From an uncultured virus (IMG/VR IMGVR_UViG_3300011815_000001) (taxonomy: Duplodnaviria > Heunggongvirae > Uroviricota > Caudoviricetes), in IMG/VR virus record IMGVR_UViG_3300011815_000001: a stretch of 64,000 nt of DNA; one strand, given 5' to 3'. Made by a program: the position numbers and the translations under genes. The notes below the pieces were generated by a model. It was not told where the DNA came from. It ran no database searches and saw nothing but the letters and a program-made list of their open reading frames with translations. Positions 1 through 64,000 of this stretch are shown here, piece after piece; positions within the stretch are counted from its first letter, which is position 1, and each line of letters opens with the position of its first letter.

Positions 1-1
1 G

Positions 2-442
2 TCAAGCACAGGAGCTTTTGATAAGAAATTAATTATAGAAGACACATATGATGAATATTTGAAGTATTTCATTGAGTTCTATAACAAGCTACTATCAACA
101 CGAGAAGAGTTTGGATATTTAAACAAAGAACAAAAAGATGAATCTAAACAAAATAGTATGGTTTTAGAAGAATTATCATGGTGGGGCTATGCTTACTTAG
201 CCAAAGAATTAATGAATGATCGTAAATGGGCGCATAACTTACACACTAAAATGAATAAGTTTATTTCTATTGAAGGTGGTAAGTCATTACACTACTTAGA
301 TAAAAAGTTACCAATTTGGCACGCAACAGTGATTAAACCTAAGTATAATTTCATTACTAATACTCAAGAAGTCGGTTCAAGTGTAACAAACAGTAATTCA
401 ACAAGAAATTCACTTAAAAAGATTTTTGCTGTGACACTATAA
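2..442 (+). CDS. Hypothetical phage protein, 5'-partial (possibly DndB/DGQHR-like C-terminus)
   Basis: The frame of ORF 59..442 is open back to position 2, so the gene starts upstream of the window. The family guess is weak. Confidence 0.5.
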   Translation, partial: SSTGAFDKKLIIEDTYDEYLKYFIEFYNKLLSTREEFGYLNKEQKDESKQNSMVLEELSWWGYAYLAKELMNDRKWAHNLHTKMNKFISIEGGKSLHYLDKKLPIWHATVIKPKYNFITNTQEVGSSVTNSNSTRNSLKKIFAVTL

Positions 443-501
443 GGATTAACTCATATGAGTTAATACAAATAATATTACATAATAAAAGGGGAGTAATAAT
501 T

Positions 502-1074
502 ATGGAGAAATTTAAAATTATTAACAAGTGTACAGGTATTGTTTTTAAAATAGGGGAGCGCACACTATTAAAGGGAGATTATTTATCTAAAGTCACAGAT
601 ATTCTTTTGGATGTTGGATCAACTACTACATATTTAACAATGACATTCAGCAATAAAGAGAAGCATTGGATTAGTACAGTGGTATTAGAGAATTGGTCAC
701 TTAAGGAATTAGTGGAACTAACGTCCGAATTAGTTAAGTTGAGTTCTTGTGAAAGATTAATAATCGATAGCAATGGGATGGGAAGAGGTGTTATTGATGG
801 ATTGACACCAATTTTAGAACAAATAAACAAATCATATCTACTGGTAACTTCAACACAAAAGAGACAAACAGATGAAGTGCTACCTCATAGTATTTATTCC
901 TATTTAAATAAAGCGATAATTGAGAACGAAAAATCTCTAAAGGAATACATTGTGGACAAAGATTTTGATAATAAAATCTATAAGGAGTGTGTTGCAGTTT
1001 CTATTATACTACATGAAGCCAAGCTTAAACTTTTAAAACGTGACTACGGATTTGTTGGTGAAAGTTACGAATAA
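502..1074 (+). CDS. Hypothetical protein with terminase-type RNase H-like motif
   Basis: RBS AAGGGGAG. Motifs LLDVG and LIIDSNGMGRGVIDGL resemble the large-terminase nuclease domain; no ATPase domain. Confidence 0.5.
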   Translation: MEKFKIINKCTGIVFKIGERTLLKGDYLSKVTDILLDVGSTTTYLTMTFSNKEKHWISTVVLENWSLKELVELTSELVKLSSCERLIIDSNGMGRGVIDGLTPILEQINKSYLLVTSTQKRQTDEVLPHSIYSYLNKAIIENEKSLKEYIVDKDFDNKIYKECVAVSIILHEAKLKLLKRDYGFVGESYE

Positions 1075-1145
1075 AGTAAACTATTTAAGTGATATATGCT
1101 CATAAGAGTTTATATAAACAATACAAAAAAGGGAGATATATTATT

Positions 1146-1607
1146 ATGACTATTAAAATTAGAAGTTTGTATTTACAGAAAGATAAAATTACCTCAACTA
1201 CACATACTCAGTTTGAAAGTATTAACAATGTTGTGAAGTTAGATGGTGAATTAAAGGTTAATATGTCAGAAGGCATTGTTAAAGGAGATGGAGAAGTTCA
1301 CGTAACAAAGATTTCTAAAAAACTACAAGATAAGCTATATAGTGTTTTAAGTGAAATTGAAGACGAGCTAAATGGCACAAAAGAGATGTTTACGAGTGCA
1401 GGAGAAGATACTGGGCGACCAGAAGTTAAAGAAAAAGAAGTTGAAAAAGATGAAAAAGATGAGCTTGAACAATTTGAAAATATGCTTGGAAACATTGTTA
1501 AAACCTTTGGTTCAACTATCAATGTAGGTGTCAAAACTAAGTTAACCTCACAGGAAATCTCAGGTATTCTAAAAGAATTAAAAACTAAAGGATTTAATCT
1601 TTTATAA
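1146..1607 (+). CDS. Hypothetical protein
   Basis: RBS AAGGGAG precedes ATG 1146 within ORF 1089..1607. Confidence 0.65.
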   Translation: MTIKIRSLYLQKDKITSTTHTQFESINNVVKLDGELKVNMSEGIVKGDGEVHVTKISKKLQDKLYSVLSEIEDELNGTKEMFTSAGEDTGRPEVKEKEVEKDEKDELEQFENMLGNIVKTFGSTINVGVKTKLTSQEISGILKELKTKGFNLL

Positions 1608-1626
1608 GAATAATACATAAATATAA

Positions 1627-1684
1627 CATCTATATATAGTGTTTAATTCTGTATTTTAGATAATAACAACACTATATATAGATT
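1627..1684. promoter_or_regulatory. Tandem NrdR-box pair
   Basis: CATCTATATATAGTGT (1627-1642) and ACACTATATATAGATT (1669-1684) match consensus ACACWATATATWGTGT at 13/16 and 14/16; starts are 42 bp apart. Confidence 0.65.
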
Positions 1685-1688
1685 GAAA

Positions 1689-1716
1689 TTCCAATAAAAC
1701 ATTCGTTTGAATGGGA
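1689..1716. repeat. 11-6-11 imperfect palindrome, copy 1
   Basis: TTCCAATAAAA-CATTCG-TTTGAATGGGA; related copies at 23048, 40402 and 43095. Confidence 0.7.
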
Positions 1717-1747
1717 AATAAATATACACATAAAAGGAGAATGAAAA

Positions 1748-2020
1748 ATGACAAAACTTAAAGAACAAGTACTAGAGGTATTCAATAGAACAGATGCAGA
1801 TTCAGTACCGTATTACTCAACTATTGGAAAAAATACGATCTCAGAATTAAACTCAACGATTACTGAATTGTTACCGTTAGGTATCATTCCTCAAATTATA
1901 GAAGTGAGCAATGAAACGTTGGAGTTAAAGTTTGTAAAAGTAGATGGAGAGTTGTCTGTTCTAGTAGAAGACATCGAAAACAAAATGAATAATTTACGTG
2001 AAGTGATGGAGGGTAATTAA
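1748..2020 (+). CDS. Hypothetical protein
   Basis: RBS AAAGGAG; coupled to the next gene by TAATG. Confidence 0.7.
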   Translation: MTKLKEQVLEVFNRTDADSVPYYSTIGKNTISELNSTITELLPLGIIPQIIEVSNETLELKFVKVDGELSVLVEDIENKMNNLREVMEGN

Positions 2021-2385
2021 TGTCAGAACAACTAGAAGAAAAGATTCATCAGATCAGTAATACATATGCATTAGGCACAGATAATTACAACATCATTCTT
2101 TACGAACAGTATGAAAAGATGGATGGTAAAGGGAAAAATGCAAATCCAACAGGCGAAATGGGCTGGCGACATGCAAAGAATGGAGCTTACTTTGGTAGCA
2201 TTAGCAACTTAGCTCGAAGTCTACGCATTAAAGCTGAATTAGAAGCTGTTGGTGAAGTCGGATTAGACTTTGATAAATTCGCTACATATTTAGATAAATG
2301 GCAGGATGATGTATTTAACCATTTAAATGAACATATCACCTTAGAATTAGCTAAAGTAAAAGGTAAATCTGAGGAGGAGAAATAA
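2020..2385 (+). CDS. Hypothetical phage protein
   Basis: RBS GGAGG; TAATG overlaps on both sides. Confidence 0.7.
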   Translation: MSEQLEEKIHQISNTYALGTDNYNIILYEQYEKMDGKGKNANPTGEMGWRHAKNGAYFGSISNLARSLRIKAELEAVGEVGLDFDKFATYLDKWQDDVFNHLNEHITLELAKVKGKSEEEK

Positions 2386-2654
2386 TGAAAAAGTTATTAT
2401 TGGCAGTCATTTTAAGCGTAATGACATTATCTTTAGTTGCTTGCGATCAATACGCATCACGTAAATTAGGTGGAGATTATACACATGAGCTACCTAAAGG
2501 TGAGAAGCTGGTTAATGTAACATGGAAAGAAGATACACTATGGTATTAAACTAGACCAATGACAGAAGAAGATGTTGTGGAAACTTATACTTTCCAAGCT
2601 GATTCAGTATTTGGTATCTTTGAAGGTACAGTTACAGTCGTAGAAAATAAGTAA
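2385..2654 (+). pseudogene. Phage lipoprotein with internal TAA at 2547-2549
   Basis: Manual translation MKKLLLAVILSVMTLSLVAC...WKEDTLWY*TRPMTEED...ENK*. Lipobox LVAC, RBS GAGGAGG, and the frame continues for 34 codons after the stop. Confidence 0.7.
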
Positions 2655-2814
2655 AAAAAGTTACTTTAAAAAGCTTTACAAAATAATAGACAGATGCTAA
2701 CATGAGTATTGTAATAAATTAATATTGTATAAAATAATAATTTAAGGAGGTGAGTAAGGGTGGAGAGATTACAGAATAGGCTACTACATTTAACATGGAA
2801 AGTAGCGTGGCAGA

Positions 2815-3240
2815 TTGAGTAAGTACATAAACAAATTAGAATTCACGATTGATGGGAAGGTTCAGCCTCAACAGAGACCTCGATTTAGTAGACAAGGTGG
2901 TTTCGTTAAAACATACGATCCTCCTGAATCAACTAAGTATAAGAAGTACGTAGCAGAGGTTGCTGAACAATATAAACTAGATGAGTTAATTGATTCACCA
3001 ATTAAATTGACGATTGATGTTTATATCGAAATTCCAAAAAGCTATACCAAGAAAAAACGACAACAGATTGAATCTGGTGAGATAGTACATATTAAGAAAC
3101 CCGATGTAGATAATTTAGCTAAAGGAATTAAAGACGGTATTACTGGGGTTTTATGGACAGATGATAGCTTGATAGTGGAGCTAGTTGTTCGTAAACATTA
3201 TGGGGAAATTCCTAGAGCTGACATTATCATTGAGTGGTAA
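2815..3240 (+). CDS. rusA: RusA-family Holliday junction resolvase
   Basis: RPRF motif, KPDVDNLAK and WTDDSLIV. Confidence 0.9.
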   Translation: MSKYINKLEFTIDGKVQPQQRPRFSRQGGFVKTYDPPESTKYKKYVAEVAEQYKLDELIDSPIKLTIDVYIEIPKSYTKKKRQQIESGEIVHIKKPDVDNLAKGIKDGITGVLWTDDSLIVELVVRKHYGEIPRADIIIEW

Positions 3241-3307
3241 GTAAGTATATATTAAATGATTATAAAATAATACAAAATAAAACGTTAATTAAAAAGGAGA
3301 CTACTAA

Positions 3308-4564
3308 ATGGCACGATTATACAACCAATTCGAATTTACAGGTGAATTAGCTTTTCCGAAAGAACCAACTACAATTAATGAGATGGGTACTTCAGGTTGG
3401 AAGAAAAAACAACAATCACTAATTATTAAAGAAAGTAATTCAAATTCAGCATTCGTTAAAATGGAAGCAATTTTCCATCCGAATAAAGAGAGTCAAGTTC
3501 ATACAACTCAAAAAGGTTTGTTTGGAGAAGATTCAGCTAGTGTAAAAATTGATTGGGATGATCGTTTAGAAACATCTGTCGTGGATAGTGTATCTGATTT
3601 CCGAAAAATTGTTATTGATTTAACTCCACCAGATGTTGATAAAAACGAATACTTCAATAATCGTCGTGAAATTTATAACTTGGAAACTAAAGAAAATGCA
3701 ACAGCAGAAGATAAATCTAAACTTGCTGACTTATACGACAAAGCCCGTGAATTGTTACCTGAACGAAAAGAGTTCTTACATAAATTCGATGCAATTGATT
3801 ACTTGTCTGATAAACTGGAAGATTTAAAAGGTAAGAAATTCCGTGTCAAAGGGAATATTGTAAAGTCCTATTACAACGGTAAATTCTACACTAACTATGA
3901 GCCACAAACAATCGAATTAGTATCGGATGAATACACAAACTCATTATCATTACAATTAGATTTATTCTACAAGAAAGATGCAGTGGATGATAAATCATTT
4001 AAGAAAAACGGAATGTTATATTTTGATACATATATCATTGCTTATGATAACCAACATAAAAAAGATGTGTTCTTCCCACAAAAAACTGTGTTCAACGGTT
4101 CGAAGTTAGATATGGAGAATGAACGTCATATGGCTTTAGTAAAATTCTTTAAAGATACTTTTACAGTAACAAAATCAAAAGAAGTTAATCACATTGCTGT
4201 AGAAGCTAAGGTTGTTAATGGTGCTGAAGAAGTTGAGTTTAATGAATCTCATCTAACTGCTCAACAAAAAGAAATGATTTCATTGGGATTAGCTGAATTA
4301 AAAGATTTCAAACCTCGTGGGACGGTGTTAGGTGAAAATCTTGATGAAATTCGAATCCTCAAACCTTTATTAAAAGAATTCAATAATACAAATAACTTTA
4401 AATTAGGCGCAGTAGTTTCTACATTCACACCAGAACAACTAATGTATGTTCCATTAGATTCACAAAAACCTAAAGAAGAAAAAGCACCTGTACAACCTGA
4501 ATCAACTACAACAGCAGATATTGGTGATGTCTTCCAAGATGATGATTTATTAGGTTTACTGTAA
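3308..4564 (+). CDS. Putative ssDNA-binding replication protein (SPbeta YorF-like position)
   Basis: N-terminal FEFTGEL, acidic C-terminal tail DDDLLGLL, and position before a Sak4-like ATPase. Confidence 0.55.
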   Translation: MARLYNQFEFTGELAFPKEPTTINEMGTSGWKKKQQSLIIKESNSNSAFVKMEAIFHPNKESQVHTTQKGLFGEDSASVKIDWDDRLETSVVDSVSDFRKIVIDLTPPDVDKNEYFNNRREIYNLETKENATAEDKSKLADLYDKARELLPERKEFLHKFDAIDYLSDKLEDLKGKKFRVKGNIVKSYYNGKFYTNYEPQTIELVSDEYTNSLSLQLDLFYKKDAVDDKSFKKNGMLYFDTYIIAYDNQHKKDVFFPQKTVFNGSKLDMENERHMALVKFFKDTFTVTKSKEVNHIAVEAKVVNGAEEVEFNESHLTAQQKEMISLGLAELKDFKPRGTVLGENLDEIRILKPLLKEFNNTNNFKLGAVVSTFTPEQLMYVPLDSQKPKEEKAPVQPESTTTADIGDVFQDDDLLGLL

Positions 4565-4573
4565 TTAAATAAA

Positions 4574-4595
4574 AGGGGTGATTAATTTCACCCCC
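4574..4595 (+). terminator. Stem-loop
   Basis: GGGGTGA-ttaatt-TCACCCC after the stop codon. Confidence 0.5.
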
Positions 4596-4641
4596 TAAAT
4601 AATTAATACAAAATAAAACAATTGATAGGAGAAATTAAATA

Positions 4642-5751
4642 ATGGCTAAATTCGGTAAAAAGAACAAGATCAAAGTAACTCCAGAAGCGTATAACGTAGG
4701 TATTATCGGAGAAAGTGGAGTTGGTAAAACTACTTTAATGAAAGAAACACTTGAACAATTAGTTGGTGAAGATGGTTACATGATTTTAAATATCGGACGT
4801 GAAGATGGTGTAGATGCCTTACCAGACGCTTCATACGAAGATATTCCTGACTTTGAAACATTGGAATCGTTTGTGGAAGATGTAGTTGAAAATCGTGAAG
4901 ACTATGCTGATTTAAAAGTTGTAGTAGTAGATACTCTTGATGAATTATATCGAATCACTGAACCAGAAGTAGTTCGTTTACATAATATTTCAAATCCACC
5001 CGATAAACAAGTTACTTCAATCAAAGCGGCTTTTGGTGGTTTCCAAGCAGGGGAAGAGAAAGCAATTGAATTAATTATCGAAACACTATGGATGTTAAAT
5101 GACGTTGGAGTAAAAGTGTGGTTTGTAGGACATACGAAGCGTAAAACTGTAAGTGACGTAGCTACAGGAGATGAGTACGATACTCTAACTTCAAATCTAC
5201 CTGTTAAATATTTCAATGCAATTAAAACTAAATTACACTTCTTGGGCGTTGCTTCTGTTGACCGCTCAATTGAAAAAATGAAAGTAAAACAAAAAATTGG
5301 TAAAGATAAAGAGGTCGGTAAAGTTGTTGGTGAAAACCGTATCATTACTTTCCGTGATAACAACTTTAACATTGACTCTAAATCTCGTTTTTCTGAAATC
5401 ACACCACAAATTGAATTATCACCAGATCAGTTTATTGAAGCACTAAAAGACGCTATTCAAAAAGCTCATGATAAGCAAAAGAATAAAAAATCACTTGCTG
5501 AAACTAAGGTTGAGCAAGAAGTTGAACGTGAAGAGAAAATTAAAGAAAACTTAGAAGAAATTGCAGATTCAGTTGTTAATGTAGAAGAAAATGAAGAATT
5601 ATTAGCTCAATTCATTCCTAAATTCAAAGAAGCTAATGATGAAGTGAAATTAGAAGCTAAAGAATTTTTAACTTCACATAACATCTCAATTAAAGACGTG
5701 TCTAATGTACCTACAAAGTTACTTAAAGACGCTCTTGCAATTGTAGCTTAA
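4642..5751 (+). CDS. AAA_24 / Sak4-like P-loop ATPase (YorG-like)
   Basis: Walker A GESGVGKT, Walker B VVVVDT and a GH motif. Confidence 0.8.
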   Translation: MAKFGKKNKIKVTPEAYNVGIIGESGVGKTTLMKETLEQLVGEDGYMILNIGREDGVDALPDASYEDIPDFETLESFVEDVVENREDYADLKVVVVDTLDELYRITEPEVVRLHNISNPPDKQVTSIKAAFGGFQAGEEKAIELIIETLWMLNDVGVKVWFVGHTKRKTVSDVATGDEYDTLTSNLPVKYFNAIKTKLHFLGVASVDRSIEKMKVKQKIGKDKEVGKVVGENRIITFRDNNFNIDSKSRFSEITPQIELSPDQFIEALKDAIQKAHDKQKNKKSLAETKVEQEVEREEKIKENLEEIADSVVNVEENEELLAQFIPKFKEANDEVKLEAKEFLTSHNISIKDVSNVPTKLLKDALAIVA

Positions 5752-5811
5752 TACATATTCATAAGGAGGAATTTAACGTTCCTCCTTTTAATCATATAAG
5801 GCGGTGATTTA

Positions 5812-6402
5812 ATGGCAAAATTTAAGTGTAAGTGTTGTGGAGAAATTATTGATGGCAAATTAGCATTTAAGATTCCCCCTACGGAAACTCGCAAAGTATC
5901 GATGTATTTTTGTAATGAAAAAGAGTACTTTGATTTTGAATCTAATGTTAAACAAAAAGAAGAGTCAAAACGACTGGAGCAAATTGAAAAAGACAAGTTT
6001 AATGAGTTAGATATTTATATAGCAGTGGAGATTTTAGGTAATGAAATGGGTCAAATAGTTCCCCCACTTTTAAAACGAAGAGTTAAAGAATTACGTAAAA
6101 CTTATGAGTATGAAGTAATTAAATTATGTTTCGAATTTATCAAAAAAGACTTAGATTACTTCTTAAACAATAATGAATTCAAAGATGAGCAACATAAAAT
6201 TAATTACATAATGGTAGTGGTAAACAGTACGATTAATGATACTTATAAGATTTGGAAACGTAAAAAAGAAATGGAACGAGTATCTAATAACATATCTGAA
6301 TCGTTACAGGTAGATGTAAATGAAATTGAACAAATTTCATCGAGAAAATCAACAATACAAAATAATGATATTTCATCATTCTTAAGTGAGGAGGATTTAT
6401 GA
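5812..6402 (+). CDS. Zn-finger replication protein, putative helicase loader (YorH-like)
   Basis: N-terminal CKCC...YFC; overlaps the helicase start. Confidence 0.55.
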   Translation: MAKFKCKCCGEIIDGKLAFKIPPTETRKVSMYFCNEKEYFDFESNVKQKEESKRLEQIEKDKFNELDIYIAVEILGNEMGQIVPPLLKRRVKELRKTYEYEVIKLCFEFIKKDLDYFLNNNEFKDEQHKINYIMVVVNSTINDTYKIWKRKKEMERVSNNISESLQVDVNEIEQISSRKSTIQNNDISSFLSEEDL

Positions 6403-7862
6403 AACAAATAACTGATTATCCAGCTAGTTTAGTAGCGAAAAGAGAGTTAATTGAAGGTAGTTTTGTATTTAGTTTATGGAAGAACCCTGAGTTGTATGGA
6501 GATTACATGAATGATATAAGAGCACAAGATGATTTCATTACTCCTGATGGTATGTTTTATTACACTATAGGCTTACAGATGTATAAAAAGAATTACCGAT
6601 CATTCGACGAAGCTTCATTATTAACATTTTTGTCGTCAAATGATACCTTATTAGACGGCTTTAATAACCGAGGTGGAATGAATCCCATTAATGAAATAAA
6701 AGCAATAATCAATCATTCTAATGTAGAGGGGTATTTCGACGAATTAATCAAAAATAACGCAATTCTACAATTACACGATGAAGGTTATGAAGTAACTAAA
6801 CTCTTCGATACCTTTGAAAAAATGAGTTATGAGCAGTTGGAAGATTTCATGGAATTCAAACTAAATAATGTGTTCTTAAAATCAGTATCATCAGGTATGA
6901 CAATTTCTGATTTATCATCTGCATACGATTCTTGGATAGAGAAATGGGACAGTGGAGATGGTATTGGATATAAAGTAGGTTTCCCATTACTTCATTATCA
7001 CCTAGCAGGTATTCATAAAAAGAACTTGATTCTTCATTTAGGAGGAATTGGACAAGGTAAAACAACAAGTGCGTTGTTAATTTATGTATTACCTGTATTA
7101 GAAGAAGGTGAGAAAATTTGTATCATCGCCAATGAACAAGATGAAGAACAATTCCGTCAAATGATTTTATCAACTGTTCTATTCAATAGAATTAATTATC
7201 GTAAATTTAATCGACAAAAGCTATTGTTTGGTGGATTCACTGATGATGATAAAGATCATCTAAGAAAAGCGGCTAAATGGTTAGAGCAATTTAAAAACAA
7301 ACTACATTACGTACATTTAACTGATTACGGTACTTCTAACGTAAAAAGAATTATTAAGAAATATTCCAAGCTAGGAGTTGGTATCTTCCTATTTGACACA
7401 TTAAAACCAACAGACGAATCTTCTGATAAAGCTTGGGCAGAGTTCTCTGAAACAGCAAAAATGTTATTCCAATTGGCACAAAAAGAAGATATTGCAATTG
7501 TTGCCACTGCACAATTATCATCAGAGTCTTCAAAACGTAAGTATCTTGATTTATCATGTATTGGTAAATCTCGTGCGATTGCAGAAACAGCAGGTCAAGT
7601 TATAATGTTCAGACCTATGAGACAGGCTGAAAAGAAATCATTGGAAGTTTACACTTTCTCTAAGGATTTAAAAGGGAACAAAACGTCAGTAAAAACAATA
7701 CATAAACTAGATGAAGATAAAGATTATATCATTGTATTTATCCCTAAAAACCGTTATGGACAAGCAGATATACAAATAGTGTACGAACGAAATCAATCAT
7801 TTAACTCATTAAAGGAAATTGGTTACTGTAATGTGGAATTTGATGGTTTCGATAAAAAGTAG
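6399..7862 (+). CDS. DnaB-like replicative helicase
   Basis: Walker A GGIGQGKTT, NEQ, FDTLK, ATAQL and KNRYG motifs. Confidence 0.88.
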   Translation: MKQITDYPASLVAKRELIEGSFVFSLWKNPELYGDYMNDIRAQDDFITPDGMFYYTIGLQMYKKNYRSFDEASLLTFLSSNDTLLDGFNNRGGMNPINEIKAIINHSNVEGYFDELIKNNAILQLHDEGYEVTKLFDTFEKMSYEQLEDFMEFKLNNVFLKSVSSGMTISDLSSAYDSWIEKWDSGDGIGYKVGFPLLHYHLAGIHKKNLILHLGGIGQGKTTSALLIYVLPVLEEGEKICIIANEQDEEQFRQMILSTVLFNRINYRKFNRQKLLFGGFTDDDKDHLRKAAKWLEQFKNKLHYVHLTDYGTSNVKRIIKKYSKLGVGIFLFDTLKPTDESSDKAWAEFSETAKMLFQLAQKEDIAIVATAQLSSESSKRKYLDLSCIGKSRAIAETAGQVIMFRPMRQAEKKSLEVYTFSKDLKGNKTSVKTIHKLDEDKDYIIVFIPKNRYGQADIQIVYERNQSFNSLKEIGYCNVEFDGFDKK

Positions 7863-7879
7863 GTGATTGAGGTGAACGT

Positions 7880-8899
7880 ATGGATGTTCATAGCTTGAAA
7901 GAATACATTAAATCAAATACCAATTTTATTGAGTTAATTTTAGAAAAAACAGGTTTTTATGACATATCAGGTGACTTTGGGGATGGTTCTGAGTATAGAT
8001 GTGCATGGGAAGATGGTGGGAATCCGACTGGAGTACGTGTGAGTAAAGATACTTTATCAGCCAATTATTTTAAAAAAGGAATAAAAGGTGATTTGTTTAC
8101 ATTAATACAAGATAAATTGAACCTTTCCTTTCCTAAGGCGGTAAAATTAGTTTCCGATATCATAGAATATATTGAAATTCCTACATACAACTATGAATTA
8201 CCGTTCGGTGGATTTTACAAAAAAATACAAAAGTTTAAAGATGACGGTAATCTTGATCTAACTACTTACGACGATGATTTGCTGGAACAATTTGAAAAAG
8301 TACCAAATCTGATGTTTTATCAAGATGGGATAAATTTAGATGTTCAAAGAGAATTTGAAATTGGTTATGATTCCGTAACAAAGAGAATCAGTGTTCCTTG
8401 GAGGTCAACAAGTGGAGACTTAGTAGGTATCATGGGGAGAAAGAATGTACGAGAAACAGATGATAATAAATGGATGCCTATTTTAGCTTTTCCTAAAAGT
8501 AAAGTTATATATGGATTCAGCGAAAATTATAAACAAATTCAAGAAAAAGGAACTTGTTTTATCTTTGAGAGTGAGAAAGGAACTTTAGGATTAAAGTCTA
8601 TGGGAATACCCTTAGGTTTATCATTAGGTGGGAGTTCTTTGAGTAAAGAGCAATCGAACAATATAAAATCATTATTCTGCAACAAAATAATAATCGGTTT
8701 AGATGAGGGACTAGATAAAGAAACTTCAATTGATATGGCAGAAAAACTCAAGATGAATCGATTTTTTAAAAACGAGGTTTATTATATTTATGATGAACAT
8801 AATTTATGGATTCCAAAAAACAGTAAAATGTCACCAACAGATTTGCCAAAGTCTGATTTTAAAAGCTTATTAAAACACTGTTTGGTCAAAGTTGAATAG
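7880..8899 (+). CDS. DNA primase (TOPRIM, YorJ-like)
   Basis: GIMGR, IFESEK and IIGLDEG motifs; follows the helicase. Confidence 0.82.
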   Translation: MDVHSLKEYIKSNTNFIELILEKTGFYDISGDFGDGSEYRCAWEDGGNPTGVRVSKDTLSANYFKKGIKGDLFTLIQDKLNLSFPKAVKLVSDIIEYIEIPTYNYELPFGGFYKKIQKFKDDGNLDLTTYDDDLLEQFEKVPNLMFYQDGINLDVQREFEIGYDSVTKRISVPWRSTSGDLVGIMGRKNVRETDDNKWMPILAFPKSKVIYGFSENYKQIQEKGTCFIFESEKGTLGLKSMGIPLGLSLGGSSLSKEQSNNIKSLFCNKIIIGLDEGLDKETSIDMAEKLKMNRFFKNEVYYIYDEHNLWIPKNSKMSPTDLPKSDFKSLLKHCLVKVE

Positions 8900-8912
8900 G
8901 GAGGAATTATTT

Positions 8913-9983
8913 ATGAATGCTGAAGATAGAGTGAAACAGTTACGAGCCGATGGTCATATAGTGTGGTCTCATTCACGCTTGGGGAGTTTTAACAACTGCG
9001 AATACGAATATTACAATACATATGTATTAAAAAATAGAGGAAATGGTAACTGTTATACAGAAGCAGGTACATTTACACATGATTATATAGAAGGTATTTA
9101 TAGAGGTGAAAAACAAAAGTTAGAGTTTTCTAAGAAGTTTAATGAACAAATGATTGAAAATGAATTTTTAGGTATCGAATTCCCTAGTGAGCAAATTAGA
9201 GATAACTTTATTGCTGATATGAAGCATTATACAGAAAACTTTTCTTTATTAGAGGGAAATCATTTACTTGAAAAATTAATTGTATTTGATATTGATGGTC
9301 ATTACATTCAAGGTTATATTGATATGATTCAAGTTGTTGAAAATTCAAATGGCGAAAAGGATATTAATGTAGTGGATTGGAAGACCTCATCTAAGTTTAG
9401 TGGTAAAGCTAAATTACAAGAGGCTGGTAGACAATTACTAATGTATAAAGTTGGATTGGAATCTACTTCAAAAATTAATATAAATACCGTTAGTTGGTGT
9501 ATGTTGAAATATTTATACGTTTGTCATGTACAGAAGAACGGTAAAATTAAAAAGAAAATGTGTTCACGTCGTAAATGGGTTAAAGATATCAGCGAAGCAT
9601 TGAAGAAGGAAATGATTCTTAATGGTGAAGATGATTTGATTACCTCAATTGAAATTGATGAAGCTATTAAGAACAATAACTTAAACAATTTACCTGAATA
9701 CATAAAAGATAAATATTGGACTGAAGATTGTTATGTGGAATACGAAGTGACAGAAGATCGTATTCAAGAGTTAAAGGATTACGTAAACAACACTATTAGA
9801 CTTATTGAGTCTAAAAATCCAAATGACGAGAATGATTGGAAACCTGCTGATTTCGAAAAAGATTCATTCTATTGTAATCACCTGTGCAATCATAGGACTA
9901 CCTGTAAGTTTCTAAAGGAATATAAAAAAGGTTTAAACCTAACAAAGAAAAAAGCAACATTGGATGATATTTTTAATAGTTAA
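8913..9983 (+). CDS. Cas4/AddB-like PD-(D/E)XK exonuclease
   Basis: SHSRL...C, GYID, DWKT, QLLMY and C-terminal CxxxCxxxxxC; RBS GGGAGG precedes ATG 8913. Confidence 0.8.
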   Translation: MNAEDRVKQLRADGHIVWSHSRLGSFNNCEYEYYNTYVLKNRGNGNCYTEAGTFTHDYIEGIYRGEKQKLEFSKKFNEQMIENEFLGIEFPSEQIRDNFIADMKHYTENFSLLEGNHLLEKLIVFDIDGHYIQGYIDMIQVVENSNGEKDINVVDWKTSSKFSGKAKLQEAGRQLLMYKVGLESTSKININTVSWCMLKYLYVCHVQKNGKIKKKMCSRRKWVKDISEALKKEMILNGEDDLITSIEIDEAIKNNNLNNLPEYIKDKYWTEDCYVEYEVTEDRIQELKDYVNNTIRLIESKNPNDENDWKPADFEKDSFYCNHLCNHRTTCKFLKEYKKGLNLTKKKATLDDIFNS

Positions 9984-10007
9984 TATTGTATAATTGGGAG
10001 GATTTAA

Positions 10008-11891
10008 ATGGGGATTCTAGATAATAGGAGATTGTTATTTATGGACTTTGAGGTTCTCGTAAATTCAATTAGTCCATTAACAGGGAAACCTTATTGGTGC
10101 GTTGTTATTATTGATTATGCATCAGGTAAGGGAAGGATTATTAAGAATGATGTAGAAGAGTTACGAAACTTTTATAATGCATGTAGAAACGATATTTTCA
10201 TTACATATAATGGTCGTAATTATGACCAATGGATATTTAAAGGATTACTATTAGGTTATTGCCCAGCGTATTTAACAAAAAAATTAATTGAAGATGGTGT
10301 TAAAGGTGGAATGTTAATTCGGGATCATTATAAGATTCCGTTATTACACTATGATGCGGCAAATAAATTCAATAGTCTTAAGCAATTGGAAGCTTTCATG
10401 GGTAGTGAAATTAAGGAAAGTGACGTTCCATTCTGGTTAGACAGACCAATGACAGATGAAGAAGAAAAGAATCTAATCAAATACTGCGTACACGATGTTA
10501 AAGAATTGATTAAAGTATTTAATAAAACTAAAGGTACATTTGATTCGCATATTGCACTAATAGAAATGTTTAATATTGATTTAATAAATGTAAGCAAAAC
10601 GCAGGCTCAATTAAACGCAATTATTTTAGAAGCTCAAAAGTTTAAAGACCTAGGAGACGAGTATGATTTCATATTCCCTGACACATTAAGCATTTCATCC
10701 AAATATCAATTTATAAAAGACTGGTTCGATGAAATAAAGAGTGGTGCAATTTCAACGTTAGGAAAAGTGGAATTGGAAACTGAAATTTGTGAAAACCCAA
10801 CAGTATATGCCCTCGGAGGAGTACATGGGGCGATAAAGAATTTTCAATATGAAGGTAAAATATTTTCTTTAGACGTAACATCACTGTATCCTTCGCTTAT
10901 TTTAGAATATGGTCTAATGTCTCGAGGTGTAAAAAGTGATGAAAAATTCCGTGAAATTAGAGATACCCGTATCAAATACAAACGTGAAGGTAACAAATTA
11001 GAAAAAGTCTTAAAATTAGTCCTCAATAGTACATATGGAGTTCTTGGAGACCAGTATAATGATTTATGTGATAAACGGATGATGCGTTCGGTATGTGTAG
11101 CGGGTCAATTGTTATTAACTGATTTTATCGAAAAAATAGAACCATATTGCAAACCATTTAATATTAATACTGATGGGGTATTCTTCTATGTTGAAGATGA
11201 TAATTTTGAATACAACTTCAATAAAATAATGGAAGCAAAAAAAGAGTGGGAAGACCGAACACGATTAGGATTAGAGGTAGAAGAATACATTAAAGTAGTA
11301 CAGAAAGATGTTAATAATTATATTGTTGTTGAAAAGGACGGTCAATTTAAGGCAAAGGGAGCGTTCGTTAAAGATTTAAATGATTTAGATTATGATTTAC
11401 CAATTGTCAACAAAGCGGTTAAAGAATACTTTGTTAAAGGTGTATCAGTAACAGATACAATTAATAATTGTTCCGAACTGCGTGACTTCCAAAAAATTGT
11501 GAAAGTAACTTCAGCATACAATGAAGGTGCTTGGAAGGATTGTACATTCTCCAAACAACCTGTATTAAATGAGAAGACGGGTAAAATTACAAAGAAAATG
11601 ATGTGGGACGAAGGTTCGGGTTTCCAATTACAAGATAAAACTTTCCGTGTATTTGCATCTAATCGTGAAGAAGATGGTGGATTATTTAAGAAGAAGTCCA
11701 ATAAGAATCCTGAGAAATTTGCGAATACATCTGAAAAAGTATTCATTGATAACGGGAACGTTGTTGGTAAAACTACACCAGAATATCTAGACCGTCAATG
11801 GTATATCGATTTAGCAAATGATCGTATTCGTCAATTCTTAGGTATTAAAAAAGAACGTAAAACTAAATCTGATGTAACAAAGGAGAATTAA
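10008..11891 (+). CDS. DNA polymerase, family B, with 3'-5' exonuclease
   Basis: Exo motifs DFE, YNGRNYD, YCVHD; polymerase motifs DVTSLYPS, KLVLNSTYG, NTDG. Confidence 0.9.
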   Translation: MGILDNRRLLFMDFEVLVNSISPLTGKPYWCVVIIDYASGKGRIIKNDVEELRNFYNACRNDIFITYNGRNYDQWIFKGLLLGYCPAYLTKKLIEDGVKGGMLIRDHYKIPLLHYDAANKFNSLKQLEAFMGSEIKESDVPFWLDRPMTDEEEKNLIKYCVHDVKELIKVFNKTKGTFDSHIALIEMFNIDLINVSKTQAQLNAIILEAQKFKDLGDEYDFIFPDTLSISSKYQFIKDWFDEIKSGAISTLGKVELETEICENPTVYALGGVHGAIKNFQYEGKIFSLDVTSLYPSLILEYGLMSRGVKSDEKFREIRDTRIKYKREGNKLEKVLKLVLNSTYGVLGDQYNDLCDKRMMRSVCVAGQLLLTDFIEKIEPYCKPFNINTDGVFFYVEDDNFEYNFNKIMEAKKEWEDRTRLGLEVEEYIKVVQKDVNNYIVVEKDGQFKAKGAFVKDLNDLDYDLPIVNKAVKEYFVKGVSVTDTINNCSELRDFQKIVKVTSAYNEGAWKDCTFSKQPVLNEKTGKITKKMMWDEGSGFQLQDKTFRVFASNREEDGGLFKKKSNKNPEKFANTSEKVFIDNGNVVGKTTPEYLDRQWYIDLANDRIRQFLGIKKERKTKSDVTKEN

Positions 11892-12119
11892 ATGTTAATA
11901 GCTGAAGCAATTACAATTGTATTTTTACTTCTAAAATTCACATCTATTGTCTCATGGTCATGGTTATGGATTTTCTCACCAATGATTATTGTGTACGGTT
12001 CGTTAGCGGGAATGTTCGTAATTTTAGGTCTAGGCTTTATGATAATTCTAGGAGGTATTAAATTAATGGACGTTTATCACGAGTGGTCTCTTAAAAGAAT
12101 GCGAGCTAATAAGAAGTAA
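11892..12119 (+). CDS. Small membrane protein (WSWLW, transmembrane Fragile-X-F-like phage family)
   Basis: LLLK...WSWLWIFSP pattern, hydrophobic; RBS AAGGAG. Confidence 0.6.
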   Translation: MLIAEAITIVFLLLKFTSIVSWSWLWIFSPMIIVYGSLAGMFVILGLGFMIILGGIKLMDVYHEWSLKRMRANKK

Positions 12120-12143
12120 AATAAGAATTATAGGAGGAATCGA

Positions 12144-12632
12144 ATGAAGAAGAGAGCAGTACTTTACATATTGGGTTCACCATTTATCTACTTATACGGG
12201 TTAGCAGAAAATCATTTTAGTTTCGGTAAGTCAATCAGAGGTTATAGTTTGGATTTTTGTTATGAGTATTTTAACGGCTGGAGGATTTTATTTGGCAAAG
12301 AATACAAGGATAAATCGATTGAAGTCGGTTTATACGAATACAAATTGAAAGCAAAGAAAGCTAAGTTTGATTTAGATATCGCTTTATTGATGGAAGAATT
12401 GTATAGGAAATGGGACATTGGGTTCGATAAGAAGAAAAGAAGCCTACGATACAATTACTCTTGTGGATATGGAGATGTCTATTTAAGCATCAAACAAATT
12501 GGCAGAGATGAGTTTACAGTTAAATATTATGATGACAGTGGTTGGAATAGGAAAAAATCATTGTCTACCGATTATATTTTCAGTAAAGAAGAAGTGATTG
12601 CTACTATTCGAACTATTAAAGAACGTGGTTAA
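12144..12632 (+). CDS. Hypothetical protein
   Basis: RBS AGGAGG; 162 aa ORF. Confidence 0.7.
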   Translation: MKKRAVLYILGSPFIYLYGLAENHFSFGKSIRGYSLDFCYEYFNGWRILFGKEYKDKSIEVGLYEYKLKAKKAKFDLDIALLMEELYRKWDIGFDKKKRSLRYNYSCGYGDVYLSIKQIGRDEFTVKYYDDSGWNRKKSLSTDYIFSKEEVIATIRTIKERG

Positions 12633-12909
12633 TGTGGAACAAATGACATGTTATAAATTATTTAGAAAAATAAGTAAGAAAAGTATATACATTTAAAAAT
12701 TTATATTGTATAATTTGGGTATATTCTGAAAAAGGATATACCCTTTTTCTTTAGAAAGGACGTGATACATATGATTGTAGTTAAATAAATCCTATACAAA
12801 TTTAAAATCGGAAGGAGACAAGTTTATCTACAAGAGGAACACACAGGAAATCCTGTCTTTTTAGAGTTCCAAATGAGAGCAAGATTAATTGTAGAATAAG
12901 CGTAAATTT

Positions 12910-13686
12910 ATGAAAAACAAAGATATAAAGGTTATGGGTGTAGTTGCACTATTTATCTTCACAAGTGTAGTTATCATTGCATTAAATAAATTAGAAATAA
13001 TTGAAAAATTTTCTAAAAATATAGTTGACGAATTGGAAGAAGTCACCTATACTAATAATATGAATAACGCATACAAAATAATAGAGGGAAAAAGTACAAC
13101 TACCTCAACAGAAAAGGGGGAATTTAATGAATCCAATCAAATCCAGATTTTAACGGAAAAAGTCGAAGCAGAAGTGGCTAAAACAAAGGCTTTAGAGCGT
13201 GAAGAAATTCGTAAAATGGAAGAATTGGAGAAAGAGAAGGAAAAACAACGTAAGATCGAAGCTGAAAAGTTGGCGAGACAGAAAGCACAACTTGAAGCCG
13301 AGAAACAAAAGAAACTTAAAGCAGAATCCGAAAAGAAAAAACAACAAGAAAGCAAGAATACATACGAATCTAATTGGATGACATTTAACGCATCGTATTA
13401 CACTAGTTCTTGTAAAGGCTGTACAGGCATTACAAAGAGCGGTGTGAATATAAAGAACACAACTACATATGACGGGTATCGGATTGTAGCATCTGACAAT
13501 GGAGTTATTCCATTATGGTCAATTGTAGAAATCCAAACCCCTTCTGAAACCTTCAAGGCAATTGTGTTGGATTCTGGTGGAGCTATAAAAGGTAGAAAGC
13601 TAGATGTGCTAGTATCTACAACAAAAAGAGCCATTGAATTAGGAAGACATGACGTAAAGCTTCGCATTATCCGAAAGGCTAAATAA
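12910..13686 (+). CDS. Membrane-anchored 3D-domain cell wall protein (YorM-like)
   Basis: N-terminal TM segment, coiled coil, ASYY..C..C.GIT.SG, ASD, DSGGAIKG..LDV. Confidence 0.85.
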   Translation: MKNKDIKVMGVVALFIFTSVVIIALNKLEIIEKFSKNIVDELEEVTYTNNMNNAYKIIEGKSTTTSTEKGEFNESNQIQILTEKVEAEVAKTKALEREEIRKMEELEKEKEKQRKIEAEKLARQKAQLEAEKQKKLKAESEKKKQQESKNTYESNWMTFNASYYTSSCKGCTGITKSGVNIKNTTTYDGYRIVASDNGVIPLWSIVEIQTPSETFKAIVLDSGGAIKGRKLDVLVSTTKRAIELGRHDVKLRIIRKAK

Positions 13687-13722
13687 TTAATATTAAATAA
13701 TATACATTAATATAATTGATGT

Positions 13723-13758
13723 GAGTAGAATCTAATTGTTTGAAATTGGATTCTACTC
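13723..13758 (+). terminator. Long stem-loop
   Basis: GAGTAGAATCTAATT...AATTGGATTCTACTC. Confidence 0.55.
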
Positions 13759-13794
13759 GGCACTAGAGCCAAAATGTGTAGTAGGAGTGATTAA

Positions 13795-14001
13795 ATGGAT
13801 TCTGTAAAGGTCAGATATATTGGCAAGGCGTATAAATATTGGTTTGGTGATAAGGATTATGAAGCAACGCCTAGATATGTAAGAGGCAAAGAGAAAACAC
13901 CAGTCAAATGGCGAATCATAGACAGGGATGGCGATAGCTATGCAATTGCTGATGGAACATTAGAAGAAGGCTTAGAAAAAGATTGGATTATTGTACCTTG
14001 A
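13795..14001 (+). CDS. Hypothetical protein (cassette 1)
   Basis: RBS AGGAG. Confidence 0.65.
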   Translation: MDSVKVRYIGKAYKYWFGDKDYEATPRYVRGKEKTPVKWRIIDRDGDSYAIADGTLEEGLEKDWIIVP

Positions 14002-14043
14002 TGCACAAAATGAACAAATTGTTGAGTAAATGGAGGTGCGAAT

Positions 14044-14289
14044 TTGTCTGAAATAGTGAAGGAGAAGGTAAAATTGTTTTACTTTTACGGTTTTGGATTT
14101 CGATATGTAAAAGGTATTACAAATGAAAATGACATTATCAAAGGTGGTAGTTTATACGCATTTGGCAAGCAATTGCTTACCGTAGCGGTTTCCAATACTG
14201 AATGGGTAGATGAACAAGGAATGCCATATAAATTTAAGTTAGATGGAAGAGTATTGTTTGTTAAAAAGTTAGCAATAGGATTTCTGTAA
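14044..14289 (+). CDS. Hypothetical protein (cassette 2)
   Basis: RBS GGAGGTG, TTG start. Confidence 0.65.
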   Translation: MSEIVKEKVKLFYFYGFGFRYVKGITNENDIIKGGSLYAFGKQLLTVAVSNTEWVDEQGMPYKFKLDGRVLFVKKLAIGFL

Positions 14290-14337
14290 TTAAGCAATAC
14301 GAGCAAATTGTTCAGTAAATAAAAAGGAGATGTTGAA

Positions 14338-14727
14338 ATGAATAAAATTAATGAGTTCACACAGGACGAAAAACAATATGCCTTAAAGGTTGCAAATGAA
14401 TTAATGAAGTGGAAAGTGTTTGAGATGAACGATTGCGATACTGTTGCCGCTAAAAATGAGGAAGAAGCTAAAGCGTTTTATGAGCAATTTATAGAGCGTG
14501 AGGAAATTGAAGAGTATTTTGGAGGAGAAGCGAATTTCTCACAGAACATTAGAATTTTCATTTCAGACCTATCAGATATAGAAAGAGAAAAGGTTATTCA
14601 AGTATTAGGTGCAGATGTATTGAATGAAGAAGCCAAAGAATTTTATTGCACATTATTAGAATGGTTAGAAATTATGATTCTTACAGGACAAACAGAACCA
14701 TTCATTATCGCATCTACTGAGTACTAA
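14338..14727 (+). CDS. Hypothetical phage protein (cassette 3)
   Basis: RBS AAAGGAG; C-terminal PFIIASTEY. Confidence 0.7.
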   Translation: MNKINEFTQDEKQYALKVANELMKWKVFEMNDCDTVAAKNEEEAKAFYEQFIEREEIEEYFGGEANFSQNIRIFISDLSDIEREKVIQVLGADVLNEEAKEFYCTLLEWLEIMILTGQTEPFIIASTEY

Positions 14728-14808
14728 ACAATTCGAACAACATTGTGTAGTAAATAATTAGGGTGGATTAAGTTCCATCCTAATACCTGAATAAAAGGAG
14801 ATGTTTAG

Positions 14809-16086
14809 TTGGAAGATTATATTTATGATTTTGTAACTCGCTTACAATCAATTAGTGGTCGTAATGACAAGGAATCATTTATTAAGAAATACAAAGATGA
14901 TGAAACAATCGAAAAGTATTTAAAGTTTACACTTGATCCAATGAAGGTGTACGGACTACAAAGCAAGAAGCTTGGAAAATTTTTAGACAAGCCATACACA
15001 GACAATCTATTTAATGATCTGTTTGAATGTTTCGAGTATTTAATTGAGAATAATACTGGACGTGATGAAGACGCTAAATTGGTAGCTTCATATATAAATA
15101 GCTTAGATGAAAAGCTCCATGATTTTGTTATCAAGTCCATAACGAAGTCAATTAAGTTAGGTGCTAATATTAAAACAATCAATAAGACTTTAGGTAAAGA
15201 ATTACTGACTGAATTTAATGTTATGTTGGCACATCCTTTTGAAAAATACGCAGATAAAATTGACGGTAAAACGCTATATACCACTGAGAAATTGGATGGA
15301 GCTCGTGCAATTATCTTCAAATGGGGCGATAAAATTGATATTCGGACACGACAGGGACATCAATTATTAGGGCTAGTAGACATTGAGAAAGATGTACAAG
15401 CTTTGTCAGATGGAATTTATGATGGGGAATTGTTGATTAAGAATGCTGAACAGTTTAAAGATAGAGCAGTACTTCAAGAAACACTTAAAATAACAAAAAA
15501 GGATGGAGATAAAACAGGTTTAGACTTTTGGATTTTTGATACCATCACGCATGAGGATTTTCAAGCTGGTAAATCAAAATTAACCTACTCTAAGCGTCGT
15601 GAGATATTGGACAACTTATCGGTTAAGAATTTAGCGAATATTCACGTTTTACCTGTATTGTACAAGGGTAAAGATATGCTTGAAATTCAGAAGATTCTTA
15701 AAGAACTAGAATCAAAGGGACTAGAAGGAGTCATGTTGAATGTAGCAAATTCTTTCTATACTTTAAATAGAAGTTCTGGAATCCTTAAAATGAAGACGTT
15801 TTTAGAATTTGATGAAGAAGTCGTTTCTATATTTGAAGGAGAAGGACGACTAAAAGGTAAATTAGGTGGAGTAAACGTTCTGTACAAAGGAAAGTATCCA
15901 CTTAAAGTTGGATCAGGATTCACTGACCAAGAAAGAGAATTATATTTTAATAATCCAGAATTAATCGTAGGTAAAATAATTGCCGTGCAGTACTTTAGAG
16001 AAAGCTCTAATGCTCAGGGTGGATTATCTGTAAGTTTCCCTGTCTTTGTGACTGTAACTAGTAAAACTGAAGCTAGTTACAATTAA
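14809..16086 (+). CDS. ATP-dependent DNA ligase
   Basis: EKLDGAR adenylation motif, DGEL, FD, EGVML, LKMK and VGSGF OB domain. Confidence 0.92.
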   Translation: MEDYIYDFVTRLQSISGRNDKESFIKKYKDDETIEKYLKFTLDPMKVYGLQSKKLGKFLDKPYTDNLFNDLFECFEYLIENNTGRDEDAKLVASYINSLDEKLHDFVIKSITKSIKLGANIKTINKTLGKELLTEFNVMLAHPFEKYADKIDGKTLYTTEKLDGARAIIFKWGDKIDIRTRQGHQLLGLVDIEKDVQALSDGIYDGELLIKNAEQFKDRAVLQETLKITKKDGDKTGLDFWIFDTITHEDFQAGKSKLTYSKRREILDNLSVKNLANIHVLPVLYKGKDMLEIQKILKELESKGLEGVMLNVANSFYTLNRSSGILKMKTFLEFDEEVVSIFEGEGRLKGKLGGVNVLYKGKYPLKVGSGFTDQERELYFNNPELIVGKIIAVQYFRESSNAQGGLSVSFPVFVTVTSKTEASYN

Positions 16087-16117
16087 AAACCAATAAAAAA
16101 TAAGGGGCTGTTCTCAT

Positions 16118-16510
16118 ATGGCAAAGTATTCAAACAGAATTAAAAGAAAAAGGTTCATCAAAAAAGCAACTCATAAATTTGTTAGGCTAATAAATTTCAC
16201 TACCAACGAAACTGAGCAATCTGTTACATTGTACAAGTATATATGGAACGATATAAAAAATGGCTTAGATTACGGAATGGATGAAATAAGATACAACCTA
16301 TACTATGCCAATGACCACATGCCATCCTTAGAGGGAGTATACACTGAATACTTTAATCAGACAGCAACAGACAGAGAGTTACAGAATATGTTTAAGGCTT
16401 TAAAAGAGCTTTTACCGCTTTACATACAGAGATACAATGACCTTGATTTCACATACGGAGAAGACAGTAAAGGTCTATACATCGCTATTAATTACGGTTC
16501 TAATAATTAA
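16118..16510 (+). CDS. Hypothetical protein
   Basis: RBS AAGGGG; 130 aa ORF. Confidence 0.6.
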   Translation: MAKYSNRIKRKRFIKKATHKFVRLINFTTNETEQSVTLYKYIWNDIKNGLDYGMDEIRYNLYYANDHMPSLEGVYTEYFNQTATDRELQNMFKALKELLPLYIQRYNDLDFTYGEDSKGLYIAINYGSNN

Positions 16511-16586
16511 TATTGAATAAACACTAGACAATATTAAAAGAACGTGTTAATCTAATAGTGTACTAAAAATTGAATATTAAGGAGAG

Positions 16587-17096
16587 ATGAAGTTGAACTA
16601 TGATTTAATTCTTGTTGAGGGCGTCGATTGTGCGGGCAAGACAAGCTTGATTAACTTACTGTCAAACGCACTCAGTTTCCATGTCGTAAAAGGTAGTTCC
16701 TTCGAGCATTCACAGTGCGATAACACTGAGTTGTTCAGTAAATTCAAGGAAATGACCAAAGAAAGAATGGTTGTCTTTGACAGGTTTATCTACTCTAATG
16801 AAGTGTACGCTCAATTATACGATGACTTTGCAATCTTAACGGATGAGCAAAGACGTGAAATTGAGAATGATATTTCTAGTAGAGCCTTGCTGGTTTACCT
16901 TGAAGCCGATATTGATGTGCTTACTTCACGTATGAACAGTCGTGGAGATGACTATGTAACAGTTGATCGACTACAAATCATTAAGGATAAATATGAAGAG
17001 TCATTGAACAAAATTACATTGGATCACATTCGCATTAACACAAGTAGTTTAACCAAACAACAAATATTAAATAAAGTTTTAAGTGAAGTGGTTTGA
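16587..17096 (+). CDS. Deoxynucleoside monophosphate (thymidylate-like) kinase
   Basis: EGVDCAGKTS P-loop; DRFIYSNEVY. Confidence 0.85.
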   Translation: MKLNYDLILVEGVDCAGKTSLINLLSNALSFHVVKGSSFEHSQCDNTELFSKFKEMTKERMVVFDRFIYSNEVYAQLYDDFAILTDEQRREIENDISSRALLVYLEADIDVLTSRMNSRGDDYVTVDRLQIIKDKYEESLNKITLDHIRINTSSLTKQQILNKVLSEVV

Positions 17097-17100
17097 TGAA

Positions 17101-17277
17101 ATGGTTAAAACTTTATTGGTAGTATTTCTCTTATTAGTGATTATCGCTAATGTGTCGGCAGAGTATGTGTATCGTAAGTCAGAAAATCATAAACTGCTAA
17201 AATTACTGGATAGTATTTGTACATACTCAGCAGGAATGATTATTGTAATAATTCTTATAATGGTAATTATTAATTGA
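17101..17277 (+). CDS. Small two-TM membrane protein
   Basis: Two hydrophobic stretches; start uncertain (17083 or 17101). Confidence 0.45.
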   Translation: MVKTLLVVFLLLVIIANVSAEYVYRKSENHKLLKLLDSICTYSAGMIIVIILIMVIIN

Positions 17278-17320
17278 TATTGTATAATTTAATTAATGTT
17301 ATTTCAAGGAGGTGATTCTA

Positions 17321-17512
17321 ATGAATTTGGTTGGGAGAACTGGAGTTTTCAATAATGAAGATGATGGAGCATGGGGTAAGACATATGGAGGCAAAAAGTG
17401 TACAGTGTTAGGTTATGACGATGAAGAAACACAAGCTGGATTAGTAGTGCGTTTTGAAGATGGTCAGGTATTGGTTATTACAGTTGAAGAATTTACGGAA
17501 TTTGTTAATTAG
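17321..17512 (+). CDS. Hypothetical protein
   Basis: RBS AAGGAGGTGA before ATG 17321. Confidence 0.65.
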   Translation: MNLVGRTGVFNNEDDGAWGKTYGGKKCTVLGYDDEETQAGLVVRFEDGQVLVITVEEFTEFVN

Positions 17513-17572
17513 TTTTATATGTTTTAATGATTAATATTACATAAATAAATTAAATAGAAAGAAGATGATTAT

Positions 17573-17818
17573 TTGAAAAACAAACTAACATTAATTAAGC
17601 GTTCGAACCCTATCTGTCCTGCTTGTAATCAAATGCAGTTGATTTTAGAAGAGGAAGAAATTCCATTCGACACAATCGACATTGCTACTGAAGTTGATGC
17701 AATTGAGAAATATAATTTGTCAAGTGTACCAGTAATCCTAATCAATGATGGGGAAACGGAAATTCGATTGAATGGAATTCAACCAGTAGAGGTTATCAAG
17801 GAACTCCTTGAAGATTAA
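17573..17818 (+). CDS. NrdH/glutaredoxin-like redoxin
   Basis: CPAC active site, SVP cis-Pro motif; directly upstream of the RNR genes. Confidence 0.85.
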   Translation: MKNKLTLIKRSNPICPACNQMQLILEEEEIPFDTIDIATEVDAIEKYNLSSVPVILINDGETEIRLNGIQPVEVIKELLED

Positions 17819-17868
17819 TAATTACAATAACTAATTTGAATAAGAAATGAAAACAAGGAGGAATTGAT

Positions 17869-19134
17869 TTGGTATTATCAAAAACAATCAAGAAGAGAGA
17901 CAATTCAATCGTAGATTTTAAACTAGAAAAGGTAGTAAACGCAATAAGTAAAGCAGGCAAGGAAACAGGCGAGTTTGATGAAGAAGTATCTAAATCACTT
18001 GCTCAAGAAGTATTAAACGCATTGAACGAATCAGATAAAGATGAACTATCAGTTGAGTGTGTACAAGATGTTGTTGAAATGGCACTACTCAACTCTGAAT
18101 ATAAAGCTACTGCTAAAGCGTATATCATTTATCGAGAAAAACGAACGCAGGAACGTAAACCCGATATCTTTAAACAGCGTGTTAATTTAAAGCCTTATGA
18201 ATATCCTCAATTGAATCAATATAAGGAAGCTGTTCAACATTCATATTGGTTACATACTGAATTTAATTATACATCAGATATCAATGATTATAAGGTCAAC
18301 GTTAATGATAAAGAACGTAATGCCATTAAAAATGCAATGTTAGCAATCTCTCAGGTAGAAGTAGCTGTTAAAAACTTCTGGGGAGACTTACATAATCGAA
18401 TGCCTAAACCAGAAGTAGGAGCTGTGGGTGCTACTTTTAGTGAAAGTGAAGTTCGACATAGTGATGCTTACTCTCATCTACTAGAAATTTTAGGATTGAA
18501 TGATGAATTTGAGAAAATTCAAGATATCCCTGCATTAGCTAATCGAGTGAACAGTTTGACTCAAGCGATTAAATACGCTAAATCAGAAAGCAATAAAGAC
18601 TTTGCACTATCGCTTATTCTATTCTCATTATTTATTGAACACGTATCTTTATTCTCACAATTCTTAGTAATGATGTCATTCAATAAACATAAAAATTTAT
18701 TCAAGGGAGTATCAAATGCAATTGAAGCTACTTCTAAAGAAGAACAATTACACGGTTTATTCGGCATTGAATTGGTAAGTATTATCCGAAATGAGAACCC
18801 AGAATGGTTCGATGAAGAAATGACGAATAAGGTTTATGAGGCATGTAAGAAAACTTTCGAATCAGAAGTAGAAGTAATTGACTGGATTTATGAAGAAGGG
18901 GATTTAGATTTCTTACCTAAAGAAGTGGTTGTAGAATTCATTAAGAACCGAATGAATAACTCATTGAAGAGTACAGGATTTGAACCTTTATTTGAGGTAG
19001 ATGTTAAATTAGTAGAACAAACTGACTGGTTTGAAGATGAGCTAAATTCCACGAAGCACGTTGACTTCTTCCATAAACGTAGCGTTAATTATACAAAAAA
19101 ATCTCAGAGTTTCAGTGCAGACAGCTTATTCTAA
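17869..19134 (+). CDS. nrdB: Ribonucleotide reductase beta subunit with N-terminal ATP cone (NrdBi / class Id-like)
   Basis: ATP cone IKKRDNSIVDF...VECVQDVVE...AKAYIIYR; ligand motifs QVEVAVK, ESEVRHSDAY, FIEHVSLFSQF, KEEQLHG; DFF tail. Confidence 0.9.
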   Translation: MVLSKTIKKRDNSIVDFKLEKVVNAISKAGKETGEFDEEVSKSLAQEVLNALNESDKDELSVECVQDVVEMALLNSEYKATAKAYIIYREKRTQERKPDIFKQRVNLKPYEYPQLNQYKEAVQHSYWLHTEFNYTSDINDYKVNVNDKERNAIKNAMLAISQVEVAVKNFWGDLHNRMPKPEVGAVGATFSESEVRHSDAYSHLLEILGLNDEFEKIQDIPALANRVNSLTQAIKYAKSESNKDFALSLILFSLFIEHVSLFSQFLVMMSFNKHKNLFKGVSNAIEATSKEEQLHGLFGIELVSIIRNENPEWFDEEMTNKVYEACKKTFESEVEVIDWIYEEGDLDFLPKEVVVEFIKNRMNNSLKSTGFEPLFEVDVKLVEQTDWFEDELNSTKHVDFFHKRSVNYTKKSQSFSADSLF

Positions 19135-19207
19135 TTCATTGCGATTCATAACCTAAGCATGTTTTAAAACTGCTTCGCATCATATATACAAAAGGAGAAA
19201 TATACAT

Positions 19208-22200
19208 ATGGCATTCGAATGGTTAAATGAAAACAGCAGAAAATTTTTAGAGGGTGGGTATTTACAAGAAGGAGTTACACCTGAACAACGATTAAAAGAT
19301 ATTTCTAATTACGCAGAGAAAATTTTAGGTATTGAAGGATTCTCTGATAAATTTTATGGCTACTTATCTAAAGGATATTACTCCTTGTCATCTCCAGTTT
19401 GGTCTAACTTTGGTACAAGTAAAGGGCTTAGTATTTCGTGTGTAACTGGTGATACTTGGATTAACACATCCGATGGCGGTAAAATGGCGAAAGATATTGA
19501 ATTAGGAGATTTAGTATTAACTCATAAAAATCGTTTCCGTAAAGTAGTGAATGTTATTCCTACAAAAGATAGAAACGATATTTGGAAACTTAAAGTTGGT
19601 ACTCGTATGACCAATTTATACATTACAGGAGATCATGTGGTATTAACTAACACTGGTTGGAAACGTGTAGATGAATTAGATAGCAATAAAGATTTGATTG
19701 CTGTAAATGGTGAATTAGAATACGAACATAAAGATTTTACATTTGACATGAAAAAATATACTAACTATGAATTTGTGTTAGAGGACGGATTAATTAAAAA
19801 AGCAGTAGAAAATAAAGATGAAGTTAGATCGTTAAGAAACAATAAGGAAGAATCACATGTTACTTCTTATGCTAAAGTGAGTGAATATGTAGAAGTAGAT
19901 GAGGATATGGCTTGGGCTTTAGGTTTATGGTTTGCTGATGGATCATTATCAGTAAATAAAAATGGAGAAGCGAACGGAATTAGACTTACTGGTAATATGA
20001 AAGATAAAGATGGTATCGTTAAAAAATGGAAAGAAATAGTAGGTAGTAAATTTAATGTTAATGTAGGTGAATACATTTCAGAGTTAGAGCGTAACGGGAA
20101 AACAAATTCATGGGTAACCGTAGATGCTAACAGTAAAGTCCTAGGTAATTTATTCGAATCATTCGGAAAAGGTGCTAAAAATAAATTATTATCAGATGAA
20201 TTATTAAATTTACCAAAAGAAAAGTTATTAAAATTACTAGAAGGTATGTTGAGTGGTGACGGTTCAAATAGAAACGATGGAAATATGGTAAAGTTGACAC
20301 TATCTAATCCTAAATTAATTTTACAAGTTTATAATATTGGTCTTAAATTAGGAAAATCAATGTCATTACAAATGCAAGAAAAAGCTAATGCATTGTCAAC
20401 AACTAGTCATGTTTATACTTTATTATTTAGAGATTATGTAAATTCTATTTCTAAAAATAATGTACGCTCAGGAATTCCTTTCTCTGATGGATTAATTTAT
20501 GCTCCTATTCATACGTTAGAACGTACTGATAAAGTTGAAGATGTGTACGACTTCACCGTAGAAGAAGACCACAGCTTCTCATGTGCAGGAGTAGTAGTAC
20601 ATAACTGTTTTGGAAGTAATATTGATGATACTATGTCAAACATTATGTACACTCATGGTGAAGTAGGGATGATGAGTAAGTTTGGAGGAGGAACTTCGGG
20701 TTACTTTGGACATCTTCGCCATCGTGGAGCACCTATTAAGGGGAATGGCAATTCTTCTGGAGCAGTTCATTTTATGAATTTATTTGAAACTTTAATTGAT
20801 GTGGCTAGTCAAGGAAATGTTCGTAGAGGAGCTTTCTCACCATATCTTCCTATTGAACATCCTGATGCTGAGGAATTCTTAAAAATTGGTTCTGAAGGTA
20901 ATCCGATTCAAAAACTAACTCATGGAATTACAGTTACTGATGAGTGGATGAAAGCAATGGTTGATGGTGACATGGAAAAACGTTCACTATGGGCTAAAGT
21001 TATTCAAAGTCGTGTGGAAAAAGGATACCCATACATTTTCTTTACATCTACAGTGAATAACAACACAGTAGACGTATACAAAGATAAAGGTTTAAAAATC
21101 AATCACTCGAACTTGTGTAAATAATTGCACCTTTTATGGGCGACCATAATCGAAAACCCATCTAAACGGGGAACATCTCAAGCAGACAATCCCGTGCTAA
21201 ATTCTAATTATTAATTAGATAAATGCCTAACGACTATGCTGAAAAGCAGTAGAGCATAAGTTTATGATGCTCGAAACGGTGGGGTGGTCACGTACCACAT
21301 GATATAGTCTACTCTATATGGCGACATATAGCTGTCTTAATTGACGGGCGAGAAATTACGAATCTCGTTGAATATATAGGAGTGAAATTATGTTACCTAA
21401 TAACGAATCTGAATCATTCGTATGCTGTTTATCTTCAATGAACTTATTACATTTTGATGAGTGGAAAGACACTGACGCAGTAGAAACAATGGTTTATTTC
21501 TTAGATGCAGTAATTTCTGAATTTGTTAGCGATTTAGAGGCTATGCGAGATTCAAATGATAAAGAAAAACGTGATGCTTTCGTTTACATGGAACGTGCTT
21601 ATAACTTTGCTAAAAATCACAGAGCGTTAGGAATAGGAACGCTCGGTTACCATTCATACTTACAATCTAAGATGATTCCATTTGAAAGTGTAGAAGCTTC
21701 AACTTTAAATATTCGAGTACATAAACTTCTACAAAAGAAAGCTTTAAAAGCATCTAAAGAATTAGCTGAGTTATTCGGAGAGCCTGAAATTTTGAAAGGT
21801 TATGGACGACGTAATAGTACTACCATCGCCATCGCACCAACAACTTCTTCGGCATTTATTTTAGGTCAAGTCTCGCAGTCGATAGAGCCGCAGTGGTCTA
21901 ATACATACGTAAAAGATGTAGCGAAAGCGAAAGTAACTATTCGTAATCCATACTTAAAGAAAGTTTTAGAATCTTATGGTAAGGATGATAGAGATACATG
22001 GAATAGTATTCGTGATAATGATGGTTCTGTTCAACATTTAACATTCCTAACTAACCATGAAAAAGAAGTATTTAAAACGTTTAGTGAAATTGACCAATAT
22101 GTAGTTTTAGAGCAAGCCGCATTACGTCAGCAATTTATTGACCAAAGTCAATCATTGAATATCATGGTTAATCCAAAAATGTCAGCTAAGGAAATCAACG

Positions 22201-22313
22201 ACTTACATATTTTTGCATGGAAGAACAAGATCAAGACACTTTACTATCAACACAGCACAAATGCGGCACAACAATTTAGTAAAGATAAGCTATGTACTGT
22301 TTGTGAAGCATAA
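19208..22313 (+). CDS. nrdA: Ribonucleotide reductase alpha subunit; exons 19208-21118 and 21381-22313; contains an intein; mature protein about 558 aa
   Basis: SSPVWSN, GGGT, RRGA, spliced SNLCSEI, CCLSS, APTTSS, KTLYY and C-terminal CTVC; no ATP cone. Confidence 0.92.
19439..20605 (+). mobile_element. Intein (389 aa) with LAGLIDADG homing endonuclease
   Basis: Starts CVTGDT and ends VYDFTVEEDHSF...VVHN followed by Cys; block B TGDH; LGLWFADG and LEGMLSGDG motifs. Confidence 0.93.
21119..21380 (+). ncRNA. Group I intron in nrdA, 262 nt, ORF-less
   Basis: 5' exon ends in U with P1 GUGU/GCAC; core elements TAACGACTA and GATATAGTCT; terminal G; removal restores NLC-SEI in frame. Confidence 0.92.
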
Positions 22314-22368
22314 TTAAATAAATTTAGACACTAAAAATACATATTGAATAAAAGGAGATTATTACATA

Positions 22369-22866
22369 ATGAACAATGAGACATTATTTTTTGCAAAGGT
22401 TAAAGAGGAAGCTATTATTCCAACTAAACGTCAAGAGGATGGGTGCTACGATATTTATGTACTATTTAATGAAGATGAAGTCACAATTAAACCTCATGAA
22501 ATCGTAGGATTTAGCACAGGTATTGCAACAGCAGTAAGTCACAAGTATCGTTTAGACTTTCAACGTGAGCGAGGATCGACAGGTTCAATTGGATTAGCTC
22601 CTCGCTGTGGTCAAGTGGATAGTGGTTATCGTGGAGAGGTATTTTTAAAACTTCAAAATACTACGGACAAGGATATTGTTATTTCTAAATTAGTTACTGA
22701 TAAAACTGAAAGTGAAGATAAAGTTTTCTATCCATATTCTAAGGCAGTTTGCCAAATGGCTGTAGAAGTGGTTCCCCAAATGAATGAAAAGGTGATTACA
22801 TACGAAGAGTTAGTTAAGATTCCTTCTGAGCGAGGAACTGGTGCATTAGGGAGTAGTGGTAAATAA
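22369..22866 (+). CDS. dut: dUTPase (trimeric)
   Basis: GCYD, ERGS, GQVDSGYRGE and RGTGALGSSG motifs. Confidence 0.9.
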   Translation: MNNETLFFAKVKEEAIIPTKRQEDGCYDIYVLFNEDEVTIKPHEIVGFSTGIATAVSHKYRLDFQRERGSTGSIGLAPRCGQVDSGYRGEVFLKLQNTTDKDIVISKLVTDKTESEDKVFYPYSKAVCQMAVEVVPQMNEKVITYEELVKIPSERGTGALGSSGK

Positions 22867-23047
22867 TATAGAAATATATTAGTCTGACGCATTTTCCACA
22901 TTAAAAGAGAAAATTGCAGAAGAAATCGCATCTCAGATTAAAATGGCGTAAAATAGTCAAATTTAACCGAAAATCATAAAATGGAAGAAATTAGGGCGCT
23001 AGAAACGTTGATGTACCAATGGGGTCTTTAGTGTACTAAAGTGAAAA

Positions 23048-23075
23048 TTCCGATAAAATCACAGTTTGATTGGGA
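23048..23075. repeat. 11-6-11 imperfect palindrome, copy 2
   Basis: TTCCGATAAAA-TCACAG-TTTGATTGGGA. Confidence 0.7.
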
Positions 23076-23151
23076 TTGAATTAATATTGCATAACTACTG
23101 AGGAGGATGGATTTATTCCTTCTTCCTCTTTTATATAGAAGGAGAGATAAC

Positions 23152-24114
23152 TTGAACAAAATTGATGAACTATATAACAACTTAGTACATGACATCTTAG
23201 AAAATGGAACAATGGATAATCCTGAAACGGTAAGGACTAAATATGAAGATGGAGAACCTGCTCCTGCAAAATCGCTGTTTGCACGTCAAATCAGATTTGA
23301 TAATAGTAAGGTTAACCCATTATTGACGACAAAATTAACTCCTCGTAAAGACCCGATTATTGAACTATTTTGGATTTGGCAAAAGATGAGTAACGATGTC
23401 AAATTACTAAATGAAATGGGCTGTACAGTTTGGGATGAGTGGCAAGATGAGCATGGGGAAATTGGGAGAGCTTACGGTTGGCAACTAAAGAATAAAAAGC
23501 AACCAGTTATAGTTGATGAACTATTCATTGACATGTATTTTAATGGGGAATTTAGTTTCAAACTTTATGAGCAGGACAAAACCGATGGGATTGAAGTAGT
23601 AAAGAAGCGAATCTTAGAATTAAAAGAAGATTACATATATGAGTTAAATCAAGTTGATTATTTACTCTACGCATTAAAGAAAAATCCAACTTCACGCCGA
23701 ATTAAAACTACGTTATGGTGTGTTGAAGATTTACATAAGATGGAATTGCCTCCGTGTGTTTATGAAACCCACTGGGTAGTTTTAGACGGTAAATTGAATC
23801 TGAAAGTTACAGCTCGTAGTTCAGATGTTGCACTCGGATTACCTTATAACGTCTATCAGTATTCAATGTTACATCGTATGATTGCTCAAGTTACAGGACA
23901 TCAAGTGGGTGAAATATGTTTTGACTTAGATATTCCTCATTTATATGATCGTCATTTAGAAACTATTCAAGAACAAATCAAAGGTGAAACACATGAACAA
24001 CCTGATATTTGGATTAATCCTGAAATTAAAAGTTTTTATGATTTCACTATTGCGGACATCAAAGTAACTAATTATAAACATAGCGGGAAATTCACATACG
24101 AAATAGCAATTTAA
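23152..24114 (+). CDS. thyA: Thymidylate synthase
   Basis: PLLTTK, GRAYG, SRR, LPPC, RSSDVALGLPYN, HLY; TTG start after RBS AAGGAG. Confidence 0.93.
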   Translation: MNKIDELYNNLVHDILENGTMDNPETVRTKYEDGEPAPAKSLFARQIRFDNSKVNPLLTTKLTPRKDPIIELFWIWQKMSNDVKLLNEMGCTVWDEWQDEHGEIGRAYGWQLKNKKQPVIVDELFIDMYFNGEFSFKLYEQDKTDGIEVVKKRILELKEDYIYELNQVDYLLYALKKNPTSRRIKTTLWCVEDLHKMELPPCVYETHWVVLDGKLNLKVTARSSDVALGLPYNVYQYSMLHRMIAQVTGHQVGEICFDLDIPHLYDRHLETIQEQIKGETHEQPDIWINPEIKSFYDFTIADIKVTNYKHSGKFTYEIAI

Positions 24115-24160
24115 TTATACATAATATCTCAATGTAATTTGACGGAGGAACACATAGACT

Positions 24161-24688
24161 ATGGCAATATCACTTATAGTGGCAACAGGATTAAACGGAG
24201 AAATAGGTTTAAACAATAAACTATTATTCGAGTGTCCAACTGATTTACGACATTTTAAAAGTAAAACTGAAAATAACTGGTGTGTTATGGGATCAAAAAC
24301 TTTCAATTCACTCCCTAAGCCTTTTGGAAATGGAAGAACAAATGTAGTGGTCTCTCGAAATGAGGACTTCTATATTGACCCACATCTTAAAAATAAATAT
24401 GACATCTTATTGGTTAACAGCTTAGAGAAAGTTATCAACCATTACAATTCTGGTGTACAGGAGCGAGACCTTTTCATTTGCGGTGGAAGCGAAATTTACA
24501 AGCAAAGTTTGCCTCATGTAGATAAAGTTTATTTAACGCAGTTCCATCATGAAAAAGAGGCAGACACTTTCTTCTCACTTGATTACATAAAAAAACATTT
24601 TGAAATTACACATAAAGAAGAATATGAAGTAGACGGATTAAGATTTGATATTATTGAATACATAAGAAAGGAGAGTCAATATGACTGA
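24161..24688 (+). CDS. folA: Dihydrofolate reductase
   Basis: LIVA...IG, DLRHFK, MGSKTF, RTNVVVSR, ICGGSEIY, ADTFF. Confidence 0.92.
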   Translation: MAISLIVATGLNGEIGLNNKLLFECPTDLRHFKSKTENNWCVMGSKTFNSLPKPFGNGRTNVVVSRNEDFYIDPHLKNKYDILLVNSLEKVINHYNSGVQERDLFICGGSEIYKQSLPHVDKVYLTQFHHEKEADTFFSLDYIKKHFEITHKEEYEVDGLRFDIIEYIRKESQYD

Positions 24689-24833
24689 ACAAGAATTTAT
24701 GGAACTGGTTTTAAAGAAACTGCCTCCTAATTCTAAAATGGTTAAAATTGAAAATGGGGGAAACCCTTATTTCAGAGTTGGTGAATTGAACATAGTTAAA
24801 GCGGCAAAGCTTTTTAAGGATTTAATAAAATAA
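24681..24833 (+). CDS. 50 aa protein, candidate recombination directionality factor (SprB-like position)
   Basis: Not in the ORF track. RBS AAAGGAG; MTEQEFMELVLKKLPPNSKMVKIENGGNPYFRVGELNIVKAAKLFKDLIK; last gene before the att-like site. Function is inferred from position only. Confidence 0.5.
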   Translation: MTEQEFMELVLKKLPPNSKMVKIENGGNPYFRVGELNIVKAAKLFKDLIK

Positions 24834-24846
24834 ATACATATAACTG

Positions 24847-24878
24847 GAAGATTGCTCATTAGGCGGTCTTCTTTTTTG
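24847..24878 (+). terminator. Rho-independent terminator
   Basis: GAAGATTGC...GCGGTCTTC followed by a T-run. Confidence 0.75.
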
Positions 24879-24933
24879 TTGATTTCTAGAATGACTAAAC
24901 CACTATATTATCAACCTTTATAGCTAATAATAT

Positions 24934-24985
24934 AACACGAAATACTTTACTTACGATGTATCAGGTGTAAAGTATCTTGCGTGTT
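24934..24985. other. Candidate attP of the serine integrase
   Basis: AACACG..ATACTTTAC-16 bp-GTAAAGTAT....CGTGTT imperfect inverted repeat of about 52 bp directly upstream of the integrase. Confidence 0.6.
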
Positions 24986-25005
24986 GAGCAATCCCTTGAT
25001 ATAAT
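24977..25005 (+). promoter_or_regulatory. sigmaA-like promoter of the integrase
   Basis: TTGCGT-17 bp-TATAAT with extended TG. Confidence 0.65.
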
Positions 25006-25038
25006 TGAATCTATAATGAAAACAGAAGGTGATATAAT

Positions 25039-26547
25039 ATGCAGAAACGTAAGATAGTTATCTATGTGCGTAAATCTAGGCTGAATGCTGATGATACAAT
25101 GGAAGTAGAAAGACAAGTGGAACTATTAATTGACTATGCTAATAACAATAACATGGAAATCAATGTGGATACAGATATATTTAAAGAAGAGGGTAGCTCA
25201 GAAAATTGGAATAGAAAAGAGTTCCAAAGAATGTTAACCGTCTTAGAAAGCGGAGTTTATGATGGAGTGTTAGTTACTGAGCAAGACAGGATCAGTCGTG
25301 ATTCAACGGACATGGGGTTGTTTAAAAGGTTCTGTGTAAACCATTCACTTTTATTATTTACATTAACTAAAACGTATAATTTTTTAAACGACGAAGACAA
25401 CTTCATGTCAGGGATTCAAGGTGAGATGGATTCACATTTTATGCGCATCACTAAGCGTAAACTTATGCGAGGTAGAATTAAGGCATTACAAGATGGGGTG
25501 TTTTTCGGAACTCCGCCTCTAGGATACATTAAACCAAACACACGTCCTAAACGATTGATTATTGAGCCTCATAATGCAAAAGCAGTAAAAATGATATTCG
25601 ATTTATATGTAAATAAAAAAATGACTCAATCAGAAATAGCAGATAAGTTAAACTTATTGGGATTTAAAACTTATTTTAACAAGCCTTTTACAGTTAGAGC
25701 TACATCACTGATATTATCTAATGAAGCGTATATTGGAACGTTAAGATATGAATTGAAGAATATAGAGCCAATTATTGTTGAAGATGCACACCCTAATATT
25801 ATTGACAAAGAATTGTTTGAAAAAGCACAAATCTTAATGGCAGAAAGACGTATCGTTCCTCAAGATTCTAGAAGAGGCTCGTACATGCTATCAAAACTAA
25901 TTAAATGTGCTAAATGTGGTACTACGTTATCCTTTTCTAATTCGTTTAAATCTTCAAGGAGAGATAGAGGTAAGGAATTATATATACTAAATTGCTACGC
26001 CTCTTTAAGTAAAATTAAAAAAATGAACTTAACTGAAAGATGCGATAACTATGGCTCTCTTGCAAGTTATGTTGAAGATTTTGTCCTTAAAGATTTAAGC
26101 TATTATGTTGACGACTTATCCGAGCGGATAGATCAATTGGAAAACTCTGATAAAGATATTTTCAGTGAAGTTCAAGAACAAATTGAACTGATTAATGAGA
26201 GGTTAACAAAGCTGGAAAAGGAAAGAAAAAGGGTTCAAGATGGTTACAGAGAAGGAATATATGAGTCAGACGAAGCGCAAGAATTAATTAAAAAAATAAA
26301 AGAAGATAAATTAAAGCTGGAACATGAGAAGAAAAACCTTGAACACAAGGACTCATCCACTGAAATAATAAAGCTGAGTAACACTAGGGAGAAAGTTATT
26401 GAATTATTATCATCTGACGATTTGGACATGAAAACATTTAATTCAATTCTAAGAGAAATTATTGACAGAGTGGAATACTTCAAGGATGGCAGAGGTAGTA
26501 ATTTAAACAGAAAAGAGCCCTATGTCACAGTAGTTTATAAAAATTAA
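25039..26547 (+). CDS. Large serine recombinase (integrase, SprA-like)
   Basis: YVRKS catalytic Ser, DRISR, PLGY recombinase domain, LIKCAKCG Zn ribbon and coiled coil. Confidence 0.93.
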   Translation: MQKRKIVIYVRKSRLNADDTMEVERQVELLIDYANNNNMEINVDTDIFKEEGSSENWNRKEFQRMLTVLESGVYDGVLVTEQDRISRDSTDMGLFKRFCVNHSLLLFTLTKTYNFLNDEDNFMSGIQGEMDSHFMRITKRKLMRGRIKALQDGVFFGTPPLGYIKPNTRPKRLIIEPHNAKAVKMIFDLYVNKKMTQSEIADKLNLLGFKTYFNKPFTVRATSLILSNEAYIGTLRYELKNIEPIIVEDAHPNIIDKELFEKAQILMAERRIVPQDSRRGSYMLSKLIKCAKCGTTLSFSNSFKSSRRDRGKELYILNCYASLSKIKKMNLTERCDNYGSLASYVEDFVLKDLSYYVDDLSERIDQLENSDKDIFSEVQEQIELINERLTKLEKERKRVQDGYREGIYESDEAQELIKKIKEDKLKLEHEKKNLEHKDSSTEIIKLSNTREKVIELLSSDDLDMKTFNSILREIIDRVEYFKDGRGSNLNRKEPYVTVVYKN

Positions 26548-26616
26548 TTTACGATAACCTTTTAAATCTCCTCAAACTATGCGAAAATTGTATAGCAGAA
26601 AAGGAGATTTTTATTT

Positions 26617-27720
26617 ATGAATACAATTTTTAAGCCGCATGACGCTTGGTAACCTTACCATGACATCGAGAAATACGGCAGGCTTACCCTGTCTAATATA
26701 GAGTTTACAACAACCAACTTATGTAATATGAGATGTTCGCATTGTGCAGTGGGCTATACATTATTAACGAAAGAATTACCGGCAATTCCGGCAGATCAGA
26801 TCATTCGTAGGTTAGATGAGGTTGAAACTTTACGTACAATGAGTTTTACAGGCGGGGAACCATTATTAACTAAAAAGGGAATAAAGGATAACCTGTTACC
26901 ACTTTTGAAATATGCGAAAAGCAGAGGGATCAAAACGCAAATTAATTCGAACTTAACCTTGCCAATGTCTCATTACGAATTAGTGGCTCCTTATTTGGAT
27001 GTCATGCACATTTCGCACAATTGGTGTGATGAAAAAGAATTTGTTGAAACAGGATTTGCTATGATGGAGAAAACGCCATCAATTGAATATAGAGGTAATT
27101 TATATCGTAATATATTTGACAACGCCCGAGAATTATCAAAAGGTGGGGTTTTTGTGTCTGCTGAGACGATGTTGAATAAAAATACCTTGCCTCACCTAGA
27201 GAAAATTCATCGTGAAGTAGTGGAAGAAATGTTATGTCAAAGGCAAGAAATTCACCCTATGTACACATCAGACTACGCTGAAAATTTAGAGGTAATTGAT
27301 TTAGATGAATATCGAAATGCTGTGAATCATCTGCTAGACATTCGAAATAAAGATACATGGATGTTGTTCGGAACTTTACCTTTCTATTCATGTAGTTTTG
27401 ATGCAAGGGACTTAGCATTACTGGATAGAATTAATAATACATCAAACGTTACAGTTAGAAATGATGTCGATGGTCGCTCTCGTATGAATCTGAATATTTT
27501 TTCAGGGGAAGTGTCTGTTTCTGATTTTACTGATGATGGAAAAGCCTTGGGGAACATTAAGGATAGTTCCTTGACCGAAATTTATCAGAAGTGGTTGGGT
27601 ACTAACATTTCAAATACAATTAATTGTCACTGCCCTAAAGTTAAATGTTTAGGCTCTAATGTCATCGTAAAGAACATGTATTATCAAGATAAAGTATTTA
27701 AAAGTGGTAGTGTAAAATAA
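26617..27720 (+). pseudogene. yfkA: YfkAB radical SAM / CxCxxxxC protein with in-frame TAA at codon 12 (26650-26652)
   Basis: RBS AAGGAG; MNTIFKPHDAW*PYHDIEKYG...EFTTTNLCNMRCSHCAVGY, GGEP, LHISHNW-like, NDVDGRSR and NCHCPKVKCLG. Confidence 0.8.
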
Positions 27721-27731
27721 AAAATAATATA

Positions 27732-27778
27732 GGATTAGTTTTAAATTGTTTAAGTTAATTTAAAACTAATCCTTTTTT
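27732..27778 (+). terminator. Rho-independent terminator
   Basis: GGATTAGTTTTAAATT...AATTTAAAACTAATCC followed by a T-run. Confidence 0.75.
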
Positions 27779-27814
27779 CTATTTAAAACAATTTTAAAGA
27801 TTTTTAAATTATTT

Positions 27815-27845
27815 GGTATCTTTTCAGTGTACTAGCGCATACATT
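27815..27845 (+). promoter_or_regulatory. Sporulation sigmaE-like promoter upstream of the parM-like gene
   Basis: -10 CATACATT (consensus cATAcanT) with GGTATCT upstream; a paralogous element lies at about 29182-29211. Confidence 0.5.
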
Positions 27846-27873
27846 GTGACAAATAAGAAAAAACGGAGGGAAT

Positions 27874-28713
27874 TTGTTGAGTAATCCGATTACTGGAAAC
27901 ATTGTTGTAGATGACGGGGGTTCAAATACAGTGTGCGTCACTAAGCATAGAATTGAAATATTTCCAAGCGTAAAAGGTATCTATGGAAATCGTACCTTAA
28001 CTCAAATAAAATCTAAATATGACTTCATAGTTGAATATGAAGGAGAAATGTATGTTTTAGGTACTCTTGCGGCTGTAGACTGTGAATACCCCATCAGAAT
28101 GTTCAGTAAGTCCAAACAGCACGAGTTCTTTGACTTATCCGTATTGGTATCTATTCATCAGTACGGGTTCTACGATAATCGATTAATCATTAGTGTGCCC
28201 GTAAAAATGCATACAGAAGAGGAGAAGCAAGGAAGAATAAAACGACTTCTCGGAAATCACACCCTCAAAGTAAACGGCATAACTAAATCATTCTTAATTT
28301 CTGATGTTAAAGTGTCTGCTGAAAGTACAACTGCATATTTCATAAATCAACCCTCAGATGAATCCCATTACATTGACATCGGATCAAGAACGATAAATTT
28401 TTCCAAAATTCTAAGTACGAACAATGAATTTAGAATGATTGACACTGCCTCTGGTACGTTTTTTGATAAGGGGTTGGAGAGCTTAGGCGATGCCTTTAAC
28501 GCTAAAGCTTTAGGTGATTATATTTGTGGTCAATTATTGGCTAAATGGAGTCCTAATTCAAAAGTATATTTATTAGGTGGTGGAGCTTTGAATGAGGAAC
28601 TGGTGAACAGAATTAAATCATACTTCCCAAATTCAGAAGTAATGAAAAATCCTTTGACAGCAAATGCGGAAGGTATGTTTATATTGGCAGGTATGGCATA
28701 TGGCTTGGATTAA
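27874..28713 (+). CDS. ParM/StbA-family actin-like ATPase
   Basis: Phosphate 1 VVDDGGSNT, connect AES, phosphate 2 IDIGSRT, adenosine LGGGA and ANAEG. Confidence 0.85.
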   Translation: MLSNPITGNIVVDDGGSNTVCVTKHRIEIFPSVKGIYGNRTLTQIKSKYDFIVEYEGEMYVLGTLAAVDCEYPIRMFSKSKQHEFFDLSVLVSIHQYGFYDNRLIISVPVKMHTEEEKQGRIKRLLGNHTLKVNGITKSFLISDVKVSAESTTAYFINQPSDESHYIDIGSRTINFSKILSTNNEFRMIDTASGTFFDKGLESLGDAFNAKALGDYICGQLLAKWSPNSKVYLLGGGALNEELVNRIKSYFPNSEVMKNPLTANAEGMFILAGMAYGLD

Positions 28714-29062
28714 TTCAGAGGAAGAAGTAGATAAAATTATTGAAGATTTGAAGTCCAAGAACAAAAAGTACATCACCAAGGGAGTATCATTCGATAAAAA
28801 TAATGAAGCTCATATGAGGTTATTAAAGTATTGCTTAATGTACTCAGACTCATTTAGTGCTATTGTCAAGGAATTAATTGCATCAAGAGTAAATAGTCTA
28901 ACAGATTATGAGAAAGTGGACAGAGCACCGACTATTAGCCATAGAGTAACTCCACAAGCCACCATTGAAAGCGAATCTGCTGTTTTAGATTCAATTGAAG
29001 AAAGCAAAGATGACCACAAGGATACAAAGGAAAATAAGATTAACATAAGTAATTTTCTTTAA
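28700..29062 (+). CDS. ParR-like RHH adaptor protein
   Basis: Overlaps the parM end; KGVSF...LLKY...FSAIVKELI pattern with a low-complexity C-terminal tail. Confidence 0.6.
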   Translation: MAWINSEEEVDKIIEDLKSKNKKYITKGVSFDKNNEAHMRLLKYCLMYSDSFSAIVKELIASRVNSLTDYEKVDRAPTISHRVTPQATIESESAVLDSIEESKDDHKDTKENKINISNFL

Positions 29063-29074
29063 TTAAATTTTAAA

Positions 29075-29116
29075 GCCATTAAGTTCACCTCTAAATGAAG
29101 TGTCTTAATGGCTCTT
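29075..29116 (+). terminator. Stem-loop after parMR
   Basis: AGCCATTAAG...CTTAATGGCT. Confidence 0.6.
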
Positions 29117-29181
29117 TATCGTTATCTTGATTTCACGTAAGTTACTGTTTAAAACTTTTTAAAACAATTTAAAATAATTTG

Positions 29182-29211
29182 TAATCCTTTTCGACATTTG
29201 AGCATAAGATA
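29182..29211 (+). promoter_or_regulatory. Second sigmaE-like promoter
   Basis: GTAATCC-15 bp-CATAAGAT followed by GACAAATAA, as in the parM upstream element. Confidence 0.45.
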
Positions 29212-29253
29212 CGACAAATAACAAAAAGTTTAAAAGAATTTAAAACTAAACCA

Positions 29254-29370
29254 CTACTTACTCTTCTTAGTATCCTTCGATTTGGTCACTAAGCCATATT
29301 TAGTAGTAGTCTTCTTCATCCCACTAGCAACTTTACGTAGCCCTTCATTATTAACCTTCTTCGTAGACAT
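29254..29370 (-). CDS. 38 aa lysine-rich peptide, antisense orientation
   Basis: RBS AAGGGAG; MSTKKVNNEGLRKVASGMKKTTTKYGLVTKSKDTKKSK. Confidence 0.45.
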   Translation of the reverse strand: MSTKKVNNEGLRKVASGMKKTTTKYGLVTKSKDTKKSK

Positions 29371-29518
29371 TACATAAAACTCCCTTGCTGAATTAGTACA
29401 ATTACTATCTCCAAATAAACAAGGAAGTATACGCATATTAATGAATGCTGTCGAATAGTGTGATAAAACACGGGACACTGTACGAAAAGACACATTAATT
29501 CATAAGGAGTGTAGATTA

Positions 29519-30091
29519 ATGAAAAAACGTGAAGTAAAACCTTTTGTGGACACTGTAATTAAAGACACAATCAATAAGATTTCCTTTGTAACAGGATGTA
29601 GCGTCAAAAGTATTTGTGAGGATTTTTGCTCTCATGCTTTTACATCTGGATTAGGGAATGAGCTGTCAGCTTATTTTAAAAGGGATTTGGATATTGACGG
29701 TAAGTTATTTGAGGCTAATGACATCGGATTTAAATTTGATCCTTTTACGAAAGATATAGAAAGGATTTCAATGACGCTTAACAATACAAATTATGACTAC
29801 GCATACCGCTTGGCTTATGCAATGGAGTGTTCTGTTGCAAAAGTGGTTGCTTATGCGTTAGGTAAGAGTATCAATGACTTCGACTTTTTAAATAAATATA
29901 TAGAAGAAATTTTAAGGAAAAATGTTGACGAGAAAAGAAGGAACTTATTACTGGATGTTGTGAAGGATGTAAACAATTCAAATTATGAAGAGGAATATTC
30001 TATCGCTTCAATAGTACTGTACATTGCAGACGAGTATAGAAGATTTGATGACGGAATTAACAGTGTCTTAAAAGACGCTTACTGTATATAA
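29519..30091 (+). CDS. Putative tandem ribbon-helix-helix DNA-binding protein
   Basis: Two strand-helix-helix-like units (REVKPFV..., ERISMTL...); RBS AAGGAG. Confidence 0.55.
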   Translation: MKKREVKPFVDTVIKDTINKISFVTGCSVKSICEDFCSHAFTSGLGNELSAYFKRDLDIDGKLFEANDIGFKFDPFTKDIERISMTLNNTNYDYAYRLAYAMECSVAKVVAYALGKSINDFDFLNKYIEEILRKNVDEKRRNLLLDVVKDVNNSNYEEEYSIASIVLYIADEYRRFDDGINSVLKDAYCI

Positions 30092-30122
30092 ACATCATTA
30101 AATAAAAAGGGAGAATGATTAA

Positions 30123-30296
30123 ATGGACATCATGAATATGCACGATAATAAAAGTGTAATTGTTTGGACATTACCAGAACCGATTGAGTCTGAAAAGACA
30201 GTGGAATTAATTACAAAGAAAGAACAGACAATTTTCAATGAGTTCATGTTAACTTGCGCTACTGCAATTGTACCTGTTATCACTTTGATTTTTTGA
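30123..30296 (+). CDS. 57 aa protein with C-terminal hydrophobic anchor
   Basis: Not in the ORF track. RBS AAGGGAG; MDIMNMHDNKSVIVW...TAIVPVITLIF*. Confidence 0.5.
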   Translation: MDIMNMHDNKSVIVWTLPEPIESEKTVELITKKEQTIFNEFMLTCATAIVPVITLIF

Positions 30297-30315
30297 GGAA
30301 ATCTGAAGCCAAATT

Positions 30316-30473
30316 TCATTATTCCCTCATTGTTCCCAACAGCTCATTATTCCCATTATTCCCTTGGGAACAAAGCAAAAACGCTGTAAAAATGGGGATT
30401 TCACTATATGTATTTTTCGGGAAATATGGGAATAATGAGTTTAAATATTAGACGTAAATGACATGGGAATGAG
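30316..30473. repeat. Polar array of (T)CATTRTTCCC repeats
   Basis: Direct copies at 30316, 30327, 30344 and 30354; perfect inverted copy at 30428-30438; degenerate inverted copies at 30366, 30419 and 30465. Confidence 0.8.
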
Positions 30474-30580
30474 GTCAGAATAGACCATCATTTTTAACCG
30501 AAAATCATGCGATTTTTAAAATCGCCTCATGTAAAATGTGTAGGCTAAAACTGGAGATAAAATGAAAGGGTGGGTAAATC

Positions 30581-31138
30581 ATGAACTATCCAATTACTTC
30601 TAAATTTATGGACTTCGAAAGTTTCCGAAAAGTTCCACATAAAGGAATCGATTTTGCAATGGAAAAATCAACTCCATTAAGAGCGATTGTTGACGGAAAA
30701 ATTCAGGTTATTGATTATGGTAATTTAAAAGCAGGAAAAACTGTTGTAATAAAGGGGTCAGATGGAATGACTTATATCTATGGTCATCTTTCCGAATTTA
30801 AAGTAAGAAACGGAGATGTTGTTAAGCAAGGAGATTTGATTGGACTGTCAGGAAATTCTGGGAATGTGTATGGAAGTGGTGGAGGATATCATCTTGATTT
30901 CACAGTAAAAAACGAGCAAGGTCAGTTTATCGACCCTGCTCCGTACAGCAAATTTATACAAAATATGAACGACCCAAAATACATCAAGTCTTTAACAGAT
31001 ACGGCACGAAACGCAACTGAGGTTAATCTAGATAACGTGATGCAACAATTTAGTGATGGATTATCCAATATTAATTTCAACTTTTTTAATGAAGGAACAG
31101 CGAACATGATTTCAATGTTGCTTAGATTTTTTACTTAG
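30581..31138 (+). CDS. M23 family peptidase
   Basis: HKGIDF, YGHLS and GNSG motifs; the HxH motif appears as HLD. Confidence 0.85.
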   Translation: MNYPITSKFMDFESFRKVPHKGIDFAMEKSTPLRAIVDGKIQVIDYGNLKAGKTVVIKGSDGMTYIYGHLSEFKVRNGDVVKQGDLIGLSGNSGNVYGSGGGYHLDFTVKNEQGQFIDPAPYSKFIQNMNDPKYIKSLTDTARNATEVNLDNVMQQFSDGLSNINFNFFNEGTANMISMLLRFFT

Positions 31139-31305
31139 TCAATTACTCGGAATTCATATAGAGCTTCCAAAATTAAATGTAATTCTTTCTTGGAAATATT
31201 TACATCTTTCTTACGTCGAATCGTATCAAGTACCAACTCTTCAACGTTTTCTAACTGTCGCTCGTATCTTGGGATTGGGCAATCATTTAATACGCCTAGA
31301 AACAC
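31135..31305 (-). CDS. Small hypothetical protein (56 aa)
   Basis: Strong RBS AAGGAGG before GTG 31305. Confidence 0.55.
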   Translation of the reverse strand: MFLGVLNDCPIPRYERQLENVEELVLDTIRRKKDVNISKKELHLILEALYEFRVID

Positions 31306-31374
31306 TGCAATCAACCTCCTTGAGTTATTTGTAGTGTAACCATATTGAACGTAATTATACAAAGGAGATGAAAA

Positions 31375-31584
31375 ATGTTAGGTGCTTTTACTGTATTGGC
31401 TGGTGTTGGAGTTGTCTGTGCAAGTGGTGTAGCTATTTCTTCGGCTTTTAGATTTTTCCTTACTTACGAGTATGACTTGACTGCAAAAATTAAGGAGTCA
31501 AAAAAGAATGAAACTAAAAGAACGATTGGAGGAGAAGAACATGCAAAGCACATTGAAAATTTATCAAAAAGAATTAAGCAATAA
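31375..31584 (+). CDS. Small membrane protein
   Basis: RBS AAAGGAG; N-terminal TM segment. Confidence 0.65.
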   Translation: MLGAFTVLAGVGVVCASGVAISSAFRFFLTYEYDLTAKIKESKKNETKRTIGGEEHAKHIENLSKRIKQ

Positions 31585-32173
31585 CTCTTCTATTCCATTT
31601 GAGTTAAAAGAAACCTATACATCAACTCGAATAAAAACAAATGTAACTAAACAAAAACTGAATATTGATGACAAAGTTAATGGGGTGCTTTTTCTAGCGG
31701 AAACTCTGAAAGAGGAGGTATTACAAGGATCACTCATACAAAAGAAGAAAAATGCAAAACAATTAAAAAAACTACTAATACAGTTTGTAACAATTTCATT
31801 GATGACTGGTGTGGGAATGAGCTTCGGGATACTTACAGCAGAACCACTTACAGCTTCGGCAAACAGCTTTATGACAACTACAACAGCGAACACACCGACT
31901 ACAGTAGAAATAACTCCAGATTCAATAATGGATTGGGCATTGAAAATTGCACTATTGATAGTAGCAGTGGGAGTGGGACTGTCGATGTCGATGTTCGCAA
32001 TTGTGGGGATATATCTGATGTTAACTCGAAAACGGAGAGAGAGTATAGAATGGAATGCCGACATAATAAAAGGCGTGGTTCAAGTTTTGGTAAGTATACC
32101 TCTAATTTACAGTTTGTTCCAATTATCTCAACTAGTATTCAAAAATTTACCTTTCTTAGAGGGGCTAATGTAA
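31541..32173 (+). CDS. Membrane protein with VirB2/TrbC pilin-like C-terminal half
   Basis: Internal signal-like segment ending ASA, then two TM helices separated by a basic loop (RKRRESIEW..IIKG). Confidence 0.5.
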   Translation: MQSTLKIYQKELSNNSSIPFELKETYTSTRIKTNVTKQKLNIDDKVNGVLFLAETLKEEVLQGSLIQKKKNAKQLKKLLIQFVTISLMTGVGMSFGILTAEPLTASANSFMTTTTANTPTTVEITPDSIMDWALKIALLIVAVGVGLSMSMFAIVGIYLMLTRKRRESIEWNADIIKGVVQVLVSIPLIYSLFQLSQLVFKNLPFLEGLM

Positions 32174-33243
32174 AACTTGCGACGATTCCATTTGCCGCAA
32201 TGACAACTACTTTCCTTTTAGGAACACCTGATGTAGATGCCGCAGGCTTTAGTTTAGATAATTTAAATCCTTTGAAACCTATAGTAGATGATTGGCAAGC
32301 GGTTAAAGGGTGGTTTAAAAATCTTCCACATAATATTGCAGAATGGTCAATTGAATTAATGACAAAAATTTATGAGTTAGCTACTTCATTAATACTTAAA
32401 ACTCCACTATGGTTATTTGATAATGATTGGTTTAAAAATACAACATATAAGTTTAGCTTAATATCTATTGGTGTAGTTTCAGTGCTCACTTCAGTTGAGG
32501 GTATCAAAAGAATGCTTCCTAAAAAGGGAGGCAAGAAGCCTATGGAATTAAAGGATATTGCGAAACGTTGGTTTATAGTTTCAGGACTAATGACAGCTAC
32601 TCCTTTCTTATTTCAGAAAGCATTCCAAGGATTAAACTGGGTATCTGAGACTCTCATATCAATGGGCGCAGACACGATGCGAGACAACGCATTACCTGAA
32701 AATATTAAACCCATAGACGTTGCGATTTTAATCCTTTTTGATGCTCTCTTAATAACTACAATAATACCTATACTATGGAAGAATGGACGAAAATTTTTTG
32801 ACCTCCTCGTATTGGGCGCGATTTCTCCATTTGCACTCACTGCCTTCATATTTGACTCATATAGAGGATTGTTTAAGCAATGGGTGAGCAACTTGATTCA
32901 TCTTTCAATGACCCAAGTATATCACGCCTTATTCTTATTAGTTCTGGGTTGGTTTATTTTCGGAGTACCTACTCCATCTGATCCTATTGGTATGATGGTA
33001 AAAATGTTAGTGACAATTGGGGGCTTCAGTAGATTACAAAATCCTCCAAGACTAATTTCTAAACACTTGGATAACGGAGCAGGGTTTGATGAAATAACTG
33101 ATGGAATCAAAAAGACGAAAGACAACACTAAGCGAAACATTGAGTTTACAAAAGGTTTACTAACTAAAAATCCAAAGAAAGTGTTTGATGCGTTGTCTAA
33201 GGATAGATTTTCTTCATCAAAAATACTTCCTGTTAAGAAATAG
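32170..33243 (+). CDS. Polytopic membrane protein, VirB6/TrbL-like
   Basis: Signal peptide, 5-6 TM segments and the motif LLVLGAISPFALTAFIF...FKQW. Start is unclear: GTA at 32170 after the RBS, first ATG at 32200. Confidence 0.6.
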   Translation, partial: VKLATIPFAAMTTTFLLGTPDVDAAGFSLDNLNPLKPIVDDWQAVKGWFKNLPHNIAEWSIELMTKIYELATSLILKTPLWLFDNDWFKNTTYKFSLISIGVVSVLTSVEGIKRMLPKKGGKKPMELKDIAKRWFIVSGLMTATPFLFQKAFQGLNWVSETLISMGADTMRDNALPENIKPIDVAILILFDALLITTIIPILWKNGRKFFDLLVLGAISPFALTAFIFDSYRGLFKQWVSNLIHLSMTQVYHALFLLVLGWFIFGVPTPSDPIGMMVKMLVTIGGFSRLQNPPRLISKHLDNGAGFDEITDGIKKTKDNTKRNIEFTKGLLTKNPKKVFDALSKDRFSSSKILPVKK

Positions 33244-33268
33244 GAAGAAGCGAATGAGGTGTGTTTAA

Positions 33269-35608
33269 GTGAGAAATTTCAAATTTCATAACCTAACAAA
33301 CTTATACACTAAAACGAATCCAAGTAAAATAGCCAATGACTTCAAAAGGGTACTTGAGCAATCTAGAAATGGTATCTGTGGAATTGAAATTAAATCGAAT
33401 AGGGGAGGAACTGATTTTACATTGGTTTCTCCTTCTTTTTTAAAACAGAATGGAATCATCAGAGGCTCAAATAAAAATCATTTATCAGAGGATAACGTAT
33501 TTTTAGAAGGATATTTATCCGAACCATTCTTCTTACCGCTTTGTACAGTTTTAGATGGAGAATTTATTGAGCGAATACAGTCTCTTTCGTTTATTCTGAA
33601 AGACAATGAAACTATATTTATTCAATGGCTATTCAAAAGAACATCCAATTACCAAGAGAAGGCTATTCAAATGTATTCTAGCTATATCCTGCTAGGGAAT
33701 GATTATCCTTTAACACTTAATATTGGTCGGAAGTTTCAGGAAAAGGTGATAAATCTAACGAATAAATTGGGAAGAGTTGCAGAAGTGAGAGATTATATAG
33801 AGGAAGCGGAAAAGAAGATTGTTAGTGAGGGGTATTGTTTTAAACTTATTGTAGCGATGAATTGCTCATTAGGCAGACAAGATTATATTAGAAATAGGTT
33901 GGAAGGTATATTCAATCAGTACACTTATTATAATGGAATTAAATTTGCAGAAGTAAAAGGTAAAAATTTAATTCAGCAAATAGATGATTGTATTATGACT
34001 CATGATACTAAATATCAAATTTTATCGAAAAGGGAAATATTGTCGCTGATTGGAGGGAATGATTTTGATGAAGTAGAAGAAGCTGAAATGGAGGTTGTAG
34101 ATGAGGGAGGTAGGATATCAGGTAAATCTGGTGGAAGTGGAGTAATTGTAAAAGATGCAATTGAGTTATTACCAAATTATCCGATTCAGGAAGTAGTAGA
34201 AAGAGAGGGAATATTACAGGAGATTGCAGAAGCATTGAAACGGGTGGGGGTTACATCTCAAGCGAGAGTTTATAATGGAGAAGTTACTACTGGTATACGT
34301 TTAACTTCAATTACCTGTGATATACCGAAAAATAAGAATCTAACTGACTTAACAAAGAAGCAGAAAGATATACAGGCTTCGTTGGGAGTTCAATCTCTTA
34401 GTATCGAGCAGGGCGAATTTCCTGACACTGTTAAATTTTCTATACCTAATGATAAACCATCAATTGTTGGATTACGCACGATGTTGGAACAAGATTCATT
34501 CAAGGAATTTTGTAAAGAAAATTCATTACCATTTGTAGTCGGATTAACAGAATTGAATGACCCCATTTATCTTTCGCTTGCAAAGTTGCCGCATTTGCTC
34601 GTAACTGGGACTACTGGTAGTGGGAAATCGGTATTTTTGAACAACTTAGCTACGACCCTCATGCTAATGAATTCTCCAGATGAACTATTGATGGTAATGA
34701 TTGATCCTAAAATGGTTGAATTTCAACACTTTGTAAATTTTGTGCATGTGAAGGAAGTTATCACAGACATGGATAAAGCAGAGCTCACTTTGTTATGGCT
34801 AGTAAAGGAAATGGATGATAGGTATGCTATGTTCAGTAAAGTTGGAGTGAAATCAATAACTGCATACAATGAAGCTGTTAACAGGAATGGGCTAGATAGC
34901 CAATATGAAACAATTCCATCCATTGTCTGTATCATAGATGAGCTGGGTGACTTGATGGATACTCACCCTGAAGTGGAAAATCATATCATCAGACTGGGAC
35001 AAAAAAGTAGGATGGCGGGTGTGAGTTTGATATTAGCTTCGCAACGGAGCTCATCCGACATTATTAGTTCGAGAATTAAAAGCAATGTTTTAAACGCAAT
35101 AAGTTTTAATATGGGAAGCTCCAATAACTATAGGACAATATTTGGGCATGGAATTAATGGTCTGAATCTACTTGGGAAAGGTGATGGAATCCTGAAAATT
35201 ACAGGATATCATAAGGATATGCAACGGTTCCAGAGCCCTATAATCAGTCCGATTGAGAAAGAGGAAGTTGAGGTGTATGAAAAACTAGCACATTATTTAA
35301 GGAAGAAATATAGTAAGAATAAAAGTGAAGACGAAGTAGTAGCAAAGGAAACTAAAGATGAGTTTGAGGATGAAAAATTAATTAAGCTAAAACAGGTGAT
35401 TGCAAATTCAGGTACAACTAAAACATCTGAATTAAGAAAACTGCTCAGTATAAAAAATACAACTTTAATTGATTTAATGAATGAACTGGTGGATCAAAAT
35501 TGGTTAAAGAAAGAATCAAACAGCAGAGGATATGAATTAATTGCAGATGAAGAGGAATTAAATAAATACAAATTACCCTTCCCACAGGCAGAATCGCGAG
35601 AAGGGTAA
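33269..35608 (+). CDS. FtsK/SpoIIIE-family DNA translocase lacking TM segments
   Basis: PHLLVTGTTGSGKS, IDPKMVEF, IIDELGDLM, SQR, LLGKGDG and a C-terminal winged-helix gamma-like domain. Confidence 0.9.
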   Translation: MRNFKFHNLTNLYTKTNPSKIANDFKRVLEQSRNGICGIEIKSNRGGTDFTLVSPSFLKQNGIIRGSNKNHLSEDNVFLEGYLSEPFFLPLCTVLDGEFIERIQSLSFILKDNETIFIQWLFKRTSNYQEKAIQMYSSYILLGNDYPLTLNIGRKFQEKVINLTNKLGRVAEVRDYIEEAEKKIVSEGYCFKLIVAMNCSLGRQDYIRNRLEGIFNQYTYYNGIKFAEVKGKNLIQQIDDCIMTHDTKYQILSKREILSLIGGNDFDEVEEAEMEVVDEGGRISGKSGGSGVIVKDAIELLPNYPIQEVVEREGILQEIAEALKRVGVTSQARVYNGEVTTGIRLTSITCDIPKNKNLTDLTKKQKDIQASLGVQSLSIEQGEFPDTVKFSIPNDKPSIVGLRTMLEQDSFKEFCKENSLPFVVGLTELNDPIYLSLAKLPHLLVTGTTGSGKSVFLNNLATTLMLMNSPDELLMVMIDPKMVEFQHFVNFVHVKEVITDMDKAELTLLWLVKEMDDRYAMFSKVGVKSITAYNEAVNRNGLDSQYETIPSIVCIIDELGDLMDTHPEVENHIIRLGQKSRMAGVSLILASQRSSSDIISSRIKSNVLNAISFNMGSSNNYRTIFGHGINGLNLLGKGDGILKITGYHKDMQRFQSPIISPIEKEEVEVYEKLAHYLRKKYSKNKSEDEVVAKETKDEFEDEKLIKLKQVIANSGTTKTSELRKLLSIKNTTLIDLMNELVDQNWLKKESNSRGYELIADEEELNKYKLPFPQAESREG

Positions 35609-35703
35609 GTTTCCATAGTATCATGCGGAACTGAATTAATATTACTGCCTATGGATTATAATTAGCATTATTGCCAAAAGTTACAAAGTATATTCATTAA
35701 AAC

Positions 35704-35756
35704 AAAAAAATACCCTTACGGAAAGTTTCTCTCGGTCAGAGTGTTCAGTAAGGGTA
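35704..35756 (-). terminator. Terminator-like hairpin between convergent modules
   Basis: A-run followed by TACCCTTAC...GTAAGGGTA. Confidence 0.5.
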
Positions 35757-36042
35757 AAGGATTGGATTCACAACCATATTATTTATATTGCACTATATTA
35801 GTAGAATGCAAACGGATTGTTTATAGCTTAATGAAGTAGGGGGAAGGATGTTGATGTAAGGGAATCTATAACTGGTCAACTTTAAAATGGTCATAATATT
35901 CCTTCTATTTAATTAAACTGATTAACTAGCATAATTCACACAATATGTACCAGATTTTTCAATATTGTAAATTAAAGTTTTATTGGCTTCGTCATATAAT
36001 TAGATAATTTCATTAAAACTTAATTAATATTCATGATAAAAA

Positions 36043-37377
36043 CTACGCATCTAAATACTTAATTGTGTATGTCCCAGATTTTGTAATATTATATATTAAT
36101 GTTTTTGTTGATTGGTCATACGTATAAGACCAATCACTGCGATTTGCAGGTTGTTCATGACCTTTCATCGATACCGTCATTTTTAGAAGGTCTATTTCCG
36201 CTTCTTTACCATCTAAATAATAACTGAATCGAATAAAAGTACTTTCATTTCGGATTTCGTTTAATTGTTGGGCTGTTAATGCACTGAAAGTTGTTACATC
36301 CATACCAATTGAAGCATCATTAACTACATTCCAATTTGTACCATCGTGCGCTTGCCACGTAACTTCATTATCGAAACTAATCGCCATTTTAACATTGCCG
36401 TTTGCAGTTAATTCTAATTTATCAATCGTTTCAACACCGAAAATACTTATTTCGCCATTAGGTAATACTAACTCTGGTTGTGGGATGGCTTTTAATTTTG
36501 CTTTTCTTGCTTGGACTCCATCTGTCCAATGTAAAATACGATACTGTTTACCATAAATGGATTCGAAATCTTGTAACTGTACAACGGTTATATCATCCAT
36601 ACCGAAGTCCAATAAATCCTGTACAGTCGGCTCGTTCGGTAGAATATTCAACTCACCTCTATCTCCATAGTAGATATATGACGTGTTATTTTTTAATAGT
36701 AGTTTATTAATTGTCAAAATGAGTTTATCATTATAAACTTGAAAATTATCGAGTATACCATTGAAATAATAACTTGAGTTGGTAGGGAATTTACCAAAAG
36801 TTAAATTATTAGAAGCCACTACACTTTCGGTAGAATTAGCAGTTCCTGTTGCTTTAGGTGTATTCATATCATCTACGTAAATTTTAACGCAACCGACATT
36901 TGTAGTTCCATCCCATTCTAATAGAATATCGTGGGCAATACCATTGCATATATTTATAGGTGCAACAACGTTAAATCTAACATTACCACTAATTGCTCTT
37001 GTGCTTTGCCATTGTAACGAACCGTCACTATTAATTGAGATAATATCGCCATGCTGGACAGAGCCGCCGCTATTCCCAGCTATAGTATATGCCGATGACG
37101 GTTTATTATTGGATGAAACTTTAAACTTAATAATTTTTTTACCTATCGGAAAAACGGGTGAATTAAATTGTATATAGTTGCTAGTACCATTAAAACTAAG
37201 TGCTTTTCCTGTACCATTCAAACCAGTAACTCTAGTAGCACCGAAAGTAGAGCCAACAGCATTTCCTTTGCTATCAGATACATTCCCACTAGCTTCATCA
37301 AATTTAAACCAATGAACTCCGCAATTATCCATATTCCGTTGCATTTTATATTCTTCTACTTGCTGTTGCCAAGTCAT
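36043..37377 (-). CDS. LamG/concanavalin A-like domain protein
   Basis: WFKFDE.SG..V.DS.G, ALSFNG, IYVD and FNGILDNFQVYN. Confidence 0.75.
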   Translation of the reverse strand: MTWQQQVEEYKMQRNMDNCGVHWFKFDEASGNVSDSKGNAVGSTFGATRVTGLNGTGKALSFNGTSNYIQFNSPVFPIGKKIIKFKVSSNNKPSSAYTIAGNSGGSVQHGDIISINSDGSLQWQSTRAISGNVRFNVVAPINICNGIAHDILLEWDGTTNVGCVKIYVDDMNTPKATGTANSTESVVASNNLTFGKFPTNSSYYFNGILDNFQVYNDKLILTINKLLLKNNTSYIYYGDRGELNILPNEPTVQDLLDFGMDDITVVQLQDFESIYGKQYRILHWTDGVQARKAKLKAIPQPELVLPNGEISIFGVETIDKLELTANGNVKMAISFDNEVTWQAHDGTNWNVVNDASIGMDVTTFSALTAQQLNEIRNESTFIRFSYYLDGKEAEIDLLKMTVSMKGHEQPANRSDWSYTYDQSTKTLIYNITKSGTYTIKYLDA

Positions 37378-37416
37378 TTACTCACTCCTTTACCGTCACT
37401 TCGTGTAAATTATCTA

Positions 37417-39966
37417 TCATTCAATAATAATTCCAATAGTCTCCGTAAATCCACTTGAATCCACATCGACATATTGCAATATTCCATCTGACCACGAATT
37501 GTCTGTGACTAAATTTAATTCCCATTCATTTTTTAAACGCATCTTACCATCAAATGTTATATTTTCATTCGGTTCAAAATCTGTAGCATCTGAATTGTCA
37601 AATGATACTTGATACTGAACAACATTATTTGCACCCGACACATATTCAATAATTTGCGTTAATATATCATTTGGATTGATGGGAGTTGTTAATTCTACAT
37701 TTATGCTATATGGTGCTGTGACATTTAATTTCGGCAATGTTTTAACGCTACCTTCAACAGTGATATTTTGTATGAATGGTATTTTATCAATCATTTCTTT
37801 TAGCTGTGAAGATGCTGATGTAATCACACCTTTATTCGCTAGGTTGTTAGCAAAATCTTTTTTTAGTAATTGTATTTTACTCTTTATCTGCATTGCTGTG
37901 TCGCTATTATCTAAAGGTGAGCCAACAGCACTTACGACACTTGATTTTATGTTATTGGCATATGTAAAAAGTTCTACGAGAACATCTTCAACAAAAGATG
38001 AATTGAATAAGTTATTAGAGTCTAATATTTGTATTTGACTGGCTGTTAAGTTATCATGTAGTGTTCCATTTTTTTTTCTTAGAATTTTAACTACTCCATA
38101 GTGTGAATAGTCACCAATATGGGAATCACTTATTGACCATATATTAGCATTTTTTATAGGAGTATTTTTAATTAAAAAAGAATATGACTTACCTAAAATT
38201 AAAACATCATCAACTTTAATATCTATCTCTAAATTATTTGGTTGAATAGCTATACTATTGCTATCTATCGAAATAATACTTCCAAGCGTAATTAAATCAT
38301 AATTTTTAAAGTCACGCTCTATTACAAGTTCAGTATTAGACACTCTTTCTGCTATAATATCGGCTATAAAATTATAACCACTGTCACTTGGATGAATAGC
38401 GTCCAACATTAACGGATTCGAAGATAATGACTTTCTTCCAAAAATTAAACTTTGTATATCAATAACATCTACTCTTGCGCTATAATCTTTGAATGACTGA
38501 TATATCTCCCATAATTGATCGCTGTATTCTTGTGATTTTGAAATAGGTGAAATATGATTCTTAGAATCAACTGTCAAGAAAGTATTTGGTGTTCTTAAAA
38601 GAATGTATCCAGAGGTTTCACTAAGTAACCTATCGATAGCTATCTTTAAATCGTCTTTAATCTGTTGAAATGTCCGTGCTCCCATTCTAATGTCATTGAT
38701 ACCATAGCAGAGTACATATAAGTCTGCCTGTTCAGCTATTATTGTATTTATATTATACTTAGTTAAAGTACCATTAATAAATTGATTTAACCTTCCTCCG
38801 CTAACTCCTCTATTTATTACTGTAGCACCTTCTAGTAACCCCCCGATTTTTGTATAATAATCTGAAAATCTATTGTACATAGCAGGTGCCGCTTCACTAG
38901 TACTATCTCCTACCATTATAATTTTTTTACCGTTTTTAAATTGTTTATAGAAATCAAAAATAGAAGAGGATGTAGAACCTGATTGACTTATTGAATCAAG
39001 TTTTATTTTATCTGTTGAACTCATTAGTCCATTTGTATTAATTGTTGCTATATTTATAGTAGCTTTAGAGTTCCATTCTAATATTTGCTCATCAGTAACA
39101 AAACGATTGTTTACATCTTGCTCTATGATTGTTGCAGGATGAGTAGAGGGGTGAATATAATTGTTTGCACCTTCTTCTATTCCAAATAATTTAGTACGCT
39201 CATCAGATGTCATTACTTTTTTGGTAGTTGATTCAATAATATTGTCAGCAGAAATGTCATCACTGCTACCACCACTCACTATATCTACGTATTCATGTGT
39301 ATTTGCAGTCGAATTCCATTGCAAAATCTTTTTATCAGCTTTACTTGTCTGATCTATATCGGACAAATCTGACAATCTGTGACTATGTAAAATATCTGAC
39401 TTATTGCTTAAATCAGATTGCTTTGCATAAAAACTAGGTAATTGACCTCCTAATTTATCTGAATCATTTACTACTCCATCATCATTAGAGTCGTAAAATG
39501 ATTTAGACATCTTGTTTAGCAATTCTTTATTGTTGTTCTCAATTTGACTTTTTTCTAATAAAGTTACGAACTTTTTATCAATAGTTTCTATTACTTTATT
39601 AGCAGAAATTGTATCAATAACTCCACCAGTCGCAATGTCTAAGCTTTCGCCCTCACCAGTTTTAATCCATTCATTATTTAGTGCTATATATTGCGCCCAA
39701 CCAGAATTAACAGTGCTATCTAAAGTTGCATCAATTACAAAAACAATAAATCCATCTTTTTTATCAAGTGAGTCACGTTCAACTATATTTTGTGCAAATT
39801 TAATCTCACTTCCGCTAGTGATTGGAGTCCATTCTTTTGTATCTTGATTGAACATTTTTATTATAGGTGTACTTGTTGAAGTATCAACCCATTGTGAATT
39901 TATATTAGTAGGTGGAGATTCTGATTTAATTACTCCACTTCCTATAAAGCGTCTAACGAATCCCAT
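37417..39966 (-). CDS. Fibre-like protein with SGNH/GDSL hydrolase domain
   Basis: GDS, NRGVSG, YGIND and DAIHP blocks; fibre motifs HPSTHPA and GLMSSTDKIKLD. Confidence 0.75.
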   Translation of the reverse strand: MGFVRRFIGSGVIKSESPPTNINSQWVDTSTSTPIIKMFNQDTKEWTPITSGSEIKFAQNIVERDSLDKKDGFIVFVIDATLDSTVNSGWAQYIALNNEWIKTGEGESLDIATGGVIDTISANKVIETIDKKFVTLLEKSQIENNNKELLNKMSKSFYDSNDDGVVNDSDKLGGQLPSFYAKQSDLSNKSDILHSHRLSDLSDIDQTSKADKKILQWNSTANTHEYVDIVSGGSSDDISADNIIESTTKKVMTSDERTKLFGIEEGANNYIHPSTHPATIIEQDVNNRFVTDEQILEWNSKATINIATINTNGLMSSTDKIKLDSISQSGSTSSSIFDFYKQFKNGKKIIMVGDSTSEAAPAMYNRFSDYYTKIGGLLEGATVINRGVSGGRLNQFINGTLTKYNINTIIAEQADLYVLCYGINDIRMGARTFQQIKDDLKIAIDRLLSETSGYILLRTPNTFLTVDSKNHISPISKSQEYSDQLWEIYQSFKDYSARVDVIDIQSLIFGRKSLSSNPLMLDAIHPSDSGYNFIADIIAERVSNTELVIERDFKNYDLITLGSIISIDSNSIAIQPNNLEIDIKVDDVLILGKSYSFLIKNTPIKNANIWSISDSHIGDYSHYGVVKILRKKNGTLHDNLTASQIQILDSNNLFNSSFVEDVLVELFTYANNIKSSVVSAVGSPLDNSDTAMQIKSKIQLLKKDFANNLANKGVITSASSQLKEMIDKIPFIQNITVEGSVKTLPKLNVTAPYSINVELTTPINPNDILTQIIEYVSGANNVVQYQVSFDNSDATDFEPNENITFDGKMRLKNEWELNLVTDNSWSDGILQYVDVDSSGFTETIGIIIE

Positions 39967-39996
39967 TTAATATATCTCCTTTCTATGTATATGAGA

Positions 39997-40275
39997 TTAA
40001 TACTCTGCTATCCATGTAAATGTTACATCGGGAGTTTCAATGATAAACGAATGAATAGGCTCACTTTTTAAATCAGCTTTAAAACCAAATCCTAAACGAA
40101 TAAACACTTTAGTTTTACCATTAATGATAACTGTAGCGTCTTGGTCGTTTGCCCATTCAAATCTTCCACACATATAGCCCGAAGTCCAATTTACAGGTGG
40201 AGAAGGTATAACTTCTTCATTTACTTTTGATGTTTGTAATTCTTGACTACCTAAATACCCATTTCCAGTGTACAT
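39997..40275 (-). CDS. Hypothetical protein
   Basis: RBS AAGGAGG before ATG 40275. Confidence 0.7.
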   Translation of the reverse strand: MYTGNGYLGSQELQTSKVNEEVIPSPPVNWTSGYMCGRFEWANDQDATVIINGKTKVFIRLGFGFKADLKSEPIHSFIIETPDVTFTWIAEY

Positions 40276-40401
40276 ATGTCTTCCTCCTTCATTTTCATTA
40301 AAATCCATAAAAGTAAGAAAAAATTTCTGTGAAACAATTGTTGTTTAAGTGGCTATTTAAGCACCTTTAAAAAATCAAAATGTTTCACAGAAACGTAAAT
40401 T

Positions 40402-40429
40402 TTCCAATCAAAGTCGAATTTTATTCGGA
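40402..40429. repeat. 11-6-11 imperfect palindrome, copy 3
   Basis: TTCCAATCAAA-GTCGAA-TTTTATTCGGA. Confidence 0.7.
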
Positions 40430-40462
40430 TTTAATTTATGCAATAATTATGTAATATAAATT

Positions 40463-41668
40463 TTATTTACCTTTATTAATACGGTTATTAAGTAAGAATG
40501 CATCAGCTAAAGTCATTTCTCCAGACTTGGCTTGTTCAATCCATTTCTTATCTGTAAATACTCCGTCCTTATAAGCTTGCTCTAATTCTCTAACAAATTC
40601 ATTTCGTAATGTTGCAGATGTAGCGTCTTTTAACAATTTAATCACTCTTTCTTCTTTATTATTAGATGACAATGTGGAAGATGGAGGTGGATTATTTATT
40701 TTCCCATTCAATATATCTAGTTGCGTTTGAACACGTTTAAGGAAACTATTCCATCCATTCGTCTTATCTAAAATTCTGTGAGGACAATATTTTTTTGACC
40801 ATGATTGGTGAGTTCTAACTCTGTCAATCTTCCATCCTCGCTCATGTAGCATCTTAGCAACCAAGTGAACCGCATTTTCTTCAGCTTTCTCATATCTAGC
40901 TCCACCTGATTTTGAATAGCAGATTTCAATCCCGATAGATTTCATGTTTCCATTACCTTTACCATCTCCACAATGCCAAGCATTTCGGTTAAGGGGAATA
41001 ACTTCTATAGCTTCTTTATCATCAATTGCAATGTGATATGAAACTTGATTGTTATTCCTATTGTGATATGAAACTTCATTCTGAGCGGAAGCATCGTTCG
41101 CTGTATTATGAACTGTGATATACTCAGCTTTCATACTGTACGGACATTTAATTTTGTATTTTGCAGACGAGACATGTATTTTCTTGTATGTATAGTTCAT
41201 ATTATTACCTCCATTTATATTAGTAGGAGTCATAAAAAGCTCGGTTTCTTCTTTACGTCTTTTGACTAATCCTTGTAGAACTTTCCCATTTGCTTTATTG
41301 TAAAGATTCATAACCCTAATAGCGTTGATCCAGTCTTGGTTGTTAATATAATTAGCTAGCGCTTTATTTTTTGATAAAATGTGCTTACCTAAGTTATATT
41401 GAAAACATGCTAAAGCGTCGAATTGATTTTGATTTAAAGGAATATTAATACAAGAGGGGATAGTTGAAGAATGTTCATTAACTTGCTTTTCAAGTAGTAA
41501 TTGGGCATCTGATTGAGAAATCGCATCTCCTTTTTTCACAGGTAGCCCATTAGCTTTTATGGTGCTCCCATATCCATATGTCCATTTACCACCCTCACAA
41601 ATATAAGCATCCGAATAAAATCCTTCATACTTTTTAATTAAGTCTAATCCTCTTTGAGAAATTTTCAT
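40463..41668 (-). CDS. Endolysin: GH24 lysozyme fused to Amidase_2 (XlyA-like)
   Basis: IKKYEG..AY....KWTYGYG, QFDAL, GLVKRR; ITVHNTANDASA, AWHCGDG, GIEICYS, CPH. Confidence 0.9.
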   Translation of the reverse strand: MKISQRGLDLIKKYEGFYSDAYICEGGKWTYGYGSTIKANGLPVKKGDAISQSDAQLLLEKQVNEHSSTIPSCINIPLNQNQFDALACFQYNLGKHILSKNKALANYINNQDWINAIRVMNLYNKANGKVLQGLVKRRKEETELFMTPTNINGGNNMNYTYKKIHVSSAKYKIKCPYSMKAEYITVHNTANDASAQNEVSYHNRNNNQVSYHIAIDDKEAIEVIPLNRNAWHCGDGKGNGNMKSIGIEICYSKSGGARYEKAEENAVHLVAKMLHERGWKIDRVRTHQSWSKKYCPHRILDKTNGWNSFLKRVQTQLDILNGKINNPPPSSTLSSNNKEERVIKLLKDATSATLRNEFVRELEQAYKDGVFTDKKWIEQAKSGEMTLADAFLLNNRINKGK

Positions 41669-42000
41669 TTAGAATTTTCCTTATTAGATAATGTCTCCTT
41701 CATAACAATTAAAGCCTCATCAATTAATTTCTCAATTGTATCTTTACTGATAAATTTTGCTAATAAGCCGTATTCTGAGATTAGTTTTTGATATACTTCT
41801 GAAAATTTAATATAACCTAAACCTTTATCTGTCCATGTTAATTCAGCCTGAACAACTGCCTCAAGAAGCCAAATTTTAATTAACTCTTGACGTTTTTCTG
41901 AAGGGGAAGTGAAGAATTTATAAATGTTATAACCTACACCAAAAATCACTAGAATAATAAAAATAATTAACTCAACGTTTGCTAATAATAATTCGATCAT
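41665..42000 (-). CDS. Holin-like protein (LL-H-like)
   Basis: N-terminal TM segment, AVVQAE...G..K; overlaps the endolysin start. Confidence 0.7.
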   Translation of the reverse strand: MIELLLANVELIIFIILVIFGVGYNIYKFFTSPSEKRQELIKIWLLEAVVQAELTWTDKGLGYIKFSEVYQKLISEYGLLAKFISKDTIEKLIDEALIVMKETLSNKENSK

Positions 42001-42380
42001 ACAATATCCTCCTCATCTTTATTGATTTCTTCTCCCATATAAACCTTTTGTTCTTGTTCGGAATTGTTATTGGATTTACGGTTAACTACTGTAGTTGCAA
42101 TTTTGCCTGCAAACAAACCACCAATAATAGTTGTGACAGGAATATCAAGTACTCTAATTAAATCAATATACTTGTCAGGTAGCTCGAATCCTAAAAACAT
42201 GCCCAATCCCGTAATCACTAAGCCAATTCCAATTCCTCCAAAGAATACTAACGAAGTTAAAACTATCATTAAGTCCTGTTGTGAGAATCCATCGGAATCA
42301 TTCTTCCAAAAGTAAATCCTACCATTTTCATCAATCTCAGCTTTAACTTTCTTCTTTTTGTTACCAAACATTTCTCTCAC
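41997..42380 (-). CDS. Two-TM membrane protein in the lysis cassette
   Basis: Two hydrophobic helices; gene context. Confidence 0.6.
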   Translation of the reverse strand: MREMFGNKKKKVKAEIDENGRIYFWKNDSDGFSQQDLMIVLTSLVFFGGIGIGLVITGLGMFLGFELPDKYIDLIRVLDIPVTTIIGGLFAGKIATTVVNRKSNNNSEQEQKVYMGEEINKDEEDIV

Positions 42381-42475
42381 ATCCTATTGAAATATTCACC
42401 AACTTTATGATATATTAATAAATGAGATGCGATGATTCCTCACTTGCTAAAGATGTCTCATTTAGCATCTCAATT

Positions 42476-42898
42476 CTATAATCCCGATTTATAAAGAAAA
42501 TATGCTCCCAAAAGTAGGGTAGGTAGTCCAAACAGCATCCAAGTAATCCACTTCTTTAAATGTTCACTTATAGAAATTTTGTCCTTCTCACTATTTTCTT
42601 CTACTGCAACCTCGATTTTATCCACACGATTATTTACATTATCAATAGATTCTTTTAACTTTTCCTGATTAACATTCAGAGCTGTCAAATTAGTGTTTAT
42701 TTGTACAAACGTTTGCTCCATATTCTCAAGCCGAATATCTTGTTTCTTATTCATTTCTGTTTGTTGCTCAAGGAGTAATTCCATCCTACCTAGGATAGCT
42801 GTACTGTCCTCTAGTTTATCTACTTTTTTCTCGATGTTATCAACTCTAGTGGATAATACACCAATTGCTACTTTTTCTTCTGTCATAGTTAGCCACAC
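42476..42898 (-). CDS. XhlA-like coiled-coil plus C-terminal TM lysis protein
   Basis: Coiled coil followed by a C-terminal TM segment; first gene of the lysis cassette. Confidence 0.6.
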   Translation of the reverse strand: MWLTMTEEKVAIGVLSTRVDNIEKKVDKLEDSTAILGRMELLLEQQTEMNKKQDIRLENMEQTFVQINTNLTALNVNQEKLKESIDNVNNRVDKIEVAVEENSEKDKISISEHLKKWITWMLFGLPTLLLGAYFLYKSGL

Positions 42899-43094
42899 AT
42901 CCTTATTGGATAATCTCTCCTTTTCTCAATAATAAAAAGAGGGGAGAAATAATATTCTCACCCTCAGTTATGTAATAAATTTCAAATTTTCTTCAATAAA
43001 ACTACTTTGCCCACAATATTCCTAAATAACGACAAATAAACACTTCATCTAACTAAAGTGCGTGTTGGTATATCAACGTTTCGAAGACCTAAAA

Positions 43095-43122
43095 TTCCAA
43101 TAAAACCAGTCTTTTATTTGGA
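43095..43122. repeat. 11-6-11 imperfect palindrome, copy 4
   Basis: TTCCAATAAAA-CCAGTC-TTTTATTTGGA; overlaps the stop of the 43114..43584 gene. Confidence 0.7.
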
Positions 43123-43584
43123 GTCATAATTCAATACATTATTCTTAGATTCTAAGAAATTATACAACTCGTTAGGTGTACAATTTATGTTCTCACTATA
43201 TTCAGTCTCTGTTATATAATTAATATCAAGGAGCAATCTTAGCACCAATTCACTACATATGTATTTAGAACGATTATTGATTATCTTACGTCCAAAAAGG
43301 CGATTTAGAAGGGTAGTTAACACTTGAATATAGTCATACTTGATATCCACCAATTTAATTGCAGAATCAGAGACTAATTGGATATGAGTATCTGTTAGGT
43401 TTAATCTAATTACATCATAATCAATAAAATTATTTTTAGTAATCCTAGATTTAGTAAACCTTTGAGCCTCAATTATAACTTCATTAGATAGTAAGATTGC
43501 AATATGTGAGTACGTTCCATCTATTCGGTTAATAATTTTACTTACCCAACTGTTGCCACGAACAAATAAAATATCACCTCTCAT
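43114..43584 (-). CDS. Permuted papain-like NlpC/P60 (YiiX/YebB-like) protein
   Basis: GDILF, SHIAI, YDY, CSELV and TP motifs. Confidence 0.8.
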   Translation of the reverse strand: MRGDILFVRGNSWVSKIINRIDGTYSHIAILLSNEVIIEAQRFTKSRITKNNFIDYDVIRLNLTDTHIQLVSDSAIKLVDIKYDYIQVLTTLLNRLFGRKIINNRSKYICSELVLRLLLDINYITETEYSENINCTPNELYNFLESKNNVLNYDSK

Positions 43585-43590
43585 GACTTA

Positions 43591-44256
43591 TTACCAATTA
43601 ATTGAATCAATTGTTCTAATATCTGATGCACCAATTACTTGTGATTCTAATTGCCAATATTTATTTTGCTGAGACACTTTATGATTTGTGGCATCATTAA
43701 TTATCTGATTGAATTCAGCGACTGTTAATTCAATAACTCCTAAATTTTTAGTTTTCCAATAGATAGGTGAAGTGTAATTACCTCCAGTTGAAACCACTAA
43801 TAAAGTTTGTTGTGTCATATTATTCTGGTCATGCGTATTGAAGCCAAATTCTAATGTTACATTTTCTTTAATTACTGTAGAAACAAACCCTTCATAAATT
43901 GACTGTTCACATAAATATTTCAACTGTTCAATCTTAGCTTGACGTAAATCCTCAATTAAAATATCACTTTTATTTAATAGCAAATACTTCTCGTCTGCGT
44001 TTAAAAGTTTATTTTGTATTTCTATGTACTTTTCATTTACCATTGTAGATTCATCAATATTATTTTTTATATAAGTAATAACTTCAACTTCTGATGCACT
44101 AATAGGCAATTCAATTTTACTTATATCAATTCTACGTTCTTCTCCATCCACCTCGAAAAATACAGAACGTTTTACAAAATGCTCTGGAATACGACGTGTT
44201 ACGCCTCCGTCATTCGCTTTATACTGTAACTTGCTACTTGTAATTATAATATTCAT
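43591..44256 (-). CDS. Tail fibre-associated protein (DUF4376-like)
   Basis: CEQSIYEGF, DQNN, WKT, C-terminal IDSINW; follows the fibre gene. Confidence 0.6.
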   Translation of the reverse strand: MNIIITSSKLQYKANDGGVTRRIPEHFVKRSVFFEVDGEERRIDISKIELPISASEVEVITYIKNNIDESTMVNEKYIEIQNKLLNADEKYLLLNKSDILIEDLRQAKIEQLKYLCEQSIYEGFVSTVIKENVTLEFGFNTHDQNNMTQQTLLVVSTGGNYTSPIYWKTKNLGVIELTVAEFNQIINDATNHKVSQQNKYWQLESQVIGASDIRTIDSINW

Positions 44257-47200
44257 GATACTACCTCCGTTAAATATTCTTCTTCTGCAATAATTTCATC
44301 GTCTTCAAATACATAGGTTTCTCCAAGCCACGATTCTCCAACTTCTCTTTCAACACCTTTAATATCCCACGACTGAACAGAATCGTGATCGTCGTTACGT
44401 GTACCGATGACAAGAACTTTGTAAGACCCTGCTAACTCACATGTAACATAAAGAGTGTCGTTTTCCACTCTACCGAACGCGCGACCGAAATGACCGTCAC
44501 CGTTTACCCAAACGTCAATGTCTTTGTTTAAATAAAGGAAATAGTCTGGGAGTTGCAGTTCAACTGTCCCTCTGTCTGATAACGCTTCAACCGTATATCT
44601 ATAAAGGTTATCGCCTGCTGTCGGACTTTCCACCACACCATGGCGGATAACGTGAGAGTGCTTTTTGTCGGGGTGAGGGTGCGCCATTTCGAATTGTTTC
44701 GCCCCTGCTACTGAAAATGTCCCAGCGACCTTTACCGCTGATTGCGATGTACCTAATATAAATTCGTTAGTATTTAAGGAAACTGCGCTAATTCCAATTG
44801 CCACAGAACTATCCCCTGTCGCTCTGGCATTAAGACCTACTGCTGTTCCACCATTGCCGACTTCAACTCTCCCCCCTATACCAGTTCCGTTTGCTTTATT
44901 TATCACATTCTTTGCTTCAGTTCCAACCAATACTGTGTAAGCTGTTTCACTATTATTGATGGCTTCTCTACCTATAACAACCGAGTATTGGTTATTATTT
45001 GATGCACTAACACCAATTCTTACCGCTTCGAGCCTATCATTAACAGTCTTTACTACATTTGCTGTAGCGGCTTGTATTGTACTTGTGCTTGTAAGAGTAT
45101 TGTTAAGAGATGGTATCTGACCTCTAACAGTATTAATTGCGCTGGAAGTTGCGGCTGTCGTCGAGCTTGTACTAGTTGTTGAAGTGCTTAATTGAACTAT
45201 ACCTTTTTGAGAGGTTGATGCATCAGGAATTGCTCCTCCGCTAGAGCTAATCTTTCCATCTGTGTCTATAGTGATTGTAGTGCCATCCACCATGACATGA
45301 CCTAATTCCGTTGTAGAGGCAATTCCACTCTTATGTGTATTTACATCTCCCGTTAAAATATCTATTTTATCTGAAATTACTTTACCTTGATTTGCTGATA
45401 ATGCCGAAGTAGTGGAAGTGGATGTTAGGGAATCTTCTAATTGAACAATGCCTTTTGTAGTAGTCGATGCATCAGGGACAGATTGTAAGGCAGTTTCTGC
45501 TTTATTTAGTGAAGTTTGGACTGATGAATTCAAGTCGGTCAACGGAACACCTGTTGATGGTTTTACATATTTCCTATCTAATTCAGTTTGCAATCCTGTA
45601 ACTTGAGAAATTGGATGACTATGAGTAGAAGGATTGAATGTAGTAGGTTTGTTTATTAAATCATTATAGCTACCACTAAATCCTTGAATAGTAACGTCGC
45701 CAATTTGACCATTTACAGAAGTAACCTTATTAACTTGTGCTCCTGATTCAATTGCATTTAATTTATTTTTCTCGGCAGTAGTGTAATCATTAGTAGAAAG
45801 CCCTTTTCCTGATACCTTATCAACTTTATTAGAAAGTTTAGAATCTGAATTAGCTACAGTCTCTAGCCCTGTGATTGCACCAATAGAACCGTTCACAGAA
45901 GTAACTGAACCTACAACCTGATTCTTATATTTCAATTGTCCCGCATCATCAGTCAATCCATCTAGTACAGCTTTATTAGTGTGTGTGATGACGTTACCGA
46001 TTGCATCTGGAGCAAAACCATCGACCATAGTAATTGCGTCACCTAAGTCAAGTGTCACATTTCCATCAACATCAGGGAAAATTCCATTTATCGAACTTAC
46101 GCTACCTTCACCATCAGTGCCTCGTTGAGCAACTAATCTCCACCAAGTATTCTCAGTAACAGGTAGAGTAGGAAGGGGATTTAACTGTGTATCAACCAAT
46201 GCAATAAAAGTAGAACCATTGCTAAGTACTAAATTATTTTTCTTGTAGGCTTGACCTAATGTGAAAGTGCCCGTTGAAACAGTGTTATTTGCAATTAATT
46301 GTGCCGCACTAGTAGCTGTGATCGCATTAGTCGTAGCAGTTTCAGCGTTTGCAATAGCAGTCAATGTATCGTTTTTAGCTAGGTTAGCTTCATTAGTAGC
46401 GGTAATTGCATTTACTGTTGCAGTATTTGCATCTAGAGTTGCTTGCTCTGTAGCTTCTTTTGTCAATAGAGTATCTGTTTTAACTTGATTTACACTGTCT
46501 GTGGCATTTTTTGCATTAAGAGTAGCTGTTTCAGCATTAATCTTTGCAATATTTACATTTGCAATTGCTGTAGTAACATCATTAGTAGCTAAGCTTACTG
46601 CTGATTGTGCTTCAGTAATAACTTGATTTGCCTCAGTGATAGTAGTATCCACTTCTGTAATTTTATTATTAAACGTTGCTTGGCGATTAGCTTCACTAGA
46701 TACTCTAGCTGATTCGGCTATTTTACGTGCATCTTCATTGCTAATGCGGGTATCTTCGTCTGTTTTACGTGAAGTTTCGTTTGATATACGTAGAGACTCA
46801 GCATTAGTTCTATCAGCTTCATTTGAAATACGGTTATTCTCATTACTGATGCGTTGAGTCTCATTTGTTTCACGAATCTCTTCTTTTAAAACTGCTTCGT
46901 CCAATAACGCAACCTTTTCATCTATACCTACTAGGGATTCATTAATTTCCATTTCAAGGTTTTTCACTTCTGCAATTAAATCTTGAAGAATACCTATGTA
47001 ACTTAAGTCTTGGTTCTTCATTGAGTCATATATGTGAATTACAAATGGTTGAATTCCCACAAACTCCGTACCCGAATAAATTGATAAGGTAGTCTGCACT
47101 CGTCCAACTTGAGACATTTCTACACCAGTAAAGAAGTATTCAATTAAACCATCATTAGCAAGGGTAGCTTGTCCTAGAATTGACTCTCCACTTGGTAAAC

Positions 47201-47366
47201 GAAATACAATTTCAGCGCGAACAAAGTCGGTTAAGTCATATAGTTTATTATTATTGAATACTTTAAATCTTAATACTGCATTTTCACCTTGTTTAAATGT
47301 AGGTACAATATTAGACATACTTCTTTTTATGTCAACATTAACCGTATATTCATTAGTAAATGCCAT
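44253..47366 (-). CDS. BppU-domain tail fibre / receptor-binding protein
   Basis: N-terminal BppU-like region, coiled coil, VTSVNG and ASTxxKGIVQL fibre repeats, beta-roll region and C-terminal chaperone-like KQFEMAHP...HGVVESP. Confidence 0.82.
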   Translation of the reverse strand: MAFTNEYTVNVDIKRSMSNIVPTFKQGENAVLRFKVFNNNKLYDLTDFVRAEIVFRLPSGESILGQATLANDGLIEYFFTGVEMSQVGRVQTTLSIYSGTEFVGIQPFVIHIYDSMKNQDLSYIGILQDLIAEVKNLEMEINESLVGIDEKVALLDEAVLKEEIRETNETQRISNENNRISNEADRTNAESLRISNETSRKTDEDTRISNEDARKIAESARVSSEANRQATFNNKITEVDTTITEANQVITEAQSAVSLATNDVTTAIANVNIAKINAETATLNAKNATDSVNQVKTDTLLTKEATEQATLDANTATVNAITATNEANLAKNDTLTAIANAETATTNAITATSAAQLIANNTVSTGTFTLGQAYKKNNLVLSNGSTFIALVDTQLNPLPTLPVTENTWWRLVAQRGTDGEGSVSSINGIFPDVDGNVTLDLGDAITMVDGFAPDAIGNVITHTNKAVLDGLTDDAGQLKYKNQVVGSVTSVNGSIGAITGLETVANSDSKLSNKVDKVSGKGLSTNDYTTAEKNKLNAIESGAQVNKVTSVNGQIGDVTIQGFSGSYNDLINKPTTFNPSTHSHPISQVTGLQTELDRKYVKPSTGVPLTDLNSSVQTSLNKAETALQSVPDASTTTKGIVQLEDSLTSTSTTSALSANQGKVISDKIDILTGDVNTHKSGIASTTELGHVMVDGTTITIDTDGKISSSGGAIPDASTSQKGIVQLSTSTTSTSSTTAATSSAINTVRGQIPSLNNTLTSTSTIQAATANVVKTVNDRLEAVRIGVSASNNNQYSVVIGREAINNSETAYTVLVGTEAKNVINKANGTGIGGRVEVGNGGTAVGLNARATGDSSVAIGISAVSLNTNEFILGTSQSAVKVAGTFSVAGAKQFEMAHPHPDKKHSHVIRHGVVESPTAGDNLYRYTVEALSDRGTVELQLPDYFLYLNKDIDVWVNGDGHFGRAFGRVENDTLYVTCELAGSYKVLVIGTRNDDHDSVQSWDIKGVEREVGESWLGETYVFEDDEIIAEEEYLTEVVS

Positions 47367-47404
47367 TTAAATCCTCCTTCAACTAAATTTGAAACAATAT
47401 TAAT

Positions 47405-47578
47405 TTATTTAACTATTATCGTTTCATCTTGGTTATTTTGATTTTCCTGTGCTTTCACTTGATCCGAGTATTGAATTTGAATGGTGTCAATTGTACTGAA
47501 CACTTGAGCATAGGGAAGTTGCGCTAATGCGTTTAAAATTATTTCAATTTGCTGGTCTGATAAATTGTAATTTTTCAA
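47405..47578 (-). CDS. 57 aa hypothetical tail-associated protein
   Basis: Not in the ORF track. RBS AAGGA, TTG start, MKNYNLSDQQIEIILNALAQLPY... Confidence 0.5.
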   Translation of the reverse strand: MKNYNLSDQQIEIILNALAQLPYAQVFSTIDTIQIQYSDQVKAQENQNNQDETIIVK

Positions 47579-47615
47579 ATCAAATCATCCTTTTATTCGT
47601 TTTTTTTATTTAATA

Positions 47616-47813
47616 TTAATTAGTTGGTGTTGGTGTAGCTTCTACAATTTCCTCGAAATACTTTACTTGGAATTTGTTGAATCCAACATTTCCGTATGCT
47701 ACATATTCAACTGAACGATCATTTAATGACGCTACAATTTGTTTAGCATCGAAGCTATCAACTGATGCAATTACTTCTTTCCCATCGTGCATTGTAAATT
47801 TTACTTGTGACAT
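47616..47813 (-). CDS. Hypothetical protein
   Basis: RBS AAAGGAG. Confidence 0.65.
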   Translation of the reverse strand: MSQVKFTMHDGKEVIASVDSFDAKQIVASLNDRSVEYVAYGNVGFNKFQVKYFEEIVEATPTPTN

Positions 47814-47852
47814 TTACATTCTCCTTTTTTAAAAATATTATTTTTAACTTTA

Positions 47853-48992
47853 TTAGTAAATTGAATTTAGTGACTCCCTCAAACTGTTAAAATGTGAAGC
47901 AAAGATTAAATCATCTTTATACTTAAGAGGAGGAACACTAGTCATAGCTGACAACGCATGTCTAGCCTCATTTATAATTGCGGCAGTAATTATACTACCT
48001 GAATAAACAGTGGTGAAATTATAATTTTGATAGTTTTTGTATTGCCTAAATTGATTTATCCTTAAGCAGAAACTATTCCATTCTAAAGCAGTTAGCGAAA
48101 TTGGCTGACCAGCAGTTTTATCAGTATGCCAACGCCAATCATTCGGTCTAGCCACTTTATATGTTACTTGGACATCTTTTGTTGATGAATTTTCAGCCTC
48201 GTCATAAGCACTGACTCGCATATAATAATTACTGTTATGTACAAATTCATTTCCACTTGCATCAGTAGTAAAACTTCTAAAGTAGTTGGTTGTATATTGT
48301 TCGTTACCGAATGTATTACCATTACGACTACTAATCTGTGTTTTAAATGTGCTGTTATATCTTAATCCAGAACCATAATCATAAGCAGACCAATTTAACT
48401 GCATTTTACCGTTACCATCACCTGTTATAGATGATATTACTGGAGGTGTAAAATCTCCCGTTCTAGCAGAGACTTCTTGATAGCCTCCATTACCAGATTC
48501 ATTTTTACCGTATACTTTTACACGGTATGATGTATATTCTGATAAGCCACTGAAAATGTAGGAAGAAGAAGTAGTACCGTCACTTGCTACTAATCCATAA
48601 GAACCGTATAATTCTACTCTGAAAGTACTTGCTCCACTTCCGCCTGACCAAGCTACATGGAGATTGGGAGATAGTGATGATGGTTTAACCTCTAACCCAT
48701 AAATTGGCGAAGGCACAGGCATTGGCGCAACTGTTGTGAATCCACCAGAGCCACTGTCTGTACTTCCACCAATTGAACGAATGTTCCAAGATATAGAGTA
48801 GTAAGTTCCTGCCGACAGTCCTGCGACATCCCAACTTATTGAAGTAGAGGAGGCTGACGTCTTAGCGAGGTTAGGAGATGTTTTTCCATTACACGTAATA
48901 TAGATAGAAGAGTATGTTGTAGTGGTATTTAATTCGGTAACATAAAGAGTAGCTGAACTTTTTGTAATATTGGTAGCACGAATAGAAGCCAT
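47853..48992 (-). CDS. Fibronectin type III repeat tail protein
   Basis: GLSAGTYY, GLSEYTSYRVKV and RVSAYDEAEN FN3 signatures. Confidence 0.75.
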   Translation of the reverse strand: MASIRATNITKSSATLYVTELNTTTTYSSIYITCNGKTSPNLAKTSASSTSISWDVAGLSAGTYYSISWNIRSIGGSTDSGSGGFTTVAPMPVPSPIYGLEVKPSSLSPNLHVAWSGGSGASTFRVELYGSYGLVASDGTTSSSYIFSGLSEYTSYRVKVYGKNESGNGGYQEVSARTGDFTPPVISSITGDGNGKMQLNWSAYDYGSGLRYNSTFKTQISSRNGNTFGNEQYTTNYFRSFTTDASGNEFVHNSNYYMRVSAYDEAENSSTKDVQVTYKVARPNDWRWHTDKTAGQPISLTALEWNSFCLRINQFRQYKNYQNYNFTTVYSGSIITAAIINEARHALSAMTSVPPLKYKDDLIFASHFNSLRESLNSIY

Positions 48993-49005
48993 TTAACCAC
49001 ACTCC

Positions 49006-51858
49006 TTATCCAAACCTAGCTGTTAAATTAAGACCTATAACGTTTGCACCAGATAAATTTAGGTTTACTCCACTCATATCAACCGACCCGTTAAACTTTG
49101 AAAATGCTCCTATTGATACACGACTTGTAAGATTCAGCCATCCTGAAGTGTCTTGCATGATTTGAGTGTTGCCGAAATATATCCCTTTATGTACATCCGA
49201 TCTACTACCTGCTAGATATATTCCTGAACCAATACGCAGGTCTTCAGAAATATTGATGTTCCCACTTGTGATATTTCCTAGATTGGCACTAATGGAACTT
49301 AAATTGGTAGTTTCTATCATGTCTGCTCTAATCTTTAACGCTGTAATTTGGTCTGCCGTAATACGGATAGCGTTAATTGTATTAGCAGATAAGTCTCCAG
49401 TTACCGTTCCTGCGAATGTACCGCTCACGTTATCTAAGCTACCTTTTGCATACTCTAAGCGACCAGCAAACATACCATTACCATAAGTATCAATTTCAAA
49501 AGTTTTTGTCCCGCTTGAATTATACCCACGTAATCCATTTCCATCTAATACAATCCCTCTGTAACTTGAAGAAGATGTTCTAATGTCAATTGCTCCACCT
49601 TGTACATATAATCCTCGATAATCTAAGCGAGCGTAAGAAGATGATGATGCTGTGTATGCAGTAATACCACTATTATCTAATGTGAGAGCTGTTGGAAGGG
49701 GAGAGGTTAAACGTAAGTCTGAACGAATAGAAGTGTTAAGGGAGTTAGCATGTCCTTTTGCATTTCCTTCAGCAGAATCCCAAGCTTGCACAGCAGATTG
49801 GTTAATTTGTGATTTAGGTAGTCCATTAACAATATCGATTGCTCCGTCATGAACTTTTAATCCATACTTTGTGACATTGTTATGAGTGTATTGTCCCAAC
49901 TCAATTTTTAAATTTCTGTTAGCATCGAAATATTTAGCAGAAGTTCCATTAATATCGAATAAACCTTTATCGCTTTCAATATAGGTTTGATTAGACATCA
50001 AAATCTTACCGATTATACGTTCTGCATGAACGCCCCGTTTAGAGATGGCTACTGTTACAGTGTTACCCCCATCTGGTGTAATTGCGAGTAAACCGTTGTT
50101 TATAACCATGAAAGTTTTTTCATCATTCAAGTCACGGTTATATAAGCCACGTTCATTAATTTCAACGGAATTTTCCGTACCACCTAGTAATACATTTTTA
50201 GCAGTGTCGTACTCCATATTTAACAGTTGATTGACAGTAGTATTTAAGTTCTCTGCTTCATTCCACTTCAACATATTCATATCTACACTAGTTGTCGTAC
50301 TGATTGCATTATTTAGACGTTTAGCAAATTTAAAATCATCATCAGTAGCTCCTCTTACATTTGCTACAGTTAGGTTGATTTTCTTGCTTGTAACTTCATA
50401 TGTAATCTGAGTGATACTAGCCTTAACATCAACTTTTAGTCTTTCAGATTTTAATCTCAACGTGTCACCAATTTTAATTTTCTTAACTAAATTAGTGTCA
50501 AATGACTTGTAGAATGTTTCAATTGAAAGTGTTAGCGAAAGGGGAGGTTGAAGGTAGTCTTCGAATACAGTTTTAGCTTCTTTTAATAAATCTTCTGGAT
50601 CAATAATTGAGGTATTAGAATACTCTTTATCACGTACATACGGAACTAACTCATCTAGTTCTGCAACAGTGAAGTTGTTTTCCATTTGAGTAGATTTTGC
50701 TAAATTATTTAGGCTAGATTCGATTGTACTCAGTTGATTCTTGAGACTTGAAATTGTTTGCTTTTGTGAATTGATTTGTTGTTGCTTAGAAGATTGACGA
50801 GAAATAGCAGAAGAGTGTTCGGGCTTACTTGAAGCAGAATCTTGATAGGTTGCATTCAGTACATCGATTTCATTTTGAATGATTCGCAGTTCAGATTCCA
50901 GTGTACTTAATGTTTGTTCAGCAGTAGTTATTTCAGCTTCTTTATTGGTTTTATTCGTAGTTAGTGTTCCAAATTGAGTTTTAACATTATCTAATAGCTT
51001 GTAGTATTTAGTTAAAGCAATACACAAACTGTCTTCCATGAATAAGGAGTGAGATATTACATTGTAATTAGCATCACATTCAAACCCTTGCATAAACCAA
51101 CTGAAATCCTCTAAATAGTTTGAACCAGTAGGAGACAGTGAACGGAATGATAAGTTATCTTCTCCATAAGCATACAATCGAGTTGCTACGTTTTCATCGT
51201 CAAAAGTTAAGTTGAATGATTCAAGGTTAATACCTTCCTTAAAAGTAAGTCCTCGATTGATTCCGATATTTTTATCTTTTTTGAATGACAATTTGCGATT
51301 TACAGAATCAAATTCAACTACACAATTAAATTTCTCAGCAATATCAAAGATTGCTTGCAGAATAGTAGAAGATGAGATTTGTACGGATCGACGCAATAAC
51401 TCTACATCTCCATCAATAAAATCAATACTCCAATTCGTTCCGTAGAGAACATCATTAATAATAGTTCGAATAGATTTAGCTGTTTCATCATATGAGCGAA
51501 TCATTTTTAATCCAAGTTCAAATCCTAATGAATAACATTCAATCTGCATATTATCATCACTAGTTGACGAATTTTTATTTCGTTTAACTACTGTGAAATA
51601 TTCAATTTGTCCGTCCATTTCCACTTTAATTAAGTATGCACCCATTAACTTTTCAATAAGAGGATTCTCTATGTATGTATGCTCACGTTCAATTACTGTC
51701 GGGATAGTAAACGAAAGTGTGTTGATTCCACCTTTTATCACAGTAATTGAATCATTGTAAATATCCTTGATAGGGGAGATAACCTTTTTATTAGGTCTGC
51801 ATAGCCAATATTTTACATCTGGAAAATTACTTTCTTTTTCAATATAACCAAATTGCAT
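49006..51858 (-). CDS. Tail spike / Tal (prophage endopeptidase tail family)
   Basis: TRLYAYG, NYLEDFSWF and GDT motifs; lies after Dit. Confidence 0.8.
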   Translation of the reverse strand: MQFGYIEKESNFPDVKYWLCRPNKKVISPIKDIYNDSITVIKGGINTLSFTIPTVIEREHTYIENPLIEKLMGAYLIKVEMDGQIEYFTVVKRNKNSSTSDDNMQIECYSLGFELGLKMIRSYDETAKSIRTIINDVLYGTNWSIDFIDGDVELLRRSVQISSSTILQAIFDIAEKFNCVVEFDSVNRKLSFKKDKNIGINRGLTFKEGINLESFNLTFDDENVATRLYAYGEDNLSFRSLSPTGSNYLEDFSWFMQGFECDANYNVISHSLFMEDSLCIALTKYYKLLDNVKTQFGTLTTNKTNKEAEITTAEQTLSTLESELRIIQNEIDVLNATYQDSASSKPEHSSAISRQSSKQQQINSQKQTISSLKNQLSTIESSLNNLAKSTQMENNFTVAELDELVPYVRDKEYSNTSIIDPEDLLKEAKTVFEDYLQPPLSLTLSIETFYKSFDTNLVKKIKIGDTLRLKSERLKVDVKASITQITYEVTSKKINLTVANVRGATDDDFKFAKRLNNAISTTTSVDMNMLKWNEAENLNTTVNQLLNMEYDTAKNVLLGGTENSVEINERGLYNRDLNDEKTFMVINNGLLAITPDGGNTVTVAISKRGVHAERIIGKILMSNQTYIESDKGLFDINGTSAKYFDANRNLKIELGQYTHNNVTKYGLKVHDGAIDIVNGLPKSQINQSAVQAWDSAEGNAKGHANSLNTSIRSDLRLTSPLPTALTLDNSGITAYTASSSSYARLDYRGLYVQGGAIDIRTSSSSYRGIVLDGNGLRGYNSSGTKTFEIDTYGNGMFAGRLEYAKGSLDNVSGTFAGTVTGDLSANTINAIRITADQITALKIRADMIETTNLSSISANLGNITSGNINISEDLRIGSGIYLAGSRSDVHKGIYFGNTQIMQDTSGWLNLTSRVSIGAFSKFNGSVDMSGVNLNLSGANVIGLNLTARFG

Positions 51859-51871
51859 ACCGTTTCACCTC

Positions 51872-52657
51872 CTATCTAGTTTCTGCGGTATAAATTAGTC
51901 GGTATCTAAATTCGATATTAAAATCACCTTTAAAAGTGAAAGTTGTATGTACATGAGGATTCCAATCTAACCAAACATCATTATGATTATCGAATAGGTA
52001 ACGGTTAGTTGATTCTTGAAAATTACTTTCAATTTCTTCATATAAGCAATTCACTTTAACTTTCTCATTGTTCCATAGCCCAGTGATTTTAAATTCCTGT
52101 CCATTTTCTTCATTCTTAATTGAAACATCACCATTTCCAATCTTAGTGATTTCAAGATAAGGGCGAATTGTTTTACTTCCATAGTTAATTAAATCTAATG
52201 TAGATGTACCTCTAACTTGTAACTGTTCAGTGTAATTTGAAGAACGTCCATAAGGGGACATAGTTTTCATTGTCATAGTTGCATATCCATCTTTAAGTCC
52301 ATTGTGAAGTAAATCAGATGAACCCTCTATAATGACATCGAAAATACGTTCAGGATCATTGTTTACCCAAAATTCGCAATAGCTATCTTGGTCTAACCAT
52401 TCTGTAATACTTGCGAGATTGTTTAATTCACGCCAACCGTCTATATAAATAGAAAAAGGGAACGAGATTTGTTCTCGTTCCACTCCTTTAAAATAAATTC
52501 GATTGCCAATTTTTGTTTCGTTTATTTTTCTATTGGGAAGGAAAATGTCTTTGTACAGTCCACTTCCACTATTAATCATAGTTACTCCCATACTTTCCGA
52601 GTCAATACCATTAAAGGTAAATGAGGTGTTCTCCAACATTTTATAGACCTCCTCCAA
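51872..52657 (-). CDS. Distal tail protein (Dit)
   Basis: FTFNGIDS..MGV, SPY and LINYG motifs; lies after the tape measure gene. Confidence 0.8.
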   Translation of the reverse strand: MEEVYKMLENTSFTFNGIDSESMGVTMINSGSGLYKDIFLPNRKINETKIGNRIYFKGVEREQISFPFSIYIDGWRELNNLASITEWLDQDSYCEFWVNNDPERIFDVIIEGSSDLLHNGLKDGYATMTMKTMSPYGRSSNYTEQLQVRGTSTLDLINYGSKTIRPYLEITKIGNGDVSIKNEENGQEFKITGLWNNEKVKVNCLYEEIESNFQESTNRYLFDNHNDVWLDWNPHVHTTFTFKGDFNIEFRYRLIYTAETR

Positions 52658-55600
52658 ATCTAGTTTTCATTGTTGTATTAATTTTCGATAAAATACCATT
52701 TGCTTCTTGCTCTGTTCCGTACATTTTGTCAATATTGAAATTAATCTCTACTCCATCGCCACTGTTAGCAGGGGAGAATAGAGAGTTTAATTTCGGTAGA
52801 GAAATCATACTTGCAACACGTTCCATAATACTAGACGCAACAACCATATTCTTAGAATCAATTGGATTAGAAATGATTTCTTCAGGGTGTACAATTATAC
52901 CTCGTCCACCTTTTCCATCTATACCGCCAGTTGCTCTAGGAATCATACCTCCAACAGAAAGGGAAGCCGAAGATGAAAGCAACTGTTTTACATAATTGCG
53001 AATGTAATCTTGTAGTGCTGGTGTAGAAACAATACTGCCTGCACGAGAATTAATGTATGCGGATAGAGCTTCTTTATCTTCTTTCGAAAGTCCAGAAACT
53101 ACAGATTGTAAAGATTCATTAGCCCCAATTGTTGAACCTGCTTTACGACCACTAGATGCAATCTCATAAGCCTTGTTTTTAATTGTAGCTTTACGTTTAG
53201 CATCCGTTTCTTCATTAGCAAGAGATTCAGTCATGAATTTACCTAGTAATACCTGCATGTCTCCGTTAGATAAAGTTGATTTACCTGAACCTGTTGGGGA
53301 AGATACAGAACCAGAACCCATAGTGCTATGAGAATTAGTAACAGCTTGCTTTGATTCAAATTCAGCTAACATATCTAGAGCTCTCTGTAAATTATCAATA
53401 ATATTTACACGAATGGATGTACCTACAGCTCCCATTGTTCCATCCATCGTATCTTCAAGAGAAGGTAGGCTTGCATTCAACTCGTCAATAAATCCACCGA
53501 ATTCTTTCTCAATGTTATCGAAGTTTTTATTCATAATATCTTCACGAAGTTTGGCAAATTTACGCTCATCATTAATAAGATCGTTGTAATATTTACCCCA
53601 ATATTCTTTCTGACGGTCAATATTGTCGATTACACTTTCATATCTTTCCGTTTCAATATCTTGCATACCTTGACTTTCTTCTTCCTTCAACTCTAACATT
53701 TCATTTAAAGCATCTGTCTGAAGTTGGATATCTCTGTCGTGTCGTTTTTCAGCGATATCCTTGTCAATCTTGTCAAGTTGTTCCTGTAACTTCTTACGTT
53801 CAGCTTTACCTTCATGAGAGTTATCAAATTGAACTTCATTCAACTTTTTAGCGACTTTAGAACGCTCGGATTCCATTTCAGAAACTTCCATATTGTAATC
53901 ACGTTCAGATTCCTGTTTATTGATTAAATCAATTTTCTCCTGAACACTCTTACGATACAGATTCATCTCATCTTCAATTTCTTTCATGCGAGCCTGATGT
54001 GCTTTTTCTTCAGCTCTACGTTCAGATTCAAGACTTTCCATATGAATATCTTGTTTTTCTGAATATACATCTTTATAGTTGCTGATGATCTCATCTGCCA
54101 TATTGCTTAAAATTGCTTTTTGAGAATCTTCTAATGCTTTAGTCATGGCTTTTTCAGCAGACAGGGAATTCCAATATGCAACTGACAAGTTCTGTAAATC
54201 AGCAGTTAATTCTTTAACTCCTTCAGCAGTCAAGCTACGAGCAGTTATGTCTTTTTGTAAGTCATCATATTGCTGTTTGTAAAGCTTCGTCAGTTCCTTC
54301 TGTAAGTCAATTTCTTCTTCAGCTAATTCTACCCAATCCCCAGAACCTTCATCATATAAGGACTGAATTGCCTTAGCTCGACTCATTTGATACTCAACAT
54401 CACTAATTAATTCATCTGATTGTGTTTTGATGTTCTTCAGAATTTCAAGATTAGTATTCTTGATTTCAATCTGAGTAGCCTTCATCTCAGTGTTTAATGC
54501 CGCATATCTGTCTTTAAGATTATCTAGTGCATCGCCTTGATATTTACCACTACTAATTGCTGACTGTAGATACTTCAACTCTTGCTGATTCGTAACTTGC
54601 TTCTTATTCATGTATTTAACCATGTTTTCAAGTGTAGCAGTGTATCGAGCTGAATTTGTATCAAGTTCTTGTATTTTAGTTGACTCGTAATCTAAACTAG
54701 CGTCATATAGGCTTCGCTTTCGGTCAAACTTCGCTAAATCAGCTTCAATCAACATTACTTTTTCTAGATTTTCAATCATTTTTTCTTGAGCAAGAATATT
54801 TTGCTGATTTGTAATTTGCTCCGATTTAGCGTTGTCAAGTGCTTGTTGTTTCTCAGCTTTAATTTGACTAGCACTTTTCTCATTTGAGGCAGTAGTAGTT
54901 GAAGAAGTAACGACTTTGTTGTTCTTTGCAGATTTAACATAAGTAGAAGGATCAATATATTTACCGTTTTTGTCCTGTACCCCATAGTGTAAGTGAGAAC
55001 CTGTAACTCGACCAGTTTTACCAATATTACCGATTTGAGTACCAGCTTCAACCATATCACCTAATTTAACGAATGCTTTATCTAAGTGAGCGTAGAAGTG
55101 TTTGAATCCGTTTGAATCTTGAATCTTTACATAGTTACCAGAAACACTGTTGTAACCTTGAGAAACAACTTTACCATTTACGTTTGAATCTAAGCGAGTT
55201 CCTCTTTTACCTGCAATATCAATACCTTCGTGCATTTTGTATACGCCAAGAGTAGGGTGCATACGCATTCCGAATCCTGAAGTTGTACTGCCTGACCAAC
55301 CATTTAATTTCTTGGGTGTAGATTTTGTAGTAGTTTTAGTAGTCGAAGAAGGAGTGACATCGATAATTCCAGTTTCCTTGATATTCCCTGATTTAATTTG
55401 CTTATTAAGTTCAGCTTGTTGAGATTTAAGGATGGATAATTTTTCTTTTTCAAGTTTAATTTGAGTTAGAAGAGATTTACGATACTCATCAGAATATTTA
55501 GGGAATTTATCTTGAAGATTCTGTTGCTTTTCAATTTCAAGGTTAATTTTTTCGAGAGCTTGCTTGTATTTATCTGAAATGTAGATGGATTCCTTGGCGT

Positions 55601-58600
55601 TTTTGGTAGATTCTTTGGTTGTTTTTTCAGATGCTTTAGAAGATTTTTTACTTGTGTCGTTAATTGCCGTGTTTATAGCTTTTAGACTTCCAACAGAAGT
55701 AGTTAACTGTGATTGAAGACCGTTTAATTCTGAAGTTCGACTACTGATTGAGGAGTTGTTGTTTTCAATCAGACTTCCGCCACGCATTGCCGCCTTACCT
55801 TCATTGTCTAACCTACGTCTATAATCTTCGTCTGTTTCTCCAGCTTGCCTAGCTGTTTTTAAATTATTTACGTATTTTTGCAACTCTTGGTTAAGAATAT
55901 CCATAGCCTGAATTTCAGCTTTAATGTTGTCGATACGAGCTTTTGTGGCAGTAGCTTGTGCTAAAGTCATAGCTTGTTCAGCACTATATTTACCTTCAGA
56001 TGATAATTTATAGGCTTCAAGTAAAACTTTGTTAGCTTCCTGTTCTGACTTCATCGCTTTTACTTGTTCTGCGGATAGACTGATCTGACCCTTTTGTAGT
56101 TTAGCAAATTGAGGATAAAGGACACTTAACTGTGCAATTGTATCTCCACGCTCTTGCATTGCTTGCACAAGGAATTTTTCTTCGTTTGACAGATTCTGCT
56201 TACTCAAAATAGCTTGTAGCTCTTGGTCAGATAATCCGTTTAGACGACTTGTAAGAGTGTCATACATGAAGATTAATTCTTCACTAGACTTAACATGGTT
56301 ATAAGAAGTGCCTGTTAACTGCTCTTCTACTGATTTTAGTTCAAGTATCGACTCAGCTAATTTAGTAACTGCATCTTCCGCAGAGTTGGCAGAACCGTTT
56401 ACTGCATTTAATTCGTCAATAGATGTATCGATAAATCCATTGCCACTATTAATAGCTTCTCCTAAACCTTCATAGGTTAGAGCGAATCCGTCTATATCCT
56501 CTTCAAAGTTTTTTGATACACTTGCTAAGTTATTTATTTCGTCAATAGTAGATTTAAATAATCCAGCATCTTTTGTATCCATCGCTTGCTGTAGTTTAAC
56601 TTGAAAATTACCAATTGCATTCGAAAAGGCATTTAATTCGTCTTCGTTTAAATTTGATAAATCTAAGCTACTTACAAACCCTTTGACACTCGAAGAAAGA
56701 TTATCGTCAATATCAGTATCGTTTAAGGCAGAAATTGCATCAACAATTACATATATTTTGTCCTTAATCTGTTCACTCGCAGTTTGATACTGAGCTTGAA
56801 GATTAATTAACTTAACCTCTTGCTCGGAAGTATCTAAACCTCTTTTACTTAAACCTTCGATTGCCATTTTTGTATTCTTAATTTGTTCTTCAAGGTCTCC
56901 ATAAAGGAAGTTTTTCATAGAGCCGAAAGCTCCACCATCAATTTCTGTTTTTAAATTTTTAAATTCTTCAGAAGCACTAGCTAAAGTTAATCGATTCTGT
57001 GCATCAATAAGTTTTTCAGTAGCTTCAATTTCTTTTTTGATTAAATCTTCGTTTTTCAGATGAGCTTGTCCAGTTGAATCTATCTTATCAATTAAAGCGG
57101 GGAATACTTCGGATAATGATTGTTGGACTTGAAGGTACTCTTTTTCTTTTTCGCTGTCCCAATCATCAGAATCCTCTCTTGCTTTGCGTAGTGATATATA
57201 TGAATCAATTAATTCTTCAGTAGACTCTTTATTTAAAGTCATTGCTTCAATATTTTGCTTGTTGTATCTATCAATAGCTTCTTGTTCCTGAATCATATCA
57301 GACATTGCGCCAGTAACTTTTTCGATAGCAAATCCAAGAGCGGCAAATACAGCTCCAATTCCTAGTGCAAATCCTAGCGACTTAAGGGCAGTACTTGCTA
57401 GTGCTGTTGATGCTGATAAAGCTGTCATACCTCTTGCTAATAAACCTGTTGATCCAGTTGCGGCTACATTTGCCGCCGCAGTTGCATATGTAGTTGTTAC
57501 AAGAGTTCTCAAATTTCCGCTTAGTGCATATGCCGCAACTCCAATCATCCCAAATAGGGGAGCGAAAGCACCAATGCTAGACACAACACCTGAGCCCGAA
57601 TCTGTTAGTTTGTTTAATCCTTCTGTAATTACGACAATTGAATCATAAAGAACACTTTCTCCAACTGAGCTTGCCAATCCATATGTGGCATTAGATAGTC
57701 GGTTTATTCTTGCCTCAAGAGATTCGTTGTATTTAATTTGCTCACTAGCCGCAGAGTTAAAGCTATTCATTGATGCGGTTGTGGCATCTTGTCCCATTTT
57801 GTGATTTATCATCAAAGCGTTAACATTCTGTTACTTTCATTTATTTAATATAAATAAATTACTGACTATTCGTTTTTGAATAGCGGGAAGGGTTCTTCAT
57901 TATGTCTCACGACAACAGAGTCTGATTACTCTCGACCTTTCCTCTGCATCTTCATATTTGAAATTAGTTATTAATGCAGTTCAGACTATATCTTCATCCT
58001 CGCCTTTACGTTAGGATGCTGTACGTGTAGTCGTTACGGATAAATGTTATATTGCAAATATCTTATAATTTTAAGGTGTATGTTGCTTTTATAACAAGTC
58101 TTTCCTCGGAATTATCTTCTTCAAGACTTTTTCCGATATAGTACAGTTTTTCCCTATACTTTCGAAATAGGGGAGGCTACTTATTTACCTCGATAATTGA
58201 TAAATCCCAGCTACATTTACTGACGTATTCTGCTGTTGGGCTTTAGATAAAGAGTTCCATTTACCTGCTAGTTCATTAATAATATCTGAAACAGGTCTAA
58301 CATTACCTTCCATGTCTTTAATGGAGATTCCCACTTCATTAAGAGCGCCAATAGCACTGCTGTTTGTTGTCATTCGTGACATAATAGTTTTTAAACTATT
58401 TCCGACGATATTTCCGGATTCTCGTGTCGCACTACCGATAGCGGTAGTATAACCGAGTAATTCATCCAAACTTACGCCGAAGGTTTTGGCGGTGGAACTA
58501 GCTTTATTTAAACTCAAACTCAAATCGCGGGTCGTAATTGCAAAGTTGTTATCTACCTCATTTAATTTATCTGCAATTTGAACGGAATCTTTGGCTTCGA

Positions 58601-60839
58601 TATTAAAAGCAATCATTGCCGCAGTTAGTGAGTTAAATGCTTCATCAGGAGTTAGTTCAGAAATATTTTGCAACATAGTAGCTGTATTTGCCATATCTAA
58701 GCTTTCTACATCATCTAGACCTGTACGACCAAACTCTCCAACAATTTTCAAATAATCTCCAGTTTTTGCTGATAAGCTGTCGACATTTTCAATGGACTTT
58801 TCTAGCATTTCATTAAATTTATGGTCAGGTAAATCCATGACTCTTCGAAGCGATACCATTGCAGTATCTAATTCAATTACTTTTTCAGTTAAATCTTGAA
58901 CTCCACGTATCGATCCGAAAAACAAAGTCGATGCCGCCATCCAACAAATTATATTAATATAGTTTCGCTACGACTATATAGTGTTTGATTGTCTCTCGAC
59001 AATTTCTCGCACTGCTCATACTTTCATATGAGATTAGACTATATCATCATGTAAAATACATGCTCTCCGCTTCCGATACCAAAGCTTGTACCGTATGCCT
59101 ATTTAAAATAGGTCTTACTAGTCGTTGAAGGTTTCTCTATTCGAGACTTCCTTGCTGATTGCCCAATCTATTTATTTTTTAAGCATTCACGCTTAGGCGT
59201 ATTTCATCCTTACGTTGTAGCATAAACAGCTCTAAGGGGTTTCCAGCAGTTCAAAGAGTTTTATTCCCACTTGGTAGTTAATGGGAAATCTTTCCATTGC
59301 GATTCGAAACGCATTAATGACACCGAGAGAGTCCCTAGAACCCGTTGTTGCATCGCTATTTATTTGGCGTATACGGGTCTCTATTCCTCTTAGTTCTTGG
59401 TTATAAGCTCTTACTTGGTTGGTGTTTGTGAATAGTGGTACATCTGACAACCGCTCTATTTCTTGTCTTACACTTGCTACTGCGGTTTTATCCACTGTTC
59501 TCTTATATGCGTTTTCTACTCTAGTTAGTGCGGCGGCAAGTTTATCAGCCTCATTCTTTGCTTTAGCCATGCTTTCCATCATCTTATTCGTGTGTTTAGC
59601 ATCGCTTAGTTTAGCATTTAACTGTGAAACTTCTTCCTTTAACCTACGGACTTTTACATCTAAAGTTAAGTCCGCTCTATTAAGAAAGTTAACACTGTTT
59701 CTAACCGCATCTATTGAATTAGCAGTCATTAACCCACTGCGTTCAGCCGAAAGCAACACATTATTAAATGATTTAAACGCAGTCTCAAATGAAGCAGTAT
59801 TATTTTTCAACGCACTCATTTTAGAAGATAGGTTACTAAAGGCTTCATTGGTTCTAATTATTTGAGAATCATTTGTAATTTTGATATTAGACATTGAGCG
59901 CATCTTATTAATTAAAACGTCAAACTCTTTTGTATTTAACCCAGATAATGATGCAGATTGTTTTAATCTTTCTAGTTCAACAATAGCTTCCTTCGATTGA
60001 TTTCGTATATTGTTTGTAGCATTAGTCCATTTAGATGAGTGAGACTCAATTTGCCCCATTTGTTTCATTTTAGATAATAGCTTGTCTAAGTCTTCTGTAG
60101 TAAAAGCATTGTTAAGCTGTGATTTTAGGCTACTCAAACTTTTCTCTGATAATTTTCCTTGTCTTGCAAACTCATCTAGTTTGAGTTTTGCTTCATTAGC
60201 TTTTTTGTTAAAGTTGTCAAAGATACTGCTATCCAGTACTTTAGTTGCTTCTTTTAAACCTTTAACACCTAACCCACTATCACCCATTTTAATATCAACA
60301 GTCGGACGATACACTCTTTTTTCGAGTTGACCTAATTCGTTTTTAATAACAGTAACTACTTCTTTAACCTTACCTGTCGTGCTGTCATCAACAACTTTGA
60401 TTCTACCGTTTGATTTTGCTATTTCGGTATTCAATTCTGCTACAGATTTTAAAGCTCGATTAGCTCCATCCTCGGTAGGGGAGAAGGGACTTTGTGAAGG
60501 TTTGACTCCTCCGCCACCAAATCCTTTCAATTTACCTTCCAGTTCTCTAATTTTACCCTGTAAAGAACTGATCTGTTTTTCCATCTCGGCAAACATTTTA
60601 TTGTCAACTGGATTTGACTTCACATTTAATGAAACGTCTAGTTGTGGTAGGTTCGTTTGAATAGATGAAATATGTTTCTTTAAGTTTTTAACAGAAGCAT
60701 CTCTGTCCAAGCCTAATATTACGTTTAAATTAGGAAGATTGCTCTTCTCTAAATTTTCCATCTGTCTCTTTAAATTTCTCGAGCTTTCTTGGGTTGCAAG
60801 ACCAAGTGTTACCAAAAGCTCAATATATGAATTTGACAT
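52641..60839 (-). CDS. Tail tape measure protein, 2499 aa after splicing (exons 60839-59281, 58944-58187, 57823-52641), with M23 domain
   Basis: Exons sum to 7500 nt; junctions read ERFPI-WMAAST and QLSR-FNALM; TMP core DKLNEVDNNF...GNSLKT; M23 motifs HEGID and HLH. Confidence 0.9.
57824..58186 (-). ncRNA. Group I intron 2 in the tape measure gene, 363 nt, ORF-less
   Basis: P1 GAGGU/GCCUC with U-G at the splice site; GTAACGACTA and AAGATATAGTCT core elements; terminal G. Confidence 0.9.
58945..59280 (-). ncRNA. Group I intron 1 in the tape measure gene, 336 nt, ORF-less
   Basis: P1 UUCCCAU/GUGGGAA; AACTGCTGGAA, AATCAGCA, TTCAACGACTA and GATATAGTCT core elements; terminal G. Confidence 0.92.
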
Positions 60840-60897
60840 AATTTACCTCCTATAAATAAAATAAAAGAGTTAATTATGTCAATTAACTCTCAATCTG

Positions 60898-62280
60898 TTA
60901 GCTTATTTTGTTTTGATTTTCTAGCATTAATTCGTAGTCTTTAAGATATTTCCATCTATAACCGAATGCTGTTTTAGCTTTTCCTTTACAACACGCACTA
61001 ATAGAAGAGTGCCATTTTTTATTTAAATATTTACCTGCATCATCAATAGAATTATGAGTTTTAATTAGATTCCCATTTAAGTCTAACTGTACAACTTTAA
61101 TTCTCATATGTTCGACTGAATTACTTTTTGTTCTAGTGCTATTGGGTATATATTCACAAATCCCTAGATCATTCCCTATTTTCAGATACTCTCTAATAGT
61201 TTTATCTGAAACATTAAATATTTTAGATAGCTTATTTTGCTCTATGTGGCTGTTATGCTTATAGTATTCACAAACCTCGTAAATTAAGGATGATACTGCT
61301 TCATTATGTATTTCCTTAAAGTCAATAACAGCAGTGTTCAGCAATTCAGTTAACTGACTATTATTAATTGAGTTTTGAATGAATGTCATATTCGACTCAC
61401 TACAGTCTAATTCTACATAGTATTTTATCCCATTCATCTTAGCTAACTTTCTTTTTTGTGTGTCATTATTAATTTCAGATTGTAAGCTCCTATTAGTAAA
61501 AGTTCTTTTATCATCATAGTGTTGCGCTCCGTGTGTTTCAATAATCAAATTTAGAGATGAGATGTAGAAATCGTACCGGCGAGATTGAGACCAATCAAAT
61601 GATGAATCATGGATGAACTCAATGTTTAATTTATTTAATAAGGAAATAATAAATTTTTCGGGATAACTTTTACCATCTGAACATTTTGGACAACACAGAC
61701 CTCTACTATTAACTCTATAGAGTGACTTTCTTCTAATGGTGTTTCCACATTTACATTTCCAATTTACTTTAATATGACTAGACTGTGTATATTTATAACC
61801 ATCATCTGGATTCTCAAGTAGGGAAGCAAGTTCATTATTAGTAGTCCAAGCATCATTAAAACCAATTAGAACTTTTTTATTGGCGCAGTATGGACATCCA
61901 TCTCCTCTGCCATTCCTATCAACAATTCTAGCTTCCCATTCATGTCCACAAGTTCCTAGCCACCAGACTTTAGATTCTTTCCCACAGACTACAGTGTTTG
62001 GTGTCAAGTATTCATTTAAAGTAGGATGCCACTCAGATGCTAGGACAGGATTAATAGAAGCTAATGAATTTATATGATTAACTTTCTGTCCTGCACAATA
62101 TGGACAGTTAGTTCCATTCACTCTGGAGTAAATCCTTGAGTCAAATCCACTGTTGCATCTTCCACATCTCCACCTTGCATCTCTATCCATACCTTTAGTC
62201 ATTTTCCATATATCAAAACCTAGGTCATCGTTCTTTTGAAAATCCCATTCAATCCACAGCTCAGGTCTCACCTTTAACAT
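60898..62280 (-). CDS. Free-standing homing endonuclease: Zn-ribbon repeats, Vsr/DUF559-like nuclease and NUMOD1-like domain
   Basis: Repeated W.C..C...CPYC units; RYDFY...IIETHGAQHY; VVQLDLNG...SISACC.GK.KTAFGYRWKY. Confidence 0.8.
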   Translation of the reverse strand: MLKVRPELWIEWDFQKNDDLGFDIWKMTKGMDRDARWRCGRCNSGFDSRIYSRVNGTNCPYCAGQKVNHINSLASINPVLASEWHPTLNEYLTPNTVVCGKESKVWWLGTCGHEWEARIVDRNGRGDGCPYCANKKVLIGFNDAWTTNNELASLLENPDDGYKYTQSSHIKVNWKCKCGNTIRRKSLYRVNSRGLCCPKCSDGKSYPEKFIISLLNKLNIEFIHDSSFDWSQSRRYDFYISSLNLIIETHGAQHYDDKRTFTNRSLQSEINNDTQKRKLAKMNGIKYYVELDCSESNMTFIQNSINNSQLTELLNTAVIDFKEIHNEAVSSLIYEVCEYYKHNSHIEQNKLSKIFNVSDKTIREYLKIGNDLGICEYIPNSTRTKSNSVEHMRIKVVQLDLNGNLIKTHNSIDDAGKYLNKKWHSSISACCKGKAKTAFGYRWKYLKDYELMLENQNKIS

Positions 62281-62387
62281 TGAGTTATCCTTAAGTTGTG
62301 ATAATTTTCTAAATCTAACGTTTCTCCTGTTTGAATATTGATGAACTCTTTACACATGATGATTCCTCCATTTAGTTGATTGTTTTT

Positions 62388-62573
62388 TTATTTCTTCATA
62401 TATAACTCTTTATATATAACTATTGATGAATGTAGCTGTTCTGTATCATTAAAAATAAATACATTTCGTTTTGTTTCTTTCTTATTAGATGGCTTTAACT
62501 TCTTTAGTACATAGCCTTCCATCATTAGCCATCCAGCTAGATGCTGATTAAAAATGATGAAGTCTTTCTCCAT
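62388..62573 (-). CDS. DUF5659-like small phage protein
   Basis: IIFNQHLAGWLM..GY...VFIF pattern; RBS GGAGG. Confidence 0.6.
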   Translation of the reverse strand: MEKDFIIFNQHLAGWLMMEGYVLKKLKPSNKKETKRNVFIFNDTEQLHSSIVIYKELYMKK

Positions 62574-62593
62574 TTTGATGACCTCCATTTATA

Positions 62594-63151
62594 TTACTTA
62601 TAATATTTTTTCTCAATATCTCCCATAGTACCCATATGAATTCGCAAATTGTCAAAGTGATCTTGGTGTAAACTATAATAAACGTTTTCTTTTTTATAAA
62701 TATATTGTAAAGCGTATTCAGCCATTTTTTCTGCATCATATTTCATATCAATAAAGTTTTCATGCATAATTTTATCTCTTTCTGTAATAGGTGTTATATC
62801 AAAAGATTGTGAATATGTTAGAAAACTAATAGTTTTAGAAATCAAATCTTCTTTATTACTTTCAGTGACGTTTTTATCATGAATGGTTTTATAAGTTGAC
62901 CTATTAAATTCCATCATCTTTTCAATATAACTTTTTAATAAGATGAAATATGCGTCTTCAAATTTAATATCACTTTCTACTGAACCATCCTTGCTTTTAA
63001 GAACAGCTTCACTTAGCACAGTATTATCACTATTTGCAATTGCGTAATCATTATAAACAATCACACCAATTCCCAAGCAAGCAACACTCACGAGACTTAT
63101 CAGAACAATTATCAATTTATTCTTTTTCTTCTTTACATTTCCACTTTCCAT
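62594..63151 (-). CDS. Membrane-anchored hypothetical protein (moron-like)
   Basis: Basic N-terminus plus TM segment; own sigmaA-like promoter near 63195-63223 and an upstream hairpin at 63278-63299. Confidence 0.65.
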   Translation of the reverse strand: MESGNVKKKKNKLIIVLISLVSVACLGIGVIVYNDYAIANSDNTVLSEAVLKSKDGSVESDIKFEDAYFILLKSYIEKMMEFNRSTYKTIHDKNVTESNKEDLISKTISFLTYSQSFDITPITERDKIMHENFIDMKYDAEKMAEYALQYIYKKENVYYSLHQDHFDNLRIHMGTMGDIEKKYYK

Positions 63152-63311
63152 AATATCGACTCCTTGTTAATATCTGTATTTAAATTAATTCTATCTTATA
63201 CAGTATATTACCACAAGTTGCAATATTATTCACAATAATTTGAATTATTTAATATTAATTTATAAAATACTCAATGTTCCGTCCAAATAATCAGACGGAG
63301 TTATCAGTATT

Positions 63312-63818
63312 TTATTTAGTTTTAACATCAAATCCAAGCTCTTTCAAGTCTTTTCTTAAAGCCTCTACTAGCTCACCCTTATTTTGATTCATATCCGAAA
63401 TTGTATCACTTATGAATTCACGTTTATCCGACACGATTCTCCCATAAGCATCCATTGCATCAGGGTTATCCCAATTATCTCTAACACCATTTTCAAACAT
63501 ATCAGTAAGTGTTTTACCAGCCATGCTATCATTACCTGTATTCATATTCTCAAGTTTAATCAATAAGCCATTACCCGTATCATTTATATCAGTAAATTGG
63601 ATTCCAGTTGGATCAGAGAATCCACCAGCATCTCCTCGACGATTATATTCACTAGGAGTAAATCCTCCATATACATTTTCCTTGATACGTTCACTCATCA
63701 TTTCAGCAGATTTATCTTGTAGATGAGACGTGAAAAATTTATTGTCATTAAACTGAGCTTTTAATACATTTTCTAATTCCTTAAGATTCTTAACTTGAAT
63801 TTTAGCCACTAGTAACAC
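63312..63818 (-). CDS. Putative tail/neck protein (HK97 gp10-like)
   Basis: VY...P..Y.RR...GG and REF...T pattern; lies in the tail operon. Confidence 0.5.
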   Translation of the reverse strand: MLLVAKIQVKNLKELENVLKAQFNDNKFFTSHLQDKSAEMMSERIKENVYGGFTPSEYNRRGDAGGFSDPTGIQFTDINDTGNGLLIKLENMNTGNDSMAGKTLTDMFENGVRDNWDNPDAMDAYGRIVSDKREFISDTISDMNQNKGELVEALRKDLKELGFDVKTK

Positions 63819-63823
63819 GTCCT

Positions 63824-64000
63824 AGTTAATGTTGTTATTCTTGAATTCCTTCAATTGTTCTTCTACACGATTTTTAAGTAGGGGAGTCTGCAATACTTCA
63901 GATAATTCCTCTAGTTGTTTTTCCTTTAGACTACTTAAACGGATAGCACCTTCTAAAGCTTTATCGACTGCTTGATGCACACGAATGACCTCTTCATTAT
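63824..64000 (-). CDS. 5'-partial protein, possible tail assembly chaperone
   Basis: Open frame ...NEEVIRVHQAVDKALEG...LKEFKNNNIN* running off the window end. Confidence 0.4.

What the first reader, a model, noticed from the sequence alone, without database searches (positions are those of the whole stretch)
27790..35608. Phage-encoded ParM + pilin-like/VirB6-like + M23 + soluble FtsK module: candidate sporulation-linked DNA segregation/transfer system
Seen: a co-oriented cluster next to the integrase encoding an actin-like ATPase, a ParR-like adaptor, a tandem RHH protein, a polar repeat array, an M23 peptidase, three membrane proteins (one pilin-like, one VirB6/TrbL-like) and an FtsK/SpoIIIE ATPase with a winged-helix tail but no TM anchor. 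No relaxase or VirB4 is recognisable in the module. Two sigmaE-like promoters precede it. Established: ParMRC pushes DNA to cell poles, SpoIIIE pumps dsDNA across the sporulation septum, Streptomyces TraB is an FtsK that transfers dsDNA without a relaxase, and SPbeta-type elements excise during sporulation. Inference: a minimal dsDNA translocation machine that moves the excised phage circle across a septum (mother cell/forespore) or into neighbouring cells, as a route alongside virions.
Basis: partly seen in the sequence, partly recalled or inferred. Interest (0 to 1): 0.88.

Follow-up and report, generated by a model that had tools for sequence, protein, structure and literature searches.

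The report
Phage DNA-positioning and FtsK pump cassette
A large temperate phage of spore-forming bacilli carries a conserved gene block, already noted in print for related phages, that joins an actin-like DNA-positioning pair to membrane proteins and a soluble FtsK DNA motor; it probably moves phage DNA at or across a septum, but nobody has tested what it does.

Summary
At 27874-35608 (+) lie a ParM-like actin, a small adaptor candidate, an unassigned 190-aa protein, an 11-bp repeat array, an M23 peptidase, three membrane proteins and a TM-less FtsK with intact motor motifs. No relaxase or VirB4 was found.

This is not an oddity of one prophage. The core (about 180-210-aa membrane protein, VirB6/TrbL-like protein, FtsK) recurs in 39-40 of 41 related viral loci and in 162 phage records, 160 named Bacillus, mostly virulent Herelleviridae. 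A cytoskeletal gene sits upstream in 41 of 42 loci. It is actin-like in 37 and tubulin-like (TubZ) in 4, so the filament system belongs to the cassette. Related repeat arrays lie upstream of the core in 22 of 41 loci, against 4 of 35 control regions.

A related 'DNA translocation operon' was described in 2012 for phage 0305phi8-36, where its deletion caused no laboratory growth defect.

The anatomy fits a relaxase-less dsDNA pump resembling Streptomyces TraB/Spd. The cassette's presence in virulent phages argues against a role tied to an excised prophage circle. The sigmaE promoter claim is not above chance. 'Pilin-like' and 'tandem RHH' remain unproven.

Verdict: new member of a known but functionally untested kind.

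The parts
25039..26547 (+). Large serine recombinase (context: the integrase next to the cassette)
   Evidence: Pfam Resolvase 6e-17, Recombinase 2e-18, Zn_ribbon_recom; PHROG integrase 1.9e-84
26618..27720 (+). yfkB-like radical-SAM gene with an in-frame TAA at 26651-26653 (context: probable attP region)
   Evidence: Pfam YfkB 2.6e-67. Translating upstream shows MNTIFKPHDAW, a stop, then the rest of the gene.
27838..27845 (+). CATACATT, a sigmaE-type -10-like octamer before the ParM-like gene
   Evidence: 9 copies in the window against 12.5 expected, so not above chance. A terminator-like hairpin at 27731-27773 precedes it.
27874..28713 (+). ParM/Alp-like actin-fold NTPase (279 aa, TTG start after GGAGGG)
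   Evidence: ALP_N 6.3e-9; phrog_691 'partition protein' 1.4e-33; start context
28700..29062 (+). Small adaptor candidate (ORF open from 28664), with an acidic C-terminal tail
   Evidence: phrog_32184 1.3e-16, aligned from residue 13. A homologue lies beside the ParM-like gene in L083. The RHH reading is inference only.
29254..29370 (-). Conserved small basic peptide gene (38 aa from an internal ATG of the 79-aa ORF)
   Evidence: A similar peptide and a TCGACA-17-TATACT/TATAAA promoter occur in L083
29519..30091 (+).
   Evidence: No family hit. 38% homologue in L083 only. Internal DNA repeats.
30123..30296 (+). 57-aa ORF with a C-terminal hydrophobic segment
   Evidence: No homologue found in the 41 loci.
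30316..30444 (.). Repeat (iteron) array: TCATTATTCCC 4 times direct, about 55 nt, then GGGAATAATGA-type inverted copies, around a conserved core with a candidate sigmaA-type promoter
   Evidence: Related arrays occur in 22 of 41 loci upstream, against 4 of 35 control regions.
30581..31138 (+). M23 (LytM-type) peptidoglycan endopeptidase, with no signal peptide detected by hydropathy
   Evidence: PF01551 2.7e-23; phrog_7767 8.7e-54. HxxxD is intact. HLD replaces HLH here and in L083, while 19 of the 21 locus homologues keep HLH.
31135..31362 (-). Small conserved minus-strand ORF
   Evidence: phrog_5065 3.6e-14. tblastn match in 30 of 41 loci. Annotated on that strand in TsarBomba.
31375..31584 (+). 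DUF7394 single-pass membrane protein (69 aa)
   Evidence: PF24126 5.3e-13; phrog_3796; TM at 1-29; 23 of 41 loci
31541..32173 (+).
   Evidence: phrog_3528 7.5e-42; hydropathy; 39 of 41 loci. T4SS_pilin evidence is only weak.
32200..33243 (+). Polytopic VirB6/TrbL-like membrane protein (347 aa from the ATG; frame open from 31933)
   Evidence: phrog_3750 1.9e-137; TrbL_4 1.4e-4; VirB6 PRK13852 4e-3; atlas TrbL clusters 0.90-0.93; 0305phi8-36 ORF203 E 6.6e-19
33269..35608 (+). Soluble FtsK/SpoIIIE-type ATPase: family-specific N-domain (about 1-340), motor (about 340-660), winged-helix-like tail (about 700-775)
   Evidence: PF01580 1.1e-42; phrog_3551 8.4e-266; PDB FtsK 2IUU 2.4e-72; invariant Walker A/B; N-domain in only 41 clusters; tail

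Best explanation
The block is this phage's copy of a conserved cassette of large phages of spore-forming Bacillales. It has two linked halves.

Half 1 is a cytoskeletal DNA-positioning pair. Here it is a ParM/Alp-like actin plus a small adaptor. In some relatives it is TubZ plus a TubR-like protein.

Half 2 is an operon behind a repeat array. It encodes an M23 cell-wall peptidase, small membrane proteins, a VirB6/TrbL-like polytopic protein and a soluble FtsK-type hexameric dsDNA motor with a DNA-binding tail.

Proposed working, all inferred:
1. The filament system brings replicated phage DNA to a membrane site.
2. The FtsK docks there through its family-specific N-domain onto the phage membrane proteins.
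3. It recognises phage DNA, perhaps through the repeat array, as TraB recognises clt.
4. It pumps unprocessed double-stranded phage DNA across a septal membrane, while the peptidase opens the wall.
5. The likeliest destination is the forespore (a 'virospore') or a sister cell in a chain.

Shown here: the genes, their intact motifs, their linkage, the swap of filament type, the repeat arrays, the lack of a relaxase and VirB4, and the restriction to records named Bacillus. Not shown: any binding, any localisation, any DNA movement.
For: - Conserved linkage. Of 41 IMG/VR loci found through the VirB6-like protein, 40 have the FtsK and 39 the 210-aa protein next to it.
- Filament gene. It lies 2.4-4 kb upstream in 41 of 42 loci, window included. 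It is actin-like in 37 and Tubulin/FtsZ-family in 4. The only miss, L119, has no upstream sequence.
- Motor. Closest to true FtsK (2IUU 2.4e-72), with invariant Walker A, Walker B and QR motifs in 40 relatives. An FtsK_alpha domain hit appears in a chromosomal relative.
- Tail. MarR/winged-helix hits in 10 of 15 relatives. The window's tail is 40% identical to such a tail.
- No relaxase. 0305phi8-36 ORF200 finds nothing in the window or in the 41 loci.
- Repeat arrays. At least 4 copies of a 7-mer within 150 bp in 22 of 41 upstream regions, against 4 of 35 control regions. Motifs are related ((A/T)TT(A/C/T)CCC), including in a TubZ-type locus with 11-bp spacing.
- Host range. The VirB6-like protein matches 162 phage records, 160 named Bacillus. 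The nearest cellular homologues are named Ureibacillus and Solibacillus.
- SigF/G-like sigma genes lie within 10 kb upstream in 25 of 42 loci.
- Print. The related 0305phi8-36 operon is dispensable for laboratory growth (PMC3357382, abstract and passages). SPO1 forms virospores and its ParM is discussed as a possible factor (PMC12991052, passages). TraB with Spd membrane proteins moves dsDNA across septal cross-walls using clt repeats (PMC4447253, passages).
Against: - No experiment exists and none of my tools measures function.
- The membrane-channel reading rests on weak homology. TrbL_4 is below Pfam's cut-off and hits 2 of 35 relatives. The PDB profile hit to TrwI has E = 1.4. The fold model is mediocre (pLDDT 64) and matched nothing specific.
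- T4SS_pilin hit 1 of 37 relatives at E = 0.037.
- All studied type IV systems need a VirB4 ATPase (recalled knowledge), and none is present here.
- M23 was found in only 21 of 41 loci.
- Known spore entrapment is described as using host functions (PMC12991052), so a phage pump may be unnecessary.
- The window lacks the sigma genes. Its sigmaE-like motif is at chance level.
- Many of the 41 loci are close relatives, so the counts overstate independent support.
Confidence: 0.45

Rival explanations
1. The cassette handles DNA inside the cell only. It would be a plasmid-like maintenance and positioning system for replicating or carrier-state phage genomes. The filament pair partitions or positions the DNA, as AlpAC does in prophage CGP3. 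The soluble FtsK, tethered at the membrane, clears or resolves phage DNA at closing septa. Nothing crosses an envelope.
For: - Partition-type NTPases accompany the core in nearly all loci. A ParA-type ATPase lies beside the TrbL-like/FtsK pair in one chromosomal element (L126).
- AlpC/AlpA/alpS is a documented phage actin system for viral DNA transport and replication (PMC5539076, abstract and passages).
- The pLS32 region that encodes AlfA confers plasmid stability during sporulation and growth (bioRxiv 10.1101/190744, one introduction passage).
- The FtsK has no TM anchor.
Against: - A peptidoglycan peptidase in 21 of 41 loci and a conserved VirB6/TrbL-like polytopic protein are not needed for purely cytoplasmic DNA handling.
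- Most carriers are virulent phages with no known plasmid state.
Confidence: 0.25
2. The cassette acts on something other than the phage's own DNA. It could be a secretion, host-takeover or superinfection-exclusion device, in which the FtsK-type ATPase and membrane proteins export a protein (as type VII EssC/EccC ATPases do) or expel or block incoming foreign DNA.
For: - The motor also matches EssC/EccC-type ATPases, more weakly (TIGR03924 1.9e-30; EccC5 3.1e-34).
- PHROGs files the family under 'moron, auxiliary metabolic gene and host takeover'.
- The related 0305phi8-36 operon is dispensable in the laboratory.
Against: - The best matches are to true FtsK over the alpha-beta motor.
- Only a single ATPase domain is present.
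- There is a winged-helix tail and a linked DNA-partition pair with repeat arrays.
- No PADLOC defence model matched beyond generic FtsK/HerA domains.
Confidence: 0.1
3. The cassette is a decaying remnant of a conventional conjugative element (ICE or plasmid) captured by the phage, with its relaxase and VirB4 lost or encoded elsewhere.
For: - There are VirB6/TrbL-like signals.
- The 0305phi8-36 variant has a Replic_Relax-like ORF200.
- Only 64 kb of a 161.6-kb contig could be inspected.
Against: - The same gene order is kept in 162 phage records and 41 viral loci, with intact catalytic motifs.
- No relaxase homologue lies within 10 kb in any of the 41 loci.
- The N-domain family is tiny, almost always has the same architecture, and is not found fused to other ATPases (41 clusters).
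- The VirB6-like protein was found in only 1 of 401 sampled genomes of the class.
Confidence: 0.05

Closest known systems
'DNA translocation operon' of Bacillus phage 0305phi8-36 (orf200-207), with a partial version in SPO1 (Pathria et al. 2012, PMC3357382; outline, abstract and passages read)
   Same: The gene order is the same: actin-like gene, small gene, about 170-aa membrane protein, VirB6-like protein, large TM-less ATPase. ORF203 matches the window's polytopic protein (28.5% identity, E 6.6e-19). The ORF201 N-domain matches the FtsK N-domain in 5 of the 41 loci. ORF207 matches the upstream actin gene in 25 of the 41 loci.
   Different: The 0305phi8-36 ATPase has no Pfam FtsK hit and did not match the window's FtsK directly. 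That operon ends with a relaxase-like ORF200 (Replic_Relax 6.2e-5), which is absent here and in all 41 loci. It has no M23 gene in the stretch annotated.
FtsK/SpoIIIE and ParM genes reported in Bastille-like Herelleviridae (Grass, PMC3853049; Bc431v3, PMC3601020; Bastille-group survey, PMC4528723; passages read)
   Same: Same protein families, at 43-45% identity over 98% of the FtsK and 45-60% for the membrane protein. Synteny is the same in SIOphi and TsarBomba.
   Different: Those phages are virulent myoviruses and often carry SigF/G-like sigma genes beside the cassette. This one is a temperate siphovirus-type phage with the cassette beside its serine recombinase, a different ParM subtype and no sigma gene nearby. 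In the passages I read, those papers list the genes singly, without the membrane proteins or the repeat array.
Streptomyces TraB / Spd / clt conjugation and intramycelial spreading system (PMC4447253, passages read)
   Same: It works alike on paper: an FtsK-type motor with a C-terminal DNA-recognition domain, direct repeats as the cis site, no relaxase, and partner membrane and peptidoglycan-interacting proteins at septal walls.
   Different: No homology to Spd proteins was tested or seen. NCBIfam plasmid_TraB scores only 1.7e-11 (43 bits against a cut-off of 800). The phage motor has no TM segment. The repeats here are 10-11 bp and are not shown to bind the motor.
Type II (ParMRC, AlfAB/parN, AlpAC/alpS) and type III (TubZRC) DNA partition systems
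   Same: An actin-fold NTPase (ALP_N) followed by a small gene, with repeats nearby. Relatives carry TubZ plus a small upstream HTH gene instead. AlpAC is a phage precedent (PMC5539076).
   Different: The repeat array lies about 1.6 kb downstream of the ParM-like gene, in front of the pump operon, not upstream of parM as I recall for R1. Similar motifs occur in ParM-type and TubZ-type loci, which suggests the binder may not be the filament adaptor. Adaptor identity is untested.
Gram-positive type IV secretion (conjugation) systems
   Same: A VirB6/TrbL-like polytopic protein, a cell-wall hydrolase, small membrane proteins and a DNA-pumping ATPase in one operon.
   Different: There is no VirB4, no VirD4-type coupling protein, no relaxase and no VirB8-like protein. 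The hydrolase is M23.

Membership tests
FtsK/SpoIIIE dsDNA translocases | RecA-like beta motor domain with Walker A, Walker B and arginine-finger region | tested here: met
   PF01580 1.1e-42. 2IUU 2.4e-72 over profile positions 342-626. G447, G452, K453, S454, E558 and Q592 are invariant in 40 relatives.
FtsK/SpoIIIE dsDNA translocases | Alpha domain preceding the motor | tested here: inconclusive
   The PDB alignment starts at FtsK construct residue 126-128. Pfam FtsK_alpha hit only the chromosomal relative L126 (5.5e-6), not the window's protein.
FtsK/SpoIIIE dsDNA translocases | C-terminal gamma winged-helix that reads DNA motifs | tested here: inconclusive
   MarR in 10 of 15 relatives and HTH_27 in 3, with no hit for the window's own tail. 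No FtsK_gamma hit. PDB search with the tail gave nothing significant.
FtsK/SpoIIIE dsDNA translocases | N-terminal transmembrane anchor | tested here: not met
   No hydrophobic window at or above 1.6 in 779 aa. The N-domain is a family-specific soluble region found in 41 clusters.
ParMRC type II partition | Actin-fold NTPase | tested here: met
   ALP_N 6.3e-9, above the cut-off; phrog_691 1.4e-33
ParMRC type II partition | RHH adaptor (ParR) encoded directly downstream | tested here: inconclusive
   A small downstream gene is present (phrog_32184, unknown function). It has no family hit. The RHH reading is inference.
ParMRC type II partition | Centromere repeats bound by the adaptor | not testable with these tools
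   A repeat array exists, but it lies downstream of the pair. Binding is unknown.
Conjugative type IV secretion system | VirB4-family ATPase | tested here: not met
   None in the window ORFs scanned. The only weak VirB4 signal is the FtsK P-loop itself (TIGR00929, 0.002). The rest of the 161.6-kb contig was not available.
Conjugative type IV secretion system | Relaxase | tested here: not met
   No relaxase family was found in the window ORFs scanned. 0305phi8-36 ORF200 finds nothing in the window or in the 41 loci.
Conjugative type IV secretion system | VirB6/TrbL polytopic membrane protein | tested here: inconclusive
   TrbL_4 1.4e-4, below the cut-off, in 2 of 35 relatives, plus 4.6e-5 in L114 and 7.9e-6 in L126. 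PRK13852 4e-3. TrwI E = 1.4. Atlas top clusters are all TrbL families at 0.90-0.93. Fold searches were uninformative.
Conjugative type IV secretion system | VirB2/TrbC-type pilin | tested here: inconclusive
   The topology fits: a signal-anchor ending ASA, then two helices. T4SS_pilin hit 1 of 37 relatives at 0.037 and 0305phi8-36 ORF204 at 9.7e-4. Atlas leads scored 0.82-0.83.
Phage 'DNA translocation operon' (0305phi8-36 type) | VirB6-like ORF203 homologue next to a large TM-less ATPase, downstream of an actin-like gene | tested here: met
   ORF203 against the window E 6.6e-19, and matched in 40 of 41 loci. Gene order.
Phage 'DNA translocation operon' (0305phi8-36 type) | MobC/Replic_Relax-like relaxase ORF200 | tested here: not met
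   No match in the window (E < 1) or in the 41 loci (E <= 1e-3)
Streptomyces TraB/clt system | TraB-family translocase recognising clt repeats | tested here: not met
   NCBIfam plasmid_TraB scores 43 bits against a cut-off of 800. The likeness is functional only. Repeat binding is not testable.

The most novel reading that the evidence does not exclude
Large phages of spore-forming bacilli spread their genomes without capsids. A relaxase-less, VirB4-less descendant of a conjugation channel (VirB6-like protein and small membrane proteins, with or without an M23 peptidase) is driven by a soluble FtsK motor. It is fed by an actin or tubulin filament and aimed by clt-like repeats. It pumps whole double-stranded phage DNA through a finished septum, into the forespore or into the next cell of a chain. 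This would be a second, particle-free route of virus transmission.
Probability: 0.25. Interest if true: 0.9.

Novelty: new member of a known kind. Interest (0 to 1): 0.58.

Why it matters
How virulent phages get their genomes into spores ('virospores'), and whether phage DNA can pass between cells without particles, are old open questions.

This cassette is a concrete, conserved candidate. It also sits in phages that grow on laboratory Bacillus subtilis, so the question can be tested directly.

- The filament partner can be actin-like or tubulin-like.
- A related repeat array always sits between the filament pair and the pump operon.
- The FtsK-type version lacks the relaxase of the 0305phi8-36 version.

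If the cassette only positions DNA inside the cell, it is still a widespread phage function that is dispensable in the laboratory and has no assigned role.

Tried and rejected
- Near-identical DNA in the phage collection: none for the module or for loci L114 and L115.
- Genome-contig scan with the whole FtsK returned only cellular FtsK motor domains and taught nothing about the cassette.
- Viral-contig scan with the single membrane protein found nothing. The alignment-based scan worked.
- No whole genome is held for the window, so the other roughly 98 kb of the contig could not be checked for VirB4, a relaxase or sigma genes.
- Fold of the VirB6-like protein: AlphaFold2 model pLDDT 64. Foldseek against PDB gave no match at E <= 0.001. 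VIA-align wide gave only generic helical bundles, best Z 8.2. This says nothing about whether the fold is VirB6-like.
- A second structure job, for the FtsK, was not accepted. The N-domain fold and the tail fold therefore remain unpredicted.
- PDB sequence searches with the FtsK N-domain (no hit) and tail (best hit ParG at E = 0.052, not significant).
- PADLOC gave only generic FtsK/HerA-domain hits (SspH, mad8, HerA).
- Sequencing runs: none was listed, and no RNA holder was listed.
- KOPS-like dispersal of the repeat motif was rejected. Outside the array the 10-mer occurs at about chance level, 9 matches in all against 4.7 expected, 5 of them inside the array.
- Covariation of the FtsK tail with repeat motif class: only an anecdotal pattern. 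The GTTTCCC loci L085, L086 and L114 share WLEK and a shorter wing. This is too few independent cases to count.
- Literature searches for an experimental study of the cassette found none. The jumbo-phage survey PMC7824862 has no relevant passage.

Full report
WHAT IS THERE

The window is part of a 161.6-kb phage contig.
- Replication and nucleotide-metabolism genes lie on the + strand up to about 24.7 kb.
- Tail and lysis genes lie on the - strand from 36 kb.
- Between them are a large serine recombinase (25039-26547) and a yfkB-like gene.
- The closest named structural relative is Lysinibacillus phage LC76P1, at 38% identity over a tail protein. The SPbeta label is therefore not established.

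The reported block runs from 27874 to 35608 on the + strand. In order it holds:
- a ParM/Alp-like actin (ALP_N 6.3e-9; PHROG 'partition protein' 1.4e-33);
- a 120-132-aa protein of a PHROG of unknown function;
- a 457-bp spacer with a small conserved minus-strand peptide gene;
- a 190-aa protein with no family hit;
- a 57-aa ORF;
- a repeat array (30316-30444);
- an M23 peptidase (2.7e-23);
- a small minus-strand ORF (phrog_5065);
- DUF7394 (one TM);
- a 210-aa membrane protein (phrog_3528);
- a polytopic 347/357-aa protein (phrog_3750);
- a 779-aa FtsK/SpoIIIE ATPase (PF01580 1.1e-42; phrog_3551 8.4e-266).

The FtsK has no hydrophobic segment.

THE CASSETTE IS CONSERVED, AND MOSTLY IN VIRULENT PHAGES

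The FtsK matches 293 phage records, 160 of them over at least 80% of its length. The top hits are at 43-45% identity in Bastillevirinae (Herelleviridae) Bacillus phages. SIOphi and TsarBomba show the same gene order.

The polytopic protein matches 162 phage records: 160 named Bacillus, one 'Phage f2b1' with a Staphylococcus host label, and one Xanthomonas. No record named for Listeria, Staphylococcus or Enterococcus phages appeared in the organism tally of that search. Its closest cellular homologues are named Ureibacillus (74%) and Solibacillus (72%). Only 1 of 401 sampled genomes of one class had a match.

In 41 IMG/VR loci found through an alignment of the polytopic protein, local tblastn found:
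- the FtsK in 40. The miss, L121, ends at a contig end;
- the 210-aa protein in 39;
- the minus-strand ORF in 30;
- DUF7394 in 23;
- M23 in 21.

Many of these loci are close relatives, so the counts are not independent events.

THE FILAMENT GENE BELONGS TO THE CASSETTE

With four actin queries and one TubZ query, 41 of 42 loci (window included) have a cytoskeletal gene 2.4-4 kb upstream. All but one are in the same orientation. Actin-like genes account for 37 (31 Herelleviridae type, 6 window type). Tubulin/FtsZ-family genes account for 4 (L114, L115, L118, L123). The only miss, L119, has no upstream sequence.

In three of the TubZ loci a small gene precedes TubZ, and one has a weak SarA/Rot HTH hit. 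This matches the TubR-TubZ order as I recall it.

One chromosomal relative (L126) has a ParA-type ATPase beside the TrbL-like/FtsK pair. That is a single case.

Replacement of one filament family by an unrelated one, in front of the same pump genes, argues that the two halves work together.

THE REPEAT ARRAY

The window has TCATTATTCCC four times direct. About 55 nt further on are inverted GGGAATAATGA-type copies.

The 73%-identity relative L083 has the same motif and a roughly 90% conserved core between the arms. By my reading that core holds a candidate sigmaA-type promoter, TTGGGA-17-TAAAA(A/T). It scores 8 of 12 in the window, below the scan tool's threshold. A listed 9-of-12 site follows at 30494-30522.

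Across loci, at least 4 copies of a 7-mer within 150 bp occur in 22 of 41 upstream 4-kb regions. The figure is 4 of 35 in control regions beyond the FtsK.

The motifs are related: ATTATTCCC, GTTTCCC, AATTCCC, AATTACCC. They occur in both actin-type and TubZ-type loci. L114 has CGTTTCCCA in 5-7 copies at 11-bp spacing.

Because unrelated adaptors accompany similar motifs, the binder may be a conserved cassette protein. The FtsK tail is one candidate. This is inference.

The 10-mer is not dispersed along the window. It therefore resembles a local clt/parC-type site more than KOPS.

THE PROTEINS

FtsK:
- The motor is closest to true FtsK (2IUU 2.4e-72). It is ahead of EccC/EssC and a 'DNA translocase coupling protein'.
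- Walker A, Walker B and the QR motif are invariant in 40 relatives.
- The N-terminal roughly 340 aa match only 41 clusters among 1.84 billion representatives. Nearly all are 630-844 aa, with the domain at the N-terminus. No PDB sequence matches it.
- The tail gives MarR/winged-helix hits in 10 of 15 relatives but not in the window's own protein. The window's tail is 40% identical to the L114 tail, which carries such a hit.

Polytopic protein. Several weak lines point to VirB6/TrbL:
- Pfam TrbL_4 at 1.4e-4, in 2 of 35 relatives;
- TrbL_4 at 4.6e-5 in L114 and 7.9e-6 in L126;
- NCBIfam VirB6 at 4e-3;
- top PDB profile hit TrwI at E = 1.4;
- language-model neighbours that are all TrbL families, 0.90-0.93;
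- homology to 0305phi8-36 ORF203 (E 6.6e-19), which its authors called VirB6-like.

Structure gave nothing. I rate VirB6/TrbL kinship likely but unproven.

210-aa protein. It has the topology of a T4SS pilin precursor: a long polar leader, a signal-anchor ending ASA, then two hydrophobic helices with a basic loop. Family support is poor: 1 of 37 relatives at 0.037, ORF204 at 9.7e-4, and atlas scores of 0.82-0.83.

M23 peptidase. HxxxD is intact. The window and L083 have HLD where 19 of the 21 locus homologues have HLH.

WHAT IS ABSENT

No relaxase or VirB4 family was found among the window ORFs scanned. The relaxase-like ORF200 of 0305phi8-36 (Replic_Relax 6.2e-5) has no homologue in the window or in any of the 41 loci.

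The FtsK-type cassette is thus relaxase-less, as expected for a dsDNA pump. The 0305phi8-36 type pairs a different ATPase with a relaxase-like gene.

PRINT RECORD

- Pathria et al. 2012 (PMC3357382; outline, abstract and passages read) described orf200-207 of 0305phi8-36 as a 'DNA translocation operon'. They showed that its deletion leaves plaque size and titre unchanged. They suggested that phage genomes might pass from cell to cell without particles.
- Genome papers list FtsK/SpoIIIE and ParM in Bastille-like phages with unknown roles (PMC3853049, PMC3601020, PMC4528723; passages).
- A 2026 study shows SPO1 virospores and names its ParM as a possible factor (PMC12991052, passages).
- I found no experimental study of the cassette.
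- Earlier notes of this scan describe the same cassette in two other windows and led me to the 2012 paper. They also note ParM-FtsK operons in phages of filamentous bacteria. I did not check that claim. If true, it would favour a septum or chain role over a spore-specific one.

SPORULATION LINK

For:
- Carriers are almost all named Bacillus.
- SigF/G-like sigma genes lie within 10 kb upstream in 25 of 42 loci.
- Two of the window's four TGTCGAA boxes lie in the 457-bp spacer.
- One box is conserved in L083.

Against:
- That box overlaps a minus-strand -35 hexamer, which may be why it is conserved.
- The window has no sigma gene nearby.
- The sigmaE-like octamer is at chance level.
- The role proposed for the excised circle does not fit virulent carriers.

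VERDICT

The mechanism is plausible and partly supported by anatomy and comparison, but unproven. The kind is already in print, though functionally untested. This instance is a temperate-phage member with a distinct ParM subtype.

Noticed in passing
window 26618-27720: The yfkB-like radical-SAM gene beside the serine recombinase is full length, with its own RBS. It has an in-frame TAA after codon 11 (26651-26653), inside a near-palindrome (TTGGTAACC) flanked by CATGAC repeats. This looks like an attP core inside a phage-borne gene copy, such that integration into the host yfkB would leave an intact hybrid gene.
   Followed up: partly
window 29062-29519; L083 3700-3940: The spacer holds a conserved small basic peptide gene on the minus strand (38 aa, 29254-29370) with a TCGACA-17-TATACT promoter. 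It also holds two of the window's four Spo0A-box heptamers (29190-29196 and 29449-29455). One box with its flanks is conserved in L083.
   Followed up: partly
window 30581-31138 and 52641-57815: The free-standing M23 peptidase belongs to the same PHROG (7767) as the M23 domain inside the tape-measure protein (residues 845-995), so the two may be paralogues. The window copy and L083 have HLD instead of the usual HLH metal motif.
   Followed up: partly
window 17869-22313 and 58185-62280: The ribonucleotide reductase large subunit is split (19208-21124 and 21390-22313). The tape-measure gene is in pieces (58185-58940 and 52641-57815), with an HNH/homing-endonuclease gene nearby (60898-62280). This suggests introns or inteins, as in other large Bacillus phages.
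   Followed up: no
L126 (G142:C159:7000-26900): One chromosomal element in a Bacilli genome has the order HTH_3, a 94-aa ORF, a TrbL_4-like protein (7.9e-6), then an FtsK with an FtsK_alpha hit. Beside it are a divergent ParA-type ATPase, a tyrosine integrase and a resolvase. This would be a third partition type next to the same pump pair.
   Followed up: partly
L112, L114-L118, L121, L123, about 8570-9260: In 8 distant loci a roughly 140-aa protein with a C-terminal HTH_3 domain sits on the + strand between M23 and the 200-aa membrane protein. The window and the Herelleviridae have the small minus-strand ORF (phrog_5065) in that slot.
   Followed up: no
window 32168-32200: The VirB6-like gene has no clear start. 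A good SD (AGAGGGG) precedes the ATG-TAA that ends the upstream gene. In the VirB6-like frame the conserved signal-peptide-like residues begin at a GTA codon (32170), 30 nt before the first ATG (32200). This suggests coupled or non-canonical initiation.
   Followed up: no
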